Below, in pieces: positions 1 to 64,000 of a stretch of 64,000 nt of DNA (positions are counted from its first letter, which is position 1; the number at the start of each line of letters is the position of its first letter). Origin of the DNA: a virus; IMG/VR virus record IMGVR_UViG_3300023109_000011, positions 1 through 64,000 of that record; one strand, 5' to 3'. The notes under the pieces were generated by a model. It was not told where the DNA came from and did no database searches. It saw nothing but the letters and a program-made list of their open reading frames with translations. The position numbers and the translations under genes were made by a program.

Positions 1-96
1 GTTGGTATTGACGAAGAGGAACGCGAAATATGGCATCCTACTAAAGAAATATACGATGGGATGAAGGAGATGTTTGTCTTCGCTCGAGCTGCATAA
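1..96 (+). CDS. 3' end of a hypothetical protein (partial)
   Basis: Frame 1 is open from base 1 (VGIDEEEREIWHPTKEIYDGMKEMFVFARAA) to TAA at 94-96. Confidence 0.6.
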   Translation, partial: VGIDEEEREIWHPTKEIYDGMKEMFVFARAA

Positions 97-142
97 TATA
101 TCAAAAAGTTATATGGATATAACAAAATGTTCTATCCAGACT

Positions 143-182
143 GAAAAAAAAGGTGTACAACTACGCTTTCATTTGGTATAAT
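143..182 (+). promoter_or_regulatory. sigma70-type phage early promoter
   Basis: A-tract UP element, -35 TGTACA (154-159), 17-bp spacer, extended -10 TGgTATAAT (177-182), 30 bp upstream of ORF 213. Confidence 0.8.
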
Positions 183-212
183 AGTACCATCAAATCAACA
201 AGGATATAAATT

Positions 213-536
213 ATGGAAAACACTTACTGGAACAGCAAAGGTACTCATCAAGCTCTGGCAGACAAGCTACACGCGTTTATCCCAGTTGAGGGTTCTTGCG
301 AAAACAGAAAAGTGGAGCGATTCCGTAAAGCGGCAAACAACTACTACGACATTTTCAACAACGGTGGTTGTAACCGTGGTCGAGCAATCGGCCAAATGTT
401 CCCAGGCGTTATGGCTCACATCAGCGAGCGACATCGCTACCGTGGTCGCCCAGACTGGGAAATGATTCATCGGATGGTAGAACCTAAGATGAACGAAATT
501 ATTCTTGAAACTGCAAAAAAGGTAGGTTTAGTATGA
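213..536 (+). CDS. hypothetical early phage protein (107 aa)
   Basis: ORF with AAGGA RBS directly after the early promoter; ATGA overlap with next gene. Confidence 0.8.
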   Translation: MENTYWNSKGTHQALADKLHAFIPVEGSCENRKVERFRKAANNYYDIFNNGGCNRGRAIGQMFPGVMAHISERHRYRGRPDWEMIHRMVEPKMNEIILETAKKVGLV

Positions 537-946
537 AGGCTGTAATTCAAACGCAAACACTCGAAAACTACGCTTGGCTGGAAGACGGTACCTTGGGTAC
601 TGGCGCCAATGCCTATTGGAAGGCCAAGGGTGGCGATACGTACGTCGTCGAGATGACGATCGAGCAAAGCATGGACGCTGGTTTCTGGGACTCTATAGTT
701 GAGTGCATCGAGGAAAACTCCGACATGTATCAGGACTACGTCCTATGCTCGAGTCTTGTAGACGAGATCGACTTCAAAGAGTCTGATCACGTTGAGCATT
801 GGGAAGCTCCCATCTATGCTACGTTTGATGGTGCGGTTTTGCATTGCACCAAAGCTAATCGGAACTTCATGACCGACGAGTTCGAGGGATATCGAACTTG
901 GGAGCGTGACAGCAACGGATTCATTGAAGTAACGGAGGCAGCGTAA
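533..946 (+). CDS. hypothetical acidic phage protein (137 aa)
   Basis: Translationally coupled ORF (ATGA and TAATG overlaps). Confidence 0.8.
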   Translation: MKAVIQTQTLENYAWLEDGTLGTGANAYWKAKGGDTYVVEMTIEQSMDAGFWDSIVECIEENSDMYQDYVLCSSLVDEIDFKESDHVEHWEAPIYATFDGAVLHCTKANRNFMTDEFEGYRTWERDSNGFIEVTEAA

Positions 947-1143
947 TGGGTACACTTACTATTCACAACATTGATGCTAAATGGCGAGCATTGCAGGCTG
1001 CTGAGTCTTGCATGATGACCATTAAATCAATGAAAGAGGATGCTCTAGATCCTTCTCTATTCGCTTTAATTAGCGATATTAAGATGGACTACCTTGACAT
1101 TAAAGAAGCTCAGGAGGGTTTTGATGAAATCTCGAATCTATGA
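946..1143 (+). CDS. hypothetical protein (65 aa)
   Basis: GGAGG RBS, TAATG overlap with upstream gene. Confidence 0.7.
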   Translation: MGTLTIHNIDAKWRALQAAESCMMTIKSMKEDALDPSLFALISDIKMDYLDIKEAQEGFDEISNL

Positions 1144-1336
1144 CTTTCTTACGTATACTATCATCAGCTGCATAGTTGTTCTTATGGTGTATGCTTTGAC
1201 CTCTTTACCTGACTTACCTCAAGCACGCTTTAGCCATTCAACAGGCGAGTGTGTAGAAGTTATCAACTACGACAAGCGTTTCAATTATACATGCGAAACG
1301 TTACCAAGTCGTTATGAACACGTGTGGGTGCAGTAA
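1124..1336 (+). CDS. small membrane-anchored hypothetical protein
   Basis: GGAGG at 1113-1117 favours ATG 1124; N-terminal hydrophobic helix (LTYTIISCIVVLMVYAL), two further Cys in the C-terminal part. Confidence 0.7.
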   Translation: MKSRIYDFLTYTIISCIVVLMVYALTSLPDLPQARFSHSTGECVEVINYDKRFNYTCETLPSRYEHVWVQ

Positions 1337-1941
1337 TGAATATCTTCGTCACTGACCTATGCCCTAAAAAATCTGCATTGAACCTGTGCGACAAACATAT
1401 ACCTAAAATGATTGTCGAGTCTGCTCAAATGCTTTCAACTGTTCATCGCATGCTCGATGGCGTTCCAGAAAAGCGACGTAGCAAGTCAGGTAAAACTATG
1501 CAAACTTATTATGCTTTCGGGGATGATCGCGACGAAATGTACTATCTTGCGGTACATAAGTTTCATCCCTGTACAACATGGACAAAAGAAAGCAAAGCAA
1601 ACTACGAATGGCACTACGAACATTTCGTCGCAATGGCGGAAGAGTACGAGTATCGTCGTGATAAAAAACATGCGACATTTCAAAAGCTTGGCAAACTACT
1701 AGCCAAGGCTCCAAAAAATATACCGGACATTAGACTCACTGAGTTTGCTCAGGCTATGAGTCATTATCCGGACTGTAAAGTTCCCGGTGATGCTGTAACG
1801 GCTTACCGTAAATACTACCATGCGGCAAAGCCATTTGCTAAGTGGGAGTGGAAACGATCTGCGCCAGATTGGTGGCGTGGATTTCAAGGTTACGAAGGGG
1901 ATCATCCTGATTGGTTCCAACAGAAATCTTTAATTTTATAA
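1336..1941 (+). CDS. pyrimidine-dimer DNA glycosylase / endonuclease V (DenV)-like protein
   Basis: MNIF...DKHIPKMIVESAQMLST, HPCTTW, EYEYR...H, AYRKYY motifs typical of this phage family; start at TAATG overlap. Confidence 0.75.
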   Translation: MNIFVTDLCPKKSALNLCDKHIPKMIVESAQMLSTVHRMLDGVPEKRRSKSGKTMQTYYAFGDDRDEMYYLAVHKFHPCTTWTKESKANYEWHYEHFVAMAEEYEYRRDKKHATFQKLGKLLAKAPKNIPDIRLTEFAQAMSHYPDCKVPGDAVTAYRKYYHAAKPFAKWEWKRSAPDWWRGFQGYEGDHPDWFQQKSLIL

Positions 1942-1969
1942 TTACTATTACAGCAAATAGGAGACTGTT

Positions 1970-2227
1970 ATGTCCAATATCGCTAACCAACTTTATGTTG
2001 ATGCTACAACTGGTGTCATTGATAAAGATGATCTATTAAAGGTCTGCTTGACGAAGCTTCAAGAGCTATCTTCTGACGATCTTTATGAGATGGCGTTAGA
2101 TGAAGGTTTTATTGTTACTAACTACAACGGTTCTACGGAAGAGCGCGTGTATGAGCAAGAAGTCTATAAACACCTAGACGCTACTCAACGCATTATTGAA
2201 AAAATCCTAAACCGCCACGGAGAGTAA
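1970..2227 (+). CDS. hypothetical protein (85 aa)
   Basis: AGGAG RBS, in operon. Confidence 0.75.
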   Translation: MSNIANQLYVDATTGVIDKDDLLKVCLTKLQELSSDDLYEMALDEGFIVTNYNGSTEERVYEQEVYKHLDATQRIIEKILNRHGE

Positions 2228-2228
2228 T

Positions 2229-2423
2229 ATGGAAACTTGGATGTTTTTTATCACCGCTATAGTTTTCACTGGACTGGGTTGGTTCTGGGGTATACTATAC
2301 ACCAAAGAGTCAATTGTCACTATCACTATAGAATCATTAATTACACAAGGCTATCTCAAGCAGATAGGTGAAGAGATGGTAAAGTGGGACGACCCACGAG
2401 TGAAGTGGTCTGATGATTTCTGA
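2229..2423 (+). CDS. small membrane hypothetical protein (64 aa)
   Basis: GGAG RBS; N-terminal hydrophobic helix. Confidence 0.7.
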   Translation: METWMFFITAIVFTGLGWFWGILYTKESIVTITIESLITQGYLKQIGEEMVKWDDPRVKWSDDF

Positions 2424-2619
2424 CTTTACGCTGTTTAACGTTTCAATCATAAATCCTGTTACGTTCGAGACGATCGATCAAGGACAGATGCGTGCTTATC
2501 ATGCGCGTGAATTTATATTCGAGATGGAACAAAAACAAATCCCCACTTTGGTAGAATCCGCAGTGGGGAATGATGATCACGATCTTTCGTTCTTTATGGA
2601 ATATCTTTGCCCGGATTAA
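2413..2619 (+). CDS. hypothetical protein (68 aa)
   Basis: Overlaps upstream ORF; its stop overlaps the convergent transporter stop (TTAA 2616-2619). Confidence 0.65.
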   Translation: MISDFTLFNVSIINPVTFETIDQGQMRAYHAREFIFEMEQKQIPTLVESAVGNDDHDLSFFMEYLCPD

Positions 2620-3581
2620 ACGGGATTGATCACATAATGTATTAGCAATACTAACGCAACAGATGCGCCAAGCCCAACCATCATCTTACCAAAGTCTTTG
2701 GCAACTAATGGGAATACAGACTTAGACTTCTTCTTGCCAAAATACGTAGCCATTGCAAGCTCACGCCCTGCTAACAAACCAACAAATACCCAAGTAGTAC
2801 TCATAGGAATATCATTTACTTCCTTGAATACAAATAAGCATAACCAATAAAATAGATCGATCAGTGTTGCGCTTCGTACATAACGAGTGTTGTGCTTTTC
2901 GAGTACGATCTGTTGAATCTTACCACCACGCTCTCTGAACATGAAGAACATGCCTGATACGAATACGGCAGAGATCATGATCATCAAATCTACAGGAACT
3001 ATGCGTGGTAAAAATACCGCAATATTTGCCATATCGTGTGACAACCAAGTCCACCAGAGGCCACCTGTCGCAAACCATTGAGCTATACGCCAATACTTCT
3101 TATTGTCCTCAGAAACAGGCTGCGTTTCATCGAACCAATGGCCTGCGTACTTTGTGATAGTAAACCATATAGCATAAGCAAATGCAGCTGCTACACCGTA
3201 GCCCATGATTGATTTCATTAGCATTTTTTCTAATACAAAGGTTGAAGCAAATACAGATAAGACCAAGAATGAAGTTGATACAGGTACACCAACTCGAGTT
3301 AAGAATACAAGGATTGCAGGAGCTGCTGCATGATACCATTGTACTTCTTGCCATGGAATTTTATTCAATCTTCCATAACTAATATCACCACCATTTACTG
3401 ACCAACCATACCATAATGTTACAAGTAGAACAGCACTTGCTGCTGCCCATAATGTTTTGTAGTTAAATCTCTCGTTGTTAGATGCCATCCATGTGCCGAG
3501 AGTTTGTACTGAATCATTTGCGATTACAGCGTATGCTGCAAATAGGAACCCAAGTGTGCTCCATAGTGTTAACATTTCCAT
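2616..3581 (-). CDS. PiT/Pho4-family inorganic phosphate transporter-like membrane protein
   Basis: Multiple TM helices; twice-repeated PiT-like signatures IANDSVQTLG...GVPVSTSF and LSHDMANIA...IPMSTTW (cf. GANDxAN / PVSTT); GGAG RBS. Confidence 0.75.
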   Translation of the reverse strand: MEMLTLWSTLGFLFAAYAVIANDSVQTLGTWMASNNERFNYKTLWAAASAVLLVTLWYGWSVNGGDISYGRLNKIPWQEVQWYHAAAPAILVFLTRVGVPVSTSFLVLSVFASTFVLEKMLMKSIMGYGVAAAFAYAIWFTITKYAGHWFDETQPVSEDNKKYWRIAQWFATGGLWWTWLSHDMANIAVFLPRIVPVDLMIMISAVFVSGMFFMFRERGGKIQQIVLEKHNTRYVRSATLIDLFYWLCLFVFKEVNDIPMSTTWVFVGLLAGRELAMATYFGKKKSKSVFPLVAKDFGKMMVGLGASVALVLLIHYVINPV

Positions 3582-3593
3582 GTAACTATCTCC

Positions 3594-4142
3594 TTATATC
3601 TTATACTTTAAATGTGTACCAATAACGGTTTGCTTATAACGATAATCTTCAGTACCACCTCTTTCTACAAAAGGTGAAACACTGAGTTTACCATACTTAA
3701 ACTTGAAACCAAATTGGTCCCTCGAATCAAATTGTGTTTCGTTTTTAAAACTAACACGTGGTTGGATCTTCACCCATAGAGATACGCTATCAGAGATCTT
3801 ACGTTCTGCTGATAGGATAAACCGATAACGCCAATGGGATTCTTTATTGTCGAAGTGACGATACTCGATACGATGGTCGAGCTTGAGGAATTTTGCTTTA
3901 TAGATGTTGTGTGTGAATTTAATGCGATTTTCTATTGTACCATTTAGTTCTGCGAACCGATACATGACATCAATATCTTTAACTTTCTTTCCAAGTTCGG
4001 TATGCCATGTACCTTCTCTATGTCGATACGTGTATGTCCAATCGCCGTTTTGTGCTTTATAGTTATGTTCTGAAATATCTGCTTGGGATACACCTGACCA
4101 CAACAAAACACTTGCCATAAGAGCAAGTAAAACTGTTTTCAT
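3594..4142 (-). CDS. small outer-membrane beta-barrel porin-like protein (DUF2490/KdgM-like)
   Basis: Signal peptide ending SQA-D; alternating amphipathic beta strands; Arg/Lys/His-rich; AAGGAG RBS; 12 bp upstream of the transporter. Confidence 0.65.
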   Translation of the reverse strand: MKTVLLALMASVLLWSGVSQADISEHNYKAQNGDWTYTYRHREGTWHTELGKKVKDIDVMYRFAELNGTIENRIKFTHNIYKAKFLKLDHRIEYRHFDNKESHWRYRFILSAERKISDSVSLWVKIQPRVSFKNETQFDSRDQFGFKFKYGKLSVSPFVERGGTEDYRYKQTVIGTHLKYKI

Positions 4143-4232
4143 TTATTATTCTCCTTTGCTTGATGGCTCTACACCATCGCTCACAAGTACGCAAACGATA
4201 TTGTTTACGCTGGTCTATGTATTACTAAAGGA

Positions 4233-4334
4233 GTGATTTTTGTGTTAAGGTTTGAATAAATTTTTATTAAGGTTTAGTGACAGTATGACACTTTTATGTA
4301 CCAATATGTGTCGACAGAATGCACTTTTATGTAC
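4233..4334 (-). promoter_or_regulatory. Pho-box-like tandem 11-bp array / promoter of the porin-PiT unit
   Basis: Minus strand CTGTCAC-taaa-CCTTAAT-aaaa-ATTTATT-caaa-CCTTAAC-acaa-AAATCAC (exact 11-bp period, 4283-4233), preceded by GGTACAT-AAAA-GTGTCAT; 13-bp GTACATAAAAGTG occurs twice, 33 bp apart. Confidence 0.65.
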
Positions 4335-4368
4335 ATATAAATGTAACATGTACACAGAATACACACAT

Positions 4369-4396
4369 AAAAAAAGGGAGCCCCGAAAGACTCCCT
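4369..4396 (-). terminator. rho-independent terminator after the major capsid gene
   Basis: Minus strand GGGAGTC-TTTCGG-GGCTCCC hairpin followed by T7. Confidence 0.9.
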
Positions 4397-4439
4397 CAAA
4401 ACGTTGGTGGCTAAACCGCCACTCTTATTTTTATTTGGC

Positions 4440-5759
4440 TTAGAACAAGTTAGATACGATAACCTTGCGGTAGTACTTGTTAACACCAGCGTCAAGCCGA
4501 CCGAGTGCTGCTGAGTTACCAGAAGCAACGTGACCTTCAGCGAATGGGTTAGCAACCATGCCGTAACGAGTCTTGAACCCGATTTTTGGCTGGAAGCTGT
4601 TCTCGCCAACTGCACGAACCATTTGGAGCGGTACGTATGGGCAGTAGAAGAGACCTGCGTCGAATGCAGAAGAACCCTTGTATCCAACAACTAAGTAGTT
4701 AGAACCGGCGAATGGATCAACGTAAACGCGGAAGCGACCGTTGAGTACACCAGCGAAGGTGTTACCAGTATCATCAACATCCAAAGTGTTAGAGTTGAGA
4801 GCAGGAGCGTAGTCAAGAACACCAGCCATTTGCAATGCAGAAGCTACGTCTGAAGAACAAATAACGATGTTACCTTTACCACGACGAGTTCCCTTTGCAA
4901 TTGCGTTAGCTTCTTGCTCGATTTGGAACATCAAACCCTTGAACTTCTCTACTGACCAACGGCCGTTAGCATCAACGTCGAGGTCAAAAGTTCCTGGAGT
5001 AGCTGCACTAGCTGCACCAGCTTCAGCAGTCAAGTAGATAGTACGAACTACTTCACGGTTGATTTCAGTCAGGATCTCAGACTGAAGGATGTTAGCCAAC
5101 TCTGACTCAGCGTCAAGGCCGTGAACTGCACGGAGGTCTTGAGCCAATTCAGTAGTGTACTCAGCCTTCAGAGCGCGTGTCTTAGCTGAAACAGTTACTT
5201 TCTCGATAGAGAAGGCCATTTCTGCGTATCCAGCGCCAACACCATCACCAAGAGCTTCAGCAGCTCCGGTATCCAGACCAGTACCTGTAGTAGGTGACGC
5301 GTGTGGAAGTGTTTGAGCGTGAGTGCCTGTACCAGCGTGGCCAGTATCAGCTTCGTTGTAGAATGCTTCTGCACCAGCTTGGCTGTCATATCGAGCGCGC
5401 ATTGCGAAGATAAGGCCAGTTGGTCCAGTCATTGGCTGAACACCACAGATGTCATAAGCAATCATGTTTGGAACTGCACGACGTACCAATGAAATCAGTA
5501 CAGGATCGTAACCAGCAGTTGGACCAGCAGCAGTAGCTAGACCAGAGAAGCCGTCAGCGCCAGCAGCGTTAGTTGGTGATGCTTCTGAAAGAAGGCTTGT
5601 CATGTTAGCTGACAAGTCACCTTCCTGTTGAAGTGCTTTTTCTGTGTTCTCAAGAATAGTAGCAGTTACTGCTCTCTTATGCTTGTCTGTAATTGGTGAA
5701 AAAGAATCGTGACCTAAAATTGGCTCCCACTTTTCCACTAGTCTTTGATAGTTATCCAT
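4440..5759 (-). CDS. gp23: major capsid protein, T4 gp23-like
   Basis: YDPVLISLVRR, GVQPMTGPTGLIFAMR, EMAFSIEK, ALKAEYT.ELAQDL, YCPYVPLQM, FQPKIGFKTRYG motifs. Confidence 0.98.
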   Translation of the reverse strand: MDNYQRLVEKWEPILGHDSFSPITDKHKRAVTATILENTEKALQQEGDLSANMTSLLSEASPTNAAGADGFSGLATAAGPTAGYDPVLISLVRRAVPNMIAYDICGVQPMTGPTGLIFAMRARYDSQAGAEAFYNEADTGHAGTGTHAQTLPHASPTTGTGLDTGAAEALGDGVGAGYAEMAFSIEKVTVSAKTRALKAEYTTELAQDLRAVHGLDAESELANILQSEILTEINREVVRTIYLTAEAGAASAATPGTFDLDVDANGRWSVEKFKGLMFQIEQEANAIAKGTRRGKGNIVICSSDVASALQMAGVLDYAPALNSNTLDVDDTGNTFAGVLNGRFRVYVDPFAGSNYLVVGYKGSSAFDAGLFYCPYVPLQMVRAVGENSFQPKIGFKTRYGMVANPFAEGHVASGNSAALGRLDAGVNKYYRKVIVSNLF

Positions 5760-5814
5760 TTTTGGATCTCCTTATTAGATTAACGTGTTGAGTTATTAAT
5801 ACAAACCAATTTTA

Positions 5815-6792
5815 TTAATTATTCTTTTTCGTGTTGAAAGCTTCAACCAGAGCATTAATAGAAGAGTAATCAGAAGCTGGTTTATTTACTTCCTGTTCTT
5901 CTAGAATAATTTCTTCTTCTTCGATTGCGTCTGCCTTAGGAGCAGTTGGAATACCTTCACCGAAGAATGATTCTTTGATAACCCGTAGGTTATTCGAGTA
6001 ATCTTCTAGATCTTGAACGTCAAGCTTTTCAGAAAGGACCTTAAAACGCTCTTTCTGATTTTCAGAAAGACCTTCAGTCATTCCTTCAAAAACTGATGCA
6101 GCGTTCATAGCTGAAATCTGTCGTTGAAGCTCAATGTTCTCATTTACAAGACTGTTACCTTGTTCTTCTAGATCAGAAACCTGTGCTTCGAGGCTTGATA
6201 CTGCATCGAAAGATTCCTCATCGATTTGGACGTTGTGCTCGCTGAATAGATCCTTAAGACCTGACATCAGAGACTCAGCCATTTCAACCTTGATACCGGC
6301 TTCAATAGCAATTGAATTCTCTTCCATCCACTCACCTACAACGTAGTCCAAGTACTTGTCGACATTCTCAACAACTTCACCCATACGAGTTTCAACAGAC
6401 TCTGCGAGCTGTGAATCAAGTTGAGATTGAAGTTCTTCGCTGAGAGATGCTGTTTTCTTAGCAACTTCTTCGTTAACTGCTGCTTCGAATACGAGAGTCA
6501 TTTTGTCTTTAAAGTCTTCAGAAAGATCCATACCTTCAAAGATGTCAGAGATAGAAGATTCAACTTCTACAACTTCTTCTACCATTTCTGCTTCTGAATC
6601 TACTTCCGCATCTTCAGCTGTAGGAACTCGCTTAGGGTTAGCGTCTTGGCCTGGAGTCTTTACAGAATCTCCTGCGCCTTTGCTATCTTCTTTCTTCTTC
6701 TTTTCGTGACTCTTGTCCTCGCCACCTTCCGGTGTTACAGGCTGAGGTACTTCTGAAATACCATCATCAGCTTTAAATTTGCCGTCTGCCAT
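5815..6792 (-). CDS. gp22: prohead scaffold protein, T4 gp22-like
   Basis: LSEDFK.K..LVFEAAV, VDKYLDYVV.EWMEEN motifs; very acidic; between gp21 and gp23. Confidence 0.93.
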   Translation of the reverse strand: MADGKFKADDGISEVPQPVTPEGGEDKSHEKKKKEDSKGAGDSVKTPGQDANPKRVPTAEDAEVDSEAEMVEEVVEVESSISDIFEGMDLSEDFKDKMTLVFEAAVNEEVAKKTASLSEELQSQLDSQLAESVETRMGEVVENVDKYLDYVVGEWMEENSIAIEAGIKVEMAESLMSGLKDLFSEHNVQIDEESFDAVSSLEAQVSDLEEQGNSLVNENIELQRQISAMNAASVFEGMTEGLSENQKERFKVLSEKLDVQDLEDYSNNLRVIKESFFGEGIPTAPKADAIEEEEIILEEQEVNKPASDYSSINALVEAFNTKKNN

Positions 6793-6844
6793 AATTATTC
6801 TCCTTTGAATGTATTTTAATACAAAATCTATTTAGACTGTAAAC

Positions 6845-6852
6845 TATTTATA
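6845..6852 (-). promoter_or_regulatory. T4-type late promoter TATAAATA upstream of gp22
   Basis: Exact gp55 consensus in the intergenic gap. Confidence 0.85.
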
Positions 6853-6857
6853 AAAAG

Positions 6858-7541
6858 TTAACTTCTTAAAGAACGAACGAATGCTTGGAACATTCTTCCT
6901 GCCGTTTCTTCATCAATTGTTCGCACTACACGAGTGATTTTCTTTTCGACTTCTTCTACAATTTCTTCAATAACCTGTGCAACTTCAGCAGGTCTCCAAG
7001 ATGCAGATGCGATATCGTAGTAATACTCTCTGTTTTCCATTATTCCGTTAACGAAAGCATTGGGAGCGGATGGATCGGTTACGATATCGACTGTTGCCAA
7101 ATGGAAATCCTTTTGAACTTCCATAACACCATTCTTCTCTTTAACTGATCCTAGACCTCTAGTTGAAACACCAATTTTGACTCCTTCATCAAGCAAACAC
7201 TTGACGATTTCACCCATTGGAGTACTTAAGATTTTGGCCTTCCCATAAAAGTCACTGCCTTCACGCCTCATGCCAGTAATCAAGTGAGATACTCGATCTC
7301 CGTTAATAGCCGGACCATCAGGATGGCCAAGCTCACCTAATGCTCGCTTAGGGTCAATGAATTCTTTTTGATACCGAGCCATCTCTTTATCGAGTGTTTC
7401 GGCGGGGTAAATACGTCCATTGCGATTCTTAACATCTCCTTGCATAAAGATGCCTTCGATAAAGTAGCTCTTCTTACCAGACTCTTCGTTGGCTTCTGTG
7501 ATTACTTCGCAACTTTCGTTAATTTCAGTAATTAGTTTCAT
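6858..7541 (-). CDS. gp21: prohead protease, T4 gp21-like
   Basis: MKLITE, IEGIFMQ, NRNGRIYP, ALGELGHP, GVSTRGLGS, DIVTDPSAPNAFV. Confidence 0.97.
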   Translation of the reverse strand: MKLITEINESCEVITEANEESGKKSYFIEGIFMQGDVKNRNGRIYPAETLDKEMARYQKEFIDPKRALGELGHPDGPAINGDRVSHLITGMRREGSDFYGKAKILSTPMGEIVKCLLDEGVKIGVSTRGLGSVKEKNGVMEVQKDFHLATVDIVTDPSAPNAFVNGIMENREYYYDIASASWRPAEVAQVIEEIVEEVEKKITRVVRTIDEETAGRMFQAFVRSLRS

Positions 7542-7566
7542 TGTTATACCTTTAGCAATTTGAAAT

Positions 7567-7574
7567 TATTTATT
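7567..7574 (-). promoter_or_regulatory. late promoter variant AATAAATA upstream of gp21
   Basis: One mismatch to TATAAATA; the same variant recurs at 11281-11288, 25806-25813, 32420-32427 and 56590-56597 at gene boundaries. Confidence 0.6.
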
Positions 7575-7577
7575 AAA

Positions 7578-9092
7578 TTATATCGCTTCTTTGGCGAAGT
7601 CAAGAATCTCTTGAAAACCCTTCTTATCTTTCATAAGAGTGGCTTCCATCTCTTTACGATTTTTAGGATTTAATCCTTTCATAAGAGCATTGATTACTTT
7701 AATATCTGCCATTTGGATTTTAACACTGTCACCATTCTTAAGCTTAAGATTACCAGGCTTAAAGGTAGCTTCTTCTAAGCTTTCTTTTACTTGGTAACCA
7801 GCTGATTTAGCTAAACCAGGGTGAACGTCTGCAGCGTCTTCTTGATCTCCATAATGATCTACCGCAAATTTCCAAACATCTCTTGGTTCACCACTCACGT
7901 ATGCTTGACCATCACCGTGTATTGAGATTTTAACTTTGAATCTTTTTTCGTGTGATGCTTTTTGACTGTCGTTACCGATATAATCTACATCGATTTTTGC
8001 TTCGTTCAAGTCAAATTCTACCGACTCTTTCTTGTCACGAGGATCGGGAGTCTGATCTTGATATTTCAAAGTTGAACGACGCTTTACATCTTTGTAATCG
8101 GCATCTTTACCTTGTGCTTTTAGCTGGTCTCTTTTCTTCTTTGCTTCATCACTGGTTGGGTACTTAGCAACAGGATTCTTAGTATCACCATCGACATATA
8201 CGATGTAATCTCTTTCCATACTACCTGCACCTGACATGGCGCTAAAAGACTTACCTACTCGACCAGCCCTCGCTTCTTTTACTTCAGTTTCTTCGTAAAC
8301 ACCAGCAGCAAGATCATCTTCATCCTTATCAGCTGCATACTTACCAGCTGAATAAGCATATAGACTCTTCATCATAGAAAAAGTATTAGCTAATTTGTTT
8401 TGATACCACTCTTCAGGATCATCACCATCAGCAAGATCTTCCATAATCTCATCTGCAGCATAAGCAATGAAGTGGAGTTGACGCATCATCATTGGAATTT
8501 CTTGTTGAGGATCTTCAGAAACGTATTCAGGAGATTCGCTGATGGGATCTTCATCGAAATCTTCTTCTACATATTCGCCAGTAACAACTACCTTTTCAAT
8601 TAAACCTTTAAACGTGAGCTTAGACTTAGGCGCAGTAGATTCTTTAGCAAACGTAGGATCTATTTTATAACCGTCTTTTTGCAGTTGTGCAATTTTCTTT
8701 TTATCTGTCTTAGGTACTGTCGCACTTTGAAACCCACCCTTAGTTCTTGTCAATTTGACATGGGTCTTTGGGCCAGTAAGATCTTTAGACTTGTCAGCCA
8801 TCTTATCCTGTCCCCAGAATTGTCCTTCTTCAACTTCTTCAACTTCTTCGTCAATGTCACGAGGCATTTTGAAAGGAGCGTCTTTAACAGCATACTGAGG
8901 ATCATAAGTAGCGTCACCCTCTTGATCTGGAGCTCGTTTCTGTTTTGTAACGCCTTCAATCTCTCCCGTAAACTGAGAATCGAGAGCGACCGGGTGCTTA
9001 ATAAGCTCGACCTTATGTAAATCTTTAAAGCGCTGTTCTTCACCTGATTTAGGCTGCGCTACTTCGGAAAGAAGGTCCTTAAACTGTTTCAT
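7578..9092 (-). CDS. prohead core / internal head protein (modular, many protease-type sites)
   Basis: Occupies the gp67/gp68 position between gp20 and gp21; N-terminus MKQFKDLLSE resembles the T4 capsid-targeting sequence; many (I/L/V)-x-E sites. Confidence 0.6.
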   Translation of the reverse strand: MKQFKDLLSEVAQPKSGEEQRFKDLHKVELIKHPVALDSQFTGEIEGVTKQKRAPDQEGDATYDPQYAVKDAPFKMPRDIDEEVEEVEEGQFWGQDKMADKSKDLTGPKTHVKLTRTKGGFQSATVPKTDKKKIAQLQKDGYKIDPTFAKESTAPKSKLTFKGLIEKVVVTGEYVEEDFDEDPISESPEYVSEDPQQEIPMMMRQLHFIAYAADEIMEDLADGDDPEEWYQNKLANTFSMMKSLYAYSAGKYAADKDEDDLAAGVYEETEVKEARAGRVGKSFSAMSGAGSMERDYIVYVDGDTKNPVAKYPTSDEAKKKRDQLKAQGKDADYKDVKRRSTLKYQDQTPDPRDKKESVEFDLNEAKIDVDYIGNDSQKASHEKRFKVKISIHGDGQAYVSGEPRDVWKFAVDHYGDQEDAADVHPGLAKSAGYQVKESLEEATFKPGNLKLKNGDSVKIQMADIKVINALMKGLNPKNRKEMEATLMKDKKGFQEILDFAKEAI

Positions 9093-9129
9093 TATTAGAT
9101 CCCTGTTTTATTTAAAGTGTTATACCCAA

Positions 9130-9137
9130 TATTTATA
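9130..9137 (-). promoter_or_regulatory. T4-type late promoter TATAAATA
   Basis: Exact consensus between gp20 and the 504-aa gene. Confidence 0.85.
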
Positions 9138-9150
9138 TTCTAGTGGTTTG

Positions 9151-10698
9151 CTATTCTTCAACATCATCTTCTGGCGGTTCAGCATCAACGTCATCAACTG
9201 GTTCTTCTTCTTCTTTTTCCGCTTCAATCTGATCTTGCATTTCTTTGTAATTTTCTTCTGACATTTGAAGAACATTACGGACAACCCACTCTTTAGAATA
9301 ATACTTACCAATTTGTTCTTCAATATCCCTAAGGGTGTTTAATCTTTCTCGAAGAATTTCAGCTTCTTTCAATTCAGTAAAATAGTTGTCTTGAATAAAG
9401 TCATATCGAATATCATTTCGAATGTTTTCAAATTCTTCAGGAGTAAGAATACCCTTCAAAATAAGTTGCTTTTCTAAAACAATATTAAATAACCAACCAA
9501 ACCTAGCTCTTATTCTACGAATGAATTTACCAAACTTTAATTCATCTCGAGTAATTTCACTTGATCTACCGAATGATGCCATTGTTTCAGGCTCTAAACG
9601 GCTTAATGGTACCTTCAACGCCTTATATAGTTTACGTTGAAAGTACAGCATATTTTCGTCTGTGCTCAAGCCCTGTGCATTACCACCGGCAAGAGTATCA
9701 ACCTCTGTGGATCGCTCACCACCTCGGCGAGGGAACCAAAAATCTTCAGTCATTGTCATCATCTTACGAGAATCGCTAATCTCACCAGTTGATGCATTGT
9801 ACTGTAACTTATTCTTATGGCGAGTCATCATATCACGTAGATATTGCTCTGCCTTATTCTTTGGCAAGTTACCAACATCGATATAGAATATTCGACGCTC
9901 TGGAGCCCTTGTCAAAGTGTAGATAACCGTAGCATCTTCCAACATACGCAGTTGGTTAAGAGGCTTAATCGAAGGATGCAAATGAGATAATACTAAACTA
10001 TTATTCTCATTCATCAACCCCGATGTTACCCTAGCAACTGAATCCTTAGCAATACGGATTCCGTTTACTGCTCCGGTAGTACCTCCGCCACTCTTACTTC
10101 CTGCGAAACCGGCATCCGAGTACATATAGTACTCGTTTTTAATCTTCTTTGTGTTAATACCTGAGTGCGGATCTTTATTCTTCTTGTCCATTTCTCGAAT
10201 AAGCTTAAGCTTTCGAGCATCGACATATCTTAACTCACGTATTCCCTTCTTTAATTGATCTGGATCAATAATGATATGATAGTTAATTCGACCGTCTACA
10301 TAAAACTTGTAGAACATATCATATCCGTTATTGGCCATATCAAATAGAGCTAAAACATTATTGAATTCTTCAGTAATCTTTTCTTTAACTCTATCAGGTA
10401 GATCTGCTTCATCTAAGATAATATCAACTACCTGATCATTAGTATCAACACTAATAGCTTCGTTTACAATATCATCAATAGCTTGAGCTATCTCTGGTTG
10501 CATTGCCATTCCACGATATTTTGTGATAAGTTCCGATTCTGACTTTGCAGAACCTTCCATATCAAGTATCGTACTGTAAAACCCACCCAGCGAATTACCA
10601 TCAACGGTAATTGCCCCATCGTCATTATGAGGCTCGGCAAACGAGACTGGTGTGTCGTCGTCTTCCGGCCTCTTGATTTCAAAACCAAAGAGCTTCAT
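9151..10698 (-). CDS. gp20: portal protein, T4 gp20-like
   Basis: MKLFGFEI, NQLRMLEDA.VIY...RAPERRIFYIDVGNLPK.KAEQYL, EDFWFPRR, EITRDELKF.KFI. Confidence 0.98.
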   Translation of the reverse strand: MKLFGFEIKRPEDDDTPVSFAEPHNDDGAITVDGNSLGGFYSTILDMEGSAKSESELITKYRGMAMQPEIAQAIDDIVNEAISVDTNDQVVDIILDEADLPDRVKEKITEEFNNVLALFDMANNGYDMFYKFYVDGRINYHIIIDPDQLKKGIRELRYVDARKLKLIREMDKKNKDPHSGINTKKIKNEYYMYSDAGFAGSKSGGGTTGAVNGIRIAKDSVARVTSGLMNENNSLVLSHLHPSIKPLNQLRMLEDATVIYTLTRAPERRIFYIDVGNLPKNKAEQYLRDMMTRHKNKLQYNASTGEISDSRKMMTMTEDFWFPRRGGERSTEVDTLAGGNAQGLSTDENMLYFQRKLYKALKVPLSRLEPETMASFGRSSEITRDELKFGKFIRRIRARFGWLFNIVLEKQLILKGILTPEEFENIRNDIRYDFIQDNYFTELKEAEILRERLNTLRDIEEQIGKYYSKEWVVRNVLQMSEENYKEMQDQIEAEKEEEEPVDDVDAEPPEDDVEE

Positions 10699-10719
10699 TC
10701 TATATTCCTATATCAATAA

Positions 10720-11253
10720 TTATGTAGTTGAAATTCCAGTTGTTCCCTCGACTCTCCAGAAGTCGTATTGGAACGTAACTGTAAATTCTTCAATGGTATC
10801 TGTGGTGCTCCAATCCATAGCGATATCGCTAATGTTAATTGGGTGCAAACCTTCAAATACATAGGTACGTATTGCATCTCCGTCTTTACTATATTGTGTA
10901 ATGATTCCGTTTGATTTGTAATCCTGTGGAAGTCCTCTCAAGTTACCATCGTGTGTATTGATGGAATTTGACCATGCTTCCATAGCGTTACGTACTAAGA
11001 AATCTTCGTCGTTAATTACTGTAACGGTCCAATCTTCAAATGTTCTATCACCTGCATACTTAACTTGCCGACCAAAGTATGGTGCTTGAAAAGTTCCAAG
11101 GTTCGAGGCAGGAATACCTGCTGCTCGAACCATGAATGGGACTTTAATGTCGGCCGCTGGATCAACAGGGTTTAGGATTTGAACTTGGAACAATGTTGGA
11201 CGAGCGCCCCCACCTACTAGCTGGGACTTAAACTCGTTAATGTTAAATGCCAT
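10720..11253 (-). CDS. gp19: tail tube protein, T4 gp19-like
   Basis: GGARPTLFQV, GDRTFEDWTVTVINDEDF, IEEFTVTFQYD. Confidence 0.97.
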   Translation of the reverse strand: MAFNINEFKSQLVGGGARPTLFQVQILNPVDPAADIKVPFMVRAAGIPASNLGTFQAPYFGRQVKYAGDRTFEDWTVTVINDEDFLVRNAMEAWSNSINTHDGNLRGLPQDYKSNGIITQYSKDGDAIRTYVFEGLHPINISDIAMDWSTTDTIEEFTVTFQYDFWRVEGTTGISTT

Positions 11254-11286
11254 GTTCGCGTTCTCCTTTAAACTAATTAGTATTTA

Positions 11287-13365
11287 TTATGAAATTGAGC
11301 CAACAATTTCGTCGAACTCAACCCCAGTTCGTGTTGCCACGAACGTAAGTTCAATCACGTTAATAGATCGTGCAGGCTTAATAAAGATATTCGCTCTAAA
11401 TTTACCTTGATCAATAACGACAGGAGTATTAACCGTTGAATCAGAAATTACTCGGAAGTCAATGATACCGCGACGACCTTGTATATCTCTCAAGAAAGGC
11501 TCGACAATATTCTTAAACTGAGTCTGAGTAAATTCATCATTCAATTCAAACAAAAACCCTTGTGCTGCATTAGCAATTGCTTTTTCAACCGCAATAAACA
11601 ATCTACGAACATTGAGTCGATCAAATGCACTCTGCGTTCCCAAACCGGTCTTGTCACCAAATAGAACGATACCTTGTCCTACTTGACTCATTACTGGGTT
11701 AATGTCGCTGCTGTAGAGCTGATCACGTTGTGCTTTATTAGGATTGAACGCAAGTTTAACAACATTCTTAATAACACCTTTACGGAAACCTGCTGGTGAC
11801 TCGAAAGGCTCAACTCGAGAAGCTAGACCTGCCATATCGCCATTCAGAGGTACAAAGCGATAAACGTCATTGTACTTATCATAACGATACTTATAACCTG
11901 AATCCATGAACCAGTAAGAACTATTCTGAAGTCGATTACGGTAAGAAATTACGTTTGAAAGCATTGCGTTAGACTTAGATTCATCTACTACATCTTCTTT
12001 AGAAGGTGATAAGAATGCAATTGCATCTTTACGACTATCAACAACATTACTGATAATGTAGTTTGCTCGTGTAGCTAATCGATCGCCCTTACCTTGTAGA
12101 ACAAAGGAAACGTCGATTTCATTTGGATTAGCGTAGTAATCGTAACCTTCGGCTAATGCTTGGAGAGATACGGTAGATTCAGTTGAACCATCTGCACCAA
12201 ACATTAGTACTTCTGTTTGAGAAGTTGCAGCTTCAAAGTGTGCAGTGTTTGCAACCTTAACCCAAGCTGAATTTTGAGCAATAGCATCTTTGTAGTAGTT
12301 AGTGCGACCATCAGGAAGCTTAGCGGCTGTATTAGTTGAAACGTTGATATAAGTTTCGATGAATTCGCCTGGTGCACCTGTAATTTCACCGTTGCGATCA
12401 ATGACCGCGATGTGGTAGTTACCGGTTGATGGTGCTTTACCGAATACACCAGCTAAACTTGAACGCTTTTCAAATGATAGCTTACTAATTGCTGATTCGA
12501 AAAGAGCGTAGTTTTCAACAAATTTGACAGTATATTGATAGTAAGATATTGTATCGCGAACGGTAGCATTATTAGCTGGGTCAGAAGGAGCTTCAACTTC
12601 TAAACCGTATTGGTCTAGTGCCATTTCACTCCAAGACTGAATTTGCATGTCTTGATAGCCGACTGAATCGTTACCGACACGTATTGTGTCACCAGCCACA
12701 ATCGAAAAACCACCTTCAGGCCAGATTGCGTAATCACCACCAATTCGCTCAACATTGGTCATTAGCAGAGTTACGTCGTCATCACCGTATGCCATAGAAT
12801 CTGAGAAAGTTCCTGCGGGAATGTTATTCGCTACAGCGACATATGTTTGACCATCTTTAGCTTGGCCGACTGAGACTACGTCTGTAATAAACGATTCTGA
12901 ATTAACATATACAACATCAATTTCGTTTCCTAATGAGCCTGCATATAATCCTTCGAAAGCACCGATTTCTGTATTCGCTCGGTCAATGGTACCTGTCGTT
13001 CCTGGAGTTTCGCCAGCGACGAAACCATTTGTTGAATTTGCTGTAACGGTTTCAGTATTCGCATCAAAATAGATGAGATCGGTCACACCCTCAGCAGCTA
13101 CCGAGCCATCATCGACACGAGTAACCCAAAGAGCGGACGAGTATGAGAGGTAATCTGCTGCAGTGAAAAATGTTTCGTAGTTATCGTCGTCTGGAGTACC
13201 GAAACGATCTACTAATTCATTTTCCGAAGAAACAAGAACAGTCTCATTTACCGGACCCCATCTAAAAACACCCGCTATTGCTGCAGGTGGCGTTGCGATG
13301 GCTGGTACCGCTGCTGACGCGTCCACTTCACGAACGATTACAGAGGGACTTACGGAAAAAGCCAT
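11287..13365 (-). CDS. gp18: tail sheath protein, T4 gp18-like
   Basis: SP.V.VREVD, G.FRWGP, YDKYND.YR.VPLNGD.AG, SPAG..KG, SAFDRLNVRRLF, IKPARSIN.IEL.FVA. Confidence 0.98.
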   Translation of the reverse strand: MAFSVSPSVIVREVDASAAVPAIATPPAAIAGVFRWGPVNETVLVSSENELVDRFGTPDDDNYETFFTAADYLSYSSALWVTRVDDGSVAAEGVTDLIYFDANTETVTANSTNGFVAGETPGTTGTIDRANTEIGAFEGLYAGSLGNEIDVVYVNSESFITDVVSVGQAKDGQTYVAVANNIPAGTFSDSMAYGDDDVTLLMTNVERIGGDYAIWPEGGFSIVAGDTIRVGNDSVGYQDMQIQSWSEMALDQYGLEVEAPSDPANNATVRDTISYYQYTVKFVENYALFESAISKLSFEKRSSLAGVFGKAPSTGNYHIAVIDRNGEITGAPGEFIETYINVSTNTAAKLPDGRTNYYKDAIAQNSAWVKVANTAHFEAATSQTEVLMFGADGSTESTVSLQALAEGYDYYANPNEIDVSFVLQGKGDRLATRANYIISNVVDSRKDAIAFLSPSKEDVVDESKSNAMLSNVISYRNRLQNSSYWFMDSGYKYRYDKYNDVYRFVPLNGDMAGLASRVEPFESPAGFRKGVIKNVVKLAFNPNKAQRDQLYSSDINPVMSQVGQGIVLFGDKTGLGTQSAFDRLNVRRLFIAVEKAIANAAQGFLFELNDEFTQTQFKNIVEPFLRDIQGRRGIIDFRVISDSTVNTPVVIDQGKFRANIFIKPARSINVIELTFVATRTGVEFDEIVGSIS

Positions 13366-13429
13366 ATTATTCTCCTTTAATTATTATCTATTAAACCTAG
13401 TAGTTTTTTTAATTAGTTATCACTAATTC

Positions 13430-13437
13430 TATTTATA
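13430..13437 (-). promoter_or_regulatory. T4-type late promoter TATAAATA upstream of gp18
   Basis: Exact consensus in the gp17-gp18 gap. Confidence 0.85.
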
Positions 13438-13449
13438 AAATCCAAGGGT

Positions 13450-15057
13450 TTATAATTCCCATGCGTTCCGAGCATCTTGAAGTCCGTCGTCGTAGACGTC
13501 ATCATCACCAACATCAATAAAACCAAATGGAAGTAAATCTTGATCAATTTCTTCTTCGGTTTTCTGTCTTAACTTCATCATCGTGTGTATGTCAGTCATA
13601 TCTTTGAAGTACATTTGGTCAGTTAGCCAAGCAAATATTACTAAGTTCATTACTAAATCATCATGAGAACCAGATTCCGCTTCGTATGAGGATCCTCTTT
13701 TCGAAAAACGTGATAACTCTTGTATTGTGTTATAGTCTTGTACTATCAGCTGATTTTGTTCAATCAGCATTTTTAAAATAGAACAACCAACAGACTTAAC
13801 AGATTTGGTTGTTCGAATTCCATTATCTACTTTTTTTCCAAAGCCGCTTGAAATGCGTTTACCATTTCGACCTGCGCTCTCAGTGTAAAGAAGATTCTCA
13901 TAACCATAGTCCATTAAGAGTACGTCTGATACCTGTTCACCGATATCATTAATTTCGATTAAAACCGCACCCTCATTGTACATTAGTCCTACTCTATATA
14001 TAACAGAAGCAAAATCGACCGGACCAACGAAGTTATCTCGAAAGACACATACTTGCTTGTATGGCATCTCAGTAATGTCGATCACATTAAATGTTGAATA
14101 GTCGAGACCTTTACCTCTCGATACGTCAACTGTTATTGCATATGTGCGACCTTCAATTGCCGCTTCATATTGTGTTAGCCCTTCTCGATCTTCGATAGGG
14201 CGAGAATAAGCAAGCTCTTTAAGTTTACTACCATCTATTAATGTGCCAGAACTACCTAAGAATTCTCCACAGTATTCTTGTTTAAACTTTTGCTCATCGA
14301 AGTCAAGAGCTTCTAATGTTTCCTGTCTCCACTTTTCATCACGACCAGGCACATCGGTCCAAGTTACCTTAACAAACTCGTAACCATTTGTTCCTTCTTC
14401 AGCGCCTTTACATGTTTTCCAAAAATGATTCAATCCGTTTGGTGTGGAAGTCATTAATAGTTTTGTACTCTCACCAGAAGAGATTGTAGGATATACTGAA
14501 GCGAAAAACTCATCGTATCCCTCAATAAACGCAACCTCATCAAGATACAAGAATGATATTGACTTACCTCGAATGGCTGATGAAGAAGTAGTACCTGCAT
14601 AAATCTTGCAACCATTCTCAAGTACAATATTAAATTTGTTCCATTCTTCTACGCCCTGTTGCATCCACTTAGGTAATGCTTCATATGCAATCTTAACTCG
14701 ATCAAGTACTTCTTTTGCAGCATCTCCTTTGTTAGCGAGAATAGCAACTGTTTTGTACTCATTGAATAAGATATAATGTAGAATCACAGCAACAGCTGTA
14801 GTCGTTTTACCAGCCTGTCGAGCTGTTAATACTGCTACTCGACGATTGTTTGTAATCTTTTCTGTAATTTCTTTTTGATAATCATACATATCAAGAGGAA
14901 CAAATCCTCTATCAACATGTACAATTTTAATATAACTCTCAGCAAAGTAGATTGGGTCTTTTAAGCATTTCATATACTCCTTTAAATTGTCTGGAGTAAA
15001 TTCAATCTGTTCACCAATTCGCTTTAGATTGTTATTACCAAGATAGCCACTACTCAT
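13450..15057 (-). CDS. gp17: terminase large subunit, T4 gp17-like
   Basis: YLGN.NLK, Walker A RQAGKTT, Walker B LYLDEVAF, STPNG, DVSRG.G.DYS, HDDLVM; no intein; ATG 15057 preferred. Confidence 0.98.
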   Translation of the reverse strand: MSSGYLGNNNLKRIGEQIEFTPDNLKEYMKCLKDPIYFAESYIKIVHVDRGFVPLDMYDYQKEITEKITNNRRVAVLTARQAGKTTTAVAVILHYILFNEYKTVAILANKGDAAKEVLDRVKIAYEALPKWMQQGVEEWNKFNIVLENGCKIYAGTTSSSAIRGKSISFLYLDEVAFIEGYDEFFASVYPTISSGESTKLLMTSTPNGLNHFWKTCKGAEEGTNGYEFVKVTWTDVPGRDEKWRQETLEALDFDEQKFKQEYCGEFLGSSGTLIDGSKLKELAYSRPIEDREGLTQYEAAIEGRTYAITVDVSRGKGLDYSTFNVIDITEMPYKQVCVFRDNFVGPVDFASVIYRVGLMYNEGAVLIEINDIGEQVSDVLLMDYGYENLLYTESAGRNGKRISSGFGKKVDNGIRTTKSVKSVGCSILKMLIEQNQLIVQDYNTIQELSRFSKRGSSYEAESGSHDDLVMNLVIFAWLTDQMYFKDMTDIHTMMKLRQKTEEEIDQDLLPFGFIDVGDDDVYDDGLQDARNAWEL

Positions 15058-15559
15058 CTTCACCCTTTATCATTTTAAGTAAGTCGGCAGTTGATACAAT
15101 TAGATTATTATTCGTAACCTGAGTTTCTGCTTGCTTTTCTTCTTTAGCATATCTTTTCTTTGTTGACATTTCAACATAATCTTTGTTAGCGTCAAGTAGT
15201 GTTTTCATTAAAGTGGATACAACTTCAAAGGCTCGAGGTGATTCTGACTGCTTTGCAATTTCCACCATTTCTTTAACCGAGTCATCTCCAAGTTGAATAA
15301 TATTCTCAATGTTTTTCTTAGCTAATTCGATATCCTTAAGGTTCTCATCAGCATTCTTTTCTGCTACGGTTGGGAGTTGAGGCTCAGCCACTTCAGCTGG
15401 AACCGGCAGGTTTTCAGCTGCAGCTGGAACCGGCAGGTTTTCAGCAGGTTTTATTTCTTCTTGATTAAAAGAATTGGCAGGAAGGGAAATCTTCATATCT
15501 TCTCTCGCATCTTCCAAGGGTCTCATACTTAATAACTCTGCTATTTTATCATCACTCAT
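15050..15559 (-). CDS. gp16: terminase small subunit, gp16-like
   Basis: A.QSESPRAFEVVS.L.K, TNNNLIVST.DL.KMI typical of marine T4-like gp16; ATGA overlap supports start 15559. Confidence 0.9.
   Translation of the reverse strand: MSDDKIAELLSMRPLEDAREDMKISLPANSFNQEEIKPAENLPVPAAAENLPVPAEVAEPQLPTVAEKNADENLKDIELAKKNIENIIQLGDDSVKEMVEIAKQSESPRAFEVVSTLMKTLLDANKDYVEMSTKKRYAKEEKQAETQVTNNNLIVSTADLLKMIKGEDE
15394..15445. repeat. in-frame tandem duplication in gp16 (period 27 bp)
   Basis: CAGCTGGAACCGGCAGGTTTTCAGC at 15394-15418 and 15421-15445; encodes AENLPVPA twice. Confidence 0.9.
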
Positions 15560-15969
15560 TTCAAGCACTCCTGTACACGCTTTCTCAAATCACTACTGCT
15601 AAAACGATGACCTCTTTGATTAAAGTATAGATCAATGTCTCTCATACGACAAATATCTTTCCCAGTAAAATCTTTATCGCGATACTCTTCGCCTAATATT
15701 CTTACATGAATTGTATATAATTCAAGTATGTCTTCTAAATCTTTTTCAGTTGAGTATGGAATGATCTCATCTACATAACTCACTGCTTTTAGTTGTGTAT
15801 ATCTTTCTACTATTGTTTGAGCAGGAGAGTTTTTGTTACTCCTATCAAGACCAGGATCCATTTGCAATCCTACCATCAAATAATCACATTGAGCTTTTGC
15901 ATCTCTTAACATTTGTACATGGCCTGCATGCAGCAAATCAAATGCGCTACAGGTAAATCCAACCTTCAT
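15556..15969 (-). CDS. glycerol-3-phosphate cytidylyltransferase (TagD)-like
   Basis: GFT.SAFDLLHAGH (HxGH), L.VGLQ.DP, ER..QL.A..YVDEI, RILGEEY, R.HRFSSS.LR. Confidence 0.88.
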   Translation of the reverse strand: MKVGFTCSAFDLLHAGHVQMLRDAKAQCDYLMVGLQMDPGLDRSNKNSPAQTIVERYTQLKAVSYVDEIIPYSTEKDLEDILELYTIHVRILGEEYRDKDFTGKDICRMRDIDLYFNQRGHRFSSSDLRKRVQECLK

Positions 15970-15981
15970 AATACATCCTTG

Positions 15982-16797
15982 TTAGGATGGCGGGGTATCC
16001 GATATCTGTTCGGCATAATCCCAGTCATCATCAAATTCAATTAAACTATAATCTACACTAAGTTCTTGTTTTGTCGTTGGTGTATTGTTAGCAGTCATCC
16101 CTGGCTGTAGAGTATAGAACTCCTCAAAGTCTGAGTTAACATCAGTGTCAGTTGCATAACGAACATCAACAAACTTAATAATACCTTTTTGCTTTTCTGG
16201 ACCAAAGAACCAAGCCTTCATTGTAAAGTTTAAAGTATATAATATGCTTTGCCTTTCTTCAAATCCACCTTCATATAGATCTTCCATGCTAACACCATTT
16301 AGTATTAGTGGTATATCTATAGGTTCAAGACCATCGATCAATCGAACAGTTTGAGTAAAATCTGGTTGAAAGAATGGAATGATTTGCTCAAGAATTTTAG
16401 TAGCATCTTCTTGGTACTTAGTCATAATAAACAATTGGAAATCTAAATTGTATGGTGCACCAGCATATACAAACTTACGACCACCAACAGCATCATCAGT
16501 AACTGTTTTACGAATCTTAGTAATAGGTGAAATTTTACGTTCACCGTCGTAAGACATGCCGGTCATTTCAAACGACATACGAGGTAAAGTAATTGCAGCC
16601 TTTGCGCTGTAATCCGGATTCTGATCTAAGCGAGCTAGTATTTTTTGGAATGGTGCATAAGAAATTGGAACAATCATTCTTTTAGTAGTTGTTTGATTGT
16701 TGTCAATACGCTCTACAGTCAACTGATTAAAGTACGTGCCAAATAAAGCTACGTACTTTCGAGTTGTCGCATTATAGAAATAATTTGCAATCGCCAT
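15982..16797 (-). CDS. gp15: tail sheath stabilizer / completion protein, gp15-like
   Basis: YFYN...RKYVALFG..FN, VPISYAP..K, LPRMSFE, QILEQI.PFF.P-like, YTLNFT.K. Confidence 0.95.
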   Translation of the reverse strand: MAIANYFYNATTRKYVALFGTYFNQLTVERIDNNQTTTKRMIVPISYAPFQKILARLDQNPDYSAKAAITLPRMSFEMTGMSYDGERKISPITKIRKTVTDDAVGGRKFVYAGAPYNLDFQLFIMTKYQEDATKILEQIIPFFQPDFTQTVRLIDGLEPIDIPLILNGVSMEDLYEGGFEERQSILYTLNFTMKAWFFGPEKQKGIIKFVDVRYATDTDVNSDFEEFYTLQPGMTANNTPTTKQELSVDYSLIEFDDDWDYAEQISDTPPS

Positions 16798-17504
16798 TAT
16801 GAATCCTGAATAGTAATATTTTCGCTAAATGGATCTGACTCTGAGAAGTCGACTATGTTATCACCTTCAGTTTCAAATACGTAGTTACGTGCTAATGTGT
16901 CAGCACCATCTGTAACACCGAACTGATCGCCGGTTGTATTTGCAAGAGCTTGTAGAGTATCGGTTTGAGTTGTATCGATTTCATCAAAGTAATTATCAAT
17001 AGCTTCGCGACCTGTTTCAAATCTTTGACCGCTGAATTCAATAAGTTCAGCCTTCATGTCAGATACTTGTAAAGCACCACTCTGGTAGAATACACTCTCG
17101 TGTTCTACGAACTTGATTTCAAACATTTTTTCGTTGAGTGGGAAGTAGATGAGATCGCCCTCGCGTGGACGTACCATTTCTGGTAGTTCGCGAGTAACAA
17201 ACCTTTCGAATGTGCGATTCGCTACAGAGAACGTAACGGAGTCTCGTATTTGTAAACCAAACTTAGATAGGAAGTCACCTTCACCTTCAAACCCATCGAC
17301 ATTCTTAACATAGCATTCAAAGTGGAAGGTTTCGTCATATAGCGGCATGTCGTCTTCATTAAAAATATCATCACGGCCTGTTATAGAACGCTTAATGTAA
17401 ATTATATCGACACCATACATACGAATGCTTTCGATAACTAAGTCATCGATAAGCTGTTGCTCATTAAAGTTATCGTAGTTTCGAAAGAATACATTAGTTG
17501 CCAT
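16797..17504 (-). CDS. gp14: neck protein, gp14-like
   Basis: EQ.LIDDLVIESI.MYG.D, G.GDFLSKFGLQIRD, RP.EGDLIYFP, FEIKFVEHE, DFSESDPF. Confidence 0.95.
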   Translation of the reverse strand: MATNVFFRNYDNFNEQQLIDDLVIESIRMYGVDIIYIKRSITGRDDIFNEDDMPLYDETFHFECYVKNVDGFEGEGDFLSKFGLQIRDSVTFSVANRTFERFVTRELPEMVRPREGDLIYFPLNEKMFEIKFVEHESVFYQSGALQVSDMKAELIEFSGQRFETGREAIDNYFDEIDTTQTDTLQALANTTGDQFGVTDGADTLARNYVFETEGDNIVDFSESDPFSENITIQDS

Positions 17505-17513
17505 GATTCAAAA

Positions 17514-18257
17514 TCATCCAATGAAGTTATAGGTTAGAGGCTGGTAAGATCGAATTGCTTCTTCTTCCATTTTCTCGCGCTCAGCTTTTGCCTCTGATAA
17601 TATTTGCTCTCCGTTAAATGATACACCGCCAACTAACTGCATACCACTAAATTTAGTAAGATTTGAACCCCAGTTTTCTTTGATTAGAATAGTGGAATAA
17701 TTTTGCAACCAACGATCACCCCATACATCTGTGTATGTGTCGGCGTCAATAACATCATAAGCTTCAACAATAATGTATTCACCTACGGTAAGAAAGTTTT
17801 TGTCAACGTCAATAAACAGTTTATTAACATGCTTATTGTAACGAATCATTGGCTTACCTACTAGAATCTCTTGAAGAAATTGTAGGTGGCTCATTGCCAT
17901 ATAGTAGTTCTGTACATTGTAGCCAGTAATATCTTCAATGTTATTAAGTACAAATTGGTATTGTACATTAAACATACCAGAACCTGTTGAAAGGTTTGTA
18001 CTAAGAGGAAAGATTCCTGAAATACCAAGGAGTGTTGGTGGCAAATCAATATAACCATTGGCAGCATCAGCTTCTGTGATTTGGTGCTTAAGGTATATTT
18101 GCTGGCTACCGTTGTAGTGGTAATCTCTCCAAAAAGATACAGCTTCTTCTACCCTGTCTTCAACCTGCTCATCAGCTACATTTATCTCAATTACAGGCGC
18201 GCCGAGTTTGCGTAAGCAATAGTCTTTAAACTCTTCTCTTGTCTGTGGTTGCGCCAT
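17514..18257 (-). CDS. gp13: neck protein, gp13-like
   Basis: P.TREEFKDYCLRKLGAPVIEINV..EQVEDR, WL..Y...LIK..WG.NL.KF.GMQL.GGV..NG. Confidence 0.95.
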   Translation of the reverse strand: MAQPQTREEFKDYCLRKLGAPVIEINVADEQVEDRVEEAVSFWRDYHYNGSQQIYLKHQITEADAANGYIDLPPTLLGISGIFPLSTNLSTGSGMFNVQYQFVLNNIEDITGYNVQNYYMAMSHLQFLQEILVGKPMIRYNKHVNKLFIDVDKNFLTVGEYIIVEAYDVIDADTYTDVWGDRWLQNYSTILIKENWGSNLTKFSGMQLVGGVSFNGEQILSEAKAEREKMEEEAIRSYQPLTYNFIG

Positions 18258-18284
18258 GATTTATTCTCGTTGGTTTATATGATC

Positions 18285-18292
18285 TATTTATA
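18285..18292 (-). promoter_or_regulatory. T4-type late promoter TATAAATA upstream of gp13
   Basis: Exact consensus, overlapping the stop codon of the small upstream ORF. Confidence 0.85.
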
Positions 18293-18464
18293 AAGTGATC
18301 GGTTCACACTCAATTTGAATGACTTGATTCGGATAGTCAACTCTAAAAGCTTTAGCTAATTTAGTAAGTGTCCACTTATCTTCTTCATCAATTAAACAAA
18401 GAACTTTAGGGTTTTGATCTTCAGTCCCTTCCATAATACTAATTGTAAAATGATTTGATGCCAT
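18288..18464 (-). CDS. hypothetical protein (58 aa), absent from the supplied ORF track
   Basis: MASNHFTISIMEGTEDQNPKVLCLIDEEDKWTLTKLAKAFRVDYPNQVIQIECEPITL; starts 12 bp after the upstream stop and fills the gap. Confidence 0.7.
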   Translation of the reverse strand: MASNHFTISIMEGTEDQNPKVLCLIDEEDKWTLTKLAKAFRVDYPNQVIQIECEPITL

Positions 18465-18476
18465 TGTTTTATTCCA

Positions 18477-19025
18477 TTACTTGTATGTGAATTGCATTGT
18501 AGCAAGAGTGACGCCGTTGTCAGTAGTATATGGATCTTCTGTAATTACATCGTAAAATCGCGCAGCCCAGGGCTTATTTGAATGATAATTCATAAGCGAA
18601 CCATTATGTACAAAATTAACTCGATATCCTACTACGCTCCATTGCGTAAAACAATCTTTACATGCTTGAATGTAATCCTCATCGAATAGCCAAGCTTTTG
18701 ATCCGTCAGCATCTTCGCCATAGGTTGCATATATCCACGATACATAATCTGAAGTGTTAGTGTTAATTGCACCTACAGTAATATGAATAGGATGACCGTC
18801 TTTACGACCAATAGTACACTTGGAATTTACATTAGTTTGTTCAACTAAATTTTTACACATGGTGCGTAATGCTTCTCTTTTTTCTTCAGGTGTTTCAGGA
18901 GAGCCAGCCATCACCCAGTCAAAAGTACCTCCATCTAAGTAAGGTAAGCTTGAAGAAAATAGAGTATCAAATTCTTCACCATCTAAAATACTTACGTCTG
19001 TAAATTCAGTAACTGTAAAAGCCAT
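18477..19025 (-). CDS. hypothetical protein (182 aa), possibly fibre-associated
   Basis: GAGG RBS; directly follows the 1476-aa repeat protein. Confidence 0.75.
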   Translation of the reverse strand: MAFTVTEFTDVSILDGEEFDTLFSSSLPYLDGGTFDWVMAGSPETPEEKREALRTMCKNLVEQTNVNSKCTIGRKDGHPIHITVGAINTNTSDYVSWIYATYGEDADGSKAWLFDEDYIQACKDCFTQWSVVGYRVNFVHNGSLMNYHSNKPWAARFYDVITEDPYTTDNGVTLATMQFTYK

Positions 19026-19040
19026 TATTTAATTCCTCAC

Positions 19041-22000
19041 CTATGATCTCTTGATTTCGTAGTAAACTGTACTACCATTCTTATCTGTTATACTATCCAT
19101 TGCCTGCTCTGGAGTATATGTGTAGCCGCCTGTTGTATAGCTAGTGCTGTTGCCCATGGTTGTTAAAGTTACGCCGTCCCAAACATACGAGAAACCGCCG
19201 CCCGATGGAGCGACACAATAGAAGTTAGGCTGAATCACCCAGTTGTACATGGTGTCTTTTGCAGTATCTGCAATGGTGCCAGAGTTAGTAGCAACAATTG
19301 TACCGCTCGTGCTTCCTGTTCGTACATTAATAGTATAAGAATCTGTACCTTCAGTGATGAAGTCTCGAGTTGCTCTTACACTAATTATTCCTACGTTACT
19401 ATTGACAGTAAAGCTACCGGATGTAGTATCAAACTCTGCTGTAGGTGTAATGTTCCAGTACAGCGTTGTTCCATTAGGCACGTTCGTAGTTGATACTGTG
19501 ATGTCTTCATCCTGAGCCGTGCCACCTGAACCTTGCTCGTCTAATGCGGGACCTGCTACGGAGTAAGTCGCAGCAGGTGTAGTAGATGTATCATTAATTG
19601 TAAATGTATCAGTAGCAACAATTGAACCAGCTTGGCTGCCTGTTCTTAAATTTACAGTAGCTGTTTCAGATCCTTCGGTCGTAGTGTCAGCGGTAGGCGT
19701 TGCTGTAAAACTTGCTACTCCTTCTCCACTATTTGCATCGATTGAAATAGTAACACTGCCGGTACCAGTAGCAAAATCTGCTGGTGTGTCACCAGTACTA
19801 ACTGACCAATATAATGTCGTTCCACCGGCAACCCCGGCAGTTGTGATGTTAAACGTACCAGCTGAACCTTCGTTAATAGAAGTTGGAGCAGCTATAATGT
19901 AAACCGCAGGAGGTGTAGTAGATGTATCATTAACATTAAATGTATCAGTAGCAACAATTGTACCGCTCGTGCTTCCTGTTCTTATTTCGACTTGTGCGGT
20001 TTCAGTTCCCTCAGTTGTAAGGTCAGCGGTAGGCGTTGCTGTAAACGAACCTGCATTTGAGTTAACAGTAAACGAGCCTGATGGATAAGTGCCACCGAAG
20101 TCAGCCGCTTGTGTTGTTCCGCCTGAAGGTACTCCGTTAAGCGTGTAGTATAGAGTTGTGCCGTTCGAAACATTTTGAGTTGTGACGTTAAACGTACCAG
20201 CTGAGCCTTCGTTAATAGAAGTCGGAGCAGCAACTGTGTATGTTGGTGAAGCTGTTTGCGAAGTATCATTAATTGTAACAGATGCAGAAGTTGCATTCTC
20301 GCCGGCGCCACCCTGTGGAACAGTCCATGTTACTGTTACAGTAAATGTCTCAGCACCTTCGGTTGTGGCATCTGCAACAGGTGTAACAGTAAATGTTCCT
20401 GCATTAGATGATGTATCGAATGCACCGGTTGTCGCGGCGAAATCTGCATTAGATGATGTAACATTATTAATCGTCCATGTTAACGTCTGACCATCAGGTA
20501 TACCTGTTGTTGCTACGGTAAATGTAAGAGCACTTCCTTCATTAATGTTATTAGCAGCAGGTGTTACACTATCAATCGACGCAGTAAGTGATGTATCGAG
20601 AATGTCGAATGTGTCGGTAGCAACAACAGGTCCGCTAGTACTTCCTGTTCGAATAGAAATAGTACCGCCTTCAGTTCCCTCTGTCGTAGCATCTGCGTCA
20701 GCGGTTAGAGTAAATGTTCCTGCGTTTGCACTAATAGTAAATGAACCAGTCTCGTTGGTAAAGTCAGAAGTAGGTGTAGCTGACCAATATAAAGTCGTAC
20801 CATTTGCTACGTTAGTTGTAGTAACATTAAACGCTGCAGATTGGGTTCCTTCACTAATGTTAGCCGGTGCGACAACTGCATAAGACGGTCCAGGTGTTTG
20901 CGAAGTATCTTTAACAACAAACGTATCAGTTGCTACAGTTGTACCTGATGTACTTGTTATTTTAATATTGATTGTAGAAGTCTCGTCACCTTCCGTGGTT
21001 TGATCAGCGTTTGGTGTTACAGTAAACGTTGCAGAGTTCGAGTTAACTGTAAAGTTACCAGAGCTCGCTGCAAAGTCGGACGCATTTGGTGTGATCGTCC
21101 AGTAAAGTGTCGTTCCATTAGCAAGGTTAGTTGTAGTTACAGTCATAGTGCCAGCGGAACCTTCATTAATTTCCGTAGGTGCAACAACCGTATAAGTCGG
21201 TGCAACTGACGTGTCATTAATATCGAATGTGTCAGTAGCAACAACTGTACCTGCTGTACTTCCAGTTCTTAGTGATATCGTTCCTGTTTCGGTTCCCTCT
21301 GTCGTATTATCAGCAGTCGGTGTTGCTGTAAACGAACCTGCATTTGAGTTAACAGTAACACTGCCGGATGCTGTTGCAAAATCAGCGGATGGCTCTATTG
21401 TCCAATATAATGTCGTTCCATTGGCAACCCCGCCAGTTGTGATGTTAAACGTACCAGCTGAACCTTCGTCAATATCATTAGGAGCAGTTATAGCGTAAGA
21501 CGCGCCAATAGAGACGTCTCCAATAACAAAGGTATCATTTGCAACCTCAGTACCTACAACCGATCCAGTTCGTATCGAAACAGTTGCAGTTTCAGACCCT
21601 TCCGTAGTTGCGTCGGCGGTTGGTGTAAGAGTAAATGAGCCCGCATTGCTATTGATTGTAAAGCTGCCAGAAGATGAATTAAAGTCACCAGCTGGAATAA
21701 CACTATAATACAAAGTCGTTCCATTAGCAACGTTGGTTGTGGTTACTGTCATAGTACCAGCCGAGCCTTCGTTCACAGTCGTTGGAGCTACAACGCTGTA
21801 AGTGGCAACCGGTGTAGTAGAAGTATCTTTAATTGTAAATGTTGTAGTATCAACAATTGTACCAGCTTGGCTACCAGTTCTTAAAGTTATGGTAGCAGTC
21901 TCATCACCTTCGGTTGTAGCATCTGCCGTGGGTAATACGGAGAATGATCCTGCATTACTGTTAATAGTAATGGTTCCGGAACTAGTAGCAAAATCTGCTG

Positions 22001-23471
22001 GTGTGTCACCAGTACTAACTTGCCAATATAAAGTTGTACCGTTAGCGACATTAGTAGTTGCTACGTTAACTGTGCCGGATGAACCTTCATTAATTTGTGA
22101 TGGAGCAGAAAGAGTATAAGTTGGAGATGTCGAAGTATCATTAATGATAAATGTATCAGTCGCAACAACTGTACCACCGACACTACCAGTCCGTATTTTA
22201 ATCGTTCCAGTTTCTTGACCTTCTGTTAAAGTGTCTGCAGTAGGTGTTACTGTAAATGATGCAGAGTTACTGTTGATTGTAAAGCTACCAGAGCTTGTTG
22301 CGAAGTCATTTGAATCTGATAAAGTATAATAAAGCGTAGTGCTATTAGCAACATTAGTAGTTGTTACCTGCATGGTTCCAGCAGAACCTTCGTCAATATC
22401 AGTAGGTGCGACAACTGCATAAGTAGGTGATGCTGGATCTACAACTTCTAATTGAGCAGAAGTCCTAGTTACGGCGGTACCACTTACTGTACCAGATACC
22501 GTGATCGCGAAAAATTCTGATCCTTCAACAACACCGTCTGAAGTAGGATCAACAATAAATGTTCCTGCATTACTGTTAATAGTAACTGTTCCAGTGGTAT
22601 TATTAAAGTCAGCAGCGGAGGTTGTATTATCAACAATTGCCCAGTTCAATACAGTACCATTAGGAATATTTGATGTTGATACATTAATTGTTCGCGATGC
22701 ACCTTCTACGAGTTGAGCAGGTGTCCCACTTAAAGAAACAGCATCAACAGTCGGTATAACATTCGAAGTATCATTAATTCTTACATACCCAGAGGTAGCA
22801 CTGCTACTGTTTGGAGCATAATTGGCTAAAGCTCTAAAATCTTCAGGTCCTTCAGTTGCACTATCGGCTAAAACTGGAACAGAAAAAGTTCCTGCATTAT
22901 TATTAATTGTAAACACGCCAGAAGTACTAGTAAAGTCAGCAGCGGCAGCAGCCGGATTTGCATTCCCTCCAATCACCACAGCCCACCCTAATGAAGTACC
23001 ATTAGGTATGTTAGTAGTTGCAACAGTAAAAGTAGCAGAATTGCCTTCATCCACATCAGTAGGACCGGTGACACTATCAACGGTCCCAGTTATTAAATCT
23101 TGGAAAGTAACTGTTGAAGAAGTCTTTGATATGAAAACTGAGTTAACGACTCCTGATACTGTTACTTGCTTAGTTTCATCTCCTTCAACAACACCGTCTG
23201 CAACTGCAGTATATGTAAATGTTCCTGTGTTACTGTTAATAGTAACTGTTCCAGAATCAGGGGTAGTATCAGGATCATTTGAAACGGTGGTTGACCAATT
23301 TAAAGATGTACCATTAGGAATGTTTGTAGTAGATACAGTCCAAGTAATTACATTTCCTTCTTGAACAGGATTAGGACTGGCCGTAACCGTGTTTATCGAC
23401 GCAGCCGGAATCGTCCCAATTGAATGAGAACCATTGAAACCTAAAAGTGATTTTAACGAAGGAGTCGCCAT
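19041..23471 (-). CDS. large virion structural protein with ~13 tandem Ig/Calx-beta-like repeats
   Basis: ~100-aa repeats with I(N/D)EGS.GT..VTT.NV.NGTTLY(W/Y)...DF...SGSFT(I/V)NSNAG.F...PTAD..TEG.ET....RTGS..GT.VATDTF.I.DTS; distinct ~70-aa C-terminal domain. Confidence 0.8.
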   Translation of the reverse strand: MATPSLKSLLGFNGSHSIGTIPAASINTVTASPNPVQEGNVITWTVSTTNIPNGTSLNWSTTVSNDPDTTPDSGTVTINSNTGTFTYTAVADGVVEGDETKQVTVSGVVNSVFISKTSSTVTFQDLITGTVDSVTGPTDVDEGNSATFTVATTNIPNGTSLGWAVVIGGNANPAAAAADFTSTSGVFTINNNAGTFSVPVLADSATEGPEDFRALANYAPNSSSATSGYVRINDTSNVIPTVDAVSLSGTPAQLVEGASRTINVSTSNIPNGTVLNWAIVDNTTSAADFNNTTGTVTINSNAGTFIVDPTSDGVVEGSEFFAITVSGTVSGTAVTRTSAQLEVVDPASPTYAVVAPTDIDEGSAGTMQVTTTNVANSTTLYYTLSDSNDFATSSGSFTINSNSASFTVTPTADTLTEGQETGTIKIRTGSVGGTVVATDTFIINDTSTSPTYTLSAPSQINEGSSGTVNVATTNVANGTTLYWQVSTGDTPADFATSSGTITINSNAGSFSVLPTADATTEGDETATITLRTGSQAGTIVDTTTFTIKDTSTTPVATYSVVAPTTVNEGSAGTMTVTTTNVANGTTLYYSVIPAGDFNSSSGSFTINSNAGSFTLTPTADATTEGSETATVSIRTGSVVGTEVANDTFVIGDVSIGASYAITAPNDIDEGSAGTFNITTGGVANGTTLYWTIEPSADFATASGSVTVNSNAGSFTATPTADNTTEGTETGTISLRTGSTAGTVVATDTFDINDTSVAPTYTVVAPTEINEGSAGTMTVTTTNLANGTTLYWTITPNASDFAASSGNFTVNSNSATFTVTPNADQTTEGDETSTINIKITSTSGTTVATDTFVVKDTSQTPGPSYAVVAPANISEGTQSAAFNVTTTNVANGTTLYWSATPTSDFTNETGSFTISANAGTFTLTADADATTEGTEGGTISIRTGSTSGPVVATDTFDILDTSLTASIDSVTPAANNINEGSALTFTVATTGIPDGQTLTWTINNVTSSNADFAATTGAFDTSSNAGTFTVTPVADATTEGAETFTVTVTWTVPQGGAGENATSASVTINDTSQTASPTYTVAAPTSINEGSAGTFNVTTQNVSNGTTLYYTLNGVPSGGTTQAADFGGTYPSGSFTVNSNAGSFTATPTADLTTEGTETAQVEIRTGSTSGTIVATDTFNVNDTSTTPPAVYIIAAPTSINEGSAGTFNITTAGVAGGTTLYWSVSTGDTPADFATGTGSVTISIDANSGEGVASFTATPTADTTTEGSETATVNLRTGSQAGSIVATDTFTINDTSTTPAATYSVAGPALDEQGSGGTAQDEDITVSTTNVPNGTTLYWNITPTAEFDTTSGSFTVNSNVGIISVRATRDFITEGTDSYTINVRTGSTSGTIVATNSGTIADTAKDTMYNWVIQPNFYCVAPSGGGFSYVWDGVTLTTMGNSTSYTTGGYTYTPEQAMDSITDKNGSTVYYEIKRS

Positions 23472-23482
23472 TTATTATCTCT

Positions 23483-24958
23483 TTACTTGTTGTGTACTAC
23501 ATAACCATTTACTATATATGTATCGTTCCCTTGATCACTTTCAGAATCAGGGCCTTCAACGTCTACAGAGTAAATGTTACATTGGCTATACGTTTCATTT
23601 ATCGAAGTTATTGCTTCTTCGTAATAAGAATTCGTAATGAAATTATATTTGATTAGTCTATCGCCTATTTCAATTTTTGTTATATTTAACTCGGGCTGTT
23701 GACCTTGACCTGCTTCAGCATTAATACATTTCCATCCGTCGGTTGTTAAGAAAGGATGCGAGTCAGTAACAAAAGGTGTTTCAGCGTTAAAACCGTAGAG
23801 ATTATATCTACCTGTGCGCCTTCTAAAATCTAAAATCTTATTTTCTACATCATCATTTCCAATTGCTATTTCATCGGATTGAACATCAGATATTTCGTTA
23901 GTGATTTGCTGTGCTTTCCATCCGTGATAAGCTTCTTCCATAGCTACTAACTTAACATTATCTCCGTTTTTAAGAGCAATTTTAGACTCACCAGTAAAAC
24001 ACGACCCAGTTGATGTAGCAGTGGCCTGAGCCGTTATTCTAAACGTAGCTAGTGCTGTGTCGTCATATCCAGTAGCACGACCCCAAAGCGTAAACGAGTG
24101 ACCAACATTTGTCGTGGATTGATTACCACCACCGCCGGTAGCGGTAGCGATTCCACTACTTCCATAAACTGTCCAGCCAGTATGAGCGTTGCTTCCAGTT
24201 TTCCAGCCTGTGTCATTTAATGTAGGATTAGAAAGTGGACCATAAACAATCCTAACACCGGTTAGTGCTCCTGCGCTTACGAAACCTGCATAATCACCAG
24301 TAAATGCAATATAGGTGCCGCTACTAAGATAGTGAGTCGTATCACCGGTACCGCCGTAAAAATCGCCAGTGCCTATATCGGTGAGAGCGTCCGTATCCCA
24401 GCGAAGATATATTCTAGCTTCAGAGTTTGCTGCGCCGAAAGCGTCAAAGTTAACGGAGTCACTGTCTACCGCGACAAAGCCAATGGCAGGAGTATCATCC
24501 GCATTAAATGTTCCTGCAGGTATAGGGTTACCTGATGCTACAGGATCATCATATCCGAAATAAGAAGCTCGCAAATCAACACCTGACGTAGGAACACGAG
24601 CAGTACCTACTACCGTGATAAGCCAATATCTATGACTATTCCAAGTTGGCTCACCTGCAATAGGCCAGTATAAAGGACCTGTTTCCCTTTCATCAAATGC
24701 AGGATCATAAGCGTTCGAAGTTGTATCAAGTATGATATTAGTAATAGTACCGACACCATAGTTTGTAAACGTGTATGGATAGTTATTAGAACCCATAGTA
24801 ATTTTAACGAAAGAATGATCACAGTCAATACTGCCTTGGCCTGCACCTAGAGTTTGAATGTTAGCTTCGAGATCGAAGTGACGACCTTCCATATCGGCGA
24901 AGTTGATCAGATCACCGTTGTTTGCTATTAACTCTTGACCACCTACTTTAATTGCCAT
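23483..24958 (-). CDS. fibre-adaptor-domain protein with C-terminal Hint (intein-like) domain
   Basis: N-terminal MAIKVGG..LI peptide and WP...EPTW...RYW domain; Hint blocks CFTGES (Cys320), T.SHPF, YSVDV, VVHN-K-stop. Confidence 0.8.
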   Translation of the reverse strand: MAIKVGGQELIANNGDLINFADMEGRHFDLEANIQTLGAGQGSIDCDHSFVKITMGSNNYPYTFTNYGVGTITNIILDTTSNAYDPAFDERETGPLYWPIAGEPTWNSHRYWLITVVGTARVPTSGVDLRASYFGYDDPVASGNPIPAGTFNADDTPAIGFVAVDSDSVNFDAFGAANSEARIYLRWDTDALTDIGTGDFYGGTGDTTHYLSSGTYIAFTGDYAGFVSAGALTGVRIVYGPLSNPTLNDTGWKTGSNAHTGWTVYGSSGIATATGGGGNQSTTNVGHSFTLWGRATGYDDTALATFRITAQATATSTGSCFTGESKIALKNGDNVKLVAMEEAYHGWKAQQITNEISDVQSDEIAIGNDDVENKILDFRRRTGRYNLYGFNAETPFVTDSHPFLTTDGWKCINAEAGQGQQPELNITKIEIGDRLIKYNFITNSYYEEAITSINETYSQCNIYSVDVEGPDSESDQGNDTYIVNGYVVHNK

Positions 24959-24969
24959 TAGTTTACCCT

Positions 24970-25377
24970 TTAATCTTGATCATCATAAGGAACAGCAGTT
25001 CCTCGTACTACAACTGGAGTTGTTTTATCTGTGTTGTTGAAACAAAGCAACCATATTTTATGGCTTCCCCAATATGGCTCATTAGAATCAGGCCATTGAA
25101 CATTACTAAACGACGGAGTAAATGCACTAGTGTTAGTATAGATCATTACATGAATTACTGCACCTTTAGTACTACTTAAATTTCCAAAACTAAAAGCGGT
25201 ATTACCAGTTAAAGTATACATGTGCATTGGAGTTGTGCAATCAATCGTTTTAGTTCCAGTGACTGCGGTGTCAGTACTATAATTAGCTCGTAACTTTGTA
25301 TACGTACCAGCGACGTAATCTACATCGATATCTCGAGTATCGCTTACTACTTCAGTTCCATTTATACTCAAAGCCAT
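24970..25377 (-). CDS. small fibre-adaptor paralogue (135 aa)
   Basis: MALSINGTEVV; F.NVQWP...EPYW...KIW motif shared with neighbours. Confidence 0.75.
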   Translation of the reverse strand: MALSINGTEVVSDTRDIDVDYVAGTYTKLRANYSTDTAVTGTKTIDCTTPMHMYTLTGNTAFSFGNLSSTKGAVIHVMIYTNTSAFTPSFSNVQWPDSNEPYWGSHKIWLLCFNNTDKTTPVVVRGTAVPYDDQD

Positions 25378-25382
25378 TTTGT

Positions 25383-25787
25383 TTATCCTGTCGTAGTAGG
25401 TTGAGCAGATGCTATTACTAAAGCACCATCAATACACTGCATACCAATTTCCCAAAAACTTGAGCTGCTCCAATTTGGCTCAGAACCATTTGCCCATAAA
25501 ATGTTACTTGAGAATGTCGGTGTATACGTGTTTGTTCGTAGTCCAAATATTGTAGCCCGACCTGCATTTTTATTACTTTCGTTAAACGTTAAATTTTGCG
25601 ACATTGAAATACTTTGCCAAGGATTGTAAAAATTAAGAGTAGCGGTCGCTCCACTTAAAGACATTGTGGAAACGTCGTTTGGACACAAATCACTATAGTT
25701 TCCAAAGCCATCGGTCATATTTACAAGTGAACCGTTCGGCGAAGAACTATCGTATATTTTAGATACTCCTGCTTGTTTGTATGCCAT
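25383..25787 (-). CDS. small fibre-adaptor paralogue (134 aa)
   Basis: PTFSSNILWANGSEPNWS...FW motif shared with neighbours. Confidence 0.75.
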   Translation of the reverse strand: MAYKQAGVSKIYDSSSPNGSLVNMTDGFGNYSDLCPNDVSTMSLSGATATLNFYNPWQSISMSQNLTFNESNKNAGRATIFGLRTNTYTPTFSSNILWANGSEPNWSSSSFWEIGMQCIDGALVIASAQPTTTG

Positions 25788-25827
25788 TTAATCTAATCCT
25801 CTTAGTATTTATTATAGCAGCTTATCT

Positions 25828-27126
25828 TCACAAAACGCTTCTCTGACCAGCAGCATAAGCTTCACATGTTATAATAAATGTCACTACTCTTGTTGGCGCA
25901 TATAAGCCTTCTTCTTTCGCCCAACATTCTACTACATATTTACCACTATCAAATTCATCTGCCGCAACATCTGCTTCTGCTTGTCCAACTAATGTCACTT
26001 GAATGCCATCTTCAGCGTTTGGTGTTGCAACCCATCCGGTATCAGTCCTGGCTGTGTTACCATACCTTCCGTATATTAGTTTGACGTGAGATGGTTCAGA
26101 AGAACTAATGTTACCGTATAATACTTGATCCCCGCTATCACCTGCGGATACTGATAAAGGTTGTGGAATGTTTTGTGAATTATTATACCAAAATGCTGTT
26201 GTGTCTGCTCGAACCGCGTTACCAAAAACCTGCAATTGTTTTCTAGCTTCGCCTCCCTCGCCTGGCGCAGGATTGTAAAATACAGCTTTAATTTTTATTC
26301 TACACTCTGCTCGAGCTATAACAGTTTCGCCTGCTGTAGATTCAGCATCGCTTCGAAGCTTTATCGCGATGTCGGAAGCAGTACGATCGGTCTGGCCTGG
26401 AAATTGAAACCACCTAGCAATTGCAATTCCATTACGAAAATCTTGTAATCCTGAAGGATCACTGACTGTAATAGGTGAGCTTGACTGTGTTACACTTGTG
26501 CTGTCTACTGTTGCAGAACAACGTATTGTAAATTCCTCATCCCCTTCTGTAACTGAGTCATTATTTGATTGAATAATAAATGATGCTGTGCCATTACCAC
26601 CTGCTTGTACGAATTCTCTAACAGTGTACAAATCGTTTCCGTCAGAATCGGTAGAGCCGGTAGCGGTCCCTAAATAATAGTTAGTTAGTCCTAGTTTATA
26701 GTTTGTTATCGGTGGATAATTTGGTGAATAACCTAGTCCTTCTGTGCCCTCGGCACCGGCTAAAGTTCCAAAGAATTGAAATGTATAAAGATTGTATATT
26801 GGATCGCTCTCAAAAATAGATACTGTTGCCCCATCAATGTCTTGATAACTTGATGAAATTGCACCTGCATTAATATCAACAGTACCTGAAGCTACTGACC
26901 AATCAGCAGAAGCAACTTGATTTGAAGAATTTCTTACTTCCCAACTAAGCTCAGTAGTGCCGTCTGGAAAGCCTGAAGTGGTAACACTAACTACCGTTTG
27001 ATTACCTTCTGTTAATGTAAAGTCATCAGGAACAACGGACACGATTTGAGCACCGCCACCGCCGCCACCGCCACCCATAGAATTCATTATGGCGCCAATT
27101 GCTGAGTATGTATGTGGAACACTCAT
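25828..27126 (-). CDS. virion structural protein with poly-Gly linker and one Ig/Calx-like repeat
   Basis: TAATG overlap supports start 27126 (MSVPH); G8 linker; TEG.....VTT, ADW...SGTV, TEGDEEFTI match the 1476-aa repeat. Confidence 0.75.
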   Translation of the reverse strand: MSVPHTYSAIGAIMNSMGGGGGGGGAQIVSVVPDDFTLTEGNQTVVSVTTSGFPDGTTELSWEVRNSSNQVASADWSVASGTVDINAGAISSSYQDIDGATVSIFESDPIYNLYTFQFFGTLAGAEGTEGLGYSPNYPPITNYKLGLTNYYLGTATGSTDSDGNDLYTVREFVQAGGNGTASFIIQSNNDSVTEGDEEFTIRCSATVDSTSVTQSSSPITVSDPSGLQDFRNGIAIARWFQFPGQTDRTASDIAIKLRSDAESTAGETVIARAECRIKIKAVFYNPAPGEGGEARKQLQVFGNAVRADTTAFWYNNSQNIPQPLSVSAGDSGDQVLYGNISSSEPSHVKLIYGRYGNTARTDTGWVATPNAEDGIQVTLVGQAEADVAADEFDSGKYVVECWAKEEGLYAPTRVVTFIITCEAYAAGQRSVL

Positions 27127-28016
27127 TAGGTCCATCCCTCCCAAGATATTACATAATATCCTGTTTCAATAATATTAGTACCATTAGCATCAGTAGCAAT
27201 ATCAAACTTCATTTTCATATTTCGAAAACCGTATGCTGGGGCACCTTGCCCGCCCATAGGGCCGACATACCTTTCGTATCTTCCAAAATCTCGGTTGGTT
27301 GTTAAAGGCCACCAAGATCCTAATGCCGGTCCACCACCTGTGTTTACAGTTCCATAGTTTACGTTTACTTCATATTGGTTGCCAGTAGTATGTTGAGTGG
27401 CGCGTATGTAATATGTTTGACTAGGTGTAATATTACACCACTCAGCAAAAGGTTCAGGACTTGAACCTGTGGGTGGTCCTATGAAATATATTCGTTGAAT
27501 TTTTCCTTGAGGAGTAAACCTAAGCCTATGAGTACAGTACCATGCATCTCCACCCCATTGTGGCATCGGCCATAAACTGTTAGTGTCTTGTGGTACTGAT
27601 GCTGTACCTGCTAAAGAAACAACCTCAGTAGGAGCAACATATGTTGAAGTATATCCTAAAGCGCTCGCTCTTACTTCGCTATTATTTACAGCCTGCATAG
27701 TAATTTGCCAATGTCTGTAATCTCCCCAAGAAGGTGTACCTCCGGTGAATGTAACTACATTTGGAAAATTAGGCGTGTGAGTGTCGGATGAAGTGTCTAA
27801 CAGAAAAAGAGCGCATTTGCCGGTTGCTAAATTAGCTGGAGTAAAAGTTCGATCTTGCGTCATATTATGATACATGCAAGGCTTTTCAAAATCCATTATA
27901 CCTGTAATTTCTTCAGGCTTTGGCTGAAAATTATCGTACTGCCCATAACCACCCGTAACGTTAATTAAAGATGATGAATCGTTAATGACTGGATTCGAGC
28001 CTACATCTACTGACAT
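27126..28016 (-). CDS. fibre-adaptor domain fused to a variable C-terminal domain (296 aa)
   Basis: LDTSSDTHTPNF...GTPSWGDYRHW domain followed by an aromatic-rich beta domain. Confidence 0.75.
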   Translation of the reverse strand: MSVDVGSNPVINDSSSLINVTGGYGQYDNFQPKPEEITGIMDFEKPCMYHNMTQDRTFTPANLATGKCALFLLDTSSDTHTPNFPNVVTFTGGTPSWGDYRHWQITMQAVNNSEVRASALGYTSTYVAPTEVVSLAGTASVPQDTNSLWPMPQWGGDAWYCTHRLRFTPQGKIQRIYFIGPPTGSSPEPFAEWCNITPSQTYYIRATQHTTGNQYEVNVNYGTVNTGGGPALGSWWPLTTNRDFGRYERYVGPMGGQGAPAYGFRNMKMKFDIATDANGTNIIETGYYVISWEGWT

Positions 28017-28028
28017 TTTGTAAGCTCC

Positions 28029-28418
28029 TTAAGCGTCGTAACCTGTGGCAGCAGCTCTTATGGTTGATGCATCCCAAGCAACCAAGGCAACATTCCAATA
28101 CCTATGATCACCCCATACTGGCTGAGAATCGTCTGGCCATTTTACATTTGAAGAAAAAACTGGAGTGTGGCTTGAAGCTGAAGTGTCGAGAGCTACTATA
28201 GTAGTGTGTCCACCAACAAGATCGGTAGCATTAAATGTAGCTCCTGCCGTAAGTGTAACATTATATAAAGCTTTGTTCATGCTAATAGTGGTAGCACCAC
28301 TTGCATTTAAAGCAGTAGCATTTGGATGAAAGCCGTCGTAGTTACCAGAAGCACCTGTTATATTAGAGAGCTCTCGATCATTAGTAATGACTTCATTACT
28401 TCCGACATAAATTCCCAT
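28029..28418 (-). CDS. small fibre-adaptor paralogue (129 aa)
   Basis: MGIYVGSNEVI; LDTSASSHTPVFSSNVKWPDDSQPVWGDHRYW. Confidence 0.75.
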   Translation of the reverse strand: MGIYVGSNEVITNDRELSNITGASGNYDGFHPNATALNASGATTISMNKALYNVTLTAGATFNATDLVGGHTTIVALDTSASSHTPVFSSNVKWPDDSQPVWGDHRYWNVALVAWDASTIRAAATGYDA

Positions 28419-28455
28419 TAAAAACTCCGAATGTTAGTTTTGTTATTCTTACCTG

Positions 28456-28463
28456 TATTTATA
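28456..28463 (-). promoter_or_regulatory. T4-type late promoter TATAAATA upstream of the adaptor array
   Basis: Exact consensus immediately after the stop of the cytidylyltransferase-cupin gene. Confidence 0.85.
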
Positions 28464-29225
28464 CTAATCCCGTCGTTCGATGTCTTCTTCTGATAACTCG
28501 TCGCCTAGCCATACTTCAATAACTTTGGCAGGTTCTTCGCCTACATTGGTTGCTTTATGCCAAACACCAATTGGAATATCAATGCTTTGGCCTGCCCAAT
28601 AAATGCGAGACTCTTTTCGTTTGGTGGTTTCACCATAGTCGAGCTCCATTAAAATAGCACCTGATACTACATGCCAGTGCTCAGACCTTTTAAAATGTCG
28701 TTGATCGCTAAGTGATCTACCAACATCAAAGCTTAATTCTTTAACAGCCCATGTACAATTTGAATCAAGTACTTTATATGTACCCCATTTGCGTTGAGTC
28801 GTAGGTTGAGCCCATTCTTTTAATATCCAACTACTTGAATTCTTTTTATCTTCACCACCTACTCCGAATGCAAATTCAACATCTTCGAATATCATTTCTG
28901 GAATGTTTTCTTTAGTCCTATCACCACCATTAGCAAATACAATTACTTCGTTTTGATACTTTTCTTTTACTTGACGAATAGCATCAATAGCTGAGTCATC
29001 TGAATCATCAAACGCTATTACCTCATCTACACATGTCATTGCACTTAATATTGCAGCTCTTTCTGACCAAGGCATAAACTCTCTACCCTTTTTACGTCTA
29101 AGCCATTCGTCTGAGTTTACACCGACAACTAAACGAGTACCTTCCAGAGAAGCGTTTTGCAAGTAGGCAATATGTCCACTGTGTATTGGATCAAAGCCTC
29201 CTGTTACAATTACGGTTATCATCAT
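28464..29225 (-). CDS. bifunctional cytidylyltransferase + mannose-6-phosphate isomerase type II-like cupin
   Basis: TGGFDPIHSGH, GVNSDEWL.RKKG, FANGGDR, K.NSSS; then R.WG.Y.VL, SLS.QRHFKRSEHWHVV.G, IP.GVWH, IEVW.G..LSEEDIER. Confidence 0.88.
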   Translation of the reverse strand: MMITVIVTGGFDPIHSGHIAYLQNASLEGTRLVVGVNSDEWLRRKKGREFMPWSERAAILSAMTCVDEVIAFDDSDDSAIDAIRQVKEKYQNEVIVFANGGDRTKENIPEMIFEDVEFAFGVGGEDKKNSSSWILKEWAQPTTQRKWGTYKVLDSNCTWAVKELSFDVGRSLSDQRHFKRSEHWHVVSGAILMELDYGETTKRKESRIYWAGQSIDIPIGVWHKATNVGEEPAKVIEVWLGDELSEEDIERRD

Positions 29226-30457
29226 AATACCCTCTCATTTTCTTCTGTTAATTCTTCCATAAAGTAGTCCCACACAAAGTTTACATCACCACCTTTCGTT
29301 CTCATTAGTGGATCGATGTCTACAATATCAGGATGCACAAACCAATCTTCATATGAGTACAACTCATTCATAGCTAAATCATTTACCATTAAGATGTAGC
29401 CATGCTCTTTCAAGATGCTTCTAGCCTCATCTCGTCTTTCAGGTCCAGATCTATATGCATCATGTTCAAAGGTGATTACGCCAAACTTGTGGGTCTCCAG
29501 CGGTAGTCTTTTAAGAGTATCTAAAGAAGCGTCGTCACAATCAATTTGCAGATAGTCGGTATGATGATTAACGCAATGCTTATCGAATAAGTCTGAGTAT
29601 CCTATCTGACGAGCATCAGCATTAATGATTGTATTAAGACGTTCTTCTCTAAACTTATAACATAGTGCTGGCTTCATATCGATACTAATTCCTTTCCAGC
29701 CAAAGTCTTTCTCTAACAATGCTGTATTACTATGTATGATCGGATCACCGGAACCAATTTCAAGATATGTGCCATTGCGCTTACCATTGAGACAAGCTAA
29801 TACAAACATGTCTTGCATATGCTTAGAATAGTTTCTATCAATTGTTTCATAGCCTGGGAAAGGATATTTGAAACGATGCTTATCTTCATGTTGAAATTGA
29901 AGAACATCAGGAAAACCTACTTGTGTCATAAGCTTATGGACTTTCCATTTAAAATCTGGATCATCTTCAATATAAGTTTTACCGTAAAAGTCAAACATTT
30001 CTCTACGGCCTTGCTGAGTTCCAGTAATATACCACTTTGCCATAGCCTTTTGAAATGCCATGTGCTTGATGCCAGGATATTCTACACCAATATCATCGAA
30101 ATAATGGGCTTTCATACCAACGGTGGCAAAATAGTAAGATTGCTTCCATGCTTGACGATCTTCATAAAAACGAGAAAGGTAATAGAGAGCTTCAGGTCTT
30201 TCTGGAAATATAGCTGCCGCATCCATATAAGCACCTTCGACAGTATAACCTCTATTTCCTTGTCGATTATAACAACGACCAATTTGGATCATGGCTTTAT
30301 ATTGAAGAAGTCTATCTTGAGTAAGATCGGCTGCTTTTAAATAAAGAGAGATTGCCATTGCACCGTTTTTAATTCGATCATATTCTTCAGCAAGGTCATA
30401 TACCTTTTGCGGATTTTTAGGATCAAGGCAATGTTTGTTTAATAATTCTTGTAACAT
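29222..30457 (-). CDS. TPR-repeat + FkbM-family methyltransferase
   Basis: Helical TPR-like N half (A.SLYLKAA, PERPEALYYLSR.YE); C half QDMFV, G.YLEIGS, SNT..LE...GWKGISID, DYLQID.D, ITFEHD, YEDW(F)V. Confidence 0.82.
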   Translation of the reverse strand: MLQELLNKHCLDPKNPQKVYDLAEEYDRIKNGAMAISLYLKAADLTQDRLLQYKAMIQIGRCYNRQGNRGYTVEGAYMDAAAIFPERPEALYYLSRFYEDRQAWKQSYYFATVGMKAHYFDDIGVEYPGIKHMAFQKAMAKWYITGTQQGRREMFDFYGKTYIEDDPDFKWKVHKLMTQVGFPDVLQFQHEDKHRFKYPFPGYETIDRNYSKHMQDMFVLACLNGKRNGTYLEIGSGDPIIHSNTALLEKDFGWKGISIDMKPALCYKFREERLNTIINADARQIGYSDLFDKHCVNHHTDYLQIDCDDASLDTLKRLPLETHKFGVITFEHDAYRSGPERRDEARSILKEHGYILMVNDLAMNELYSYEDWFVHPDIVDIDPLMRTKGGDVNFVWDYFMEELTEENERVL

Positions 30458-30460
30458 AAT

Positions 30461-31495
30461 TTAGCCCCTCGCCACAAAGTCAAAGAAAACGTCTTCAGGC
30501 ATTTTCAGTATATAAGTTCCGTTGTCTTGATAGCCGTAAGCAATCAATACATTACCATCAATAAACGTTATTCCCGTTGCAAACTCGATGTTATATTCAT
30601 AGCCACTAGAGTAATCAATTTGAGTACCCATGAAGTGGAAGTCTTCAGTGTTATGAATAATATTCCAATCCTCATCCCATACAATTACTCGATGATTGTA
30701 GTGACCATCCTTTCGATAAAATACGTCTTTAAGCAAGTCAACTTCGTGAGTAAGACACATGCGTCTACCATCACCAATTGGAAAAACCTGTGTACCACCA
30801 CGTAGATCTCGACCAAATTGTGTGTAGAACTTATCATGCTCGCAATGAACTGTTTCAGTAGTGCGTTCTTCAATGTTGTACTTTATAACTTCGGTTGGAT
30901 TACACCACTTGACAAAATGGAATGGCATGTCAATAACAGGCATCCAATTCTTTTCGCAATAAGTATCATCTTCGCCTGGAGCAGGAATAGGATTACGAGA
31001 TACTTCTTGCCACTCGTTATCAATCCATTCAATCTCACACATTTCCATACGACCTTTGCCTTTGTCATCATAGCAATCACGCCGAACACCACAAAGATAT
31101 AGACGTCCTTCCCATGCAAACAGACGACCATCTTCAAGACCAATAAAGTTCCATGTAGGATCAGTATCAAGATTCATTTTAATGCGGCTGGCTTTTATCA
31201 CATTCATATTACCATCGAGCTCACACATAATATTGTGAGTCCTTAAAGTAACATCGTTTTCAGGATGAATGTATTGCAGTGGTCCCCAAGTATGTGGGAA
31301 CTGCTTACCTTCTGAGTGGTAGAGAGTATAATTAACGTGGCGAACGTTCATAAGAATCCGACCTTCATGTACGAAGATCGAAGGATTCATTATGCCGGTT
31401 TCATTCGTTAACTCGTGGGGTAGCGTGATTGGATGTATACTACCGCCTCTTTGCAGAGCGTAGTACACAAGGCCGTGATGGCGCAGATCATGCAT
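30461..31495 (-). CDS. GH130/GT91-like five-bladed beta-propeller glycoside hydrolase or transferase
   Basis: NPSI, R.VNY, GLEDGRL (cf. EDPR), EKNWMP, LRGGT, IEFATG, YG.QD motifs; GGAGG RBS supports start 31495. Confidence 0.7.
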   Translation of the reverse strand: MHDLRHHGLVYYALQRGGSIHPITLPHELTNETGIMNPSIFVHEGRILMNVRHVNYTLYHSEGKQFPHTWGPLQYIHPENDVTLRTHNIMCELDGNMNVIKASRIKMNLDTDPTWNFIGLEDGRLFAWEGRLYLCGVRRDCYDDKGKGRMEMCEIEWIDNEWQEVSRNPIPAPGEDDTYCEKNWMPVIDMPFHFVKWCNPTEVIKYNIEERTTETVHCEHDKFYTQFGRDLRGGTQVFPIGDGRRMCLTHEVDLLKDVFYRKDGHYNHRVIVWDEDWNIIHNTEDFHFMGTQIDYSSGYEYNIEFATGITFIDGNVLIAYGYQDNGTYILKMPEDVFFDFVARG

Positions 31496-31542
31496 ATATG
31501 CCTCCATAATAAAAATGCAAATACGTTATAATTTAATGAACT

Positions 31543-31571
31543 ATTATAACATTATTTATGTCAACTGTCAA
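31543..31571 (-). promoter_or_regulatory. perfect-consensus sigma70 promoter with an embedded late-promoter variant
   Basis: TTGACA (31571-31566), 17 bp, TGtTATAAT (31548-31543), A-tract upstream; CATAAATA at 31560-31553 inside the spacer. Confidence 0.88.
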
Positions 31572-31579
31572 CTGTTTTT

Positions 31580-31912
31580 TTAAGACCAAGGAACCGCGCG
31601 TTGAGTCGTAAATGCCTTGTTGATTTTCTCCATGATCTTGGCATCATATCGAGCCATTTGATCTGAAGTAATAGTAGATTCGAGCCAGCCGATAACCGCT
31701 TCTTCAGTGAGAGCATCAAAGTCTACAAAGTCTCCGCTAGAAACAGCTTCTGCTGACATGATGGTGTACCCAAGGATAGTGGAACTATTATCGAATCCAT
31801 CTATCCCGGTACGTCTCCACCTAATCTTAACAACGGCATTTGAAAGGAGATCCCCATCACCATTAGTCTGGTCTCGGGTACTCATTTTAGTTATTTGCCA
31901 ACTGTATCTCAT
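31580..31912 (-). CDS. tail-fibre-associated small protein, paralogue 2
   Basis: YSW.I...RDQ.N.DGD.L..AVV...W...G.D, F..F..LTEE.V.GW shared with 31951..32361. Confidence 0.75.
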   Translation of the reverse strand: MRYSWQITKMSTRDQTNGDGDLLSNAVVKIRWRRTGIDGFDNSSTILGYTIMSAEAVSSGDFVDFDALTEEAVIGWLESTITSDQMARYDAKIMEKINKAFTTQRAVPWS

Positions 31913-31950
31913 ATCAATTCCTATTTAGTTGATATATTGAGTTGGGAGAA

Positions 31951-32361
31951 TTACTCTCCATCATCCGTTGGAGCAGGCTCAAGAGGTGCTGGTGGAACAG
32001 GTGTTACTGGCTCACCGCCCCAAGGCATTTCATGAACTTCTTCTTCTTGCTCTATATCGATTTGATTCATGATACGCTCATCGATGTGCTCTTTGTAAGG
32101 AGGATCGTTATTCACGACATTCTGAATCCAACCTAGAACATCTTCTTCTTGAAGAGATTCAAATGAAGTAAATTCACCAGCTGGAACTGCTGCTGCAGTG
32201 AAAGGAGTTGCACCAGCAAACTCACCTTGCTTTCCGTCGCTGTCTGTTCCAACTACTTTCCAATATGTTTGTACGACTGCTCCTTGGAGCGTGTCACCGT
32301 CTGCGTTAACTTGATCTCGCTTTTTGAGACCAGTAACTGACCATGTATACGTTAATGCCAT
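31951..32361 (-). CDS. tail-fibre-associated small protein, paralogue 1
   Basis: MALTYTWSVTGLK..DQ.N.DGD.L..AVVQTYW...GTD..G..G.F.GATPF; GGAG RBS; own late promoter. Confidence 0.78.
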   Translation of the reverse strand: MALTYTWSVTGLKKRDQVNADGDTLQGAVVQTYWKVVGTDSDGKQGEFAGATPFTAAAVPAGEFTSFESLQEEDVLGWIQNVVNNDPPYKEHIDERIMNQIDIEQEEEVHEMPWGGEPVTPVPPAPLEPAPTDDGE

Positions 32362-32401
32362 AATTTTTCTCCGTTAATTTAAGAGGAATGGGTAAAAAGT
32401 T

Positions 32402-32409
32402 TATTTATA
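32402..32409 (-). promoter_or_regulatory. T4-type late promoter TATAAATA
   Basis: Exact consensus 40 bp upstream of ORF 32361. Confidence 0.85.
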
Positions 32410-32418
32410 CTAACCTTT

Positions 32419-32604
32419 CTATTTATTAAAAAAAGACTGTTCATCTACATCATGCTTACCAATTGGGCATGTGTTTCCTTTTAGTCTCGCTTTGAGAGTC
32501 ATAATACATTTGCAGACATTGCATTGCCTAAGCTTTGCATTGTACTTTTCACAACTCTCGCATATCTCGATTTTGCGCTGGTATGTTTTTCTATCGACTA
32601 ACAT
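32419..32604 (-). CDS. small Cys-rich protein (DUF6171-like, putative metal binding)
   Basis: ICESC...QCNVCKC...KARL....CP.GKH; start uncertain (32604 or 32619); overlaps the end of the halogenase gene. Confidence 0.7.
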   Translation of the reverse strand: MLVDRKTYQRKIEICESCEKYNAKLRQCNVCKCIMTLKARLKGNTCPIGKHDVDEQSFFNK

Positions 32605-34078
32605 TGGCGCTATAATCATTTTCAAGCAATGCTTGTTGAACAAAGATATGCTTATTTTCTTTGTCGGTATCAAACTGCTTAGCGCAGTGTTCTTTGTTGA
32701 ATGTCATACTATCATACACATCTTTATATATGTCAGATGGTAGCATTCGTATTCCTTGCATCACCTGATACCAAGATGAAGCATTGAAAAAGCGATCAAT
32801 AATGTCAGCAGCACCTAGAGGATACTTAGACCATTTTGCTAAATCTTTTTGTAAACCAGGAGGTGCTTTTTCTACTGAGAATTTATTCCAAAACTCAGTG
32901 TCATTGCGTTCCGTTATATAGTGCAAGTAAACAAAATTATGAATCTCTTTTGAAATATCATTCCACTTTTCGTTAAACTGATCTCGATAAGTATCGTCTA
33001 AGTCAAGTAATAGATTAGGCATAATGATCGACTCAACAATTGACATTGAAGTTGAGAATATCGATGTAGCTTCAAGTGGTTCAATAAATCCAGCAGAAAG
33101 TCCTAATGCAATACAGTTACCTATCCAAGCTTTTTCGTAATAGCCTGATTCAAATTTAAAAACAGTGTCTGGTATTTTAGCGTTAGGAAATTTTTCAAGT
33201 ATTTCCTTTCGAACTTCTTCATCAGAAATAAAGCTGCTATCAAAAGTATATCCACACCCATAACGTTCTTGAGTAGGAATAACCCAGCACCATCCATATT
33301 TCATTGCTATTGATTCTGTATAAGGAGGTAATACATCTTCTTCATGTGGTATAATAAATGGTATTGCACGATCTACGGTTTTATAATCGTTAAAGTCAAT
33401 CCACTTGGGATTCAATTTAGAGATAATAGTTTTTCGAAATCCTGTACAATCATATACTATATCACATTCGTACTCATGATTTTTAGATAATAACTTTTGT
33501 ACTATATCACCATCGAGTACTACATCTTCAATAATATCATCAACTATTTTAATACCACGAGCACCACCTTGTTCTCTTAGAAAGGATGCTAGCATTTTAG
33601 CGTCAAAATGTAATGCAAAAGGTTCGACAATTTCTAAAGCATCATTCTGCATCATAAAAGGATTCTTACGATCTTTACACATCATATACTGTAATGTTGA
33701 TTCAGCAATATGCTCGTCTCGTTTGATTGATTCAAGTATTCGAATAGGAACATAGCTTTGTCTTATATTCGAAGGATGATCATGTAAGTCAGCATTGGAA
33801 TGAAAGATGTGATAATAATCTTCGCCATCACCGTTCCAGTTATCAAAACGAATCGCATGTTTTGTAGTAGCACTACAGAATCTTACTAGAGCCATATAAT
33901 CGATTTGAATCATATCTAATATATCGAGAATGTTAGGTACTGTTCCTTCACCTGCTCCTAACACACCTATTGCTGAGCTTTCAATTACTGTAACTTGACA
34001 ATCAGGTATATATCTTTCAGCAAAGAGTGCTGCAAGCCAACCGGCTGTGCCACCACCCACAATCACAACATTTTTCAT
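32591..34078 (-). CDS. flavin-dependent (tryptophan-type) halogenase
   Basis: FAD motif VGGGTAGW, GAGEGT, ATTK (position of catalytic Lys), HFDA, DCTGF, WCWVIP (WxWxIP), GFIEPLEATS, R.DTEFW. Confidence 0.9.
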   Translation of the reverse strand: MKNVVIVGGGTAGWLAALFAERYIPDCQVTVIESSAIGVLGAGEGTVPNILDILDMIQIDYMALVRFCSATTKHAIRFDNWNGDGEDYYHIFHSNADLHDHPSNIRQSYVPIRILESIKRDEHIAESTLQYMMCKDRKNPFMMQNDALEIVEPFALHFDAKMLASFLREQGGARGIKIVDDIIEDVVLDGDIVQKLLSKNHEYECDIVYDCTGFRKTIISKLNPKWIDFNDYKTVDRAIPFIIPHEEDVLPPYTESIAMKYGWCWVIPTQERYGCGYTFDSSFISDEEVRKEILEKFPNAKIPDTVFKFESGYYEKAWIGNCIALGLSAGFIEPLEATSIFSTSMSIVESIIMPNLLLDLDDTYRDQFNEKWNDISKEIHNFVYLHYITERNDTEFWNKFSVEKAPPGLQKDLAKWSKYPLGAADIIDRFFNASSWYQVMQGIRMLPSDIYKDVYDSMTFNKEHCAKQFDTDKENKHIFVQQALLENDYSANVSR

Positions 34079-34872
34079 TTATATTCTTTCCTATGCCAAA
34101 ACCAAGTCTTATATCTATTACGGCTTAATGTACCTTCGATCAGTTTGTCTGATTTTGTGAATTCAATGTTTTGTTCTGGTGTCATTATATGCTGGACTTC
34201 ATGCGTCCACTTTTCTCGTTTGAAAGGTATAATTTGAACCATAGGACTGCCACCTTTAATAATGAACTCGTCGCCAGGTTTACATTTCAACATAGCTGGA
34301 AATAAGATATTCGTCTGATAAACGTCAGTGTCAACTACACCAGATTGTACTTCCCACTTATCAATCCCTTGGTGTTGAGGATGTAAGAACATGCAAGAAA
34401 TACCGGGAGGTGTTTTCATAACCCAAGGATTAATAAACTTATAAACCTTATCTGCGCTATAACCTTGTTTCCAATAGGGATGCTCAGACGTTTGTGATCG
34501 AGCATGAAATCCAATTGGTTCATGACCATCTAATTCTTTTACACCGGTATGTATGCCTATAACTTCTTCACCAGAATCTGGATCTATTATACATTTAACT
34601 GCAATATCATAGGGGAAAGGAATGATATATCCACTCGTCATCATTTCACGAAATGGAATGCATCTTTTAACTGTAGGAGTATAAGCAGGCCGGATACTAT
34701 CTTCGACGAAGACGTGAGTTTTGGATTCTCTACCCGAGTAAGGTTTTTGATTCTTAAACCATTCAGGTATAAATTTCATCGCAGGCGCTGGCTCGTGAGC
34801 CATAGGTCCTAGATTTGAAGTGAAGGTCACTTCGTTTTTTCTTGTTAGCCAAGATTTCAAAAGACTAAACAT
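34075..34872 (-). CDS. DUF6065-like / dUTPase-like-fold phage protein
   Basis: P.PA...IPEWFK, TVKRC.PF....TSGYII, KFINPW..KTPPG.SC.F, GVVDTD.Y, G.P.VQIIPFKR; GGAG RBS supports start 34872. Confidence 0.6.
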   Translation of the reverse strand: MFSLLKSWLTRKNEVTFTSNLGPMAHEPAPAMKFIPEWFKNQKPYSGRESKTHVFVEDSIRPAYTPTVKRCIPFREMMTSGYIIPFPYDIAVKCIIDPDSGEEVIGIHTGVKELDGHEPIGFHARSQTSEHPYWKQGYSADKVYKFINPWVMKTPPGISCMFLHPQHQGIDKWEVQSGVVDTDVYQTNILFPAMLKCKPGDEFIIKGGSPMVQIIPFKREKWTHEVQHIMTPEQNIEFTKSDKLIEGTLSRNRYKTWFWHRKEYK

Positions 34873-34888
34873 AATATACTCCAAAAAA

Positions 34889-35269
34889 TTAGGTTGGTAC
34901 TATAGATTCCCCGCCTGATACGGTATTAATATCTATATTACCATTCAACCAATTATCTAGCATGACTTCAAGAGGTCCGGTCGTTTCATGAGCACCAAGT
35001 GCTTCCCACATTCTATAACCGTTTTCAAAATTTAATATTGAAGGAACAACAGGAGGCGCACATAAAGGAAGGGTAAGATCATCTGCTTCGAGCTTACAAA
35101 AATTAATGCCTGGATAATCGGCTACTATATTTTCAATTGCTTCTTCCCATGCAGCACAACCAGCACAGCCGGGATTAACCAGCATGACCGAATCTAATAT
35201 AAGAGTAGAACGATCTTCAGGGCCTCGTTTAGCCAGCAATTCTTCTGCAGTAACATAGGGTAAAGCCAT
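34889..35269 (-). CDS. thioredoxin-fold protein
   Basis: CAGC motif followed by a helix, cis-Pro-like VVP, FENG. Confidence 0.65.
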   Translation of the reverse strand: MALPYVTAEELLAKRGPEDRSTLILDSVMLVNPGCAGCAAWEEAIENIVADYPGINFCKLEADDLTLPLCAPPVVPSILNFENGYRMWEALGAHETTGPLEVMLDNWLNGNIDINTVSGGESIVPT

Positions 35270-35281
35270 AATATTTCCTTT

Positions 35282-35833
35282 TTATGTATAACCATTAGAG
35301 GTTGCTGTTACGCCATTATAATAGCATCTATTCACTGATACTTTCATATACGCATTACCACCACAACCATAATCTTTTTCCATGAAAAACATCCAAGCGC
35401 CATCGTAGTGAAAGACACCGACTCTACCGTTTTGGTTATTAGGATTCACGTTATTATTGTTTGTGCGACCTTCATAACTAAAACCACCCGGGCAATTAGC
35501 TGGAGTTCTGTAATTTGCGCTATTCGAGTTCCAATTCCAACACGGCCCATTTCCAATTTGAGCGGTGTTATTATAGAGTCTCCGAGTTGACGTATAACCG
35601 TACGTGCTAGTCCCTAAGTTGTATTGTCTGCCATCACCATATACCCGTCCACCTGAATCTTGAAATTCGTTCCATATTGAATATCTTTCGGCGGCAGTTT
35701 GTTCACCTAAAAACATATTGCTACTGTCTGTATTATAAACAATACACCAGCGATAACGCTCAGGTCTGTTGCCATCATTGCCTGGCCCGTATCGACTAAG
35801 ATAACGTTGACCTGATGGTAATACTCTGCTCAT
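35282..35833 (-). CDS. hypothetical Asn/Gly/Tyr-rich protein with five Cys (possible fibre-tip component)
   Basis: GAGG RBS; composition resembles the distal giant fibre. Confidence 0.65.
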   Translation of the reverse strand: MSRVLPSGQRYLSRYGPGNDGNRPERYRWCIVYNTDSSNMFLGEQTAAERYSIWNEFQDSGGRVYGDGRQYNLGTSTYGYTSTRRLYNNTAQIGNGPCWNWNSNSANYRTPANCPGGFSYEGRTNNNNVNPNNQNGRVGVFHYDGAWMFFMEKDYGCGGNAYMKVSVNRCYYNGVTATSNGYT

Positions 35834-35842
35834 TTTATTCCT

Positions 35843-36628
35843 CTACAATATGTTAAACTGAGAATATTTTGTAAACAAATCGTCGCCTAATACTTTTCTT
35901 GGATCTTGAGATATTTTCTCAATTTTAGGACGAACAACGTGAAGATCTTTTATTCCCCAGTTTTCATCCGGCTCCTCGAGGTATGTTTGTACATTTTCAA
36001 AATCATGTTTTGGAGGATCAAGTTCAAGATACTCCCATATATCGTTCATAGTTTGTTCTGTATTATTTATAAGATCATCGTAATTTACAATATGAACTAA
36101 ATGCGGAAACCTATCAATTGCGCCTTTACAACTTTCATAGCCATAGTCTTTAAAATTATTCCATATTTGCTCAGTGCGATTCTCAGTATTAATTTTTATG
36201 TTTTCTTTAAAAAGCTGAACGTCAACGTGGTTCTTAGGATCTTTATCCATTAAGGTAATAAACGACGTTAAAATGTCAGGAATAGGTCTATAGGTAACTA
36301 TTACTTTTGGTGTTGGGTTAATAAATGCTTCTATAGCTTGTATATTATAACCCCATCCTCGGCTTTTGTCAACTATATACTTCTTTTTTACCGGTGAGTA
36401 CCAACCTTCAAACATATACTTAAATATGCGCTGATTCATTTCATCCATGTCCCAGTCACCGCGATATCCATTTTCTTGCAACACACCATATAGATCATGC
36501 ATAACACGGTTCAACGGACTGGTCGCAGAGACATAAAATTCTGGATGCTGGGAAAGCAAGGAACCGAGTAAAGTAGATCCGGTCCTTGGCATTCCCGTAA
36601 GATAAAAATACCGACTCATATCAAACAT
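35843..36628 (-). CDS. sulfotransferase (Sulfotransfer_3-type)
   Basis: PAPS-loop GMPRTGSTLL, DKSRGW, R...DILTS, V.YDDL, HDFENV, LH.VR. Confidence 0.85.
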   Translation of the reverse strand: MFDMSRYFYLTGMPRTGSTLLGSLLSQHPEFYVSATSPLNRVMHDLYGVLQENGYRGDWDMDEMNQRIFKYMFEGWYSPVKKKYIVDKSRGWGYNIQAIEAFINPTPKVIVTYRPIPDILTSFITLMDKDPKNHVDVQLFKENIKINTENRTEQIWNNFKDYGYESCKGAIDRFPHLVHIVNYDDLINNTEQTMNDIWEYLELDPPKHDFENVQTYLEEPDENWGIKDLHVVRPKIEKISQDPRKVLGDDLFTKYSQFNIL

Positions 36629-36631
36629 AAT

Positions 36632-39600
36632 TTAACCCTTCAATAGTTGTTGTACCATTCCTTTCAATTCTTCAATTTGGTTGGCTTGACTATCGATTTG
36701 CTCTTGTTGTTCTTTAACTGCTTCAACTAAGAGACCAACCAGGTGTCCGTATTCAATAGAAAGAACATCTTCAATACCATCGTTATGAGCTGGTTTAGAT
36801 GCCGGTGCATTTGGATCATCACTTGTATTATCAGACGTGTCTTGTACAACAACAACTTCTGGAATAACTTCTTGAACTTCCTGAGCAATAAGACCAATAT
36901 CCTTATCACCCGAGTCTTTCCAGTTATATTCAACACCGCGAAGTTTCTTAACTTTATCTACAGCGTTTTCAATAGTAACAATATTCTCTTTTAGCCTTTC
37001 ATCAGAAGAGTAGAAGAAGCCTTGAGCCTGAATACCATTTGTACGAGTACGAAGTTTTTCAGAACCGTCGTGGTAAAGAATACAGTAAGAGTTGAGATCG
37101 AATCTCATCATCCATTCGTTATTAACGTCGTTGTACATACCAGCAACGCCGCCATTGTTGTGCATCATTACAACACGATCACCAATCGAGAATCCTTCGT
37201 ATCCGCCGCGTGACGCGCCATCAACACAGAATGAACCATAGTTACCATCAGGTGATCTTAATACAACACCATCATTCAGAGTAATACGACCCATTCGAGA
37301 AGTATTCTCTGTTCCTCGAATGTCAATTAACATGGCGGTGTTACTTCTGTAATATCGAAGACCGTTATCCTGAACAGTAGCATTGACATACATTGTTCCA
37401 CCTACATACCAGTTAATATATGTAGAATATCCAGACCTTGAATCTAAATGTAAGTTACCATTAGTTGTTGCAACAGAAGCATAAGAACCAGTCCAATGTC
37501 CGTTACCACCAACATACAGATATTGTCCCCAAGATGGGTTAGGTCCATGTAATGTACCACCTCGAATACGAAGGGCAGAGTTACTTGTTGAGTTAGGATC
37601 TAAGTAGTAGCCAGTATCGTTCCAATCATAATAAATTGGAGTACGAACATCAGAACTGAATACCGCTCTACTTGATATAGCAGCTCTAAATGAACCATTG
37701 TTAATAATCAACATACCATGGTCATTCAGTTGATTCGCACCACCTAGTCCACCAGCATTTGGATGTGACCAACCAATACCGTACATATTTGCAGCAGAGG
37801 TACCAGCAGAGTTCGGTCTATAAGAGGAACCCATTGCGAATACTAATTGTAATCTTGTAGAAGTATATGTTCCGGTTACACCTAATCCATAATTGTTAAA
37901 TGTGTGATAACCGTTTTGATTAGTGGTATTGATTATAGAAGTACTCGCCGGATCGATATAATAACCAGTATTATTAGTATCGTAATACCGGCCTGCATAC
38001 ATTGAACCACCGTTACCATTGTTTTCATCAAGTACCGGAATTGTTCTCCAAGTTCTCCAACCACCCCATGCACTTCTGAATCGTAAGTTGGTAATTGGTC
38101 CACCAACCATCTGCCAGCCATAACCACTTGTGTTAGAACTACGATAGTGATATGATTGAATGCCAACCCAGTGAGAAGTACCTGAAGGCTGGTTGCCTGG
38201 ATTAGACCAAGAATCAATAAAGCCTGAACCCCAAGTACTAACAACGTTCATGTCCTGGGTTCCCCAACCCATTGCACCAGTCCAATAGTTGGTATCTGAT
38301 GTTATTCGAGGACGTGCTCTATAGTACTCACCACTATTACGCGTATGGCCAGGCTGATTGATCCAAGCCATCGTACGGTTGTTAACACCTTCAAATCTTG
38401 TGCTGTGACCAGATGCTGGATCAATGTAGTAACCACTATTGTTTGAATCGTAGAAGATAGTACCGTAAATAGCACCATCACTACCAAAGTACTTGCTACC
38501 GTTCCAGTAGTTTTCTTTCAGAATGGCTCGGCCATTCATGTACATTTCATTTACGTTAAAGTAGAAGTTACTACGATCGGTGTAAATGTGTGCGTGAGAA
38601 CCGTTAGCCGGACCAAACTCGATGTATCCATAAGGAGTCTGGTGTCTCCATCCCCAAGAACCGCCATGTAAGTAGTATCCACTGTTTCCGTAATCAATAC
38701 TTGACAGTCGACTTCTTCCTGCTGGATCACAGAAGTAGTTCGAGTTATTTGAATCATAGAAGATATCAGCGTAAAGACCACCGGTGTTATTGCTGTTTTC
38801 TCCCATTACTGGAATTGTACGCCAAGTTCTAAATGATGACCAAGTACTACGGAATCTTAAGTTAGTAACTGGTCCACCAACCATCTGCCAACCATATCGA
38901 GCTGAACCATTAGTATAGTGGTATGCCTGCATTCCAACCCAGTGAGATGTACCTGAAGGCTGGTTGCCTGGATTACTCCAAGAATCAATAAAGCCTGAAC
39001 CCCAGTCGGCAACCGTGTTCATGTCAACACGGCTCCAACCCATTGCGCCGGTCCAGTAGTTCGTGTCACCTGTAATACGAGGACGTGCTTTGTAGTATTC
39101 AGCACTTGATCTTGTTTGACCAGATAGTGCCTGGAATGCCATTGTTAAGTTATCTACACCACGGAATCTTGAACTATTATCTGAAGCACCATTCCAACGA
39201 TAACCAGTATCATCTAAATCATAGAAGAGTGGAGCACGAGCAGAACCACGCATGACTGTATAGCCATAAGTAAATTCATTATAACTTCCATTCCAATAGT
39301 ATATCCAACCACGACTATTGTCGTGTATACCTACGTTATCGCCGCCAGTTGACATGAACACGTGGCGAGAACCGATACCCCAACCTGACCAGCCGTTTCG
39401 ACCAGTATTATATGTAGTTACGTTACCGTAAGAGTTACCACCTGCTTCTGGAGCCCACATTCCCTTTCCATAATCTTGGAAGTAGAATCCAGTACTGCCT
39501 TGAGCACGGAACCAGTTATTAGCGAGAACGTAGTGGAACTGAGACGTTGAATTAAAGTTTCCGTAATATCCAGTGTTGTCACGATCATAGAAAATCGGAG

Positions 39601-42600
39601 CTCGAATATCTGAGATGTGATCTAAGTAGTCAGTATTAATTCTGCTGTATGTCGTGTTTTGATAACGAACATCGAGCATTGTAGTGTTGTCAGAACTAAT
39701 TGAGTCACTATCAATAACAGTTCTTGCTTGCAATCTAATGTAGTCTGAAGAACCTAGACCATCGTTTTCAGAACCAATAACCATGGCTCCATTTTCACCA
39801 GTGTTATCATAGTCTGGATCATATGTAATGTAACCAAAGTCAGAAGGTGCATTAACACCTGAACGGAAGTAGAGTGATACCGGTTGATCGTTACCTGAGT
39901 GGAATTCAGCAGCAACATTACCCATGTACTCGGCAAGTCGCCCGCCGGCGTAAGCGGCTGATCCACCTGAATCACCTTCTCGACCTATGAACTGAGTACG
40001 ACCATAGAACTCAACTCGCTGTAATCTGGATGTACCATTAGGATCGAGATAACGACCTGTGTTATTAGTATCATAGAAGATTGGAGCACGGAATGATCCA
40101 AACGTACTAACATAACCAAGAGAGTTATTAATGTAGCCGTCGTATGCTAAGTACCATGCTTGTGTTGGGTAACTATCATTACCACCGATTGCTGCATACC
40201 AGCTTGATCTTCCACCGCCCCATCCACTTGCATACTTATAAAGTCCAGTGTTAACATGAGTGCGATAACCAGAACTATAAAGAGCAGTCTGGTGAGTAAG
40301 TGGTAAGTAACGACTTGTTCCACCGACATTGTAATCTCTATTACGAGTAGAAATTGGAGCGTTAGTCAATCCACTGATTGATGTTGACCAGTAATCTGTC
40401 GGATCATTAGCGTAGAATTGACCATTAGATGTTAATGTACTAACAACTTCTAATGTATTAAGTCTTGTATTTGAACGAGGATCAGTGTAGTAAGCACTAT
40501 CATTATAGTCATACATGATTGGAACATCAAGACGACCACTTATTAAGACCTGACCGTTACCACGAATAATTTGGTTCCAAGATCCACCGAATCCACCATC
40601 ACGGAAGATAATGTCTTCGTTACCTGACGTTGCAAATTCGAAGTGAGAATCATCAGACTCAGTTGCACGAATATATCCACGTAAGTTACCTGAACTTGTA
40701 TAGAAGTAAGCAGGTGCACCACCAAGATAGTTAATTCGATCTACACTCAGTGTATTCATTCTCGATGTTGAGTTAGGATCTGCGTAGTAGTTCGTGTTAT
40801 CACTATCATAGTAACGTTTTGCGTACATATCCCCAGTGTTAATATTCTGGTTGTATGTTGCAGTTACCTTCATCACTATCGTACGTTCTTTAGTACGACC
40901 TCCAGGCAGGCTAGAGTTTGTAATGTTAGTTACAAGGTTACGATCATCACCACCTGCGTCTCGTACGTGCACCGAGAAAGAGTTCCAGTAAGAAACACGT
41001 GGCCACCAGAAATGTAGTGTTCCGTTATATTGGAACACTTGCATGTCAGCAAAGCCAGGCTTACCAAAGTGCTGTCCAGAATAGTTGATAATAGTATCGT
41101 AGTACAAGTAACCCTGAGCAGTAAAGCTAAATGGTGGATCACCCGAGTAAGACTTACCTGTTGCTTCAAGTACGAACGAAGCACCGCTAGTTGCCGTCGC
41201 AGGAATACTTGTTGATACTAACGTACCTAATGTAAAGTCAGAACCTGAATGTCTATAAGTTCTTACATAATTTCCGCGGAGACGCAGATCATACAACTCA
41301 GATGTATTATCACCATGTATGTAGTAGTTTGTATTATTTCGATCATAGAAAATTGGAGCTCTAAACGAGTTTTCAGTATACACCTGTCGGTCATTTTGGA
41401 TCCACATAATGGAAACGTTATTACCGCTACTCCAACCACGACCAATACCATAGTGTGGGTTTGTTTGGTTAGGTGAATAACCGAAGTGTAATGATGTTGC
41501 ATTAGTACCAGCAATACCAATTACCCAATGCTTAAAGTTACCTGAAGAAGCATTTGCACTATCGTAAGCAGCAAATCTTAATGTTGGACCGTGAGTACCA
41601 TTACTAATCTGAGTCGACATAAGATTCAACTGAGGATACTGGCCTTTAATAACCAGATCCGGCCTGTTGAGCGCTGAGCCTTCCAAGATTCCGTTATATA
41701 AATTAGTTTCGTCACCAATATGTAATCTATGAACTATACGCTGTTGTAAGAATCTTGAAGTAGCATTTGGATTAGCATAGTAAGCAGTATCTTGGATGTC
41801 ATAGAATATCTGAGCTCTTGCGTCTCCAGCCATAACATATAAGTTACTACTTTCAACACGAGTGTGTGTATCACCTCGACCGACAGAGAATAGCAGAGAA
41901 CTTAAATCTTCGTTGTTGTAGAAACGAGTACCACCGTAGACTGCCTGAGCACCCATACGAATACCTGTATGCCACCTTAGATCAAGCTTGGTGTAGTTGC
42001 CACCGTAGTTTTCCATGTTGGTGCCGATGAAATAATTGCCTGCAGCATTACTATCACCACCACCAAACATTAACCTTGCACCAGTGGTGCTACTGTATGG
42101 GTTGTTTTGGAATGTACCACCAATTACAACTTGACCAGCAGTTCGCATACTATTAATTCGCGATTCTGCGTGAGGATTCGTGTAGTAAGCAGTGTCATCA
42201 GTATCGTAGAAAATTGGAGCTCTTACACTTGCAGCCGATTCAATAATACCTTGAGCATCAATACGATCGAGTGCGCGGATATCATCTGCTAACAAATTAG
42301 ATTCAGCATTACGTCGCTTAAGCATAATACCACCGTATTGGCGAAGAGCGCCACCGGCATTATAGTTCATTAAGATACGAATTCTTACATAGTAACAACC
42401 ACCGCCGTCTGAACCATTATAAGGTGTATGTGATGATGGTATTGTTGTATGACCACGTTGTGTCTGCCAACTAGTGTTCGTAAAATTGCTACCGCCAGAT
42501 ACGAAGTATGTTGTACCTGTGTTACCAGCAATAGCTCTCTTCTGACTATCAAATCTTTCAATACCGTAGTATAATAAACCACCTGAGCCTGAAATTAGTT

Positions 42601-45600
42601 TATGGGAAATCTCACCATAAATCTCTTCACCTGGGGCAACAGGAATATAATCAGAGTAGAATGTTCTATAAGCGGCCGATTGAAGAACATATGATCCAGC
42701 AAATGGACCGTCTGTTGTTCTTACAAATTCTGATGTCGTACCTGTAAGAGCGCTTTCGTTATCTGCCATTGGCTTAATAACACGCTTGTCAAAGTATTCT
42801 GTAGCATCAAATAGTACTAAGTCTGCTCCACCTGAACCGTATGACTTAATAAGACCAATGTTTTCGTTTCCACCATTTAGTAAGAAGTTACCAGCAGAAA
42901 CATTACCGATGAAGTGTGCATTACCGTTATCAAGGTCAATACTTGCTCTTAATTGACCTGAACCTACAAATACAATCTCATTTGGATTAGAAGTACTAAA
43001 GTGTGAATAAGCAGGATTATCATTACCAGCCCAGAAGATACCCCAGTTGCTAGCTGTTTGCCAGATCCAGTGAGTATAATCTTGAGCTCTTAATAGAACA
43101 TTATTACTGCCATTGCCCGAAGTTTGGAATCCTAATCTATCGTAAATGCCATTGACGCGAACGGCCGTGCTTGTGTTTCCACTTGCAAAGTTTCCATAAT
43201 AGTTCGTGTCATTTGAATCATAATAGATTGGTGCTCGCATTTGGTTATTAGCGAGGAAATAACCATTTTCTGTTTCAGCCTGTTTTGTGCCATTAAAGTG
43301 AAGCTCAGTAGATCCACCACGACGCCAGATTGTCATCCATTCATTGTCGATGTCATTGTAGATGCCGGCCTCATCAGCACTGCTTGACATGAATACAAAT
43401 CTGTCAGCAATAGAATAACCTTGCCATCCACCTTTACCACTACCATGAACAGACATTGAACCGTAATTACCGCCCGGCCAATCCATGTAAGTATCAGTAC
43501 TATTATCGTATGCAAAATAAATTCGGTTTGTTCTCAGCGTAGCAAGACGAGAAGTACTGTTTGGATCCACAAAATAGTTAGTGTCATTTCGATCATAGAA
43601 GAGCGGTGCTCGCATATCGCCAGTAACCTGAAGGATACCTGACGCTGCAGTAAAGAACATTCGAGCGGCACCAGAGCCGTAACCAACGTTACCCCATTCA
43701 AATTCTTGTGCATCAGATGCTAGTGTGCCTGATGTTCTATTGTATAAACGAGACTGCCAAGAACCATAATTTGTAGTACTTACACCGAAGTAAATATTGG
43801 TAGCGCCGCGTACTGCAACAGGGCCAGCAATATCTAAAGTAGCATTAGTTACAATACTCGATGTCGAGCCTACCGTTAGTTGATTAAGTACTGAACGGCT
43901 AGCGAAGTCACCATAGTATGCAGTGTTATTGCTGTCATAGAATATTGGTGCTCTAACGTCGCTATAATGACTCAAGTAATCAGTATTGATTATTGCAAGC
44001 TCAGTCAGTGCTGATCCATTCTTACGATAGAATCTAAAGTCACCACCATATTCCATAAATGAAATTCTATCAAGCAGAGCATATCCGGTTGTAGCATTAG
44101 TTGGATAACCTCTAAAGATGATACCGTGGTATTCATCATTGTGACCGTTTAATAAGCCATAAGATCCATTTGAAATAGTAAGTCTGTTAAGTCTATTATC
44201 AGCAAGTCCACTTCCATTAGGATTTAAACGATATGTGGTATCGTCCATATCGTAGAAGACTTGAGTCGTTATTTGTGATGACTTAAATTTCTCGTAACCA
44301 GTTCCTGGGTTATTTCTTATTGCGATCGTACCATCTGATTCAATAGCAATGTTCGATGCTACAACACCACCCCAATGGAATCCAAGATAAGGAGGAGTTG
44401 CTGCTCCTGTTGCTGTGTAATTACTTTCTCTTAATTCGATTGAAGCAGTAGAATAACCTGTGCCTGTTGAAGATGAAGCAAACTCAAAGTTGCCGAGTAG
44501 TTTAGCACCGTCGCCAGGTTCAATGTAATATGCTGTAGAATTAGAATCATAGTAACGAGGTGCATAAACATTGACTGCAAAGTCTGCAGAATTATTATCG
44601 ATGTTGAAGCGCTGGGTGCCGTTTGTCCAAATTCTAAATGTATCGTTTGCTTCAAAACCAAAGAATGTATTTGTATCACCACGATGACGAATGTAGTCGT
44701 CGATGTCGATACGATTCATCTGAGATGTGCCAGCAAAGTCACCATAATAGTTTACATCATCTGAATCATAAACTATACTAAAGTATGCAGAGCCGGTCGA
44801 GTATAATGCTTTGTTATTTCGTACGCGGAGGTACGTGGCATCGGTCATATACCAACCGCCGCCCCATCCGAATCCTAATTCTTCGTCTTTCAGGAATGAA
44901 GATGTACCACGTCCAAATACAATAGCATCATCATTACCATTAAGTTGAATACCACCATTGACATGTAGTTTGCTATTTGTTATACTACCAACTAATGGAG
45001 TATTATCCATTGAGGTGTATGTTACAGAAGAACCGCCAACTATGACGTTATTATTAGTTTCCTCAGCAACAAGAATTTCACCACCACCGGTATCCCAGAA
45101 TCCTGCGGTTGTACCTGCTGGTGGAACAATGTAGAAGTTTCCGCTTGAGTCACCTCTAAACTGAGTTCCGTTAGCACCATCATGGTAGAAATTAATGTAT
45201 CGATTACCGTTAGCATAAGGATTGGCGCTAGCATCGATAATGTTCATGTACATCAATGCGTATCCACCGGCCGAGTTACCACTAATTCCTACCGTGGTAT
45301 TTTGACCAGAAGCATATGAACCGTGGTTCATTAACGAGATGCCACCGTTGCCTGTGCTATCATCCCATCTTGCAGCATCGGAGACATTACCGATTAACAC
45401 CTTACCATTCAATGTGGCAGCGGTGTCTGTAGAAGCAGGATCTACAAAGTAAGCGCCATCGCTTCGATCGACAAATCTATTTGCAAGTAAGTCGCTAAAG
45501 ACTGTTGTATTTGTGTTGGTAATGTTTACACGTTCGACATTATCAGTAACAAAAGTAATACTATCATCGGCATCAAAACCTAGATAAGTAGTCGTGTCAC

Positions 45601-48586
45601 CGCGGTGTCGCATGTAAGTATCAATAGCAAGAGCTGACAATTGTGATGTGCCAGCAAAGTCACCATAATAAAGAGTATCGTTTTGATCGTAGAAAGCAGG
45701 TGAACGCATTTGGTTATTTGCTAAGACATAACCATTTTGAACTCTTAATCTTTCTGCACCACCTGTAACAACTGCAAATTGGTCAGCTGCTGGGAAATGA
45801 ATGTAAGTATTAGTATCTCCATCGTGAATAATCTCACCAACTAAACTAATATCATTTACACGAGATGTACTCGCTGGATCCATGTAGTAAGTAGCATTGC
45901 TACTATCGTAATATCTTCCAGCATATAGATTTGGGAAAATACCATCAAGACTTGAAGTGACGTAAGTCGTATCAATTAAAAGTCTTTCAGTACCATCAGT
46001 TGCAAATCGTATATTATTATTCGATGGGAATCCGAGATAGGTAGTTGTATTACCACGATGTCTTACATAATCATCAATGTCTACAGTATTTAATTGTGAG
46101 TCACCAGCAGGGTCTGCAAAATAATTAGTATCATCAGCATCAACAAATCTCGCTGCAGTAACATCGCCTGTAAATGTACCACTACCACCTGAAACGTCTC
46201 CACCAAAGTCACCATCACCAGTAACATCAAGGTCACCGGTAATATCTACACCAGCATCATTAACTTCTAATCTTTGAGCACCACCGGTTTGAACTTCCCA
46301 ACGATTTGCGCCTGGGAAATTAAGGAACGTGTCGGTATCACCATCGTGAACAACGGTTCCTGTCATTGTAATTGTATTTACGCGAGAGCCAGAAGCTGGA
46401 TCTAAATAGAAGGTAGCATCGTTGCCATCGTAGAAAATAGGTGCTGTAACACTTACCGTTGAATCAAATGCTACTTTAGCTGATATGCTTGCGTTACTAA
46501 TATACAAACGCTCAGCACCACCAGTGGCTAATCGTATTTGATCAGCACCAACAAACCCGAAGTAAGTATCCGTATCGCCATTGTGACGAATATAAGAATC
46601 AAGGTCAATTTGACTCATTACGGAGGTACCATGGAAGTCTCCGTAATAGTTGTTATCGTTTGAATCGTAGAAGACTGGTGCATAAACATTTACAGTAAAG
46701 TCTGCACTATTATTATCTACACTGTATCGAAGAGTACCGCCGGTGTATACTCCGAAAGTATCAGCAGATGGGAATGTAATATAAGTGTCTGCATCACCGT
46801 TGTGACTAATAGAACCTTCCAATGCGATTCCATTAATTACAGATGTACCAGCAAAATCTCCATAGAAGCTACGATTATCTGAATCATAGTAAACAGGTGC
46901 TTGTACTTCTGTAAGTGCAGTGATGTAATCACCGGTGATACTATTTGAAGCACTCAGATTCGTTACAAATATTCCACTGGTGTTTGCAGTTAATTGAGTA
47001 GAGCCACCAGCATCTACACCAATAGAGTCAGCACCAAATGTGACCTTTGTATCGACATCATTGTTATGAATGATAGCATCGTTAACAACGAGATTAGGAA
47101 CATACGTATCAAGGTTAGCTAAGACTCTTGTGTTGTTAATATCTAACTGTGTATTTCCACCAGTCTGTAAAAGAATATTGTCTGTTTCAAAACTTAATCT
47201 TGTATCTGTATCGCCGTTATGGAAAAGATTATCATCAATTCCAATAGCGTGCATTGTTGAATCTGCATTTGGATTTACCACATAACTATTATTGTCTGCA
47301 TCTATAAATCGTTGACCAATAACATCTGTTCCAGCCGATACAGTAGTACCAGCCGATACAGTAGTACCAGCTGTTACTGAACCGAGTGTTGCTTCAATAT
47401 TACCGGCCGAAGCTGTAATGTTACCCGCGGTTGCGGTTATGTCTACACCTGCAGTTACATCAGTCGTAGCAATTACGTCCCGACCTGCGCTTACGTCTCG
47501 CCCTACAACCCAGTCATCATCACTGGTCGATCGAGCTGCATAGTTAAACGATGCATTTAAGAAACCAATAGTACCAGTTGTTGAGTATATTGCTCGATCT
47601 TGTCCAGATCCATTAAATACGATCTGCGCAGGACCACCATCATCCCCGATAGTAAGGTCGCCTTCAATGGTTATATTACCTGTGGCTGTATCATCTGCGT
47701 CACTACGAAGGAACTGAGAGGCTTCTAAGCCATCGACAGTGTCTGCATCAAAGCCATTTCCTGAGCCTTCATCAGCAGTCGTAATGATTCGACCTAAGTC
47801 TAGAAGCGAGCCGTTTCCTGCAAGCGAAATAAGTTTCCAGTAATCTGTACTCTCGTCCCATAGAATTTTTGGATTGTTTAAAGTACCACGCTCAATTTCA
47901 ATACCACTATTTTCTGATGGGCTTGAACCTGTGTAATTACTATTAAGAGTAATAATATTATCAGCAAGTAAAATTTCTTCTGTATTAACAGTAGTTGTTG
48001 TACCTGAAACAGTAAGGTTACCGCTGACCGTAAGACTCTGTTGAATGGTATAGTTACCAGCCATGATGTCATCGACATCAGAACGAACGAGTTGAATTCC
48101 TTCAAGACCATCAACAGTATCTGCATCAAACCCATTTCCTGAGCCTTCATCAGCAGTTGTAATAATACGATTGTTATCAATGGTGGTGGTTGCTAATCCG
48201 TAGAATCGGTTACCCGAAGAACTGATTGCAAGCCGAGGAGAGTTGTTATAGAGTATACGAACACCAGGTGTGGAGTCGTAGAATATGATTCCGTTGTTTT
48301 GCTGAGAGTTGACAAGTTTATAGTCGCCTGTACCCGAGTTGAGAATCTGGAGTGAATCAGAGTCTCCTACAAATTCTGCGATAGGTGGGGAAAACAAACT
48401 GCCGGCACTATTAGTAACTTTTAATGATGGAGTGCTAAAATCGTTTTGATCGATTACCACTTCACCCGAGAACTTAGATTCTCCAGTTACCTGTAGTTTT
48501 TGCCCGTTGTCGGTGGTTGTTCCAATGACAACGTTTTGCGACGTTTGTAGTCCATTTTTGACTATAAACTTTTTATCATTTGCCAT
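36632..48586 (-). CDS. giant tail fibre / adhesin (~3984 aa) with C-terminal peptidase S74 intramolecular chaperone
   Basis: Probable start MANDKKFIVKNGL at 48586; ~26 copies of (AP)xFYDxxxTxYYxDP, 9 copies of HxGD(T)xT; C-terminal SSDERLKENI...LRGV.YNW...GLIAQEV...LLVEAVKE coiled coil. Confidence 0.88.
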   Translation of the reverse strand: MANDKKFIVKNGLQTSQNVVIGTTTDNGQKLQVTGESKFSGEVVIDQNDFSTPSLKVTNSAGSLFSPPIAEFVGDSDSLQILNSGTGDYKLVNSQQNNGIIFYDSTPGVRILYNNSPRLAISSSGNRFYGLATTTIDNNRIITTADEGSGNGFDADTVDGLEGIQLVRSDVDDIMAGNYTIQQSLTVSGNLTVSGTTTTVNTEEILLADNIITLNSNYTGSSPSENSGIEIERGTLNNPKILWDESTDYWKLISLAGNGSLLDLGRIITTADEGSGNGFDADTVDGLEASQFLRSDADDTATGNITIEGDLTIGDDGGPAQIVFNGSGQDRAIYSTTGTIGFLNASFNYAARSTSDDDWVVGRDVSAGRDVIATTDVTAGVDITATAGNITASAGNIEATLGSVTAGTTVSAGTTVSAGTDVIGQRFIDADNNSYVVNPNADSTMHAIGIDDNLFHNGDTDTRLSFETDNILLQTGGNTQLDINNTRVLANLDTYVPNLVVNDAIIHNNDVDTKVTFGADSIGVDAGGSTQLTANTSGIFVTNLSASNSITGDYITALTEVQAPVYYDSDNRSFYGDFAGTSVINGIALEGSISHNGDADTYITFPSADTFGVYTGGTLRYSVDNNSADFTVNVYAPVFYDSNDNNYYGDFHGTSVMSQIDLDSYIRHNGDTDTYFGFVGADQIRLATGGAERLYISNASISAKVAFDSTVSVTAPIFYDGNDATFYLDPASGSRVNTITMTGTVVHDGDTDTFLNFPGANRWEVQTGGAQRLEVNDAGVDITGDLDVTGDGDFGGDVSGGSGTFTGDVTAARFVDADDTNYFADPAGDSQLNTVDIDDYVRHRGNTTTYLGFPSNNNIRFATDGTERLLIDTTYVTSSLDGIFPNLYAGRYYDSSNATYYMDPASTSRVNDISLVGEIIHDGDTNTYIHFPAADQFAVVTGGAERLRVQNGYVLANNQMRSPAFYDQNDTLYYGDFAGTSQLSALAIDTYMRHRGDTTTYLGFDADDSITFVTDNVERVNITNTNTTVFSDLLANRFVDRSDGAYFVDPASTDTAATLNGKVLIGNVSDAARWDDSTGNGGISLMNHGSYASGQNTTVGISGNSAGGYALMYMNIIDASANPYANGNRYINFYHDGANGTQFRGDSSGNFYIVPPAGTTAGFWDTGGGEILVAEETNNNVIVGGSSVTYTSMDNTPLVGSITNSKLHVNGGIQLNGNDDAIVFGRGTSSFLKDEELGFGWGGGWYMTDATYLRVRNNKALYSTGSAYFSIVYDSDDVNYYGDFAGTSQMNRIDIDDYIRHRGDTNTFFGFEANDTFRIWTNGTQRFNIDNNSADFAVNVYAPRYYDSNSTAYYIEPGDGAKLLGNFEFASSSTGTGYSTASIELRESNYTATGAATPPYLGFHWGGVVASNIAIESDGTIAIRNNPGTGYEKFKSSQITTQVFYDMDDTTYRLNPNGSGLADNRLNRLTISNGSYGLLNGHNDEYHGIIFRGYPTNATTGYALLDRISFMEYGGDFRFYRKNGSALTELAIINTDYLSHYSDVRAPIFYDSNNTAYYGDFASRSVLNQLTVGSTSSIVTNATLDIAGPVAVRGATNIYFGVSTTNYGSWQSRLYNRTSGTLASDAQEFEWGNVGYGSGAARMFFTAASGILQVTGDMRAPLFYDRNDTNYFVDPNSTSRLATLRTNRIYFAYDNSTDTYMDWPGGNYGSMSVHGSGKGGWQGYSIADRFVFMSSSADEAGIYNDIDNEWMTIWRRGGSTELHFNGTKQAETENGYFLANNQMRAPIYYDSNDTNYYGNFASGNTSTAVRVNGIYDRLGFQTSGNGSNNVLLRAQDYTHWIWQTASNWGIFWAGNDNPAYSHFSTSNPNEIVFVGSGQLRASIDLDNGNAHFIGNVSAGNFLLNGGNENIGLIKSYGSGGADLVLFDATEYFDKRVIKPMADNESALTGTTSEFVRTTDGPFAGSYVLQSAAYRTFYSDYIPVAPGEEIYGEISHKLISGSGGLLYYGIERFDSQKRAIAGNTGTTYFVSGGSNFTNTSWQTQRGHTTIPSSHTPYNGSDGGGCYYVRIRILMNYNAGGALRQYGGIMLKRRNAESNLLADDIRALDRIDAQGIIESAASVRAPIFYDTDDTAYYTNPHAESRINSMRTAGQVVIGGTFQNNPYSSTTGARLMFGGGDSNAAGNYFIGTNMENYGGNYTKLDLRWHTGIRMGAQAVYGGTRFYNNEDLSSLLFSVGRGDTHTRVESSNLYVMAGDARAQIFYDIQDTAYYANPNATSRFLQQRIVHRLHIGDETNLYNGILEGSALNRPDLVIKGQYPQLNLMSTQISNGTHGPTLRFAAYDSANASSGNFKHWVIGIAGTNATSLHFGYSPNQTNPHYGIGRGWSSGNNVSIMWIQNDRQVYTENSFRAPIFYDRNNTNYYIHGDNTSELYDLRLRGNYVRTYRHSGSDFTLGTLVSTSIPATATSGASFVLEATGKSYSGDPPFSFTAQGYLYYDTIINYSGQHFGKPGFADMQVFQYNGTLHFWWPRVSYWNSFSVHVRDAGGDDRNLVTNITNSSLPGGRTKERTIVMKVTATYNQNINTGDMYAKRYYDSDNTNYYADPNSTSRMNTLSVDRINYLGGAPAYFYTSSGNLRGYIRATESDDSHFEFATSGNEDIIFRDGGFGGSWNQIIRGNGQVLISGRLDVPIMYDYNDSAYYTDPRSNTRLNTLEVVSTLTSNGQFYANDPTDYWSTSISGLTNAPISTRNRDYNVGGTSRYLPLTHQTALYSSGYRTHVNTGLYKYASGWGGGRSSWYAAIGGNDSYPTQAWYLAYDGYINNSLGYVSTFGSFRAPIFYDTNNTGRYLDPNGTSRLQRVEFYGRTQFIGREGDSGGSAAYAGGRLAEYMGNVAAEFHSGNDQPVSLYFRSGVNAPSDFGYITYDPDYDNTGENGAMVIGSENDGLGSSDYIRLQARTVIDSDSISSDNTTMLDVRYQNTTYSRINTDYLDHISDIRAPIFYDRDNTGYYGNFNSTSQFHYVLANNWFRAQGSTGFYFQDYGKGMWAPEAGGNSYGNVTTYNTGRNGWSGWGIGSRHVFMSTGGDNVGIHDNSRGWIYYWNGSYNEFTYGYTVMRGSARAPLFYDLDDTGYRWNGASDNSSRFRGVDNLTMAFQALSGQTRSSAEYYKARPRITGDTNYWTGAMGWSRVDMNTVADWGSGFIDSWSNPGNQPSGTSHWVGMQAYHYTNGSARYGWQMVGGPVTNLRFRSTWSSFRTWRTIPVMGENSNNTGGLYADIFYDSNNSNYFCDPAGRSRLSSIDYGNSGYYLHGGSWGWRHQTPYGYIEFGPANGSHAHIYTDRSNFYFNVNEMYMNGRAILKENYWNGSKYFGSDGAIYGTIFYDSNNSGYYIDPASGHSTRFEGVNNRTMAWINQPGHTRNSGEYYRARPRITSDTNYWTGAMGWGTQDMNVVSTWGSGFIDSWSNPGNQPSGTSHWVGIQSYHYRSSNTSGYGWQMVGGPITNLRFRSAWGGWRTWRTIPVLDENNGNGGSMYAGRYYDTNNTGYYIDPASTSIINTTNQNGYHTFNNYGLGVTGTYTSTRLQLVFAMGSSYRPNSAGTSAANMYGIGWSHPNAGGLGGANQLNDHGMLIINNGSFRAAISSRAVFSSDVRTPIYYDWNDTGYYLDPNSTSNSALRIRGGTLHGPNPSWGQYLYVGGNGHWTGSYASVATTNGNLHLDSRSGYSTYINWYVGGTMYVNATVQDNGLRYYRSNTAMLIDIRGTENTSRMGRITLNDGVVLRSPDGNYGSFCVDGASRGGYEGFSIGDRVVMMHNNGGVAGMYNDVNNEWMMRFDLNSYCILYHDGSEKLRTRTNGIQAQGFFYSSDERLKENIVTIENAVDKVKKLRGVEYNWKDSGDKDIGLIAQEVQEVIPEVVVVQDTSDNTSDDPNAPASKPAHNDGIEDVLSIEYGHLVGLLVEAVKEQQEQIDSQANQIEELKGMVQQLLKG
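38037..39100. repeat. internal duplication of a ~100-aa domain in the giant fibre
   Basis: 38037-38330 and 38811-39100 both encode ARPRIT.DTNYWTGAMGW...WGSGFIDSWSNPGNQPSGTSHWVG...YGWQMVGGP.TNLRFRS.W..WRTIPV; two ~27-bp identical nucleotide tracts. Confidence 0.9.
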
Positions 48587-48626
48587 ACGGTTCACTCTCC
48601 CCAGATTGGCGGTTTAAATTATTCAA

Positions 48627-51600
48627 TTAATCTTTAATAAGCGTTGCGGCTATTTTGTAATCCGTTGCAGTTGTTGATGTCGCTGATACTGACAGTTCTA
48701 CATTTCCTCCTGCTATTCCAACATCATAATTTGCTAAAGAGTTGTTAGTATATATTGTAGCAAACTCAGTAGCAGATGCGGTTGTATCATTATGCACCAC
48801 TAACAACTTGGTGACATGTCTATTTATCCCTTGAGTAGCTGTGATCACGAGCTCAGCTGAATTATAAGTTGCGTAATCAAAATCAAATATAACAGTGCTA
48901 CTTGTTGATGAAGTACTACCTGATCCTGAAGTATGAGTTACATGATCAGTTACAACGTTGTTTGCTATGAGATCTGGAACCGTAAGGTTACCAGTCATAG
49001 TGTCACCGACAAGGTTTACATATCTCGCATCAGCAATTGCGATCGTAATTACAGAAAGATTACCTTTCGTGTATCCTTGTACGTGACCAAACTTATCGAA
49101 AGTAAAGCTTGAAATTACCTCAGCCTGACCAAGATCAAGTAAGCCGGTATTTGCAGCACCGGCTGATGTGGCGTGACTAATAGTAACGTTAGAGGTAAGT
49201 TGACCTCCTCCTACTAATCCCTCACCAGCAATTACATGTACATCACTACCTACAGTGTTATTTAAGAAACCATCAATTTCAGTTTCTGTATAGTATCTAT
49301 TATCGAGCTGGCCAGCATCTAATTCTGTTTCAGTATAATAAAGATCATTTAATTGACCGGCGTCTAATTCAGTTTCAGTATAATATCTTAAGTCTAAATC
49401 TGTAGATGCAACCGTTTGAACATGACCAAATGTATCGAATGTGATATCTTGTAGTACATTACCATCAGCGTTATCTACATCAGAAACTGAAGATGTATCA
49501 TCGTGGTCAATTGTAATTGATCCATTAGCAGATTGGTTTAGATTAAACGATCCTCCACCCGCAATAGCATTTCCAGCAGTAATTGTTACTGTTGCATTAC
49601 TTACATTATTTGCTGCTTGGGCCGATGCTGCATTAATAATGTCGAGAGCATGTTGACCATCAAGTAAATCAGCATCTAAAGTTGAGCCGACACCGTCTGC
49701 ATCTAAAATAACTTGGAATATTTCTGTATTCGATAAGCTGACATCAGCACCAACCTCGATACCGTCGAGTTTAGTACCATCAACCGAAACATCGCGACCA
49801 TCAACAGTTCCAGTAATTGTAATATTACCAGTAACTCCGATGTTACCTGTTGAAATACCATCATTGAATACAGAAATATTTGTATCAAACTGTGTACCGT
49901 CACCAGTAATAATTTGATATGTATTGTTAGCATTATACCAAGCGGTTGAGTCGATACCAGCAACGGCTGCTGTATTTGCTACTGTAATACGACCATCATC
50001 ATCGATGGTAACAATAGGAATCGATGTTGCACTACCATAAGTGCCTGCCACAACTCCTGTGTCTTCGAGCTCAGTGGCAATACTAATTGATCCATTAGCA
50101 AGATCAGTAAGTGTAGTTGTACCAGTACCTGTAACTTTACCAGTAAGTGCTAGGTCAATTGTTGGATCGGGCAGATTTGTAAAGTTAGGAAAGTCAAGAT
50201 AGAATGTACCTTCTTGACCATCAAGTAAATCAGCGTCTAAACCTGAGCCAGCACCATCAACGTCTTTAACAGCTTCAAGTATATCTGTATTCGATCGATC
50301 AGGTGGAATGTTTGTAAAGTTATTATAGTCGAGATAGTATGTACCTTCTTGACCATCGAGTAAATCAGCATCAAGTAATGTACCTGTGCCATCAACAGTA
50401 AGAAGAGCTGAAAGTATTTCAGCCGGAGTTTGGTCTGCGGTTGCTCCTGGCTCGATACCATCAAGTTTTGTACCATCAGCTCCAACGTCGCGACCATCAA
50501 CAGTTCCTGTGACTGTAATATCACCAGTAACATCGACACCTGCACCAAAGTTGACATTTAAATCAAAGTCTGATATAATAGTATCAAACTGAGATCCGTC
50601 ACCTGTATTGATTTGGAATGTATTATTTGCAGAATACCAATCAGTTGAATCTACACCTTTTACAGCACCAGTGCCAACATTAGTTAATCGACCATCTTCA
50701 TCAACCGTTATAATTGGTATAGCAGAAGCTGAACCATATTGACCTGCTGTAACTGCAGTGTTTGCAAGCTCTGTTGTAATGCTAATCGATCCATTACCAA
50801 GATCTGTAAGAGTAGCACTACCTGTACCAGTAACTTTACCTGATAAAGTAACATCAACTACAGGATCAGGCAAATTCGTAAAGTTAGGGAAGTCAAGATA
50901 GTGAGTGCTGTCTTGTCCATCAAGTAGGTCGGCATCGAGTCCAGAGCCTGAACCATCAACAGCTTTAACAGCTTCGAGGATTTCAGTATTCGACATGTCG
51001 GCTGTTGCGCCGGATTCAATAGCATCAAGCTTTTGACCATCTGCTAATATGTCACGACCATCAACAGTACCAGTAACCGTAACATTGCCTGTTACATCAA
51101 TGCCTGCACCGAAGTCTACGTTTAAATCGAATTGAGATATTTGCTCATCAAAGGAAGAGCCATCAACTGTGTTAATTTGGAAAGTATTATTTGCGGTGTA
51201 CCATGCTGTATCAGACACACCTGCTACATCTACATCTGCTGCTGCAGTTAATCGACCGTCTTCATCGACAGTAAATGTTGGAATCTGAGAAGCTGAACCG
51301 TAAGAGCCTGCGGTAACTGTAGTATTTGCTAGTTCAGCAGCAATGTTAATTGTGCCATCAGCAAGGTCGGTTAAAGTGGTCGTCCCTGAACCAGTTACTT
51401 TCCCCGTAATATTAACATCAATTGTTGGATCAGGTTTGTTTGTAAAATTAGGAAAATCTAAATAATGCGAACCTTCCTGTCCGTCCAACAGATCAGCGTC
51501 AAAGCCATTCCCAGCACCAGCATCGCTTGTAGTAATGATCCGCCCTGTTGTTCCACCCGAAGCAATTTCCCAATAACCATTTGCTTCATTCCATTGTAGA

Positions 51601-52055
51601 ACAACATTTGATTCTGTACCACGCTCAACTTCGAGACCAGCATCTTGACTAGGAGTGCCGGTTTCATTTGAGTTAAGAGTTATCTTATTGTCAGCAAGTA
51701 GAATCTCTTCTGTGCTAACGGTGGTGGTATTACCAGTAACTGTAAGATCGCCCGTAATCGTAAGACTACCATCGAAGATATCATCTTCATCCGAGCGTAA
51801 GAATTGTAAGGAGTCAAGTCCATCAAAGAGATCGGCATCTAAACCTGAGTTTGCCCCGTCAACGGTTTTAATTAAATCAAGAAGATCTTGAGGGTCAGCA
51901 CTAAACTCGACAATGGATTGAATTCCACCGACGTCCTGTTTAATGAAGATTTTGCCATCGACCGTGTTGATAGCAAGTTCGCCTAACTCCAGCTGGGCTG
52001 TCGTCGGAATGCGACCTGCAACGGCGCTTCTTCTAAGCTTAATTAACGTTGACAT
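48627..52055 (-). CDS. tail fibre protein with three ~190-aa repeats and LDADLLDG motifs
   Basis: N-terminal IKLRRS...P....L..GELAINT.DGK.F attachment motif; repeated SGLDADLLDG, AG.YGSA..IP..T.D.DGR, TVDGRD; YYTETE x3. Confidence 0.85.
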   Translation of the reverse strand: MSTLIKLRRSAVAGRIPTTAQLELGELAINTVDGKIFIKQDVGGIQSIVEFSADPQDLLDLIKTVDGANSGLDADLFDGLDSLQFLRSDEDDIFDGSLTITGDLTVTGNTTTVSTEEILLADNKITLNSNETGTPSQDAGLEVERGTESNVVLQWNEANGYWEIASGGTTGRIITTSDAGAGNGFDADLLDGQEGSHYLDFPNFTNKPDPTIDVNITGKVTGSGTTTLTDLADGTINIAAELANTTVTAGSYGSASQIPTFTVDEDGRLTAAADVDVAGVSDTAWYTANNTFQINTVDGSSFDEQISQFDLNVDFGAGIDVTGNVTVTGTVDGRDILADGQKLDAIESGATADMSNTEILEAVKAVDGSGSGLDADLLDGQDSTHYLDFPNFTNLPDPVVDVTLSGKVTGTGSATLTDLGNGSISITTELANTAVTAGQYGSASAIPIITVDEDGRLTNVGTGAVKGVDSTDWYSANNTFQINTGDGSQFDTIISDFDLNVNFGAGVDVTGDITVTGTVDGRDVGADGTKLDGIEPGATADQTPAEILSALLTVDGTGTLLDADLLDGQEGTYYLDYNNFTNIPPDRSNTDILEAVKDVDGAGSGLDADLLDGQEGTFYLDFPNFTNLPDPTIDLALTGKVTGTGTTTLTDLANGSISIATELEDTGVVAGTYGSATSIPIVTIDDDGRITVANTAAVAGIDSTAWYNANNTYQIITGDGTQFDTNISVFNDGISTGNIGVTGNITITGTVDGRDVSVDGTKLDGIEVGADVSLSNTEIFQVILDADGVGSTLDADLLDGQHALDIINAASAQAANNVSNATVTITAGNAIAGGGSFNLNQSANGSITIDHDDTSSVSDVDNADGNVLQDITFDTFGHVQTVASTDLDLRYYTETELDAGQLNDLYYTETELDAGQLDNRYYTETEIDGFLNNTVGSDVHVIAGEGLVGGGQLTSNVTISHATSAGAANTGLLDLGQAEVISSFTFDKFGHVQGYTKGNLSVITIAIADARYVNLVGDTMTGNLTVPDLIANNVVTDHVTHTSGSGSTSSTSSTVIFDFDYATYNSAELVITATQGINRHVTKLLVVHNDTTASATEFATIYTNNSLANYDVGIAGGNVELSVSATSTTATDYKIAATLIKD

Positions 52056-52089
52056 ATATATGTCCCTTTGTCACACCTATAAAGGCGAG

Positions 52090-55000
52090 TTAAAAAGTTC
52101 CTCCGTCTAGTGTTGTAACCGTAACATCACCACTAGAGACTGTAAAATTATTTATGTTAAATGAAGCAACACCAATATTGGTATCCGTTGCTAATTCACC
52201 AGCAATCAATATTTGATTATTGCTGACTGTTGTGTTGATCCCTTCACCTGCGGCAAACGAGATCCCTTCACCTAGCGCTACCACATCTGTAGTACCACTC
52301 TCAGCTGATATAGAGATACCTGCTGCTGATATTGAATCTAATTCTGTTTGTAAATATTGTAGGTTTACTGCATCTAAACTGTTGACAGGATCATTCAAAC
52401 CTGTTATAATACTATTATCCACTCCAATAATACTAGTGGCTGGGGATATTGTAAAGTCACCAGCTGTCGTAGATAATTGGTTGTTGGCTAATTCTAAATT
52501 CCCACCTATCGTAACTTCTTCGTCGAGATTCAACGCAAGCATTCGAGAGGTTCTTTGATTCATATCAAGATAGTAAGCCTGATCATTTGAATCATAGAAT
52601 CTTTGAGAATAGATGTATCCGTCTAGTACCTTCCAACTGTTGTTAATAGTATCAAAGTAAGTACCAAAGTTAAACGAACTACTTAAGTAACCAATTCGTG
52701 TTGATGTAGCATATATGTACTGAGCACTGAATGGACCAGTAGACATTTCAATCTGTGACTGAGATAACTGGTGACCAACGATCAGGTTCTTAATTTTAGA
52801 AGTTGATGATGGCTGTACAAAATAATCAGTATCATCTGAATCGATAAACTTAGGTGCTTGAAGGTCACCGGTCATTGTATCACCGGTTACGTTAATGTAC
52901 CTTGCATCAGCACCTGAAGCGTTAAAATCTAAAGTTGTTTCAATATGTACGTTTGAGTTGTTAACAACAGTATTCGATCCAACGACTGCACCATCTAAGA
53001 ATATGTCAAAGCTGTTGGTAGCAAAATCGAGTTTAAGACTTGCTGTATTAGCAGATACTCGAATACCACGCTCATCATTACCATTACGAACAGAGTTATC
53101 AATTACATCAAAGATCGATCCGGCAAAGTCAACAACCGCGTTAGATGATACAGATAGAGGAACGTTAATTAATGAACGAACACGACCATAGACGTCAAAC
53201 TCAAAGTTTGGAACTGTTCCTTCAACACCAGCTTCTCTTAAACCTACAAACGATTGCCAAACTGGATCTAATCCAATCTGCAATGTATTGTCTGCACTAC
53301 TATATGATTCGATTGTAAGAGCGGTACCAATTTCGATAGCACCGGGGTCAGAAGAATCTAATAGATCAAGAGGGTAAGTATTTGCACCTTTTGTTACATT
53401 AAAGGTACGAGCGTAGGTGTTTTCTAAATAATCTTTATTTACTGCATCAAAACTGTTGACAGGAGCATTCAAACCTGTTATAATACTGTTACCAACATTA
53501 AAGTTACCATCAAGGTTCAGGACTAGGTCAGCGTTGCTAGTTTGGATCTCTCCGTTAGCATTGACCTTAAAGTGTTCTACCCCAGCGGTAAAGAAACGAA
53601 GTTCGTCATTATCCGCACCTGGTGTGCTTTCAGCATCAATAAATGTATCTTGGTCAACGTCTTTAACGCCACCTAAAGAAGCCCAGGCCGTTCCACTATA
53701 TCCTTCGAATACTCCATCAGTAGAGTTGAAACGAACCATACCAGAAGCAAGACTAGCAGGACGGTCTGATGTTGTACCAACCGGAACAGTAAATGCACCA
53801 GTAGTATTAACACCGATAACGCCAGTATCCGATTCCAGTACTCTTATATATAGCGTGTCCCAGTTACTTCCAGTAGCACCTAAGTCGTATGTCGCGTCAT
53901 CCTTTGGAACTAAACTACTAGTAAAGTCTGCAACAACATTAATCGTATCTACGACATTGTCACCGAGCTGTAAGTTACCAGCAATCGTTACATCACCTGT
54001 AAATTCTCCATCGCCATCAACATAGAATTTAGAACCATCCCATGCTAACCCTGCAGAATCTTCAAGCTCACCATTTGTTCCAGTAAATACGACTCGTTGA
54101 GGAGTAAGATCTAAAACATTAACACTTGGTACAGTTACTTGATCACCGCCGAAGACACCACCGTCTCCAATAGTAAGTGATCCACTGATATCGACACTAC
54201 CTACAATATCAAGATTAGCACCATCATAAGTAAATCCAGAACTACCTTGTAATGCTCCATTGGCTCCAGCTACAAAGACTTGATTTTGTGTAACTGTTTC
54301 AATTGTAGGTGCAACTAAGAATGCAGAAGTCGCATTCACATTCATATGCGAACCATCGAACTGAATATTGTTATTCGATGATAATGCGCCGGTATCCGAT
54401 ACGAACATCATTGTGTTCGCTTGCAAGTTACCTACTGATAAGCTATCGCCTGATAAACCACCTGATGTACTAAAGTCACCATCAACCGTAATACCACCAA
54501 GGATTGTTAAATTGGTTCCATCCCATGCAAGGTTAGCTTCCCCGCGTAGGTCTCCGCCTGGGCCCGCGTAGACGATCCCACTGACAGGAATATCTGGAAC
54601 TTTAACACCTTCAAAGGTAGCATCACGAGTGCTGTAATCAAATATTACTGCGCCGTTAGCGTAATTAAATTCACCGTCTTGATTAATCTGTAATCTTTGT
54701 ACACCGGCAGTAAAGAAGTCGAGATCATCGCCATCATCGCCTGGTCCGGTTTCAGCCCGTATAAACGTATCTTTATCAACGTCTTTTACACTACCTGCCA
54801 ACTCAGCCCATGAATTACCGTCGTAACCTTCGAATCTCTCATCCGTAAGGTTATAACGAATCATTCCATAAGCGCTATTAGCTGGACGTTCAGCAGTTGA
54901 ACCAGCTGGTAAAGTTAAAGCACCGGATGTGTCGATAGTAATAACTTCACTATCGCTCTTAAGATTTTCTGTATAAACTCGATACCAGTTCTTACCTATC

Positions 55001-56220
55001 GTACCAAGACTGTATAGGCCTGAAGCATCAGGTATAATATCTGAAGTAAAGTCTGCAACGACATTGATTGTATCAATGGGAGCGTCACCAAGAATAATAT
55101 TACCACCAATCGTAATATTACCGGTAATGTCTGCATCACCATCAACTACAAATGTTGACCCGTCAAATGTAAGTCCACTACTATCAACTAACTCGCCTTG
55201 AGGACCAGTAAACACGACTCGTTGAGGTGTAAGATCTGTTACGTTAACTGAGCCTAGTGTTGTCTGGCCAGGAACAGAAAGTATGTCGAGGAACACACCA
55301 CCAGTTGCTGTAATCGAAACACCATCAAAGCTTAGGTTAGCAGAATCAATAAGCTCGCCGTTTGCACCGGCATACATAATTCGACCTTCGTTAAGGTCTT
55401 CAATGTTTACACTACCGAATGTTGCTTGGCCCGGAACAGATAAGTTGTCTAAGAAGACACCACCTGTTGCAATAATACTTGTATCGTTGAATGTTAGATT
55501 TGAAGAATCAATAAGCTCGCCATTAGCTCCAACGTATACTATGCGACCTTGCGTTAAGTCTGTAACATTAACACTTCCCAATCCAGACTGGCCGGGAACT
55601 TGTAATCCATCGAGGAATACACCACCATCTGCAATTAATGATGTACCATCGTATCGTAACCCATCCGTATCGATGATAGCACCATTAGCGCCAGCATATA
55701 GAATACGACCTTCTGTCTTATCTCTTATTGTAAGACTGTCAGCTGATACCGGACCACCGATGTCGAGAGATGATAAACCGACAAGTGTATCAACGGTTTC
55801 ACCGAGAGTTAGAGAGGTATTACCAATCGTGATATCATTTGAAATAATAACAGTCGAGTTGGCTGAGAAATTGAGTGGGTTAAGACTTGTATTTTCGAAT
55901 TGAGTAATATGACCAAACTGATCAATATTAATATTTTTTGGAAACTGAAGATTTCCGTTTACCGTGCTAACTTCAGAAGAAGTATTTGCGTGACCGATAA
56001 CAACGTTTGCGGCCTGATCATTAACTGTTTGAGTAACAATGATACCATTGGCACTTTCAATTTGCTGAACGTAATTACCAATTGTATCAATGCCAAGGAC
56101 GACAGAATCTGGAACGATCTGTGGCTTTCGTTCTGCTGGAGCGACTATGCTAGTTTTAGAACCTTCCTTGGGTATGGCCTTAATACTTCGGCCACCACCA
56201 ATCTTGACCTTTATGCTCAC
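52090..56220 (-). CDS. tail fibre / baseplate-attached structural protein (1376 aa)
   Basis: Tandem ~56-aa SVNV.DLT..R..Y.GANGELIDS repeats; two G.T..RP...GM.R(F/Y)N....FEGY.G..W..L.G.VKDVD.DTFI.AE modules; C-terminal LDGGTF. Confidence 0.85.
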   Translation of the reverse strand: MSIKVKIGGGRSIKAIPKEGSKTSIVAPAERKPQIVPDSVVLGIDTIGNYVQQIESANGIIVTQTVNDQAANVVIGHANTSSEVSTVNGNLQFPKNINIDQFGHITQFENTSLNPLNFSANSTVIISNDITIGNTSLTLGETVDTLVGLSSLDIGGPVSADSLTIRDKTEGRILYAGANGAIIDTDGLRYDGTSLIADGGVFLDGLQVPGQSGLGSVNVTDLTQGRIVYVGANGELIDSSNLTFNDTSIIATGGVFLDNLSVPGQATFGSVNIEDLNEGRIMYAGANGELIDSANLSFDGVSITATGGVFLDILSVPGQTTLGSVNVTDLTPQRVVFTGPQGELVDSSGLTFDGSTFVVDGDADITGNITIGGNIILGDAPIDTINVVADFTSDIIPDASGLYSLGTIGKNWYRVYTENLKSDSEVITIDTSGALTLPAGSTAERPANSAYGMIRYNLTDERFEGYDGNSWAELAGSVKDVDKDTFIRAETGPGDDGDDLDFFTAGVQRLQINQDGEFNYANGAVIFDYSTRDATFEGVKVPDIPVSGIVYAGPGGDLRGEANLAWDGTNLTILGGITVDGDFSTSGGLSGDSLSVGNLQANTMMFVSDTGALSSNNNIQFDGSHMNVNATSAFLVAPTIETVTQNQVFVAGANGALQGSSGFTYDGANLDIVGSVDISGSLTIGDGGVFGGDQVTVPSVNVLDLTPQRVVFTGTNGELEDSAGLAWDGSKFYVDGDGEFTGDVTIAGNLQLGDNVVDTINVVADFTSSLVPKDDATYDLGATGSNWDTLYIRVLESDTGVIGVNTTGAFTVPVGTTSDRPASLASGMVRFNSTDGVFEGYSGTAWASLGGVKDVDQDTFIDAESTPGADNDELRFFTAGVEHFKVNANGEIQTSNADLVLNLDGNFNVGNSIITGLNAPVNSFDAVNKDYLENTYARTFNVTKGANTYPLDLLDSSDPGAIEIGTALTIESYSSADNTLQIGLDPVWQSFVGLREAGVEGTVPNFEFDVYGRVRSLINVPLSVSSNAVVDFAGSIFDVIDNSVRNGNDERGIRVSANTASLKLDFATNSFDIFLDGAVVGSNTVVNNSNVHIETTLDFNASGADARYINVTGDTMTGDLQAPKFIDSDDTDYFVQPSSTSKIKNLIVGHQLSQSQIEMSTGPFSAQYIYATSTRIGYLSSSFNFGTYFDTINNSWKVLDGYIYSQRFYDSNDQAYYLDMNQRTSRMLALNLDEEVTIGGNLELANNQLSTTAGDFTISPATSIIGVDNSIITGLNDPVNSLDAVNLQYLQTELDSISAAGISISAESGTTDVVALGEGISFAAGEGINTTVSNNQILIAGELATDTNIGVASFNINNFTVSSGDVTVTTLDGGTF

Positions 56221-56555
56221 GAAACCTCCGTGATAGTATCGACTACGATTGCTAAGCCTTCAACTATTTTTGACAATTCTCCTGTTTGTTTTTGCATTAT
56301 TACGTCGTATTGATACTTTCCAGGTTTGAGAGCATCGGTTTGTTGATCAGTTAGAACGAGAGTGATGTCATTATTGGATTTTTCTATCGTGAAGTCTGCT
56401 AAACTCGTGCCTGAATATACTTTTCGTAGACTGCTATAGAAGCTATAAACGCTCATTGTTACGTCAGAATATTCTTGCCCTTCGTCGTTAAAAAGCTCGA
56501 TAGCGGTTCTAAAGTCAGTTCCTTTGTCAATGTATATGTTAGCTCTGGATGCCAT
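56217..56555 (-). CDS. small conserved virion structural protein of marine T4-like phages
   Basis: ANIYIDKGTDF, L.LTDQQT.ALKPGKY.YDV, IVEG...V; ATGA overlap with the fibre gene. Confidence 0.75.
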   Translation of the reverse strand: MASRANIYIDKGTDFRTAIELFNDEGQEYSDVTMSVYSFYSSLRKVYSGTSLADFTIEKSNNDITLVLTDQQTDALKPGKYQYDVIMQKQTGELSKIVEGLAIVVDTITEVS

Positions 56556-56595
56556 TGTGATGAACCTTCTTAGTTGATCCTGTTTCTTATATTTA

Positions 56596-57531
56596 TTAAA
56601 CTACTAATACGTTTCTATTTATTCGAGTAGACTGCACAGCCAGAACCCGTAAACCAGGACGTATCTTCGATCCTCTTCGAGAGGAGTCATTACGAATCAA
56701 AAAGAATATTTCATATTTACCGGTCAAATCAGTTATTGAATCGATAACTTTAGTGCCAGTAATTACTAGTTCATCACCTACAATATTAAAATCTCTCTGA
56801 TTAAATGTTTTAACTAATACGCAGCCCTTTCTTTGAAGTATATCGCTCCCAAACACCACATCGGTTTTTTCTTGAGCTGTGGCTGCTTTTGCAACACTTG
56901 GTTTTATCTTAAAGACAGAACCGGTTTGTGCTACATCAATTTTATTTTGTTGTTCTAGACTATCTATAATATCTTTAGCTTTTGAAGACCAATAGCTGTC
57001 CGCAGACTCCCACGTCTCAGCATTGTCTTTTTTAATCGATATTGGTATTTTTTGATTTGAAGTAGTAACAAGATTAATGTCAGCCTTTTTGCGACCAACA
57101 GTATCTCGTCCCATCTCTTCGATGCCGGCTATATTTTTATAGAGTTTATTCTTAACACCGTCTGTGATTCGAATATTGATAGGACCGCCTGCCGTGTATT
57201 GTTTCACAAGCTTTATCATTAAAAGCTCGTTTTGAATACCGGCAGAAAAGTTCCCTTGCTTGGATGCGGGTCTTGCTTTAATTGTGAATTGACCTACGGT
57301 AACCGCTCCTAAAGATGATGATCCTTTGTTGGGATCATATACAGCTTGAATATCTCGAAGTCCCTCTTCTACTAGCTGAAGAACTTCGAGACGATTACCG
57401 TCGGTTAAGATCGATATCGTTCTACCAGAATCTCTTTTGAGATTAGTGTAATCTAATAGCTTAAGGCGATTTTCAAGGTCAGCGAGCGAGAAGTCAGCAT
57501 TGCTGAGGGCATCAGCTGTAAGTCTCGCCAT
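56596..57531 (-). CDS. putative PD-(D/E)xK-type endonuclease
   Basis: G.QNE helix, KKADINL...IPISIKK motif resembling the restriction-like AD..x(S)xK active site; basic protein. Confidence 0.5.
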   Translation of the reverse strand: MARLTADALSNADFSLADLENRLKLLDYTNLKRDSGRTISILTDGNRLEVLQLVEEGLRDIQAVYDPNKGSSSLGAVTVGQFTIKARPASKQGNFSAGIQNELLMIKLVKQYTAGGPINIRITDGVKNKLYKNIAGIEEMGRDTVGRKKADINLVTTSNQKIPISIKKDNAETWESADSYWSSKAKDIIDSLEQQNKIDVAQTGSVFKIKPSVAKAATAQEKTDVVFGSDILQRKGCVLVKTFNQRDFNIVGDELVITGTKVIDSITDLTGKYEIFFLIRNDSSRRGSKIRPGLRVLAVQSTRINRNVLVV

Positions 57532-57545
57532 GGTGATCCCCCACC

Positions 57546-60500
57546 TTACTTATTAGACTTTAATTCATCGATCTGTTTTTGTTGTTCCTTAACGGCTTCG
57601 ATTAATAATGCGACCAAGTTAGAGTAAGAAACATTCTTAATCTTATCTTCTGAATCGTCTTCACCAACAACCTGTGGAACAATCTCTTCAACTTCTTGAG
57701 CGATAAGACCAATCTTCTTACCAGTCATTTCTTTAAAGTTGAATTCAACACCTCTTAAGGAAAGTACCTTATCAAGAGCGTTCTCGATCGTTTCTACGTT
57801 TTCTTTAACTCGAGCATCAGAAGTTGAGTTAAAGTCTGCAGCGGTTAATTCACCGGTTCCTGTATCGAACTTGAACCTTTGAGTTGTTCCTTCGCGAATA
57901 AAGATGTCGTAGCTAGCGTCAGCATCGATGTACATTGCTGTGCCGTTGTTATAGAATTCAATATCCTTACCAGTACCGAAGTTAAGCTTAATGTTATCGT
58001 TAAACGTTAAGTCACCACCAGCTTGAACATTGTTTCCGCCACCATCATATCCAGCAGGCCATGCAGTTTCAGTAACACCACCTAGTGTAATACCACCTTC
58101 GACTGTTACGTTTTCAACAGATAATTCGTCATCGATGCCGGTATAGAATAGGTTAGAGTTTCCGCCTCCTGGCAGTGGTCGTGGGTTAGGACCAGTTGTA
58201 CCATAAATTGGTCTACCACCTGAGCCACCTTGGACCAAGTTGACAAACATTGCAGTACCCTGAAGAGCACTAGTATAAAGGTTTTGTACGTCAACCGAAC
58301 CAGTCGTACCAGTTAAACCTTGAATACCTTGCGGTCCAGTTGCACCTGCAAAGCCTTGTGGTCCTTCTGGTCCTGGTATGCCATCGCCGCCTGCTCCACC
58401 TTGAATACCTTGCGGTCCAATACCAAATGGTCCTTGGAAACCTTGAACTCCGCGATATCCTTGGGCGCCACCGCCACCACTAGGACCGGAACCACCTTGT
58501 GCTCCTATGAATCCTTGGAATCCTTGCTCACCCTGAAGACCCTGTTCAGATCCACCGATTGGTCCTTGGAATCCTTGCTCACCTTGAACACCCTGTGCAC
58601 CAATAGCACCTTGTAAACCAAATCCTGAAGGACCTTGTCCACCATCAGCACCTTGGAATCCACGATAACCCTGTACACCAACTCCACCAGTTCCGCCAGC
58701 CTCACCTTGTGGTCCTTGGAATCCGCGTTCACCTTGAACACCCTGAATACCTTGAGGTCCACCGTTCTCAGCGCCTTGAACACCTTGGAAACCTTGAATA
58801 CCACGAGGACCTTGAGCACCTTCGACTCCATTACCGATTGCGCCCTGAATACCTATTTCACCCTGAACACCTTGAGTACCCTGTGGGCCTGGGTCACCAG
58901 CACCTCTTGTTCCTTGAGTTCCTTGGAATCCACGATATCCCTGAATACCCGTAGATGCATCACCCTGTTCGCCCTGAGGACCTTGAACACCTTGAGTACC
59001 GCTTGCACCCTGAGGACCTTCTTGACCTTGTCCAAATGCACCTTGAATACCTTGTACACCTTGAGTACCCTGTAGTCCCTGTACACCGTTACCGGTTAAA
59101 CCAGAAATACCTTGCGGCCCTTGTATACCTTGAGCACCTTCATCACCAGCAGGACCCTGCGTACCAATTGCACTCGGTCCTTGAGCACCCTGTGGTCCTT
59201 GAATACCTTGAGCACCATCTGTTCCTGGGCCGCCCGGCTGACCTTCATCACCAGCAGGACCTTGAATACCGTCTTCACCAGTTGTACCTTGTGGTCCTTG
59301 AGGACCAGCTGGACCCTGTGCACCTATACCGCCAGATCCATTAAATCCTTGGAATCCACGATAACCCTGTATCCCTAATGGACCTTGAGCACCGATACCA
59401 CCAGTACCACCTTGAATACCATCAGTACCTTGTGGACCCTGAGGACCTTGAACACCTTGAGCGCCAGCACCTTCAGGACCATCACCACCTTGAACACCTT
59501 GAGTACCTTGAACACCTTGAATACCCTGTGAGCCGATTCCTCCGCCGGCACCCTGTAAACCTTGAGCACCTTGGATACCAGTACCACCAGTAGCACCCTG
59601 AGGACCTGCTGAACCAGTGGCACCAATGTCACCAGTTCGAGCAAATGTAATTGTAACATCTTCACCATTTGCGAACGATCCGTTTCCACTCACAAAGTCA
59701 CAGTTGACAATGAAGTATCCACCTTGGTTAACCGTTCCGCTAATAGTAAAGATCTTGAAGTCTTGTGGTGCAGACTTCTTAGTAATCTTAAAGTGACCTT
59801 TAACAGGGCTTGTACTATCATCAATAGTAAGTAAGAAAGGCTCAATGTTAACGAAGTTATCGTCACGATCATCAATGAACATTGCTGTAATGTCAGCATC
59901 AGTTGTATCATTGACCTTTAACTTACCGAAGCCCGGATCAGCATTGTTTGTTGTATTGTCGAATGTGTAGTCGAATGTTACACCACCAAACGAACCATCG
60001 GCACCCTGAATACCTAAGTCACCTTGTACACCCTGTACACCCTGTACACCAGCACCGGTAAATCCTTGTATACCTTGAGCACCCTGAGGTCCTTGAGCAC
60101 CCTGCACACCAGCAGGTCCGCGTGGGATAAATGAGATTAGTGTTTCTGCTGAGTGAGATGCAGCAACCGCGGTCCAAGATGTCGCATTACCATCAACGTA
60201 ATTAACGTCAAAGTAACCGTAATTCTTAGAACCTGAATCCCAAGACCAGTTTGTAACTTCGTATACGAGCCAATGGTGTCCGCCAGGTCCTGTTCCGCCG
60301 GGGCCTGCACCTGCCTGAATTTTTAAATAACCTTTTACGGTACCAGGTTGATTATCAATGAAGTCTAAGAAGTCATCAATTTCTGTATCGTATTGGTCGA
60401 AAGGAACATCGTCAAGTGTTAATAGGTCAGCCAGAGTTGTGTTTGCATTATTCAGTTTCCAGTTGTTGGTGCCTGGGTCTGTTCCACCCAGTGTGTTAGA

Positions 60501-63035
60501 ACTCCAATTCCACTTGAAGGTCATTCCACCATATTCACCTTGGTCGCCCTGGAAGCCGCGCCAACCCTGTAATCCTTGAGCACCTTGGGTACCTTGCGGT
60601 CCTTGCATACCTTGGATTGCTTCACCTTGTACGCCTTGGATACCTTGTGTACCCTGCATACCCTGAACACCTTGTGGTCCTTGCATGCCCTGGATTGCTT
60701 CACCCTGAACACCTTGGAGACCTTGCATTCCCTGAGGACCCTGTGGTCCTTGCATACCTTGAATAGCTTCGCCTTGAACACCCTGTAAGCCTTGGAGACC
60801 TTGAGTACCCTGCGGTCCTTGAGGTCCTTGGATACCTTGGATTGCTTCACCTTGTACACCCTGAAGGCCCTGTAAGCCTTGGAGACCTTGCAATCCTTGA
60901 GTACCCTGCGTTCCTTGAACACCTTGAGCACCTTGTAAACCTTGGAGACCTTGCATTCCCTGAATACCTTGATCACCAGTTCTGACAAACGAGATTCGGA
61001 AATCAGTACCATTAGGATAGGTTTGAGCAGCTGACATTGTATCAACGTCAATGAGATACCAACCTGAACCAGCGTTACCATTCAGAGCGCCACCAGTAAC
61101 TTCGAACAGGGCATAATTGTAAACGTTTGAAGCGTCTGCTAACTTTAAGTAACCCTTATTGCCTGGGTTAGTTGATGCAAAGAAGTCTGCAAGCATTGCA
61201 GCAATTTGTACACTATCAGCATCTTCAACATCAAAGTAAAGTTGAGTAGAGTTACCGAAGACAGAATTGTTACCTTTTACAAAACCAATGCCGGGATCTG
61301 ATGCTGTCGTGTCGGTAGCGTCATATGTAAATCTAAATGTAACTCCACCGTAAGCACCGGTAAAGCCTTGGGTACCTTGAGCACCCTGTAATCCTTGTGT
61401 TCCCTGAGTACCTTGAGAACCAGTTACACCTTGAGGTCCTTGTACACCCTGTAATCCTTGAACACCTTGTAGTCCCTGTGGACCTTGTACACCTTGAACG
61501 CCTTGAGGACCAAGATCACCTTGTAAACCCTGAACACCTTGTGGTCCACGGAAACCTTGGATACCTTGGTCACCTGCAATACTAAATGCAACAACCAAAG
61601 GTTGAGAAATAAACGTGCCTGAACCAGGAGAAGATTCTGCAACAAAATGTTCTTTAGCAGCAGAACCAGAAACGTATGTGACATCGAGTTCCCAATATGA
61701 TCCATCATCAACCATTGTTTGAACGGTAAAGATAACGTATCTTGAAGGTTCATCGCGTCTTGTAATTTTTACGAATGCTTTATTTGCGGATGTAGACTGA
61801 GATACAGCAGTGAGCAAAGGCTCAATGTCATTGTTATAGGTATCATTTTCGCTGATATAAAGTTTAGTTACAGCACTAAAGTCGTCAGTTGGATTTGATT
61901 GACCGTTAACTTGGAAGAATCCGCCGGGAGGAGCAGGAAACTCTCCACTCGTGTTCATCATTCCAAAGTCTATAACACCACCTGAGTCTGTACCGTTATA
62001 TCCTTGTAAACCTAACTTACCTTGGATACCGGTGAAACCTTGCGTACCTTGAACACCTTGTGTTCCCTGAGTACCTTGAATACCCAAGTCACCTTGAATA
62101 CCTTGTGTACCCTGAACACCTTGCGGTCCACGTCTACCTTGAACACCCTGTGTTCCTTGGAAGCCACGGAAACCTTGAAGACCTTGAGTACCCTGTGCGC
62201 CTTGGAAACCACGAACACCACGATAACCCTGAACACCAGTATTACCGGTTGGTCCTTGAGTACCTTGTGGTCCTAGATCGCCTTGTAAACCTTGAATCCC
62301 TCTGAATGAACCAATGTTTATCCAAGCGGCTCCGTCATAAATCCAGAGCTCATCATCGGCTTCATCAATAACACCGTCACCGGTATTGGGAGTTGCAAAT
62401 GCTGCGTTTAATGTTGCTTGAGGATCACCGCCTGAGTCAACATCTGGTACTGATCCGACAATAGTAAAGCCAGGACCATACTCACCTTGAGTACCTTGAA
62501 CACCTTGTATGCCCGGTATACCTTGACCAACCGAAACAACTGGATCTGATCCAAATACCATGATACTAAATGCACTTGCACCAGATGGAGCGGTTGCAGC
62601 ACCATTGTCATCATAGAACGAAGCTTCAAATCCGTTGACTGTTTTACTTTGAATCGAAACTAACCGGCTATCGTCATTCAATTCACCGTCAGTAATAACA
62701 GTATAATCTGTGTCAGGCTGAGCGGTATCGAAGGTAAAGTCTGCGGTCCCAGCAGCTCCATCCCAGTTGGACATTGAGATTCCAGTACCTGAGATATCTG
62801 CTGTTTGGCCTACTCGAATAAATGCGAATGGAAGGATAGCATTAACTGCTCCTCCTGTCCCTGCGCCTGCTAGTTCTACCCAAGCAGTTCCATCGGAAAA
62901 ATATACCTTATCGTTATCGGCATAAACGAGAGCGCCCTCGTGGACGACAGGATCTAATGTAATCGGAAACGCTTGCGGCGTTCCGAAGCCTATTAGCTTA
63001 CTTCTTCCTGTTAGTGTGCCGAATCTATTGGCCAT
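57546..63035 (-). CDS. collagen-like tail fibre with four inserted globular domains and a C-terminal S74 chaperone
   Basis: Long Gly-X-Gln runs; four ~125-aa GG(V/M)(T/I)F...KG..KI...F..RGD-type domains; TSDARVKENV...GLIAQEVE...LLIEAVKE. Confidence 0.9.
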   Translation of the reverse strand: MANRFGTLTGRSKLIGFGTPQAFPITLDPVVHEGALVYADNDKVYFSDGTAWVELAGAGTGGAVNAILPFAFIRVGQTADISGTGISMSNWDGAAGTADFTFDTAQPDTDYTVITDGELNDDSRLVSIQSKTVNGFEASFYDDNGAATAPSGASAFSIMVFGSDPVVSVGQGIPGIQGVQGTQGEYGPGFTIVGSVPDVDSGGDPQATLNAAFATPNTGDGVIDEADDELWIYDGAAWINIGSFRGIQGLQGDLGPQGTQGPTGNTGVQGYRGVRGFQGAQGTQGLQGFRGFQGTQGVQGRRGPQGVQGTQGIQGDLGIQGTQGTQGVQGTQGFTGIQGKLGLQGYNGTDSGGVIDFGMMNTSGEFPAPPGGFFQVNGQSNPTDDFSAVTKLYISENDTYNNDIEPLLTAVSQSTSANKAFVKITRRDEPSRYVIFTVQTMVDDGSYWELDVTYVSGSAAKEHFVAESSPGSGTFISQPLVVAFSIAGDQGIQGFRGPQGVQGLQGDLGPQGVQGVQGPQGLQGVQGLQGVQGPQGVTGSQGTQGTQGLQGAQGTQGFTGAYGGVTFRFTYDATDTTASDPGIGFVKGNNSVFGNSTQLYFDVEDADSVQIAAMLADFFASTNPGNKGYLKLADASNVYNYALFEVTGGALNGNAGSGWYLIDVDTMSAAQTYPNGTDFRISFVRTGDQGIQGMQGLQGLQGAQGVQGTQGTQGLQGLQGLQGLQGVQGEAIQGIQGPQGPQGTQGLQGLQGVQGEAIQGMQGPQGPQGMQGLQGVQGEAIQGMQGPQGVQGMQGTQGIQGVQGEAIQGMQGPQGTQGAQGLQGWRGFQGDQGEYGGMTFKWNWSSNTLGGTDPGTNNWKLNNANTTLADLLTLDDVPFDQYDTEIDDFLDFIDNQPGTVKGYLKIQAGAGPGGTGPGGHHWLVYEVTNWSWDSGSKNYGYFDVNYVDGNATSWTAVAASHSAETLISFIPRGPAGVQGAQGPQGAQGIQGFTGAGVQGVQGVQGDLGIQGADGSFGGVTFDYTFDNTTNNADPGFGKLKVNDTTDADITAMFIDDRDDNFVNIEPFLLTIDDSTSPVKGHFKITKKSAPQDFKIFTISGTVNQGGYFIVNCDFVSGNGSFANGEDVTITFARTGDIGATGSAGPQGATGGTGIQGAQGLQGAGGGIGSQGIQGVQGTQGVQGGDGPEGAGAQGVQGPQGPQGTDGIQGGTGGIGAQGPLGIQGYRGFQGFNGSGGIGAQGPAGPQGPQGTTGEDGIQGPAGDEGQPGGPGTDGAQGIQGPQGAQGPSAIGTQGPAGDEGAQGIQGPQGISGLTGNGVQGLQGTQGVQGIQGAFGQGQEGPQGASGTQGVQGPQGEQGDASTGIQGYRGFQGTQGTRGAGDPGPQGTQGVQGEIGIQGAIGNGVEGAQGPRGIQGFQGVQGAENGGPQGIQGVQGERGFQGPQGEAGGTGGVGVQGYRGFQGADGGQGPSGFGLQGAIGAQGVQGEQGFQGPIGGSEQGLQGEQGFQGFIGAQGGSGPSGGGGAQGYRGVQGFQGPFGIGPQGIQGGAGGDGIPGPEGPQGFAGATGPQGIQGLTGTTGSVDVQNLYTSALQGTAMFVNLVQGGSGGRPIYGTTGPNPRPLPGGGNSNLFYTGIDDELSVENVTVEGGITLGGVTETAWPAGYDGGGNNVQAGGDLTFNDNIKLNFGTGKDIEFYNNGTAMYIDADASYDIFIREGTTQRFKFDTGTGELTAADFNSTSDARVKENVETIENALDKVLSLRGVEFNFKEMTGKKIGLIAQEVEEIVPQVVGEDDSEDKIKNVSYSNLVALLIEAVKEQQKQIDELKSNK

Positions 63036-63078
63036 TTAGTATTTCTCCGTGATCCTTTATTATACTATATATGTTGTT

Positions 63079-63498
63079 TTAAACAACGTCATCTTCTTCT
63101 GATTGTCCAAGTGTGAACGATAGGGTACTGTGAATCGCAAAGCTTACGGAAGCTGATGCTTGTAGTATGTCTCCAGTTTTTAGAAATTGACCGTTCAATG
63201 GCAAAGGAACTGTGTCATAAGCCGGAACAGGTAAATTTTTAACAATGTGGAAAAACTGGTTTTCTACGTTTCTATATATTTCAACATCAACAGTAACCGT
63301 GTTTGCAGTTGTGTTACACAGGAGCAATGGAGAAATAACTTCGCCAACACCCGGCTCAACAGTAGTACTACCACCAAAGACTAATTCAGGTACCTCATAG
63401 TTAGGTACATTCATTAATTCCTTCGCTGTAGTTTCAAGTATTAAACTACTGTATACCGGTTTCGCGTCTGGCGCCTGACTGGTAGTAATTGTTGCCAT
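63079..63498 (-). CDS. small virion structural protein (139 aa)
   Basis: AGGA RBS; beta-rich; L..GD.LQ.SA motif; between fibre genes. Confidence 0.7.
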   Translation of the reverse strand: MATITTSQAPDAKPVYSSLILETTAKELMNVPNYEVPELVFGGSTTVEPGVGEVISPLLLCNTTANTVTVDVEIYRNVENQFFHIVKNLPVPAYDTVPLPLNGQFLKTGDILQASASVSFAIHSTLSFTLGQSEEDDVV

Positions 63499-63513
63499 TT
63501 TTTTCTATCCTAT

Positions 63514-64000
63514 TTAAAGTGACGCTCTACTATTAGAAGCTCTTCTTGCAAGTTTTCTTACAGATGATGTAAATGGTCGTCCTTCAATTCGTCCTGTTCG
63601 ACCATTAATACGTAATCCTCTTGCGAAGTACTGGTTGTTCAATTCATCCGCACCTGACCATCTGATACGTCCACCATCTTCATTCAATACCGAAGCGATA
63701 GCAGAGATTGGCTGACCTAAGTTTCTAAAGTTCAGTGGCAATGCGTTTCTGTTAACACCTGCCGATGCACCGTTGAACTGGTGAGCAATGGATTCAACCA
63801 ACGATCCGAAGATCAATGTTTCTGGTCTTACCACGTTATCAATCAAACAATCATTAAACAATCCGGCAATCATTGCTGAGTGAGCCGCGTCAGGTGAAAG
63901 GTTACTAATCATGTAATCTCTCATTCGTTCCCATGCACCTACGAAGGAATCTAGAAGTTCAGTGTTATTAGGACCATCGTATCTCCAATCGTTGATTGTA
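63514..64000 (-). CDS. C-terminal part of a large structural protein (partial)
   Basis: Frame stays open from 63999 (TINDWRYDG...) through 63924; ends with EDGGRIRWSGADELNNQYFARGLRING.TGRIEGRPF, like the ends of marine T4-like fibre proteins. Confidence 0.75.
   Translation of the reverse strand, partial: TINDWRYDGPNNTELLDSFVGAWERMRDYMISNLSPDAAHSAMIAGLFNDCLIDNVVRPETLIFGSLVESIAHQFNGASAGVNRNALPLNFRNLGQPISAIASVLNEDGGRIRWSGADELNNQYFARGLRINGRTGRIEGRPFTSSVRKLARRASNSRASL

Follow-up and report, generated by a model that had tools for sequence, protein, structure and literature searches.

The stretch of DNA analysed here (the window) takes in positions 1 to 64,000 of a 98-kb viral record of IMG/VR that is estimated to be 46% complete, and its source is an uncultured clade of marine T4-like myoviruses. 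The minus strand of the window carries a T4-like tail and fibre module, several of whose proteins match PHROG tail-fibre and baseplate-wedge families, including a collagen-like one of 1,829 aa. A giant tail fibre gene is followed there, at its 3' side, by genes for a sulfotransferase (ST), a small protein (p183), a thioredoxin-fold protein, a DUF6065 protein, a halogenase and a zinc-ribbon protein, all on the same strand and where the initial annotation had put them. The main features are the following.

36632..48595, minus strand: giant tail fibre of 3,987 aa, with a probable ATG start at 48586
36851..37006, minus strand: Peptidase_S74 intramolecular chaperone domain at the fibre C-terminus, residues 3864-3915 (PF13884, E 8.3e-18)
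35843..36628, minus strand: PAPS-type ST of 261 aa (PF13469, 2.7e-17; phrog_27463, 8.5e-56)
35282..35833, minus strand: p183, a Tyr/Asn/Gly-rich protein of 183 aa with four invariant Cys and no family match
34889..35269, minus strand: thioredoxin-fold protein, partner of p183, with an invariant GCxxC and a cis-Pro-type PPxxPS
34075..34884, minus strand: protein of the DUF6065 / Syn9 gp43 family with an invariant Cys75 (phrog_7084), with a probable ATG start at 34872
32591..34078, minus strand: flavin-dependent halogenase of the Trp-halogenase family (PF04820, 3.2e-101, 339.9 bits)
32419..32604, minus strand: Cys6 zinc-ribbon-like protein, about 61 aa from Met24, in an ORF reaching to 32673 (DUF6171, weak; phrog_13558)
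31580..32361, minus strand: pair of DUF7936 genes (31951-32361 and 31580-31912) with which the cassette ends, syntenic in the related loci L090 and L004
28464..31571, minus strand: three-gene cassette of p348, p411 and a cytidylyltransferase-cupin, with its own perfect sigma70 promoter

The gaps between the genes from the fibre to DUF6065 measure 3, 9, 12 and 4 bp, and overlaps of 4 bp and 14 bp follow, the last figure assuming that the Cys-rich gene starts at Met24, as its homologues do. The distances (-14 to +12 bp) agree with the tight packing (gaps of at most ~16 bp) described in the initial annotation, as do its placement of the ST start 3 bp past the fibre stop and its overlap of the Cys-rich gene with that of the halogenase. 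Its enzyme assignments were borne out as well, the ST by PF13469, the halogenase by PF04820 and the DUF6065 protein by HMM and ESM Atlas comparison. Neither the APS kinase family nor a flavin reductase family was found across the 98-kb record (~46% complete), which extends the earlier remark that the window holds no gene for PAPS synthesis or flavin reduction.

Relatives with an ST 55-67% identical to that of the window were found at one IMG/VR locus (L004) and on six metagenome contigs (L087-L092). The six-gene block is kept at 41-67% identity in L004, L088, L089 and L090 and partly in L087, L091 and L092. The synteny with L090 covers eleven genes: the fibre C-terminus, ST, p183, the thioredoxin-fold protein, DUF6065, halogenase, zinc ribbon, the two DUF7936 genes, p348 and p411. 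Wherever upstream DNA is present (L087, L088, L090 and L092), the gene directly upstream carries an S74 domain at its end, so that these diverged loci all preserve the physical link to an S74-terminated fibre. All these loci belong to one clade and therefore demonstrate maintenance under divergence and no repeated independent association. The cassette is made of three separable modules, namely the ST, p183 with the thioredoxin-fold protein, and DUF6065 with the halogenase and the zinc ribbon. The earlier view of the six genes as one system is not supported: p183 and its partner occur without either enzyme in Vibrio phage Va2, and the DUF6065/halogenase/zinc-ribbon trio recurs without fibres.

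The fibre scored 64.9 bits against PF13884 (cut-off 22), and its C-terminus matches PHROG tail-fibre families. It contains a repeated joint motif, aP[IV][FY]YDxN[DN]TxYYxDPxxTS, which was found in 21 copies by the strict pattern [FY]YDxxDxx[YF]Y, against 0.085 in shuffled sequence, and in 23 by a looser FYD pattern; the motif reported initially is real, while the ~26 copies ascribed to it were slightly too many. The description of the distal fibre as rich in Trp and Tyr stands, with Trp concentrated in residues 3001-3500 (25 W), Tyr in residues 2501-3500 and the distal third rich in both. The FYD motif looks like an invariant, evenly reused joint between variable domains, in the manner of structural, probably buried residues.

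Judged by its sequence, the ST is a member of the sulfotransferase family PF13469 (Sulfotransfer_3), which it matches at 64.2 bits (cut-off 27; 62.9 bits in the genome search), and carries both PAPS-binding motifs. Among 19 homologues the positions R15, G17 and T19 of the PAPS loop PRTGSTLL and R114 and S122 of the 3'-phosphate motif are invariant. An NCBIfam match of the ST to NoeE was discarded as trivial, covering the P-loop only. The nearest solved sequences to the profile of the 19 homologues are TPST1/2 (E 4e-6 to 3e-3), ahead of the CurM sulfotransferase, in an alignment confined to the two PAPS-binding segments. The catalytic Glu of the TPSTs follows the PAPS loop and is Glu99 of TPST2. 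Against TPST1, HMMER treats the second Glu of 'CGEeT' as inserted with respect to the ST profile, in a weak stretch (16 bits) of a single alignment, and an invariant Thr-Ser-Pro of the ST family lies directly after the position of this insertion. The likeness to TPST1/2 and to bacterial RaxST thus consists of the shared Pfam family, the 5'-phosphosulfate loop and the 3'-phosphate motif, whereas the catalytic Glu is not aligned, and the ST is at most a candidate member of the tyrosylprotein class.

These features bear on the proposal that the ST is of tyrosylprotein type and sulfates the Asp-flanked Tyr of the ~21 FYD motifs, with the halogenase acting on distal Trp and Tyr. The coupling of the ST to the fibre gene, the reality and Tyr-richness of the motif and the rank of TPST1/2 as closest solved sequences are all in keeping with it. 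So is the distribution of FYD fibres, which were seen in the window clade only (in the window, as loose copies in L090, and in L004 as a downstream 1,731-aa S74 fibre with four strict copies), the distribution outside the clade being judged from a tblastn search with one segment of the fibre and from counting the motif in a few fibres of isolates. Such co-occurrence at the level of a clade, however, amounts to a single evolutionary event, and the TPST likeness stops at the PAPS segments, the catalytic Glu facing a gap. Moreover, the fibre of L088 has only the S74 domain in common with that of the window and no FYD motif in its last 455 aa. The expected co-occurrence of the enzymes with FYD fibres is accordingly seen in the window, L090 (loosely) and L004 but not near the fibre end of L088; because L088 keeps the cassette behind a different distal fibre, the cassette is tied in this clade to S74 fibre ends and not demonstrably to the FYD motif. 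Since the motif behaves as a joint and is missing near the end of the L088 fibre, we regard sulfation of the FYD tyrosines as very unlikely.

Two features inside the ST gene concern its transcription and that of the genes behind it.

36344..36372, minus strand: perfect extended sigma70-type promoter, TTGACA-N17-TATAAT, within the ST gene and 5' of p183, overlying the VDKSRGWGYNI codons
36064..36071, minus strand: TATAAATA, a T4-type late-promoter-like motif inside the ST gene, weak alone

Perfect extended sigma70 promoters number 5 in the window against 0.027 expected; besides the one in the ST gene, one precedes p348 (31543-31571) and three are antisense inside the upstream fibre genes. The VDKSRGWGYNI motif that houses the first is conserved, and L090 has a perfect sigma70 promoter elsewhere in its own ST gene, in the codons for LLTYRSIPDII. 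The genes from p183 through the zinc ribbon therefore very probably have a host-type promoter of their own. Co-transcription of the enzymes with the fibre, as it had been proposed, may hence be retained for the ST, which is coupled to the fibre across the 3-bp gap, but not for the genes downstream of it. No terminator-like sites were found on the coding strand between the six genes. The motif TATAAATA occurs 7 times in the window against 5.2 expected, which is not above chance, and therefore late promoters are not established. The sigma70 sites before p183 and p348 suggest that expression of these genes may be independent of late fibre synthesis.

With 24 clusters among 5.8 billion proteins, p183 belongs to a small family, and its exact sequence recurs on 31 contigs. 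Its AF2 model (pLDDT 82.8) gave no usable match by Foldseek against PDB or by a wide VIA search (best Z 2.8), nor did PDB profile search and ESM Atlas; the sole structural match is one viral model. No relation of p183 was detectable to the window fibre's own domains (best E 0.06), to the gp38-like adhesin of S-SRM01 or to Syn9 gp40. In all six clade loci long enough to tell, p183 adjoins the ST, and in L092 p183 paralogues stand on both sides of it. The thioredoxin-fold assignment of its partner derives from the GCxxC and PPxxPS motifs, invariant in 6 homologues including that of phage Va2; Pfam gave only a sub-threshold match to Phosducin, itself a thioredoxin fold. The sole isolate homologue of p183 is that of Va2, directly after a 1,128-aa protein with an S74 domain at its end, and directly 3' of p183 lies a Va2 'thioredoxin' 34% identical to that of the window. 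Phage Va2 was absent from both the ST and the halogenase search results. Because Va2 has the fibre(S74)-p183-thioredoxin unit without the ST, this unit appears to be the older one, into which the ST was inserted later in the marine clade.

We infer that p183 and its partner form a fibre-associated accessory, either a tip or adhesin or an assembly factor, with disulfides set by the thioredoxin-fold protein, and p183 is a candidate acceptor at least as good as the fibre. The position of p183 recalls the gp38 adhesin that follows gp37 in phages T2 and S16: p183 too is small, is encoded directly after a distal fibre gene and belongs to a lineage-specific, fast-evolving family. Unlike gp38, to which it has no sequence or fold similarity, it has four invariant Cys and a thioredoxin-fold partner of its own, and the window fibre ends in a self-cleaving S74 chaperone.

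The halogenase retains the intact GxGxxG, Lys and WxWxIP motifs noted initially, which in motif alignment of 9 phage halogenases correspond to the invariant positions G8/G10/G13, K73 and G262-W263-x-W265-x-x-P268, along with E333/E336 (the EPLE Glu). Its C-terminal substrate module is divergent and short (495 aa in all). Its PDB relatives (E 1e-61 to 8e-41) include VirX1, which was reportedly characterised in 2019. We know of no viral flavin halogenase whose natural substrate has been established. VirX1 itself has a large open active site and, as had been stated, no known natural substrate (PMC8407142), and in the literature the halogenases of cyanophages have counted as orphan genes since 2005 (PMC1079782, PMC2984593).

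The DUF6065 protein had no match in Pfam, including none to a dUTPase family. Its assignment comes from ESM Atlas neighbours that carry DUF6065 and from the family HMM, which matches Syn9 gp43 at 5e-27. The family is large and mostly viral (3,088 representatives), and Cys75 is invariant in 80 sequences. The AF2 model (pLDDT 90.5) is a predicted dUTPase-like barrel: in VIA it matched dUTPases at Z 9.7, and the top 22 matches were all dUTPase or dCTP deaminase, well above the unrelated rows. The stretch 'GVVDTD' presumably resembles dUTPase motif III. Sequence-profile search found solved relatives neither of this protein nor of p348. The protein had also been a candidate for the missing flavin reductase, which was rejected because its fold is dUTPase-like.

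In a survey of 80 IMG/VR halogenase loci (30-44% identity), DUF6065 lay within 10 kb in 21, often adjacent, and the zinc ribbon in 5; zinc ribbons near halogenases were seen in L203, L205, L209, L233, L234 and S-SRM01. A fibre-like ORF (at least 600 aa, rich in Gly/Ser/Thr/Asn/Ala) was present within 5 kb in about 10 of the 80 loci and an S74 domain within 10 kb in 3, the usual neighbours being 2OG oxygenases, a DUF2061 membrane protein, a nuclease and an APS-kinase/nucleotidyltransferase fusion. Halogenases stand among fibre genes in independent lineages too: in S-SRM01, where the gene lies between a tail-fibre gene and a gp38-like adhesin gene with the zinc-ribbon homologue next, and in Syn9, where it lies 3' of fibre and fibre-assembly genes; relatives of the ST likewise adjoin fibre-type genes. 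The halogenase of P-SSM2 adjoins fibre-assembly genes and that of HTVC008M lies between terminase genes. In general, halogenases are only sometimes linked to fibres.

The Syn9/Syn10-type neighbourhood, to which VirX1 (PDB 6QGM) belongs, is the closest known parallel to this module, since there too a halogenase adjoins a dUTPase-fold protein with a conserved Cys, after fibre and fibre-assembly genes; in the window the two genes overlap by 4 bp. The window cassette differs in having a single halogenase and no 2OG dioxygenase, where that neighbourhood has a tandem array of several 2OG/JmjC dioxygenases (2OG-Fe(II) families were absent from the window genes between 19041 and 36628), and in that the module is joined to an ST and a Cys4-protein/thioredoxin pair directly behind a giant S74 fibre. 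The Syn9 gp41-gp54 halogenase neighbourhood has been published by Iyer, Abhiman, de Souza and Aravind (2010, PMC2938197), who took its dioxygenase, halogenase and dUTPase-fold genes as secondary-metabolite genes. By extension, the window cassette might make a halogenated and/or sulfated amino-acid-derived metabolite or a modified nucleotide or base, its place behind the fibre being a hot-spot accident. The dUTPase-like fold of DUF6065 and its occurrence in haloarchaeal viruses next to a ribonucleotide reductase gene point in this direction, as do the halogenation of many free aromatics by VirX1 (PMC8407142), the lack of a nearby fibre-like gene in most halogenase loci and the sigma70 promoters of the cassette itself. 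Yet no scaffold-building enzyme (NRPS, PKS or ATP-grasp) was found in the cassette, the p183/thioredoxin pair has no obvious role in a metabolite pathway, and the place behind an S74 fibre persists through ST identities of 55-67% and differing distal domains. A small-molecule product appears to us possible, though on the unlikely side.

More distant relatives of the ST offer a different context. A scan of viral contigs with the single ST sequence gave no matches, an alignment query being needed. At 36-41% identity, relatives occur at more than 70 IMG/VR loci with a constant pattern: an S74 fibre, RCC1-repeat proteins, a TPR protein and a small oxygenase precede the ST, and 3' of it lie genes for a methyltransferase-GT2 fusion and an RXYLT1-like protein, then p348 and a protein with the same N-terminus as p411. 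The ST island of S-SRM01-type phages, at this same level of identity, begins after the S74 fibre; in L005 and S-SRM01 the genes at its flanks encode a Methyltransf_24-GT2 fusion, an RXYLT1-like protein, a glycosyltransferase and an epimerase. At 25-32% identity, genes resembling APS kinase and nucleotidyltransferase often follow directly 3', which would amount to a built-in PAPS supply. The commonest Pfam families among 107 dereplicated immediate neighbours of these distant STs are APS_kinase, RCC1, a Gly-rich domain and collagen. In L224 an ST adjoins a halogenase and in L139 a DUF6065 homologue adjoins an ST.

Such neighbours could mean that the ST is a carbohydrate ST which, together with the p348, TPR-methyltransferase and cytidylyltransferase cassette, acts on a host polysaccharide or a virion glycan. 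If the target were a host polysaccharide, the outcome would be exclusion or receptor masking. About 40 IMG/VR loci have the ST in company with p348 (conserved and propeller-like by motif) and the N-terminus of p411 (a TPR protein with a methyltransferase-like part), and the glycan-type genes around the STs of L005 and S-SRM01 fit the same idea. In the window itself a cytidylyltransferase/mannose-6-P-isomerase-type cupin lies 7 kb downstream, and P-SSM2-type cyanophages carry LPS-type gene clusters (PMC1079782). Against this, no glycosyltransferase was recognised near the cassette in the window, the 25 most frequent Pfam families of the 107 distant-ST neighbours include just one of glycosyltransferases, and the ST of the window clade has been displaced from p348 to a place between the fibre and p183. 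We therefore consider action on a glycan by such a cassette unlikely.

The reading that we tentatively favour, while granting it somewhat less than an even chance, is that the enzymes would tailor the adsorption apparatus, either the fibre or p183. A conserved accessory cassette of three modules is fixed at the 3' end of an S74-terminated long tail-fibre gene, and on this reading the PAPS-dependent ST, translationally coupled to the fibre gene, would take PAPS from the host and transfer sulfate to a hydroxyl of some component of the adsorption apparatus, the likeliest acceptors being p183 or the distal fibre domains. The sulfate might sit on the protein or on a glycan that the protein bears and would alter the charge of the receptor-binding end, and the halogenase module would use host-reduced flavin on an aromatic substrate, possibly in the same proteins. 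What the sequences show are the gene identities, catalytic motifs, synteny and modularity, while each of these substrates is inferred. Tailoring is favoured because the position behind S74 fibres is kept while the distal fibre domains change, because the ST strictly adjoins p183, and because separate lineages, too, have ST and halogenase genes among genes of fibre type. The predicted catalytic motifs of ST and halogenase, all intact, also speak for it, as do the neighbours of the distant STs, enriched in APS-kinase-like, RCC1, Gly-rich and collagen-like genes and not in glycosyltransferases, the p183 and thioredoxin genes behind the S74 fibre of Va2 and the start of the S-SRM01-type ST island after an S74 fibre.

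Several points count against tailoring. All of the links are of gene order, and most of the supporting loci come from few clades and are hence non-independent. In marine T4-like phages the fibre region is a known hot spot of insertion. The module with the halogenase lies mostly away from fibre-like genes and its DUF6065 partner has the fold of a nucleotide enzyme; perfect sigma70 promoters stand upstream of p183 and p348; the ST of S-SRM01-type loci has a methyltransferase-GT2 fusion, an RXYLT1-like protein and an epimerase at its flanks; and p183 has no recognisable adhesin fold. That the phage actually sulfates, and perhaps halogenates, its own adsorption apparatus, in the distal fibre domains or p183, we would accordingly call improbable.

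A precedent for tailoring may be found in bacteria, where Iyer et al. (2010, PMC2938197) predicted that operons of an ST and PAPS synthetase serve to hydroxylate and then sulfate tail-collar and collagen-like proteins. As in those operons, a P-loop ST lies in the window beside a fibre-type protein, there the proposed substrate, and the distant phage relatives of the ST even have the APS-kinase-like and nucleotidyltransferase-like genes right after it. Unlike them, the window belongs to a phage, has no hydroxylase that could supply the acceptor hydroxyl, would take its PAPS from the host, and places the ST next to an S74 fibre and p183. What is new at this locus is the combination of a fibre-coupled ST, a p183/thioredoxin pair and a halogenase module without dioxygenases. 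Our literature search found no report of a sulfated phage protein, and a proteomics paper of 2025 on modifications in marine phages mentions neither sulfation nor halogenation (PMC12014285).

From this point of view, the cassette narrows the search for a substrate to candidates that can be expressed, namely p183 and the distal fibre domains, and nature supplies two controls, since Va2 has p183 and the thioredoxin without the enzymes and L088 has the cassette behind a different fibre. If tailoring of the virion is false, the cassette would be a further case of enzymes parked in a fibre-region hot spot. If the phage does sulfate or halogenate its own adsorption apparatus, no sulfated virion protein would have been described earlier for a bacterial virus, and the VirX1-type halogenases would gain their long-missing natural substrate; virion tailoring would also add a chemical layer to host-range determination in abundant marine phages.

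Distant phage homologues of the sulfotransferase, the PAPS-type gene that directly follows the giant fibre gene in the window, have APS-kinase-like (P-loop) and cytidylyltransferase-like genes directly 3' of them, and stop and start codons overlap between the homologues and these downstream genes.

L124, 1947-3597: sulfotransferase, APS-kinase-like and cytidylyltransferase-like genes
L160, 5888-7538: the same three genes
L111, 2173-3746: sulfotransferase and a fused APS-kinase-like/cytidylyltransferase-like gene
L118, 243-1816: sulfotransferase and the same fused gene

Such an array looks like a self-contained cassette for PAPS supply and sulfation. The same APS-kinase-like/nucleotidyltransferase fusion also lies two genes upstream of the halogenase in L184 (2351-3112) and about 20 other IMG/VR loci (L171, L175, L177, L186, L190, L199 and others), with a DUF2061 membrane protein gene standing between the fusion and the halogenase; no sulfotransferase was found by HMM in these loci.

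Small DUF7936 proteins repeatedly adjoin fibre genes ending in the Peptidase_S74 (S74) chaperone domain (31580-32361 in the window, 4636-5004 in L004 and 13819-14142 in L066). Positions 8374-13744 of Synechococcus phage S-SM2 (L250) carry a tail-fibre gene with genes for three 2OG-Fe(II) oxygenases and one ferrochelatase immediately behind it, and then a second, small fibre gene; this enzyme run is a further enzyme block within a fibre module. The Cys6 zinc-ribbon motif of the cassette gene at 32419-32604 may be a module common to several tailoring enzymes, since it also matches cyanophage DNA (hits H107-H111; Sf-FS3, metaG-MbCM1, P-RSM1) whose annotation is 2OG-Fe(II) oxygenase or prolyl 4-hydroxylase. 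Tailed viruses of haloarchaea carry homologues of the DUF6065 protein at ~30% identity, namely Halorubrum phage HF2 (L168, 6860-7744) and about 48 other records, between a ribonucleotide reductase gene and a baseplate/fibre block.

Five perfect extended sigma70 promoters (GTTGACA-N17-TATAATA) occur in the window, against 0.027 expected.

50551, 52382 and 53456, + strand: sigma70 promoters
36372 and 31571, - strand: sigma70 promoters

Three of the five are directed antisense into the upstream fibre genes, where they may drive antisense transcripts, and two of these three share ~45 nt of near-identical flanking sequence.

Paralogues of p183, the 183-aa Cys4 protein of the cassette, bracket the sulfotransferase on both sides in L092 (810-2359) and L091, one paralogue type having 15 inserted residues and an extended C-terminus. 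In Vibrio phage Va2 (L249, MW073017.1; 4571-8843), an S74-terminated 1,128-aa protein is followed by homologues of p183 (29% identity) and then of its CxxC thioredoxin-fold neighbour (34%). Va2 gave no match in either the sulfotransferase or the halogenase search, and it is a cultured system that would allow study of the p183/thioredoxin pair.
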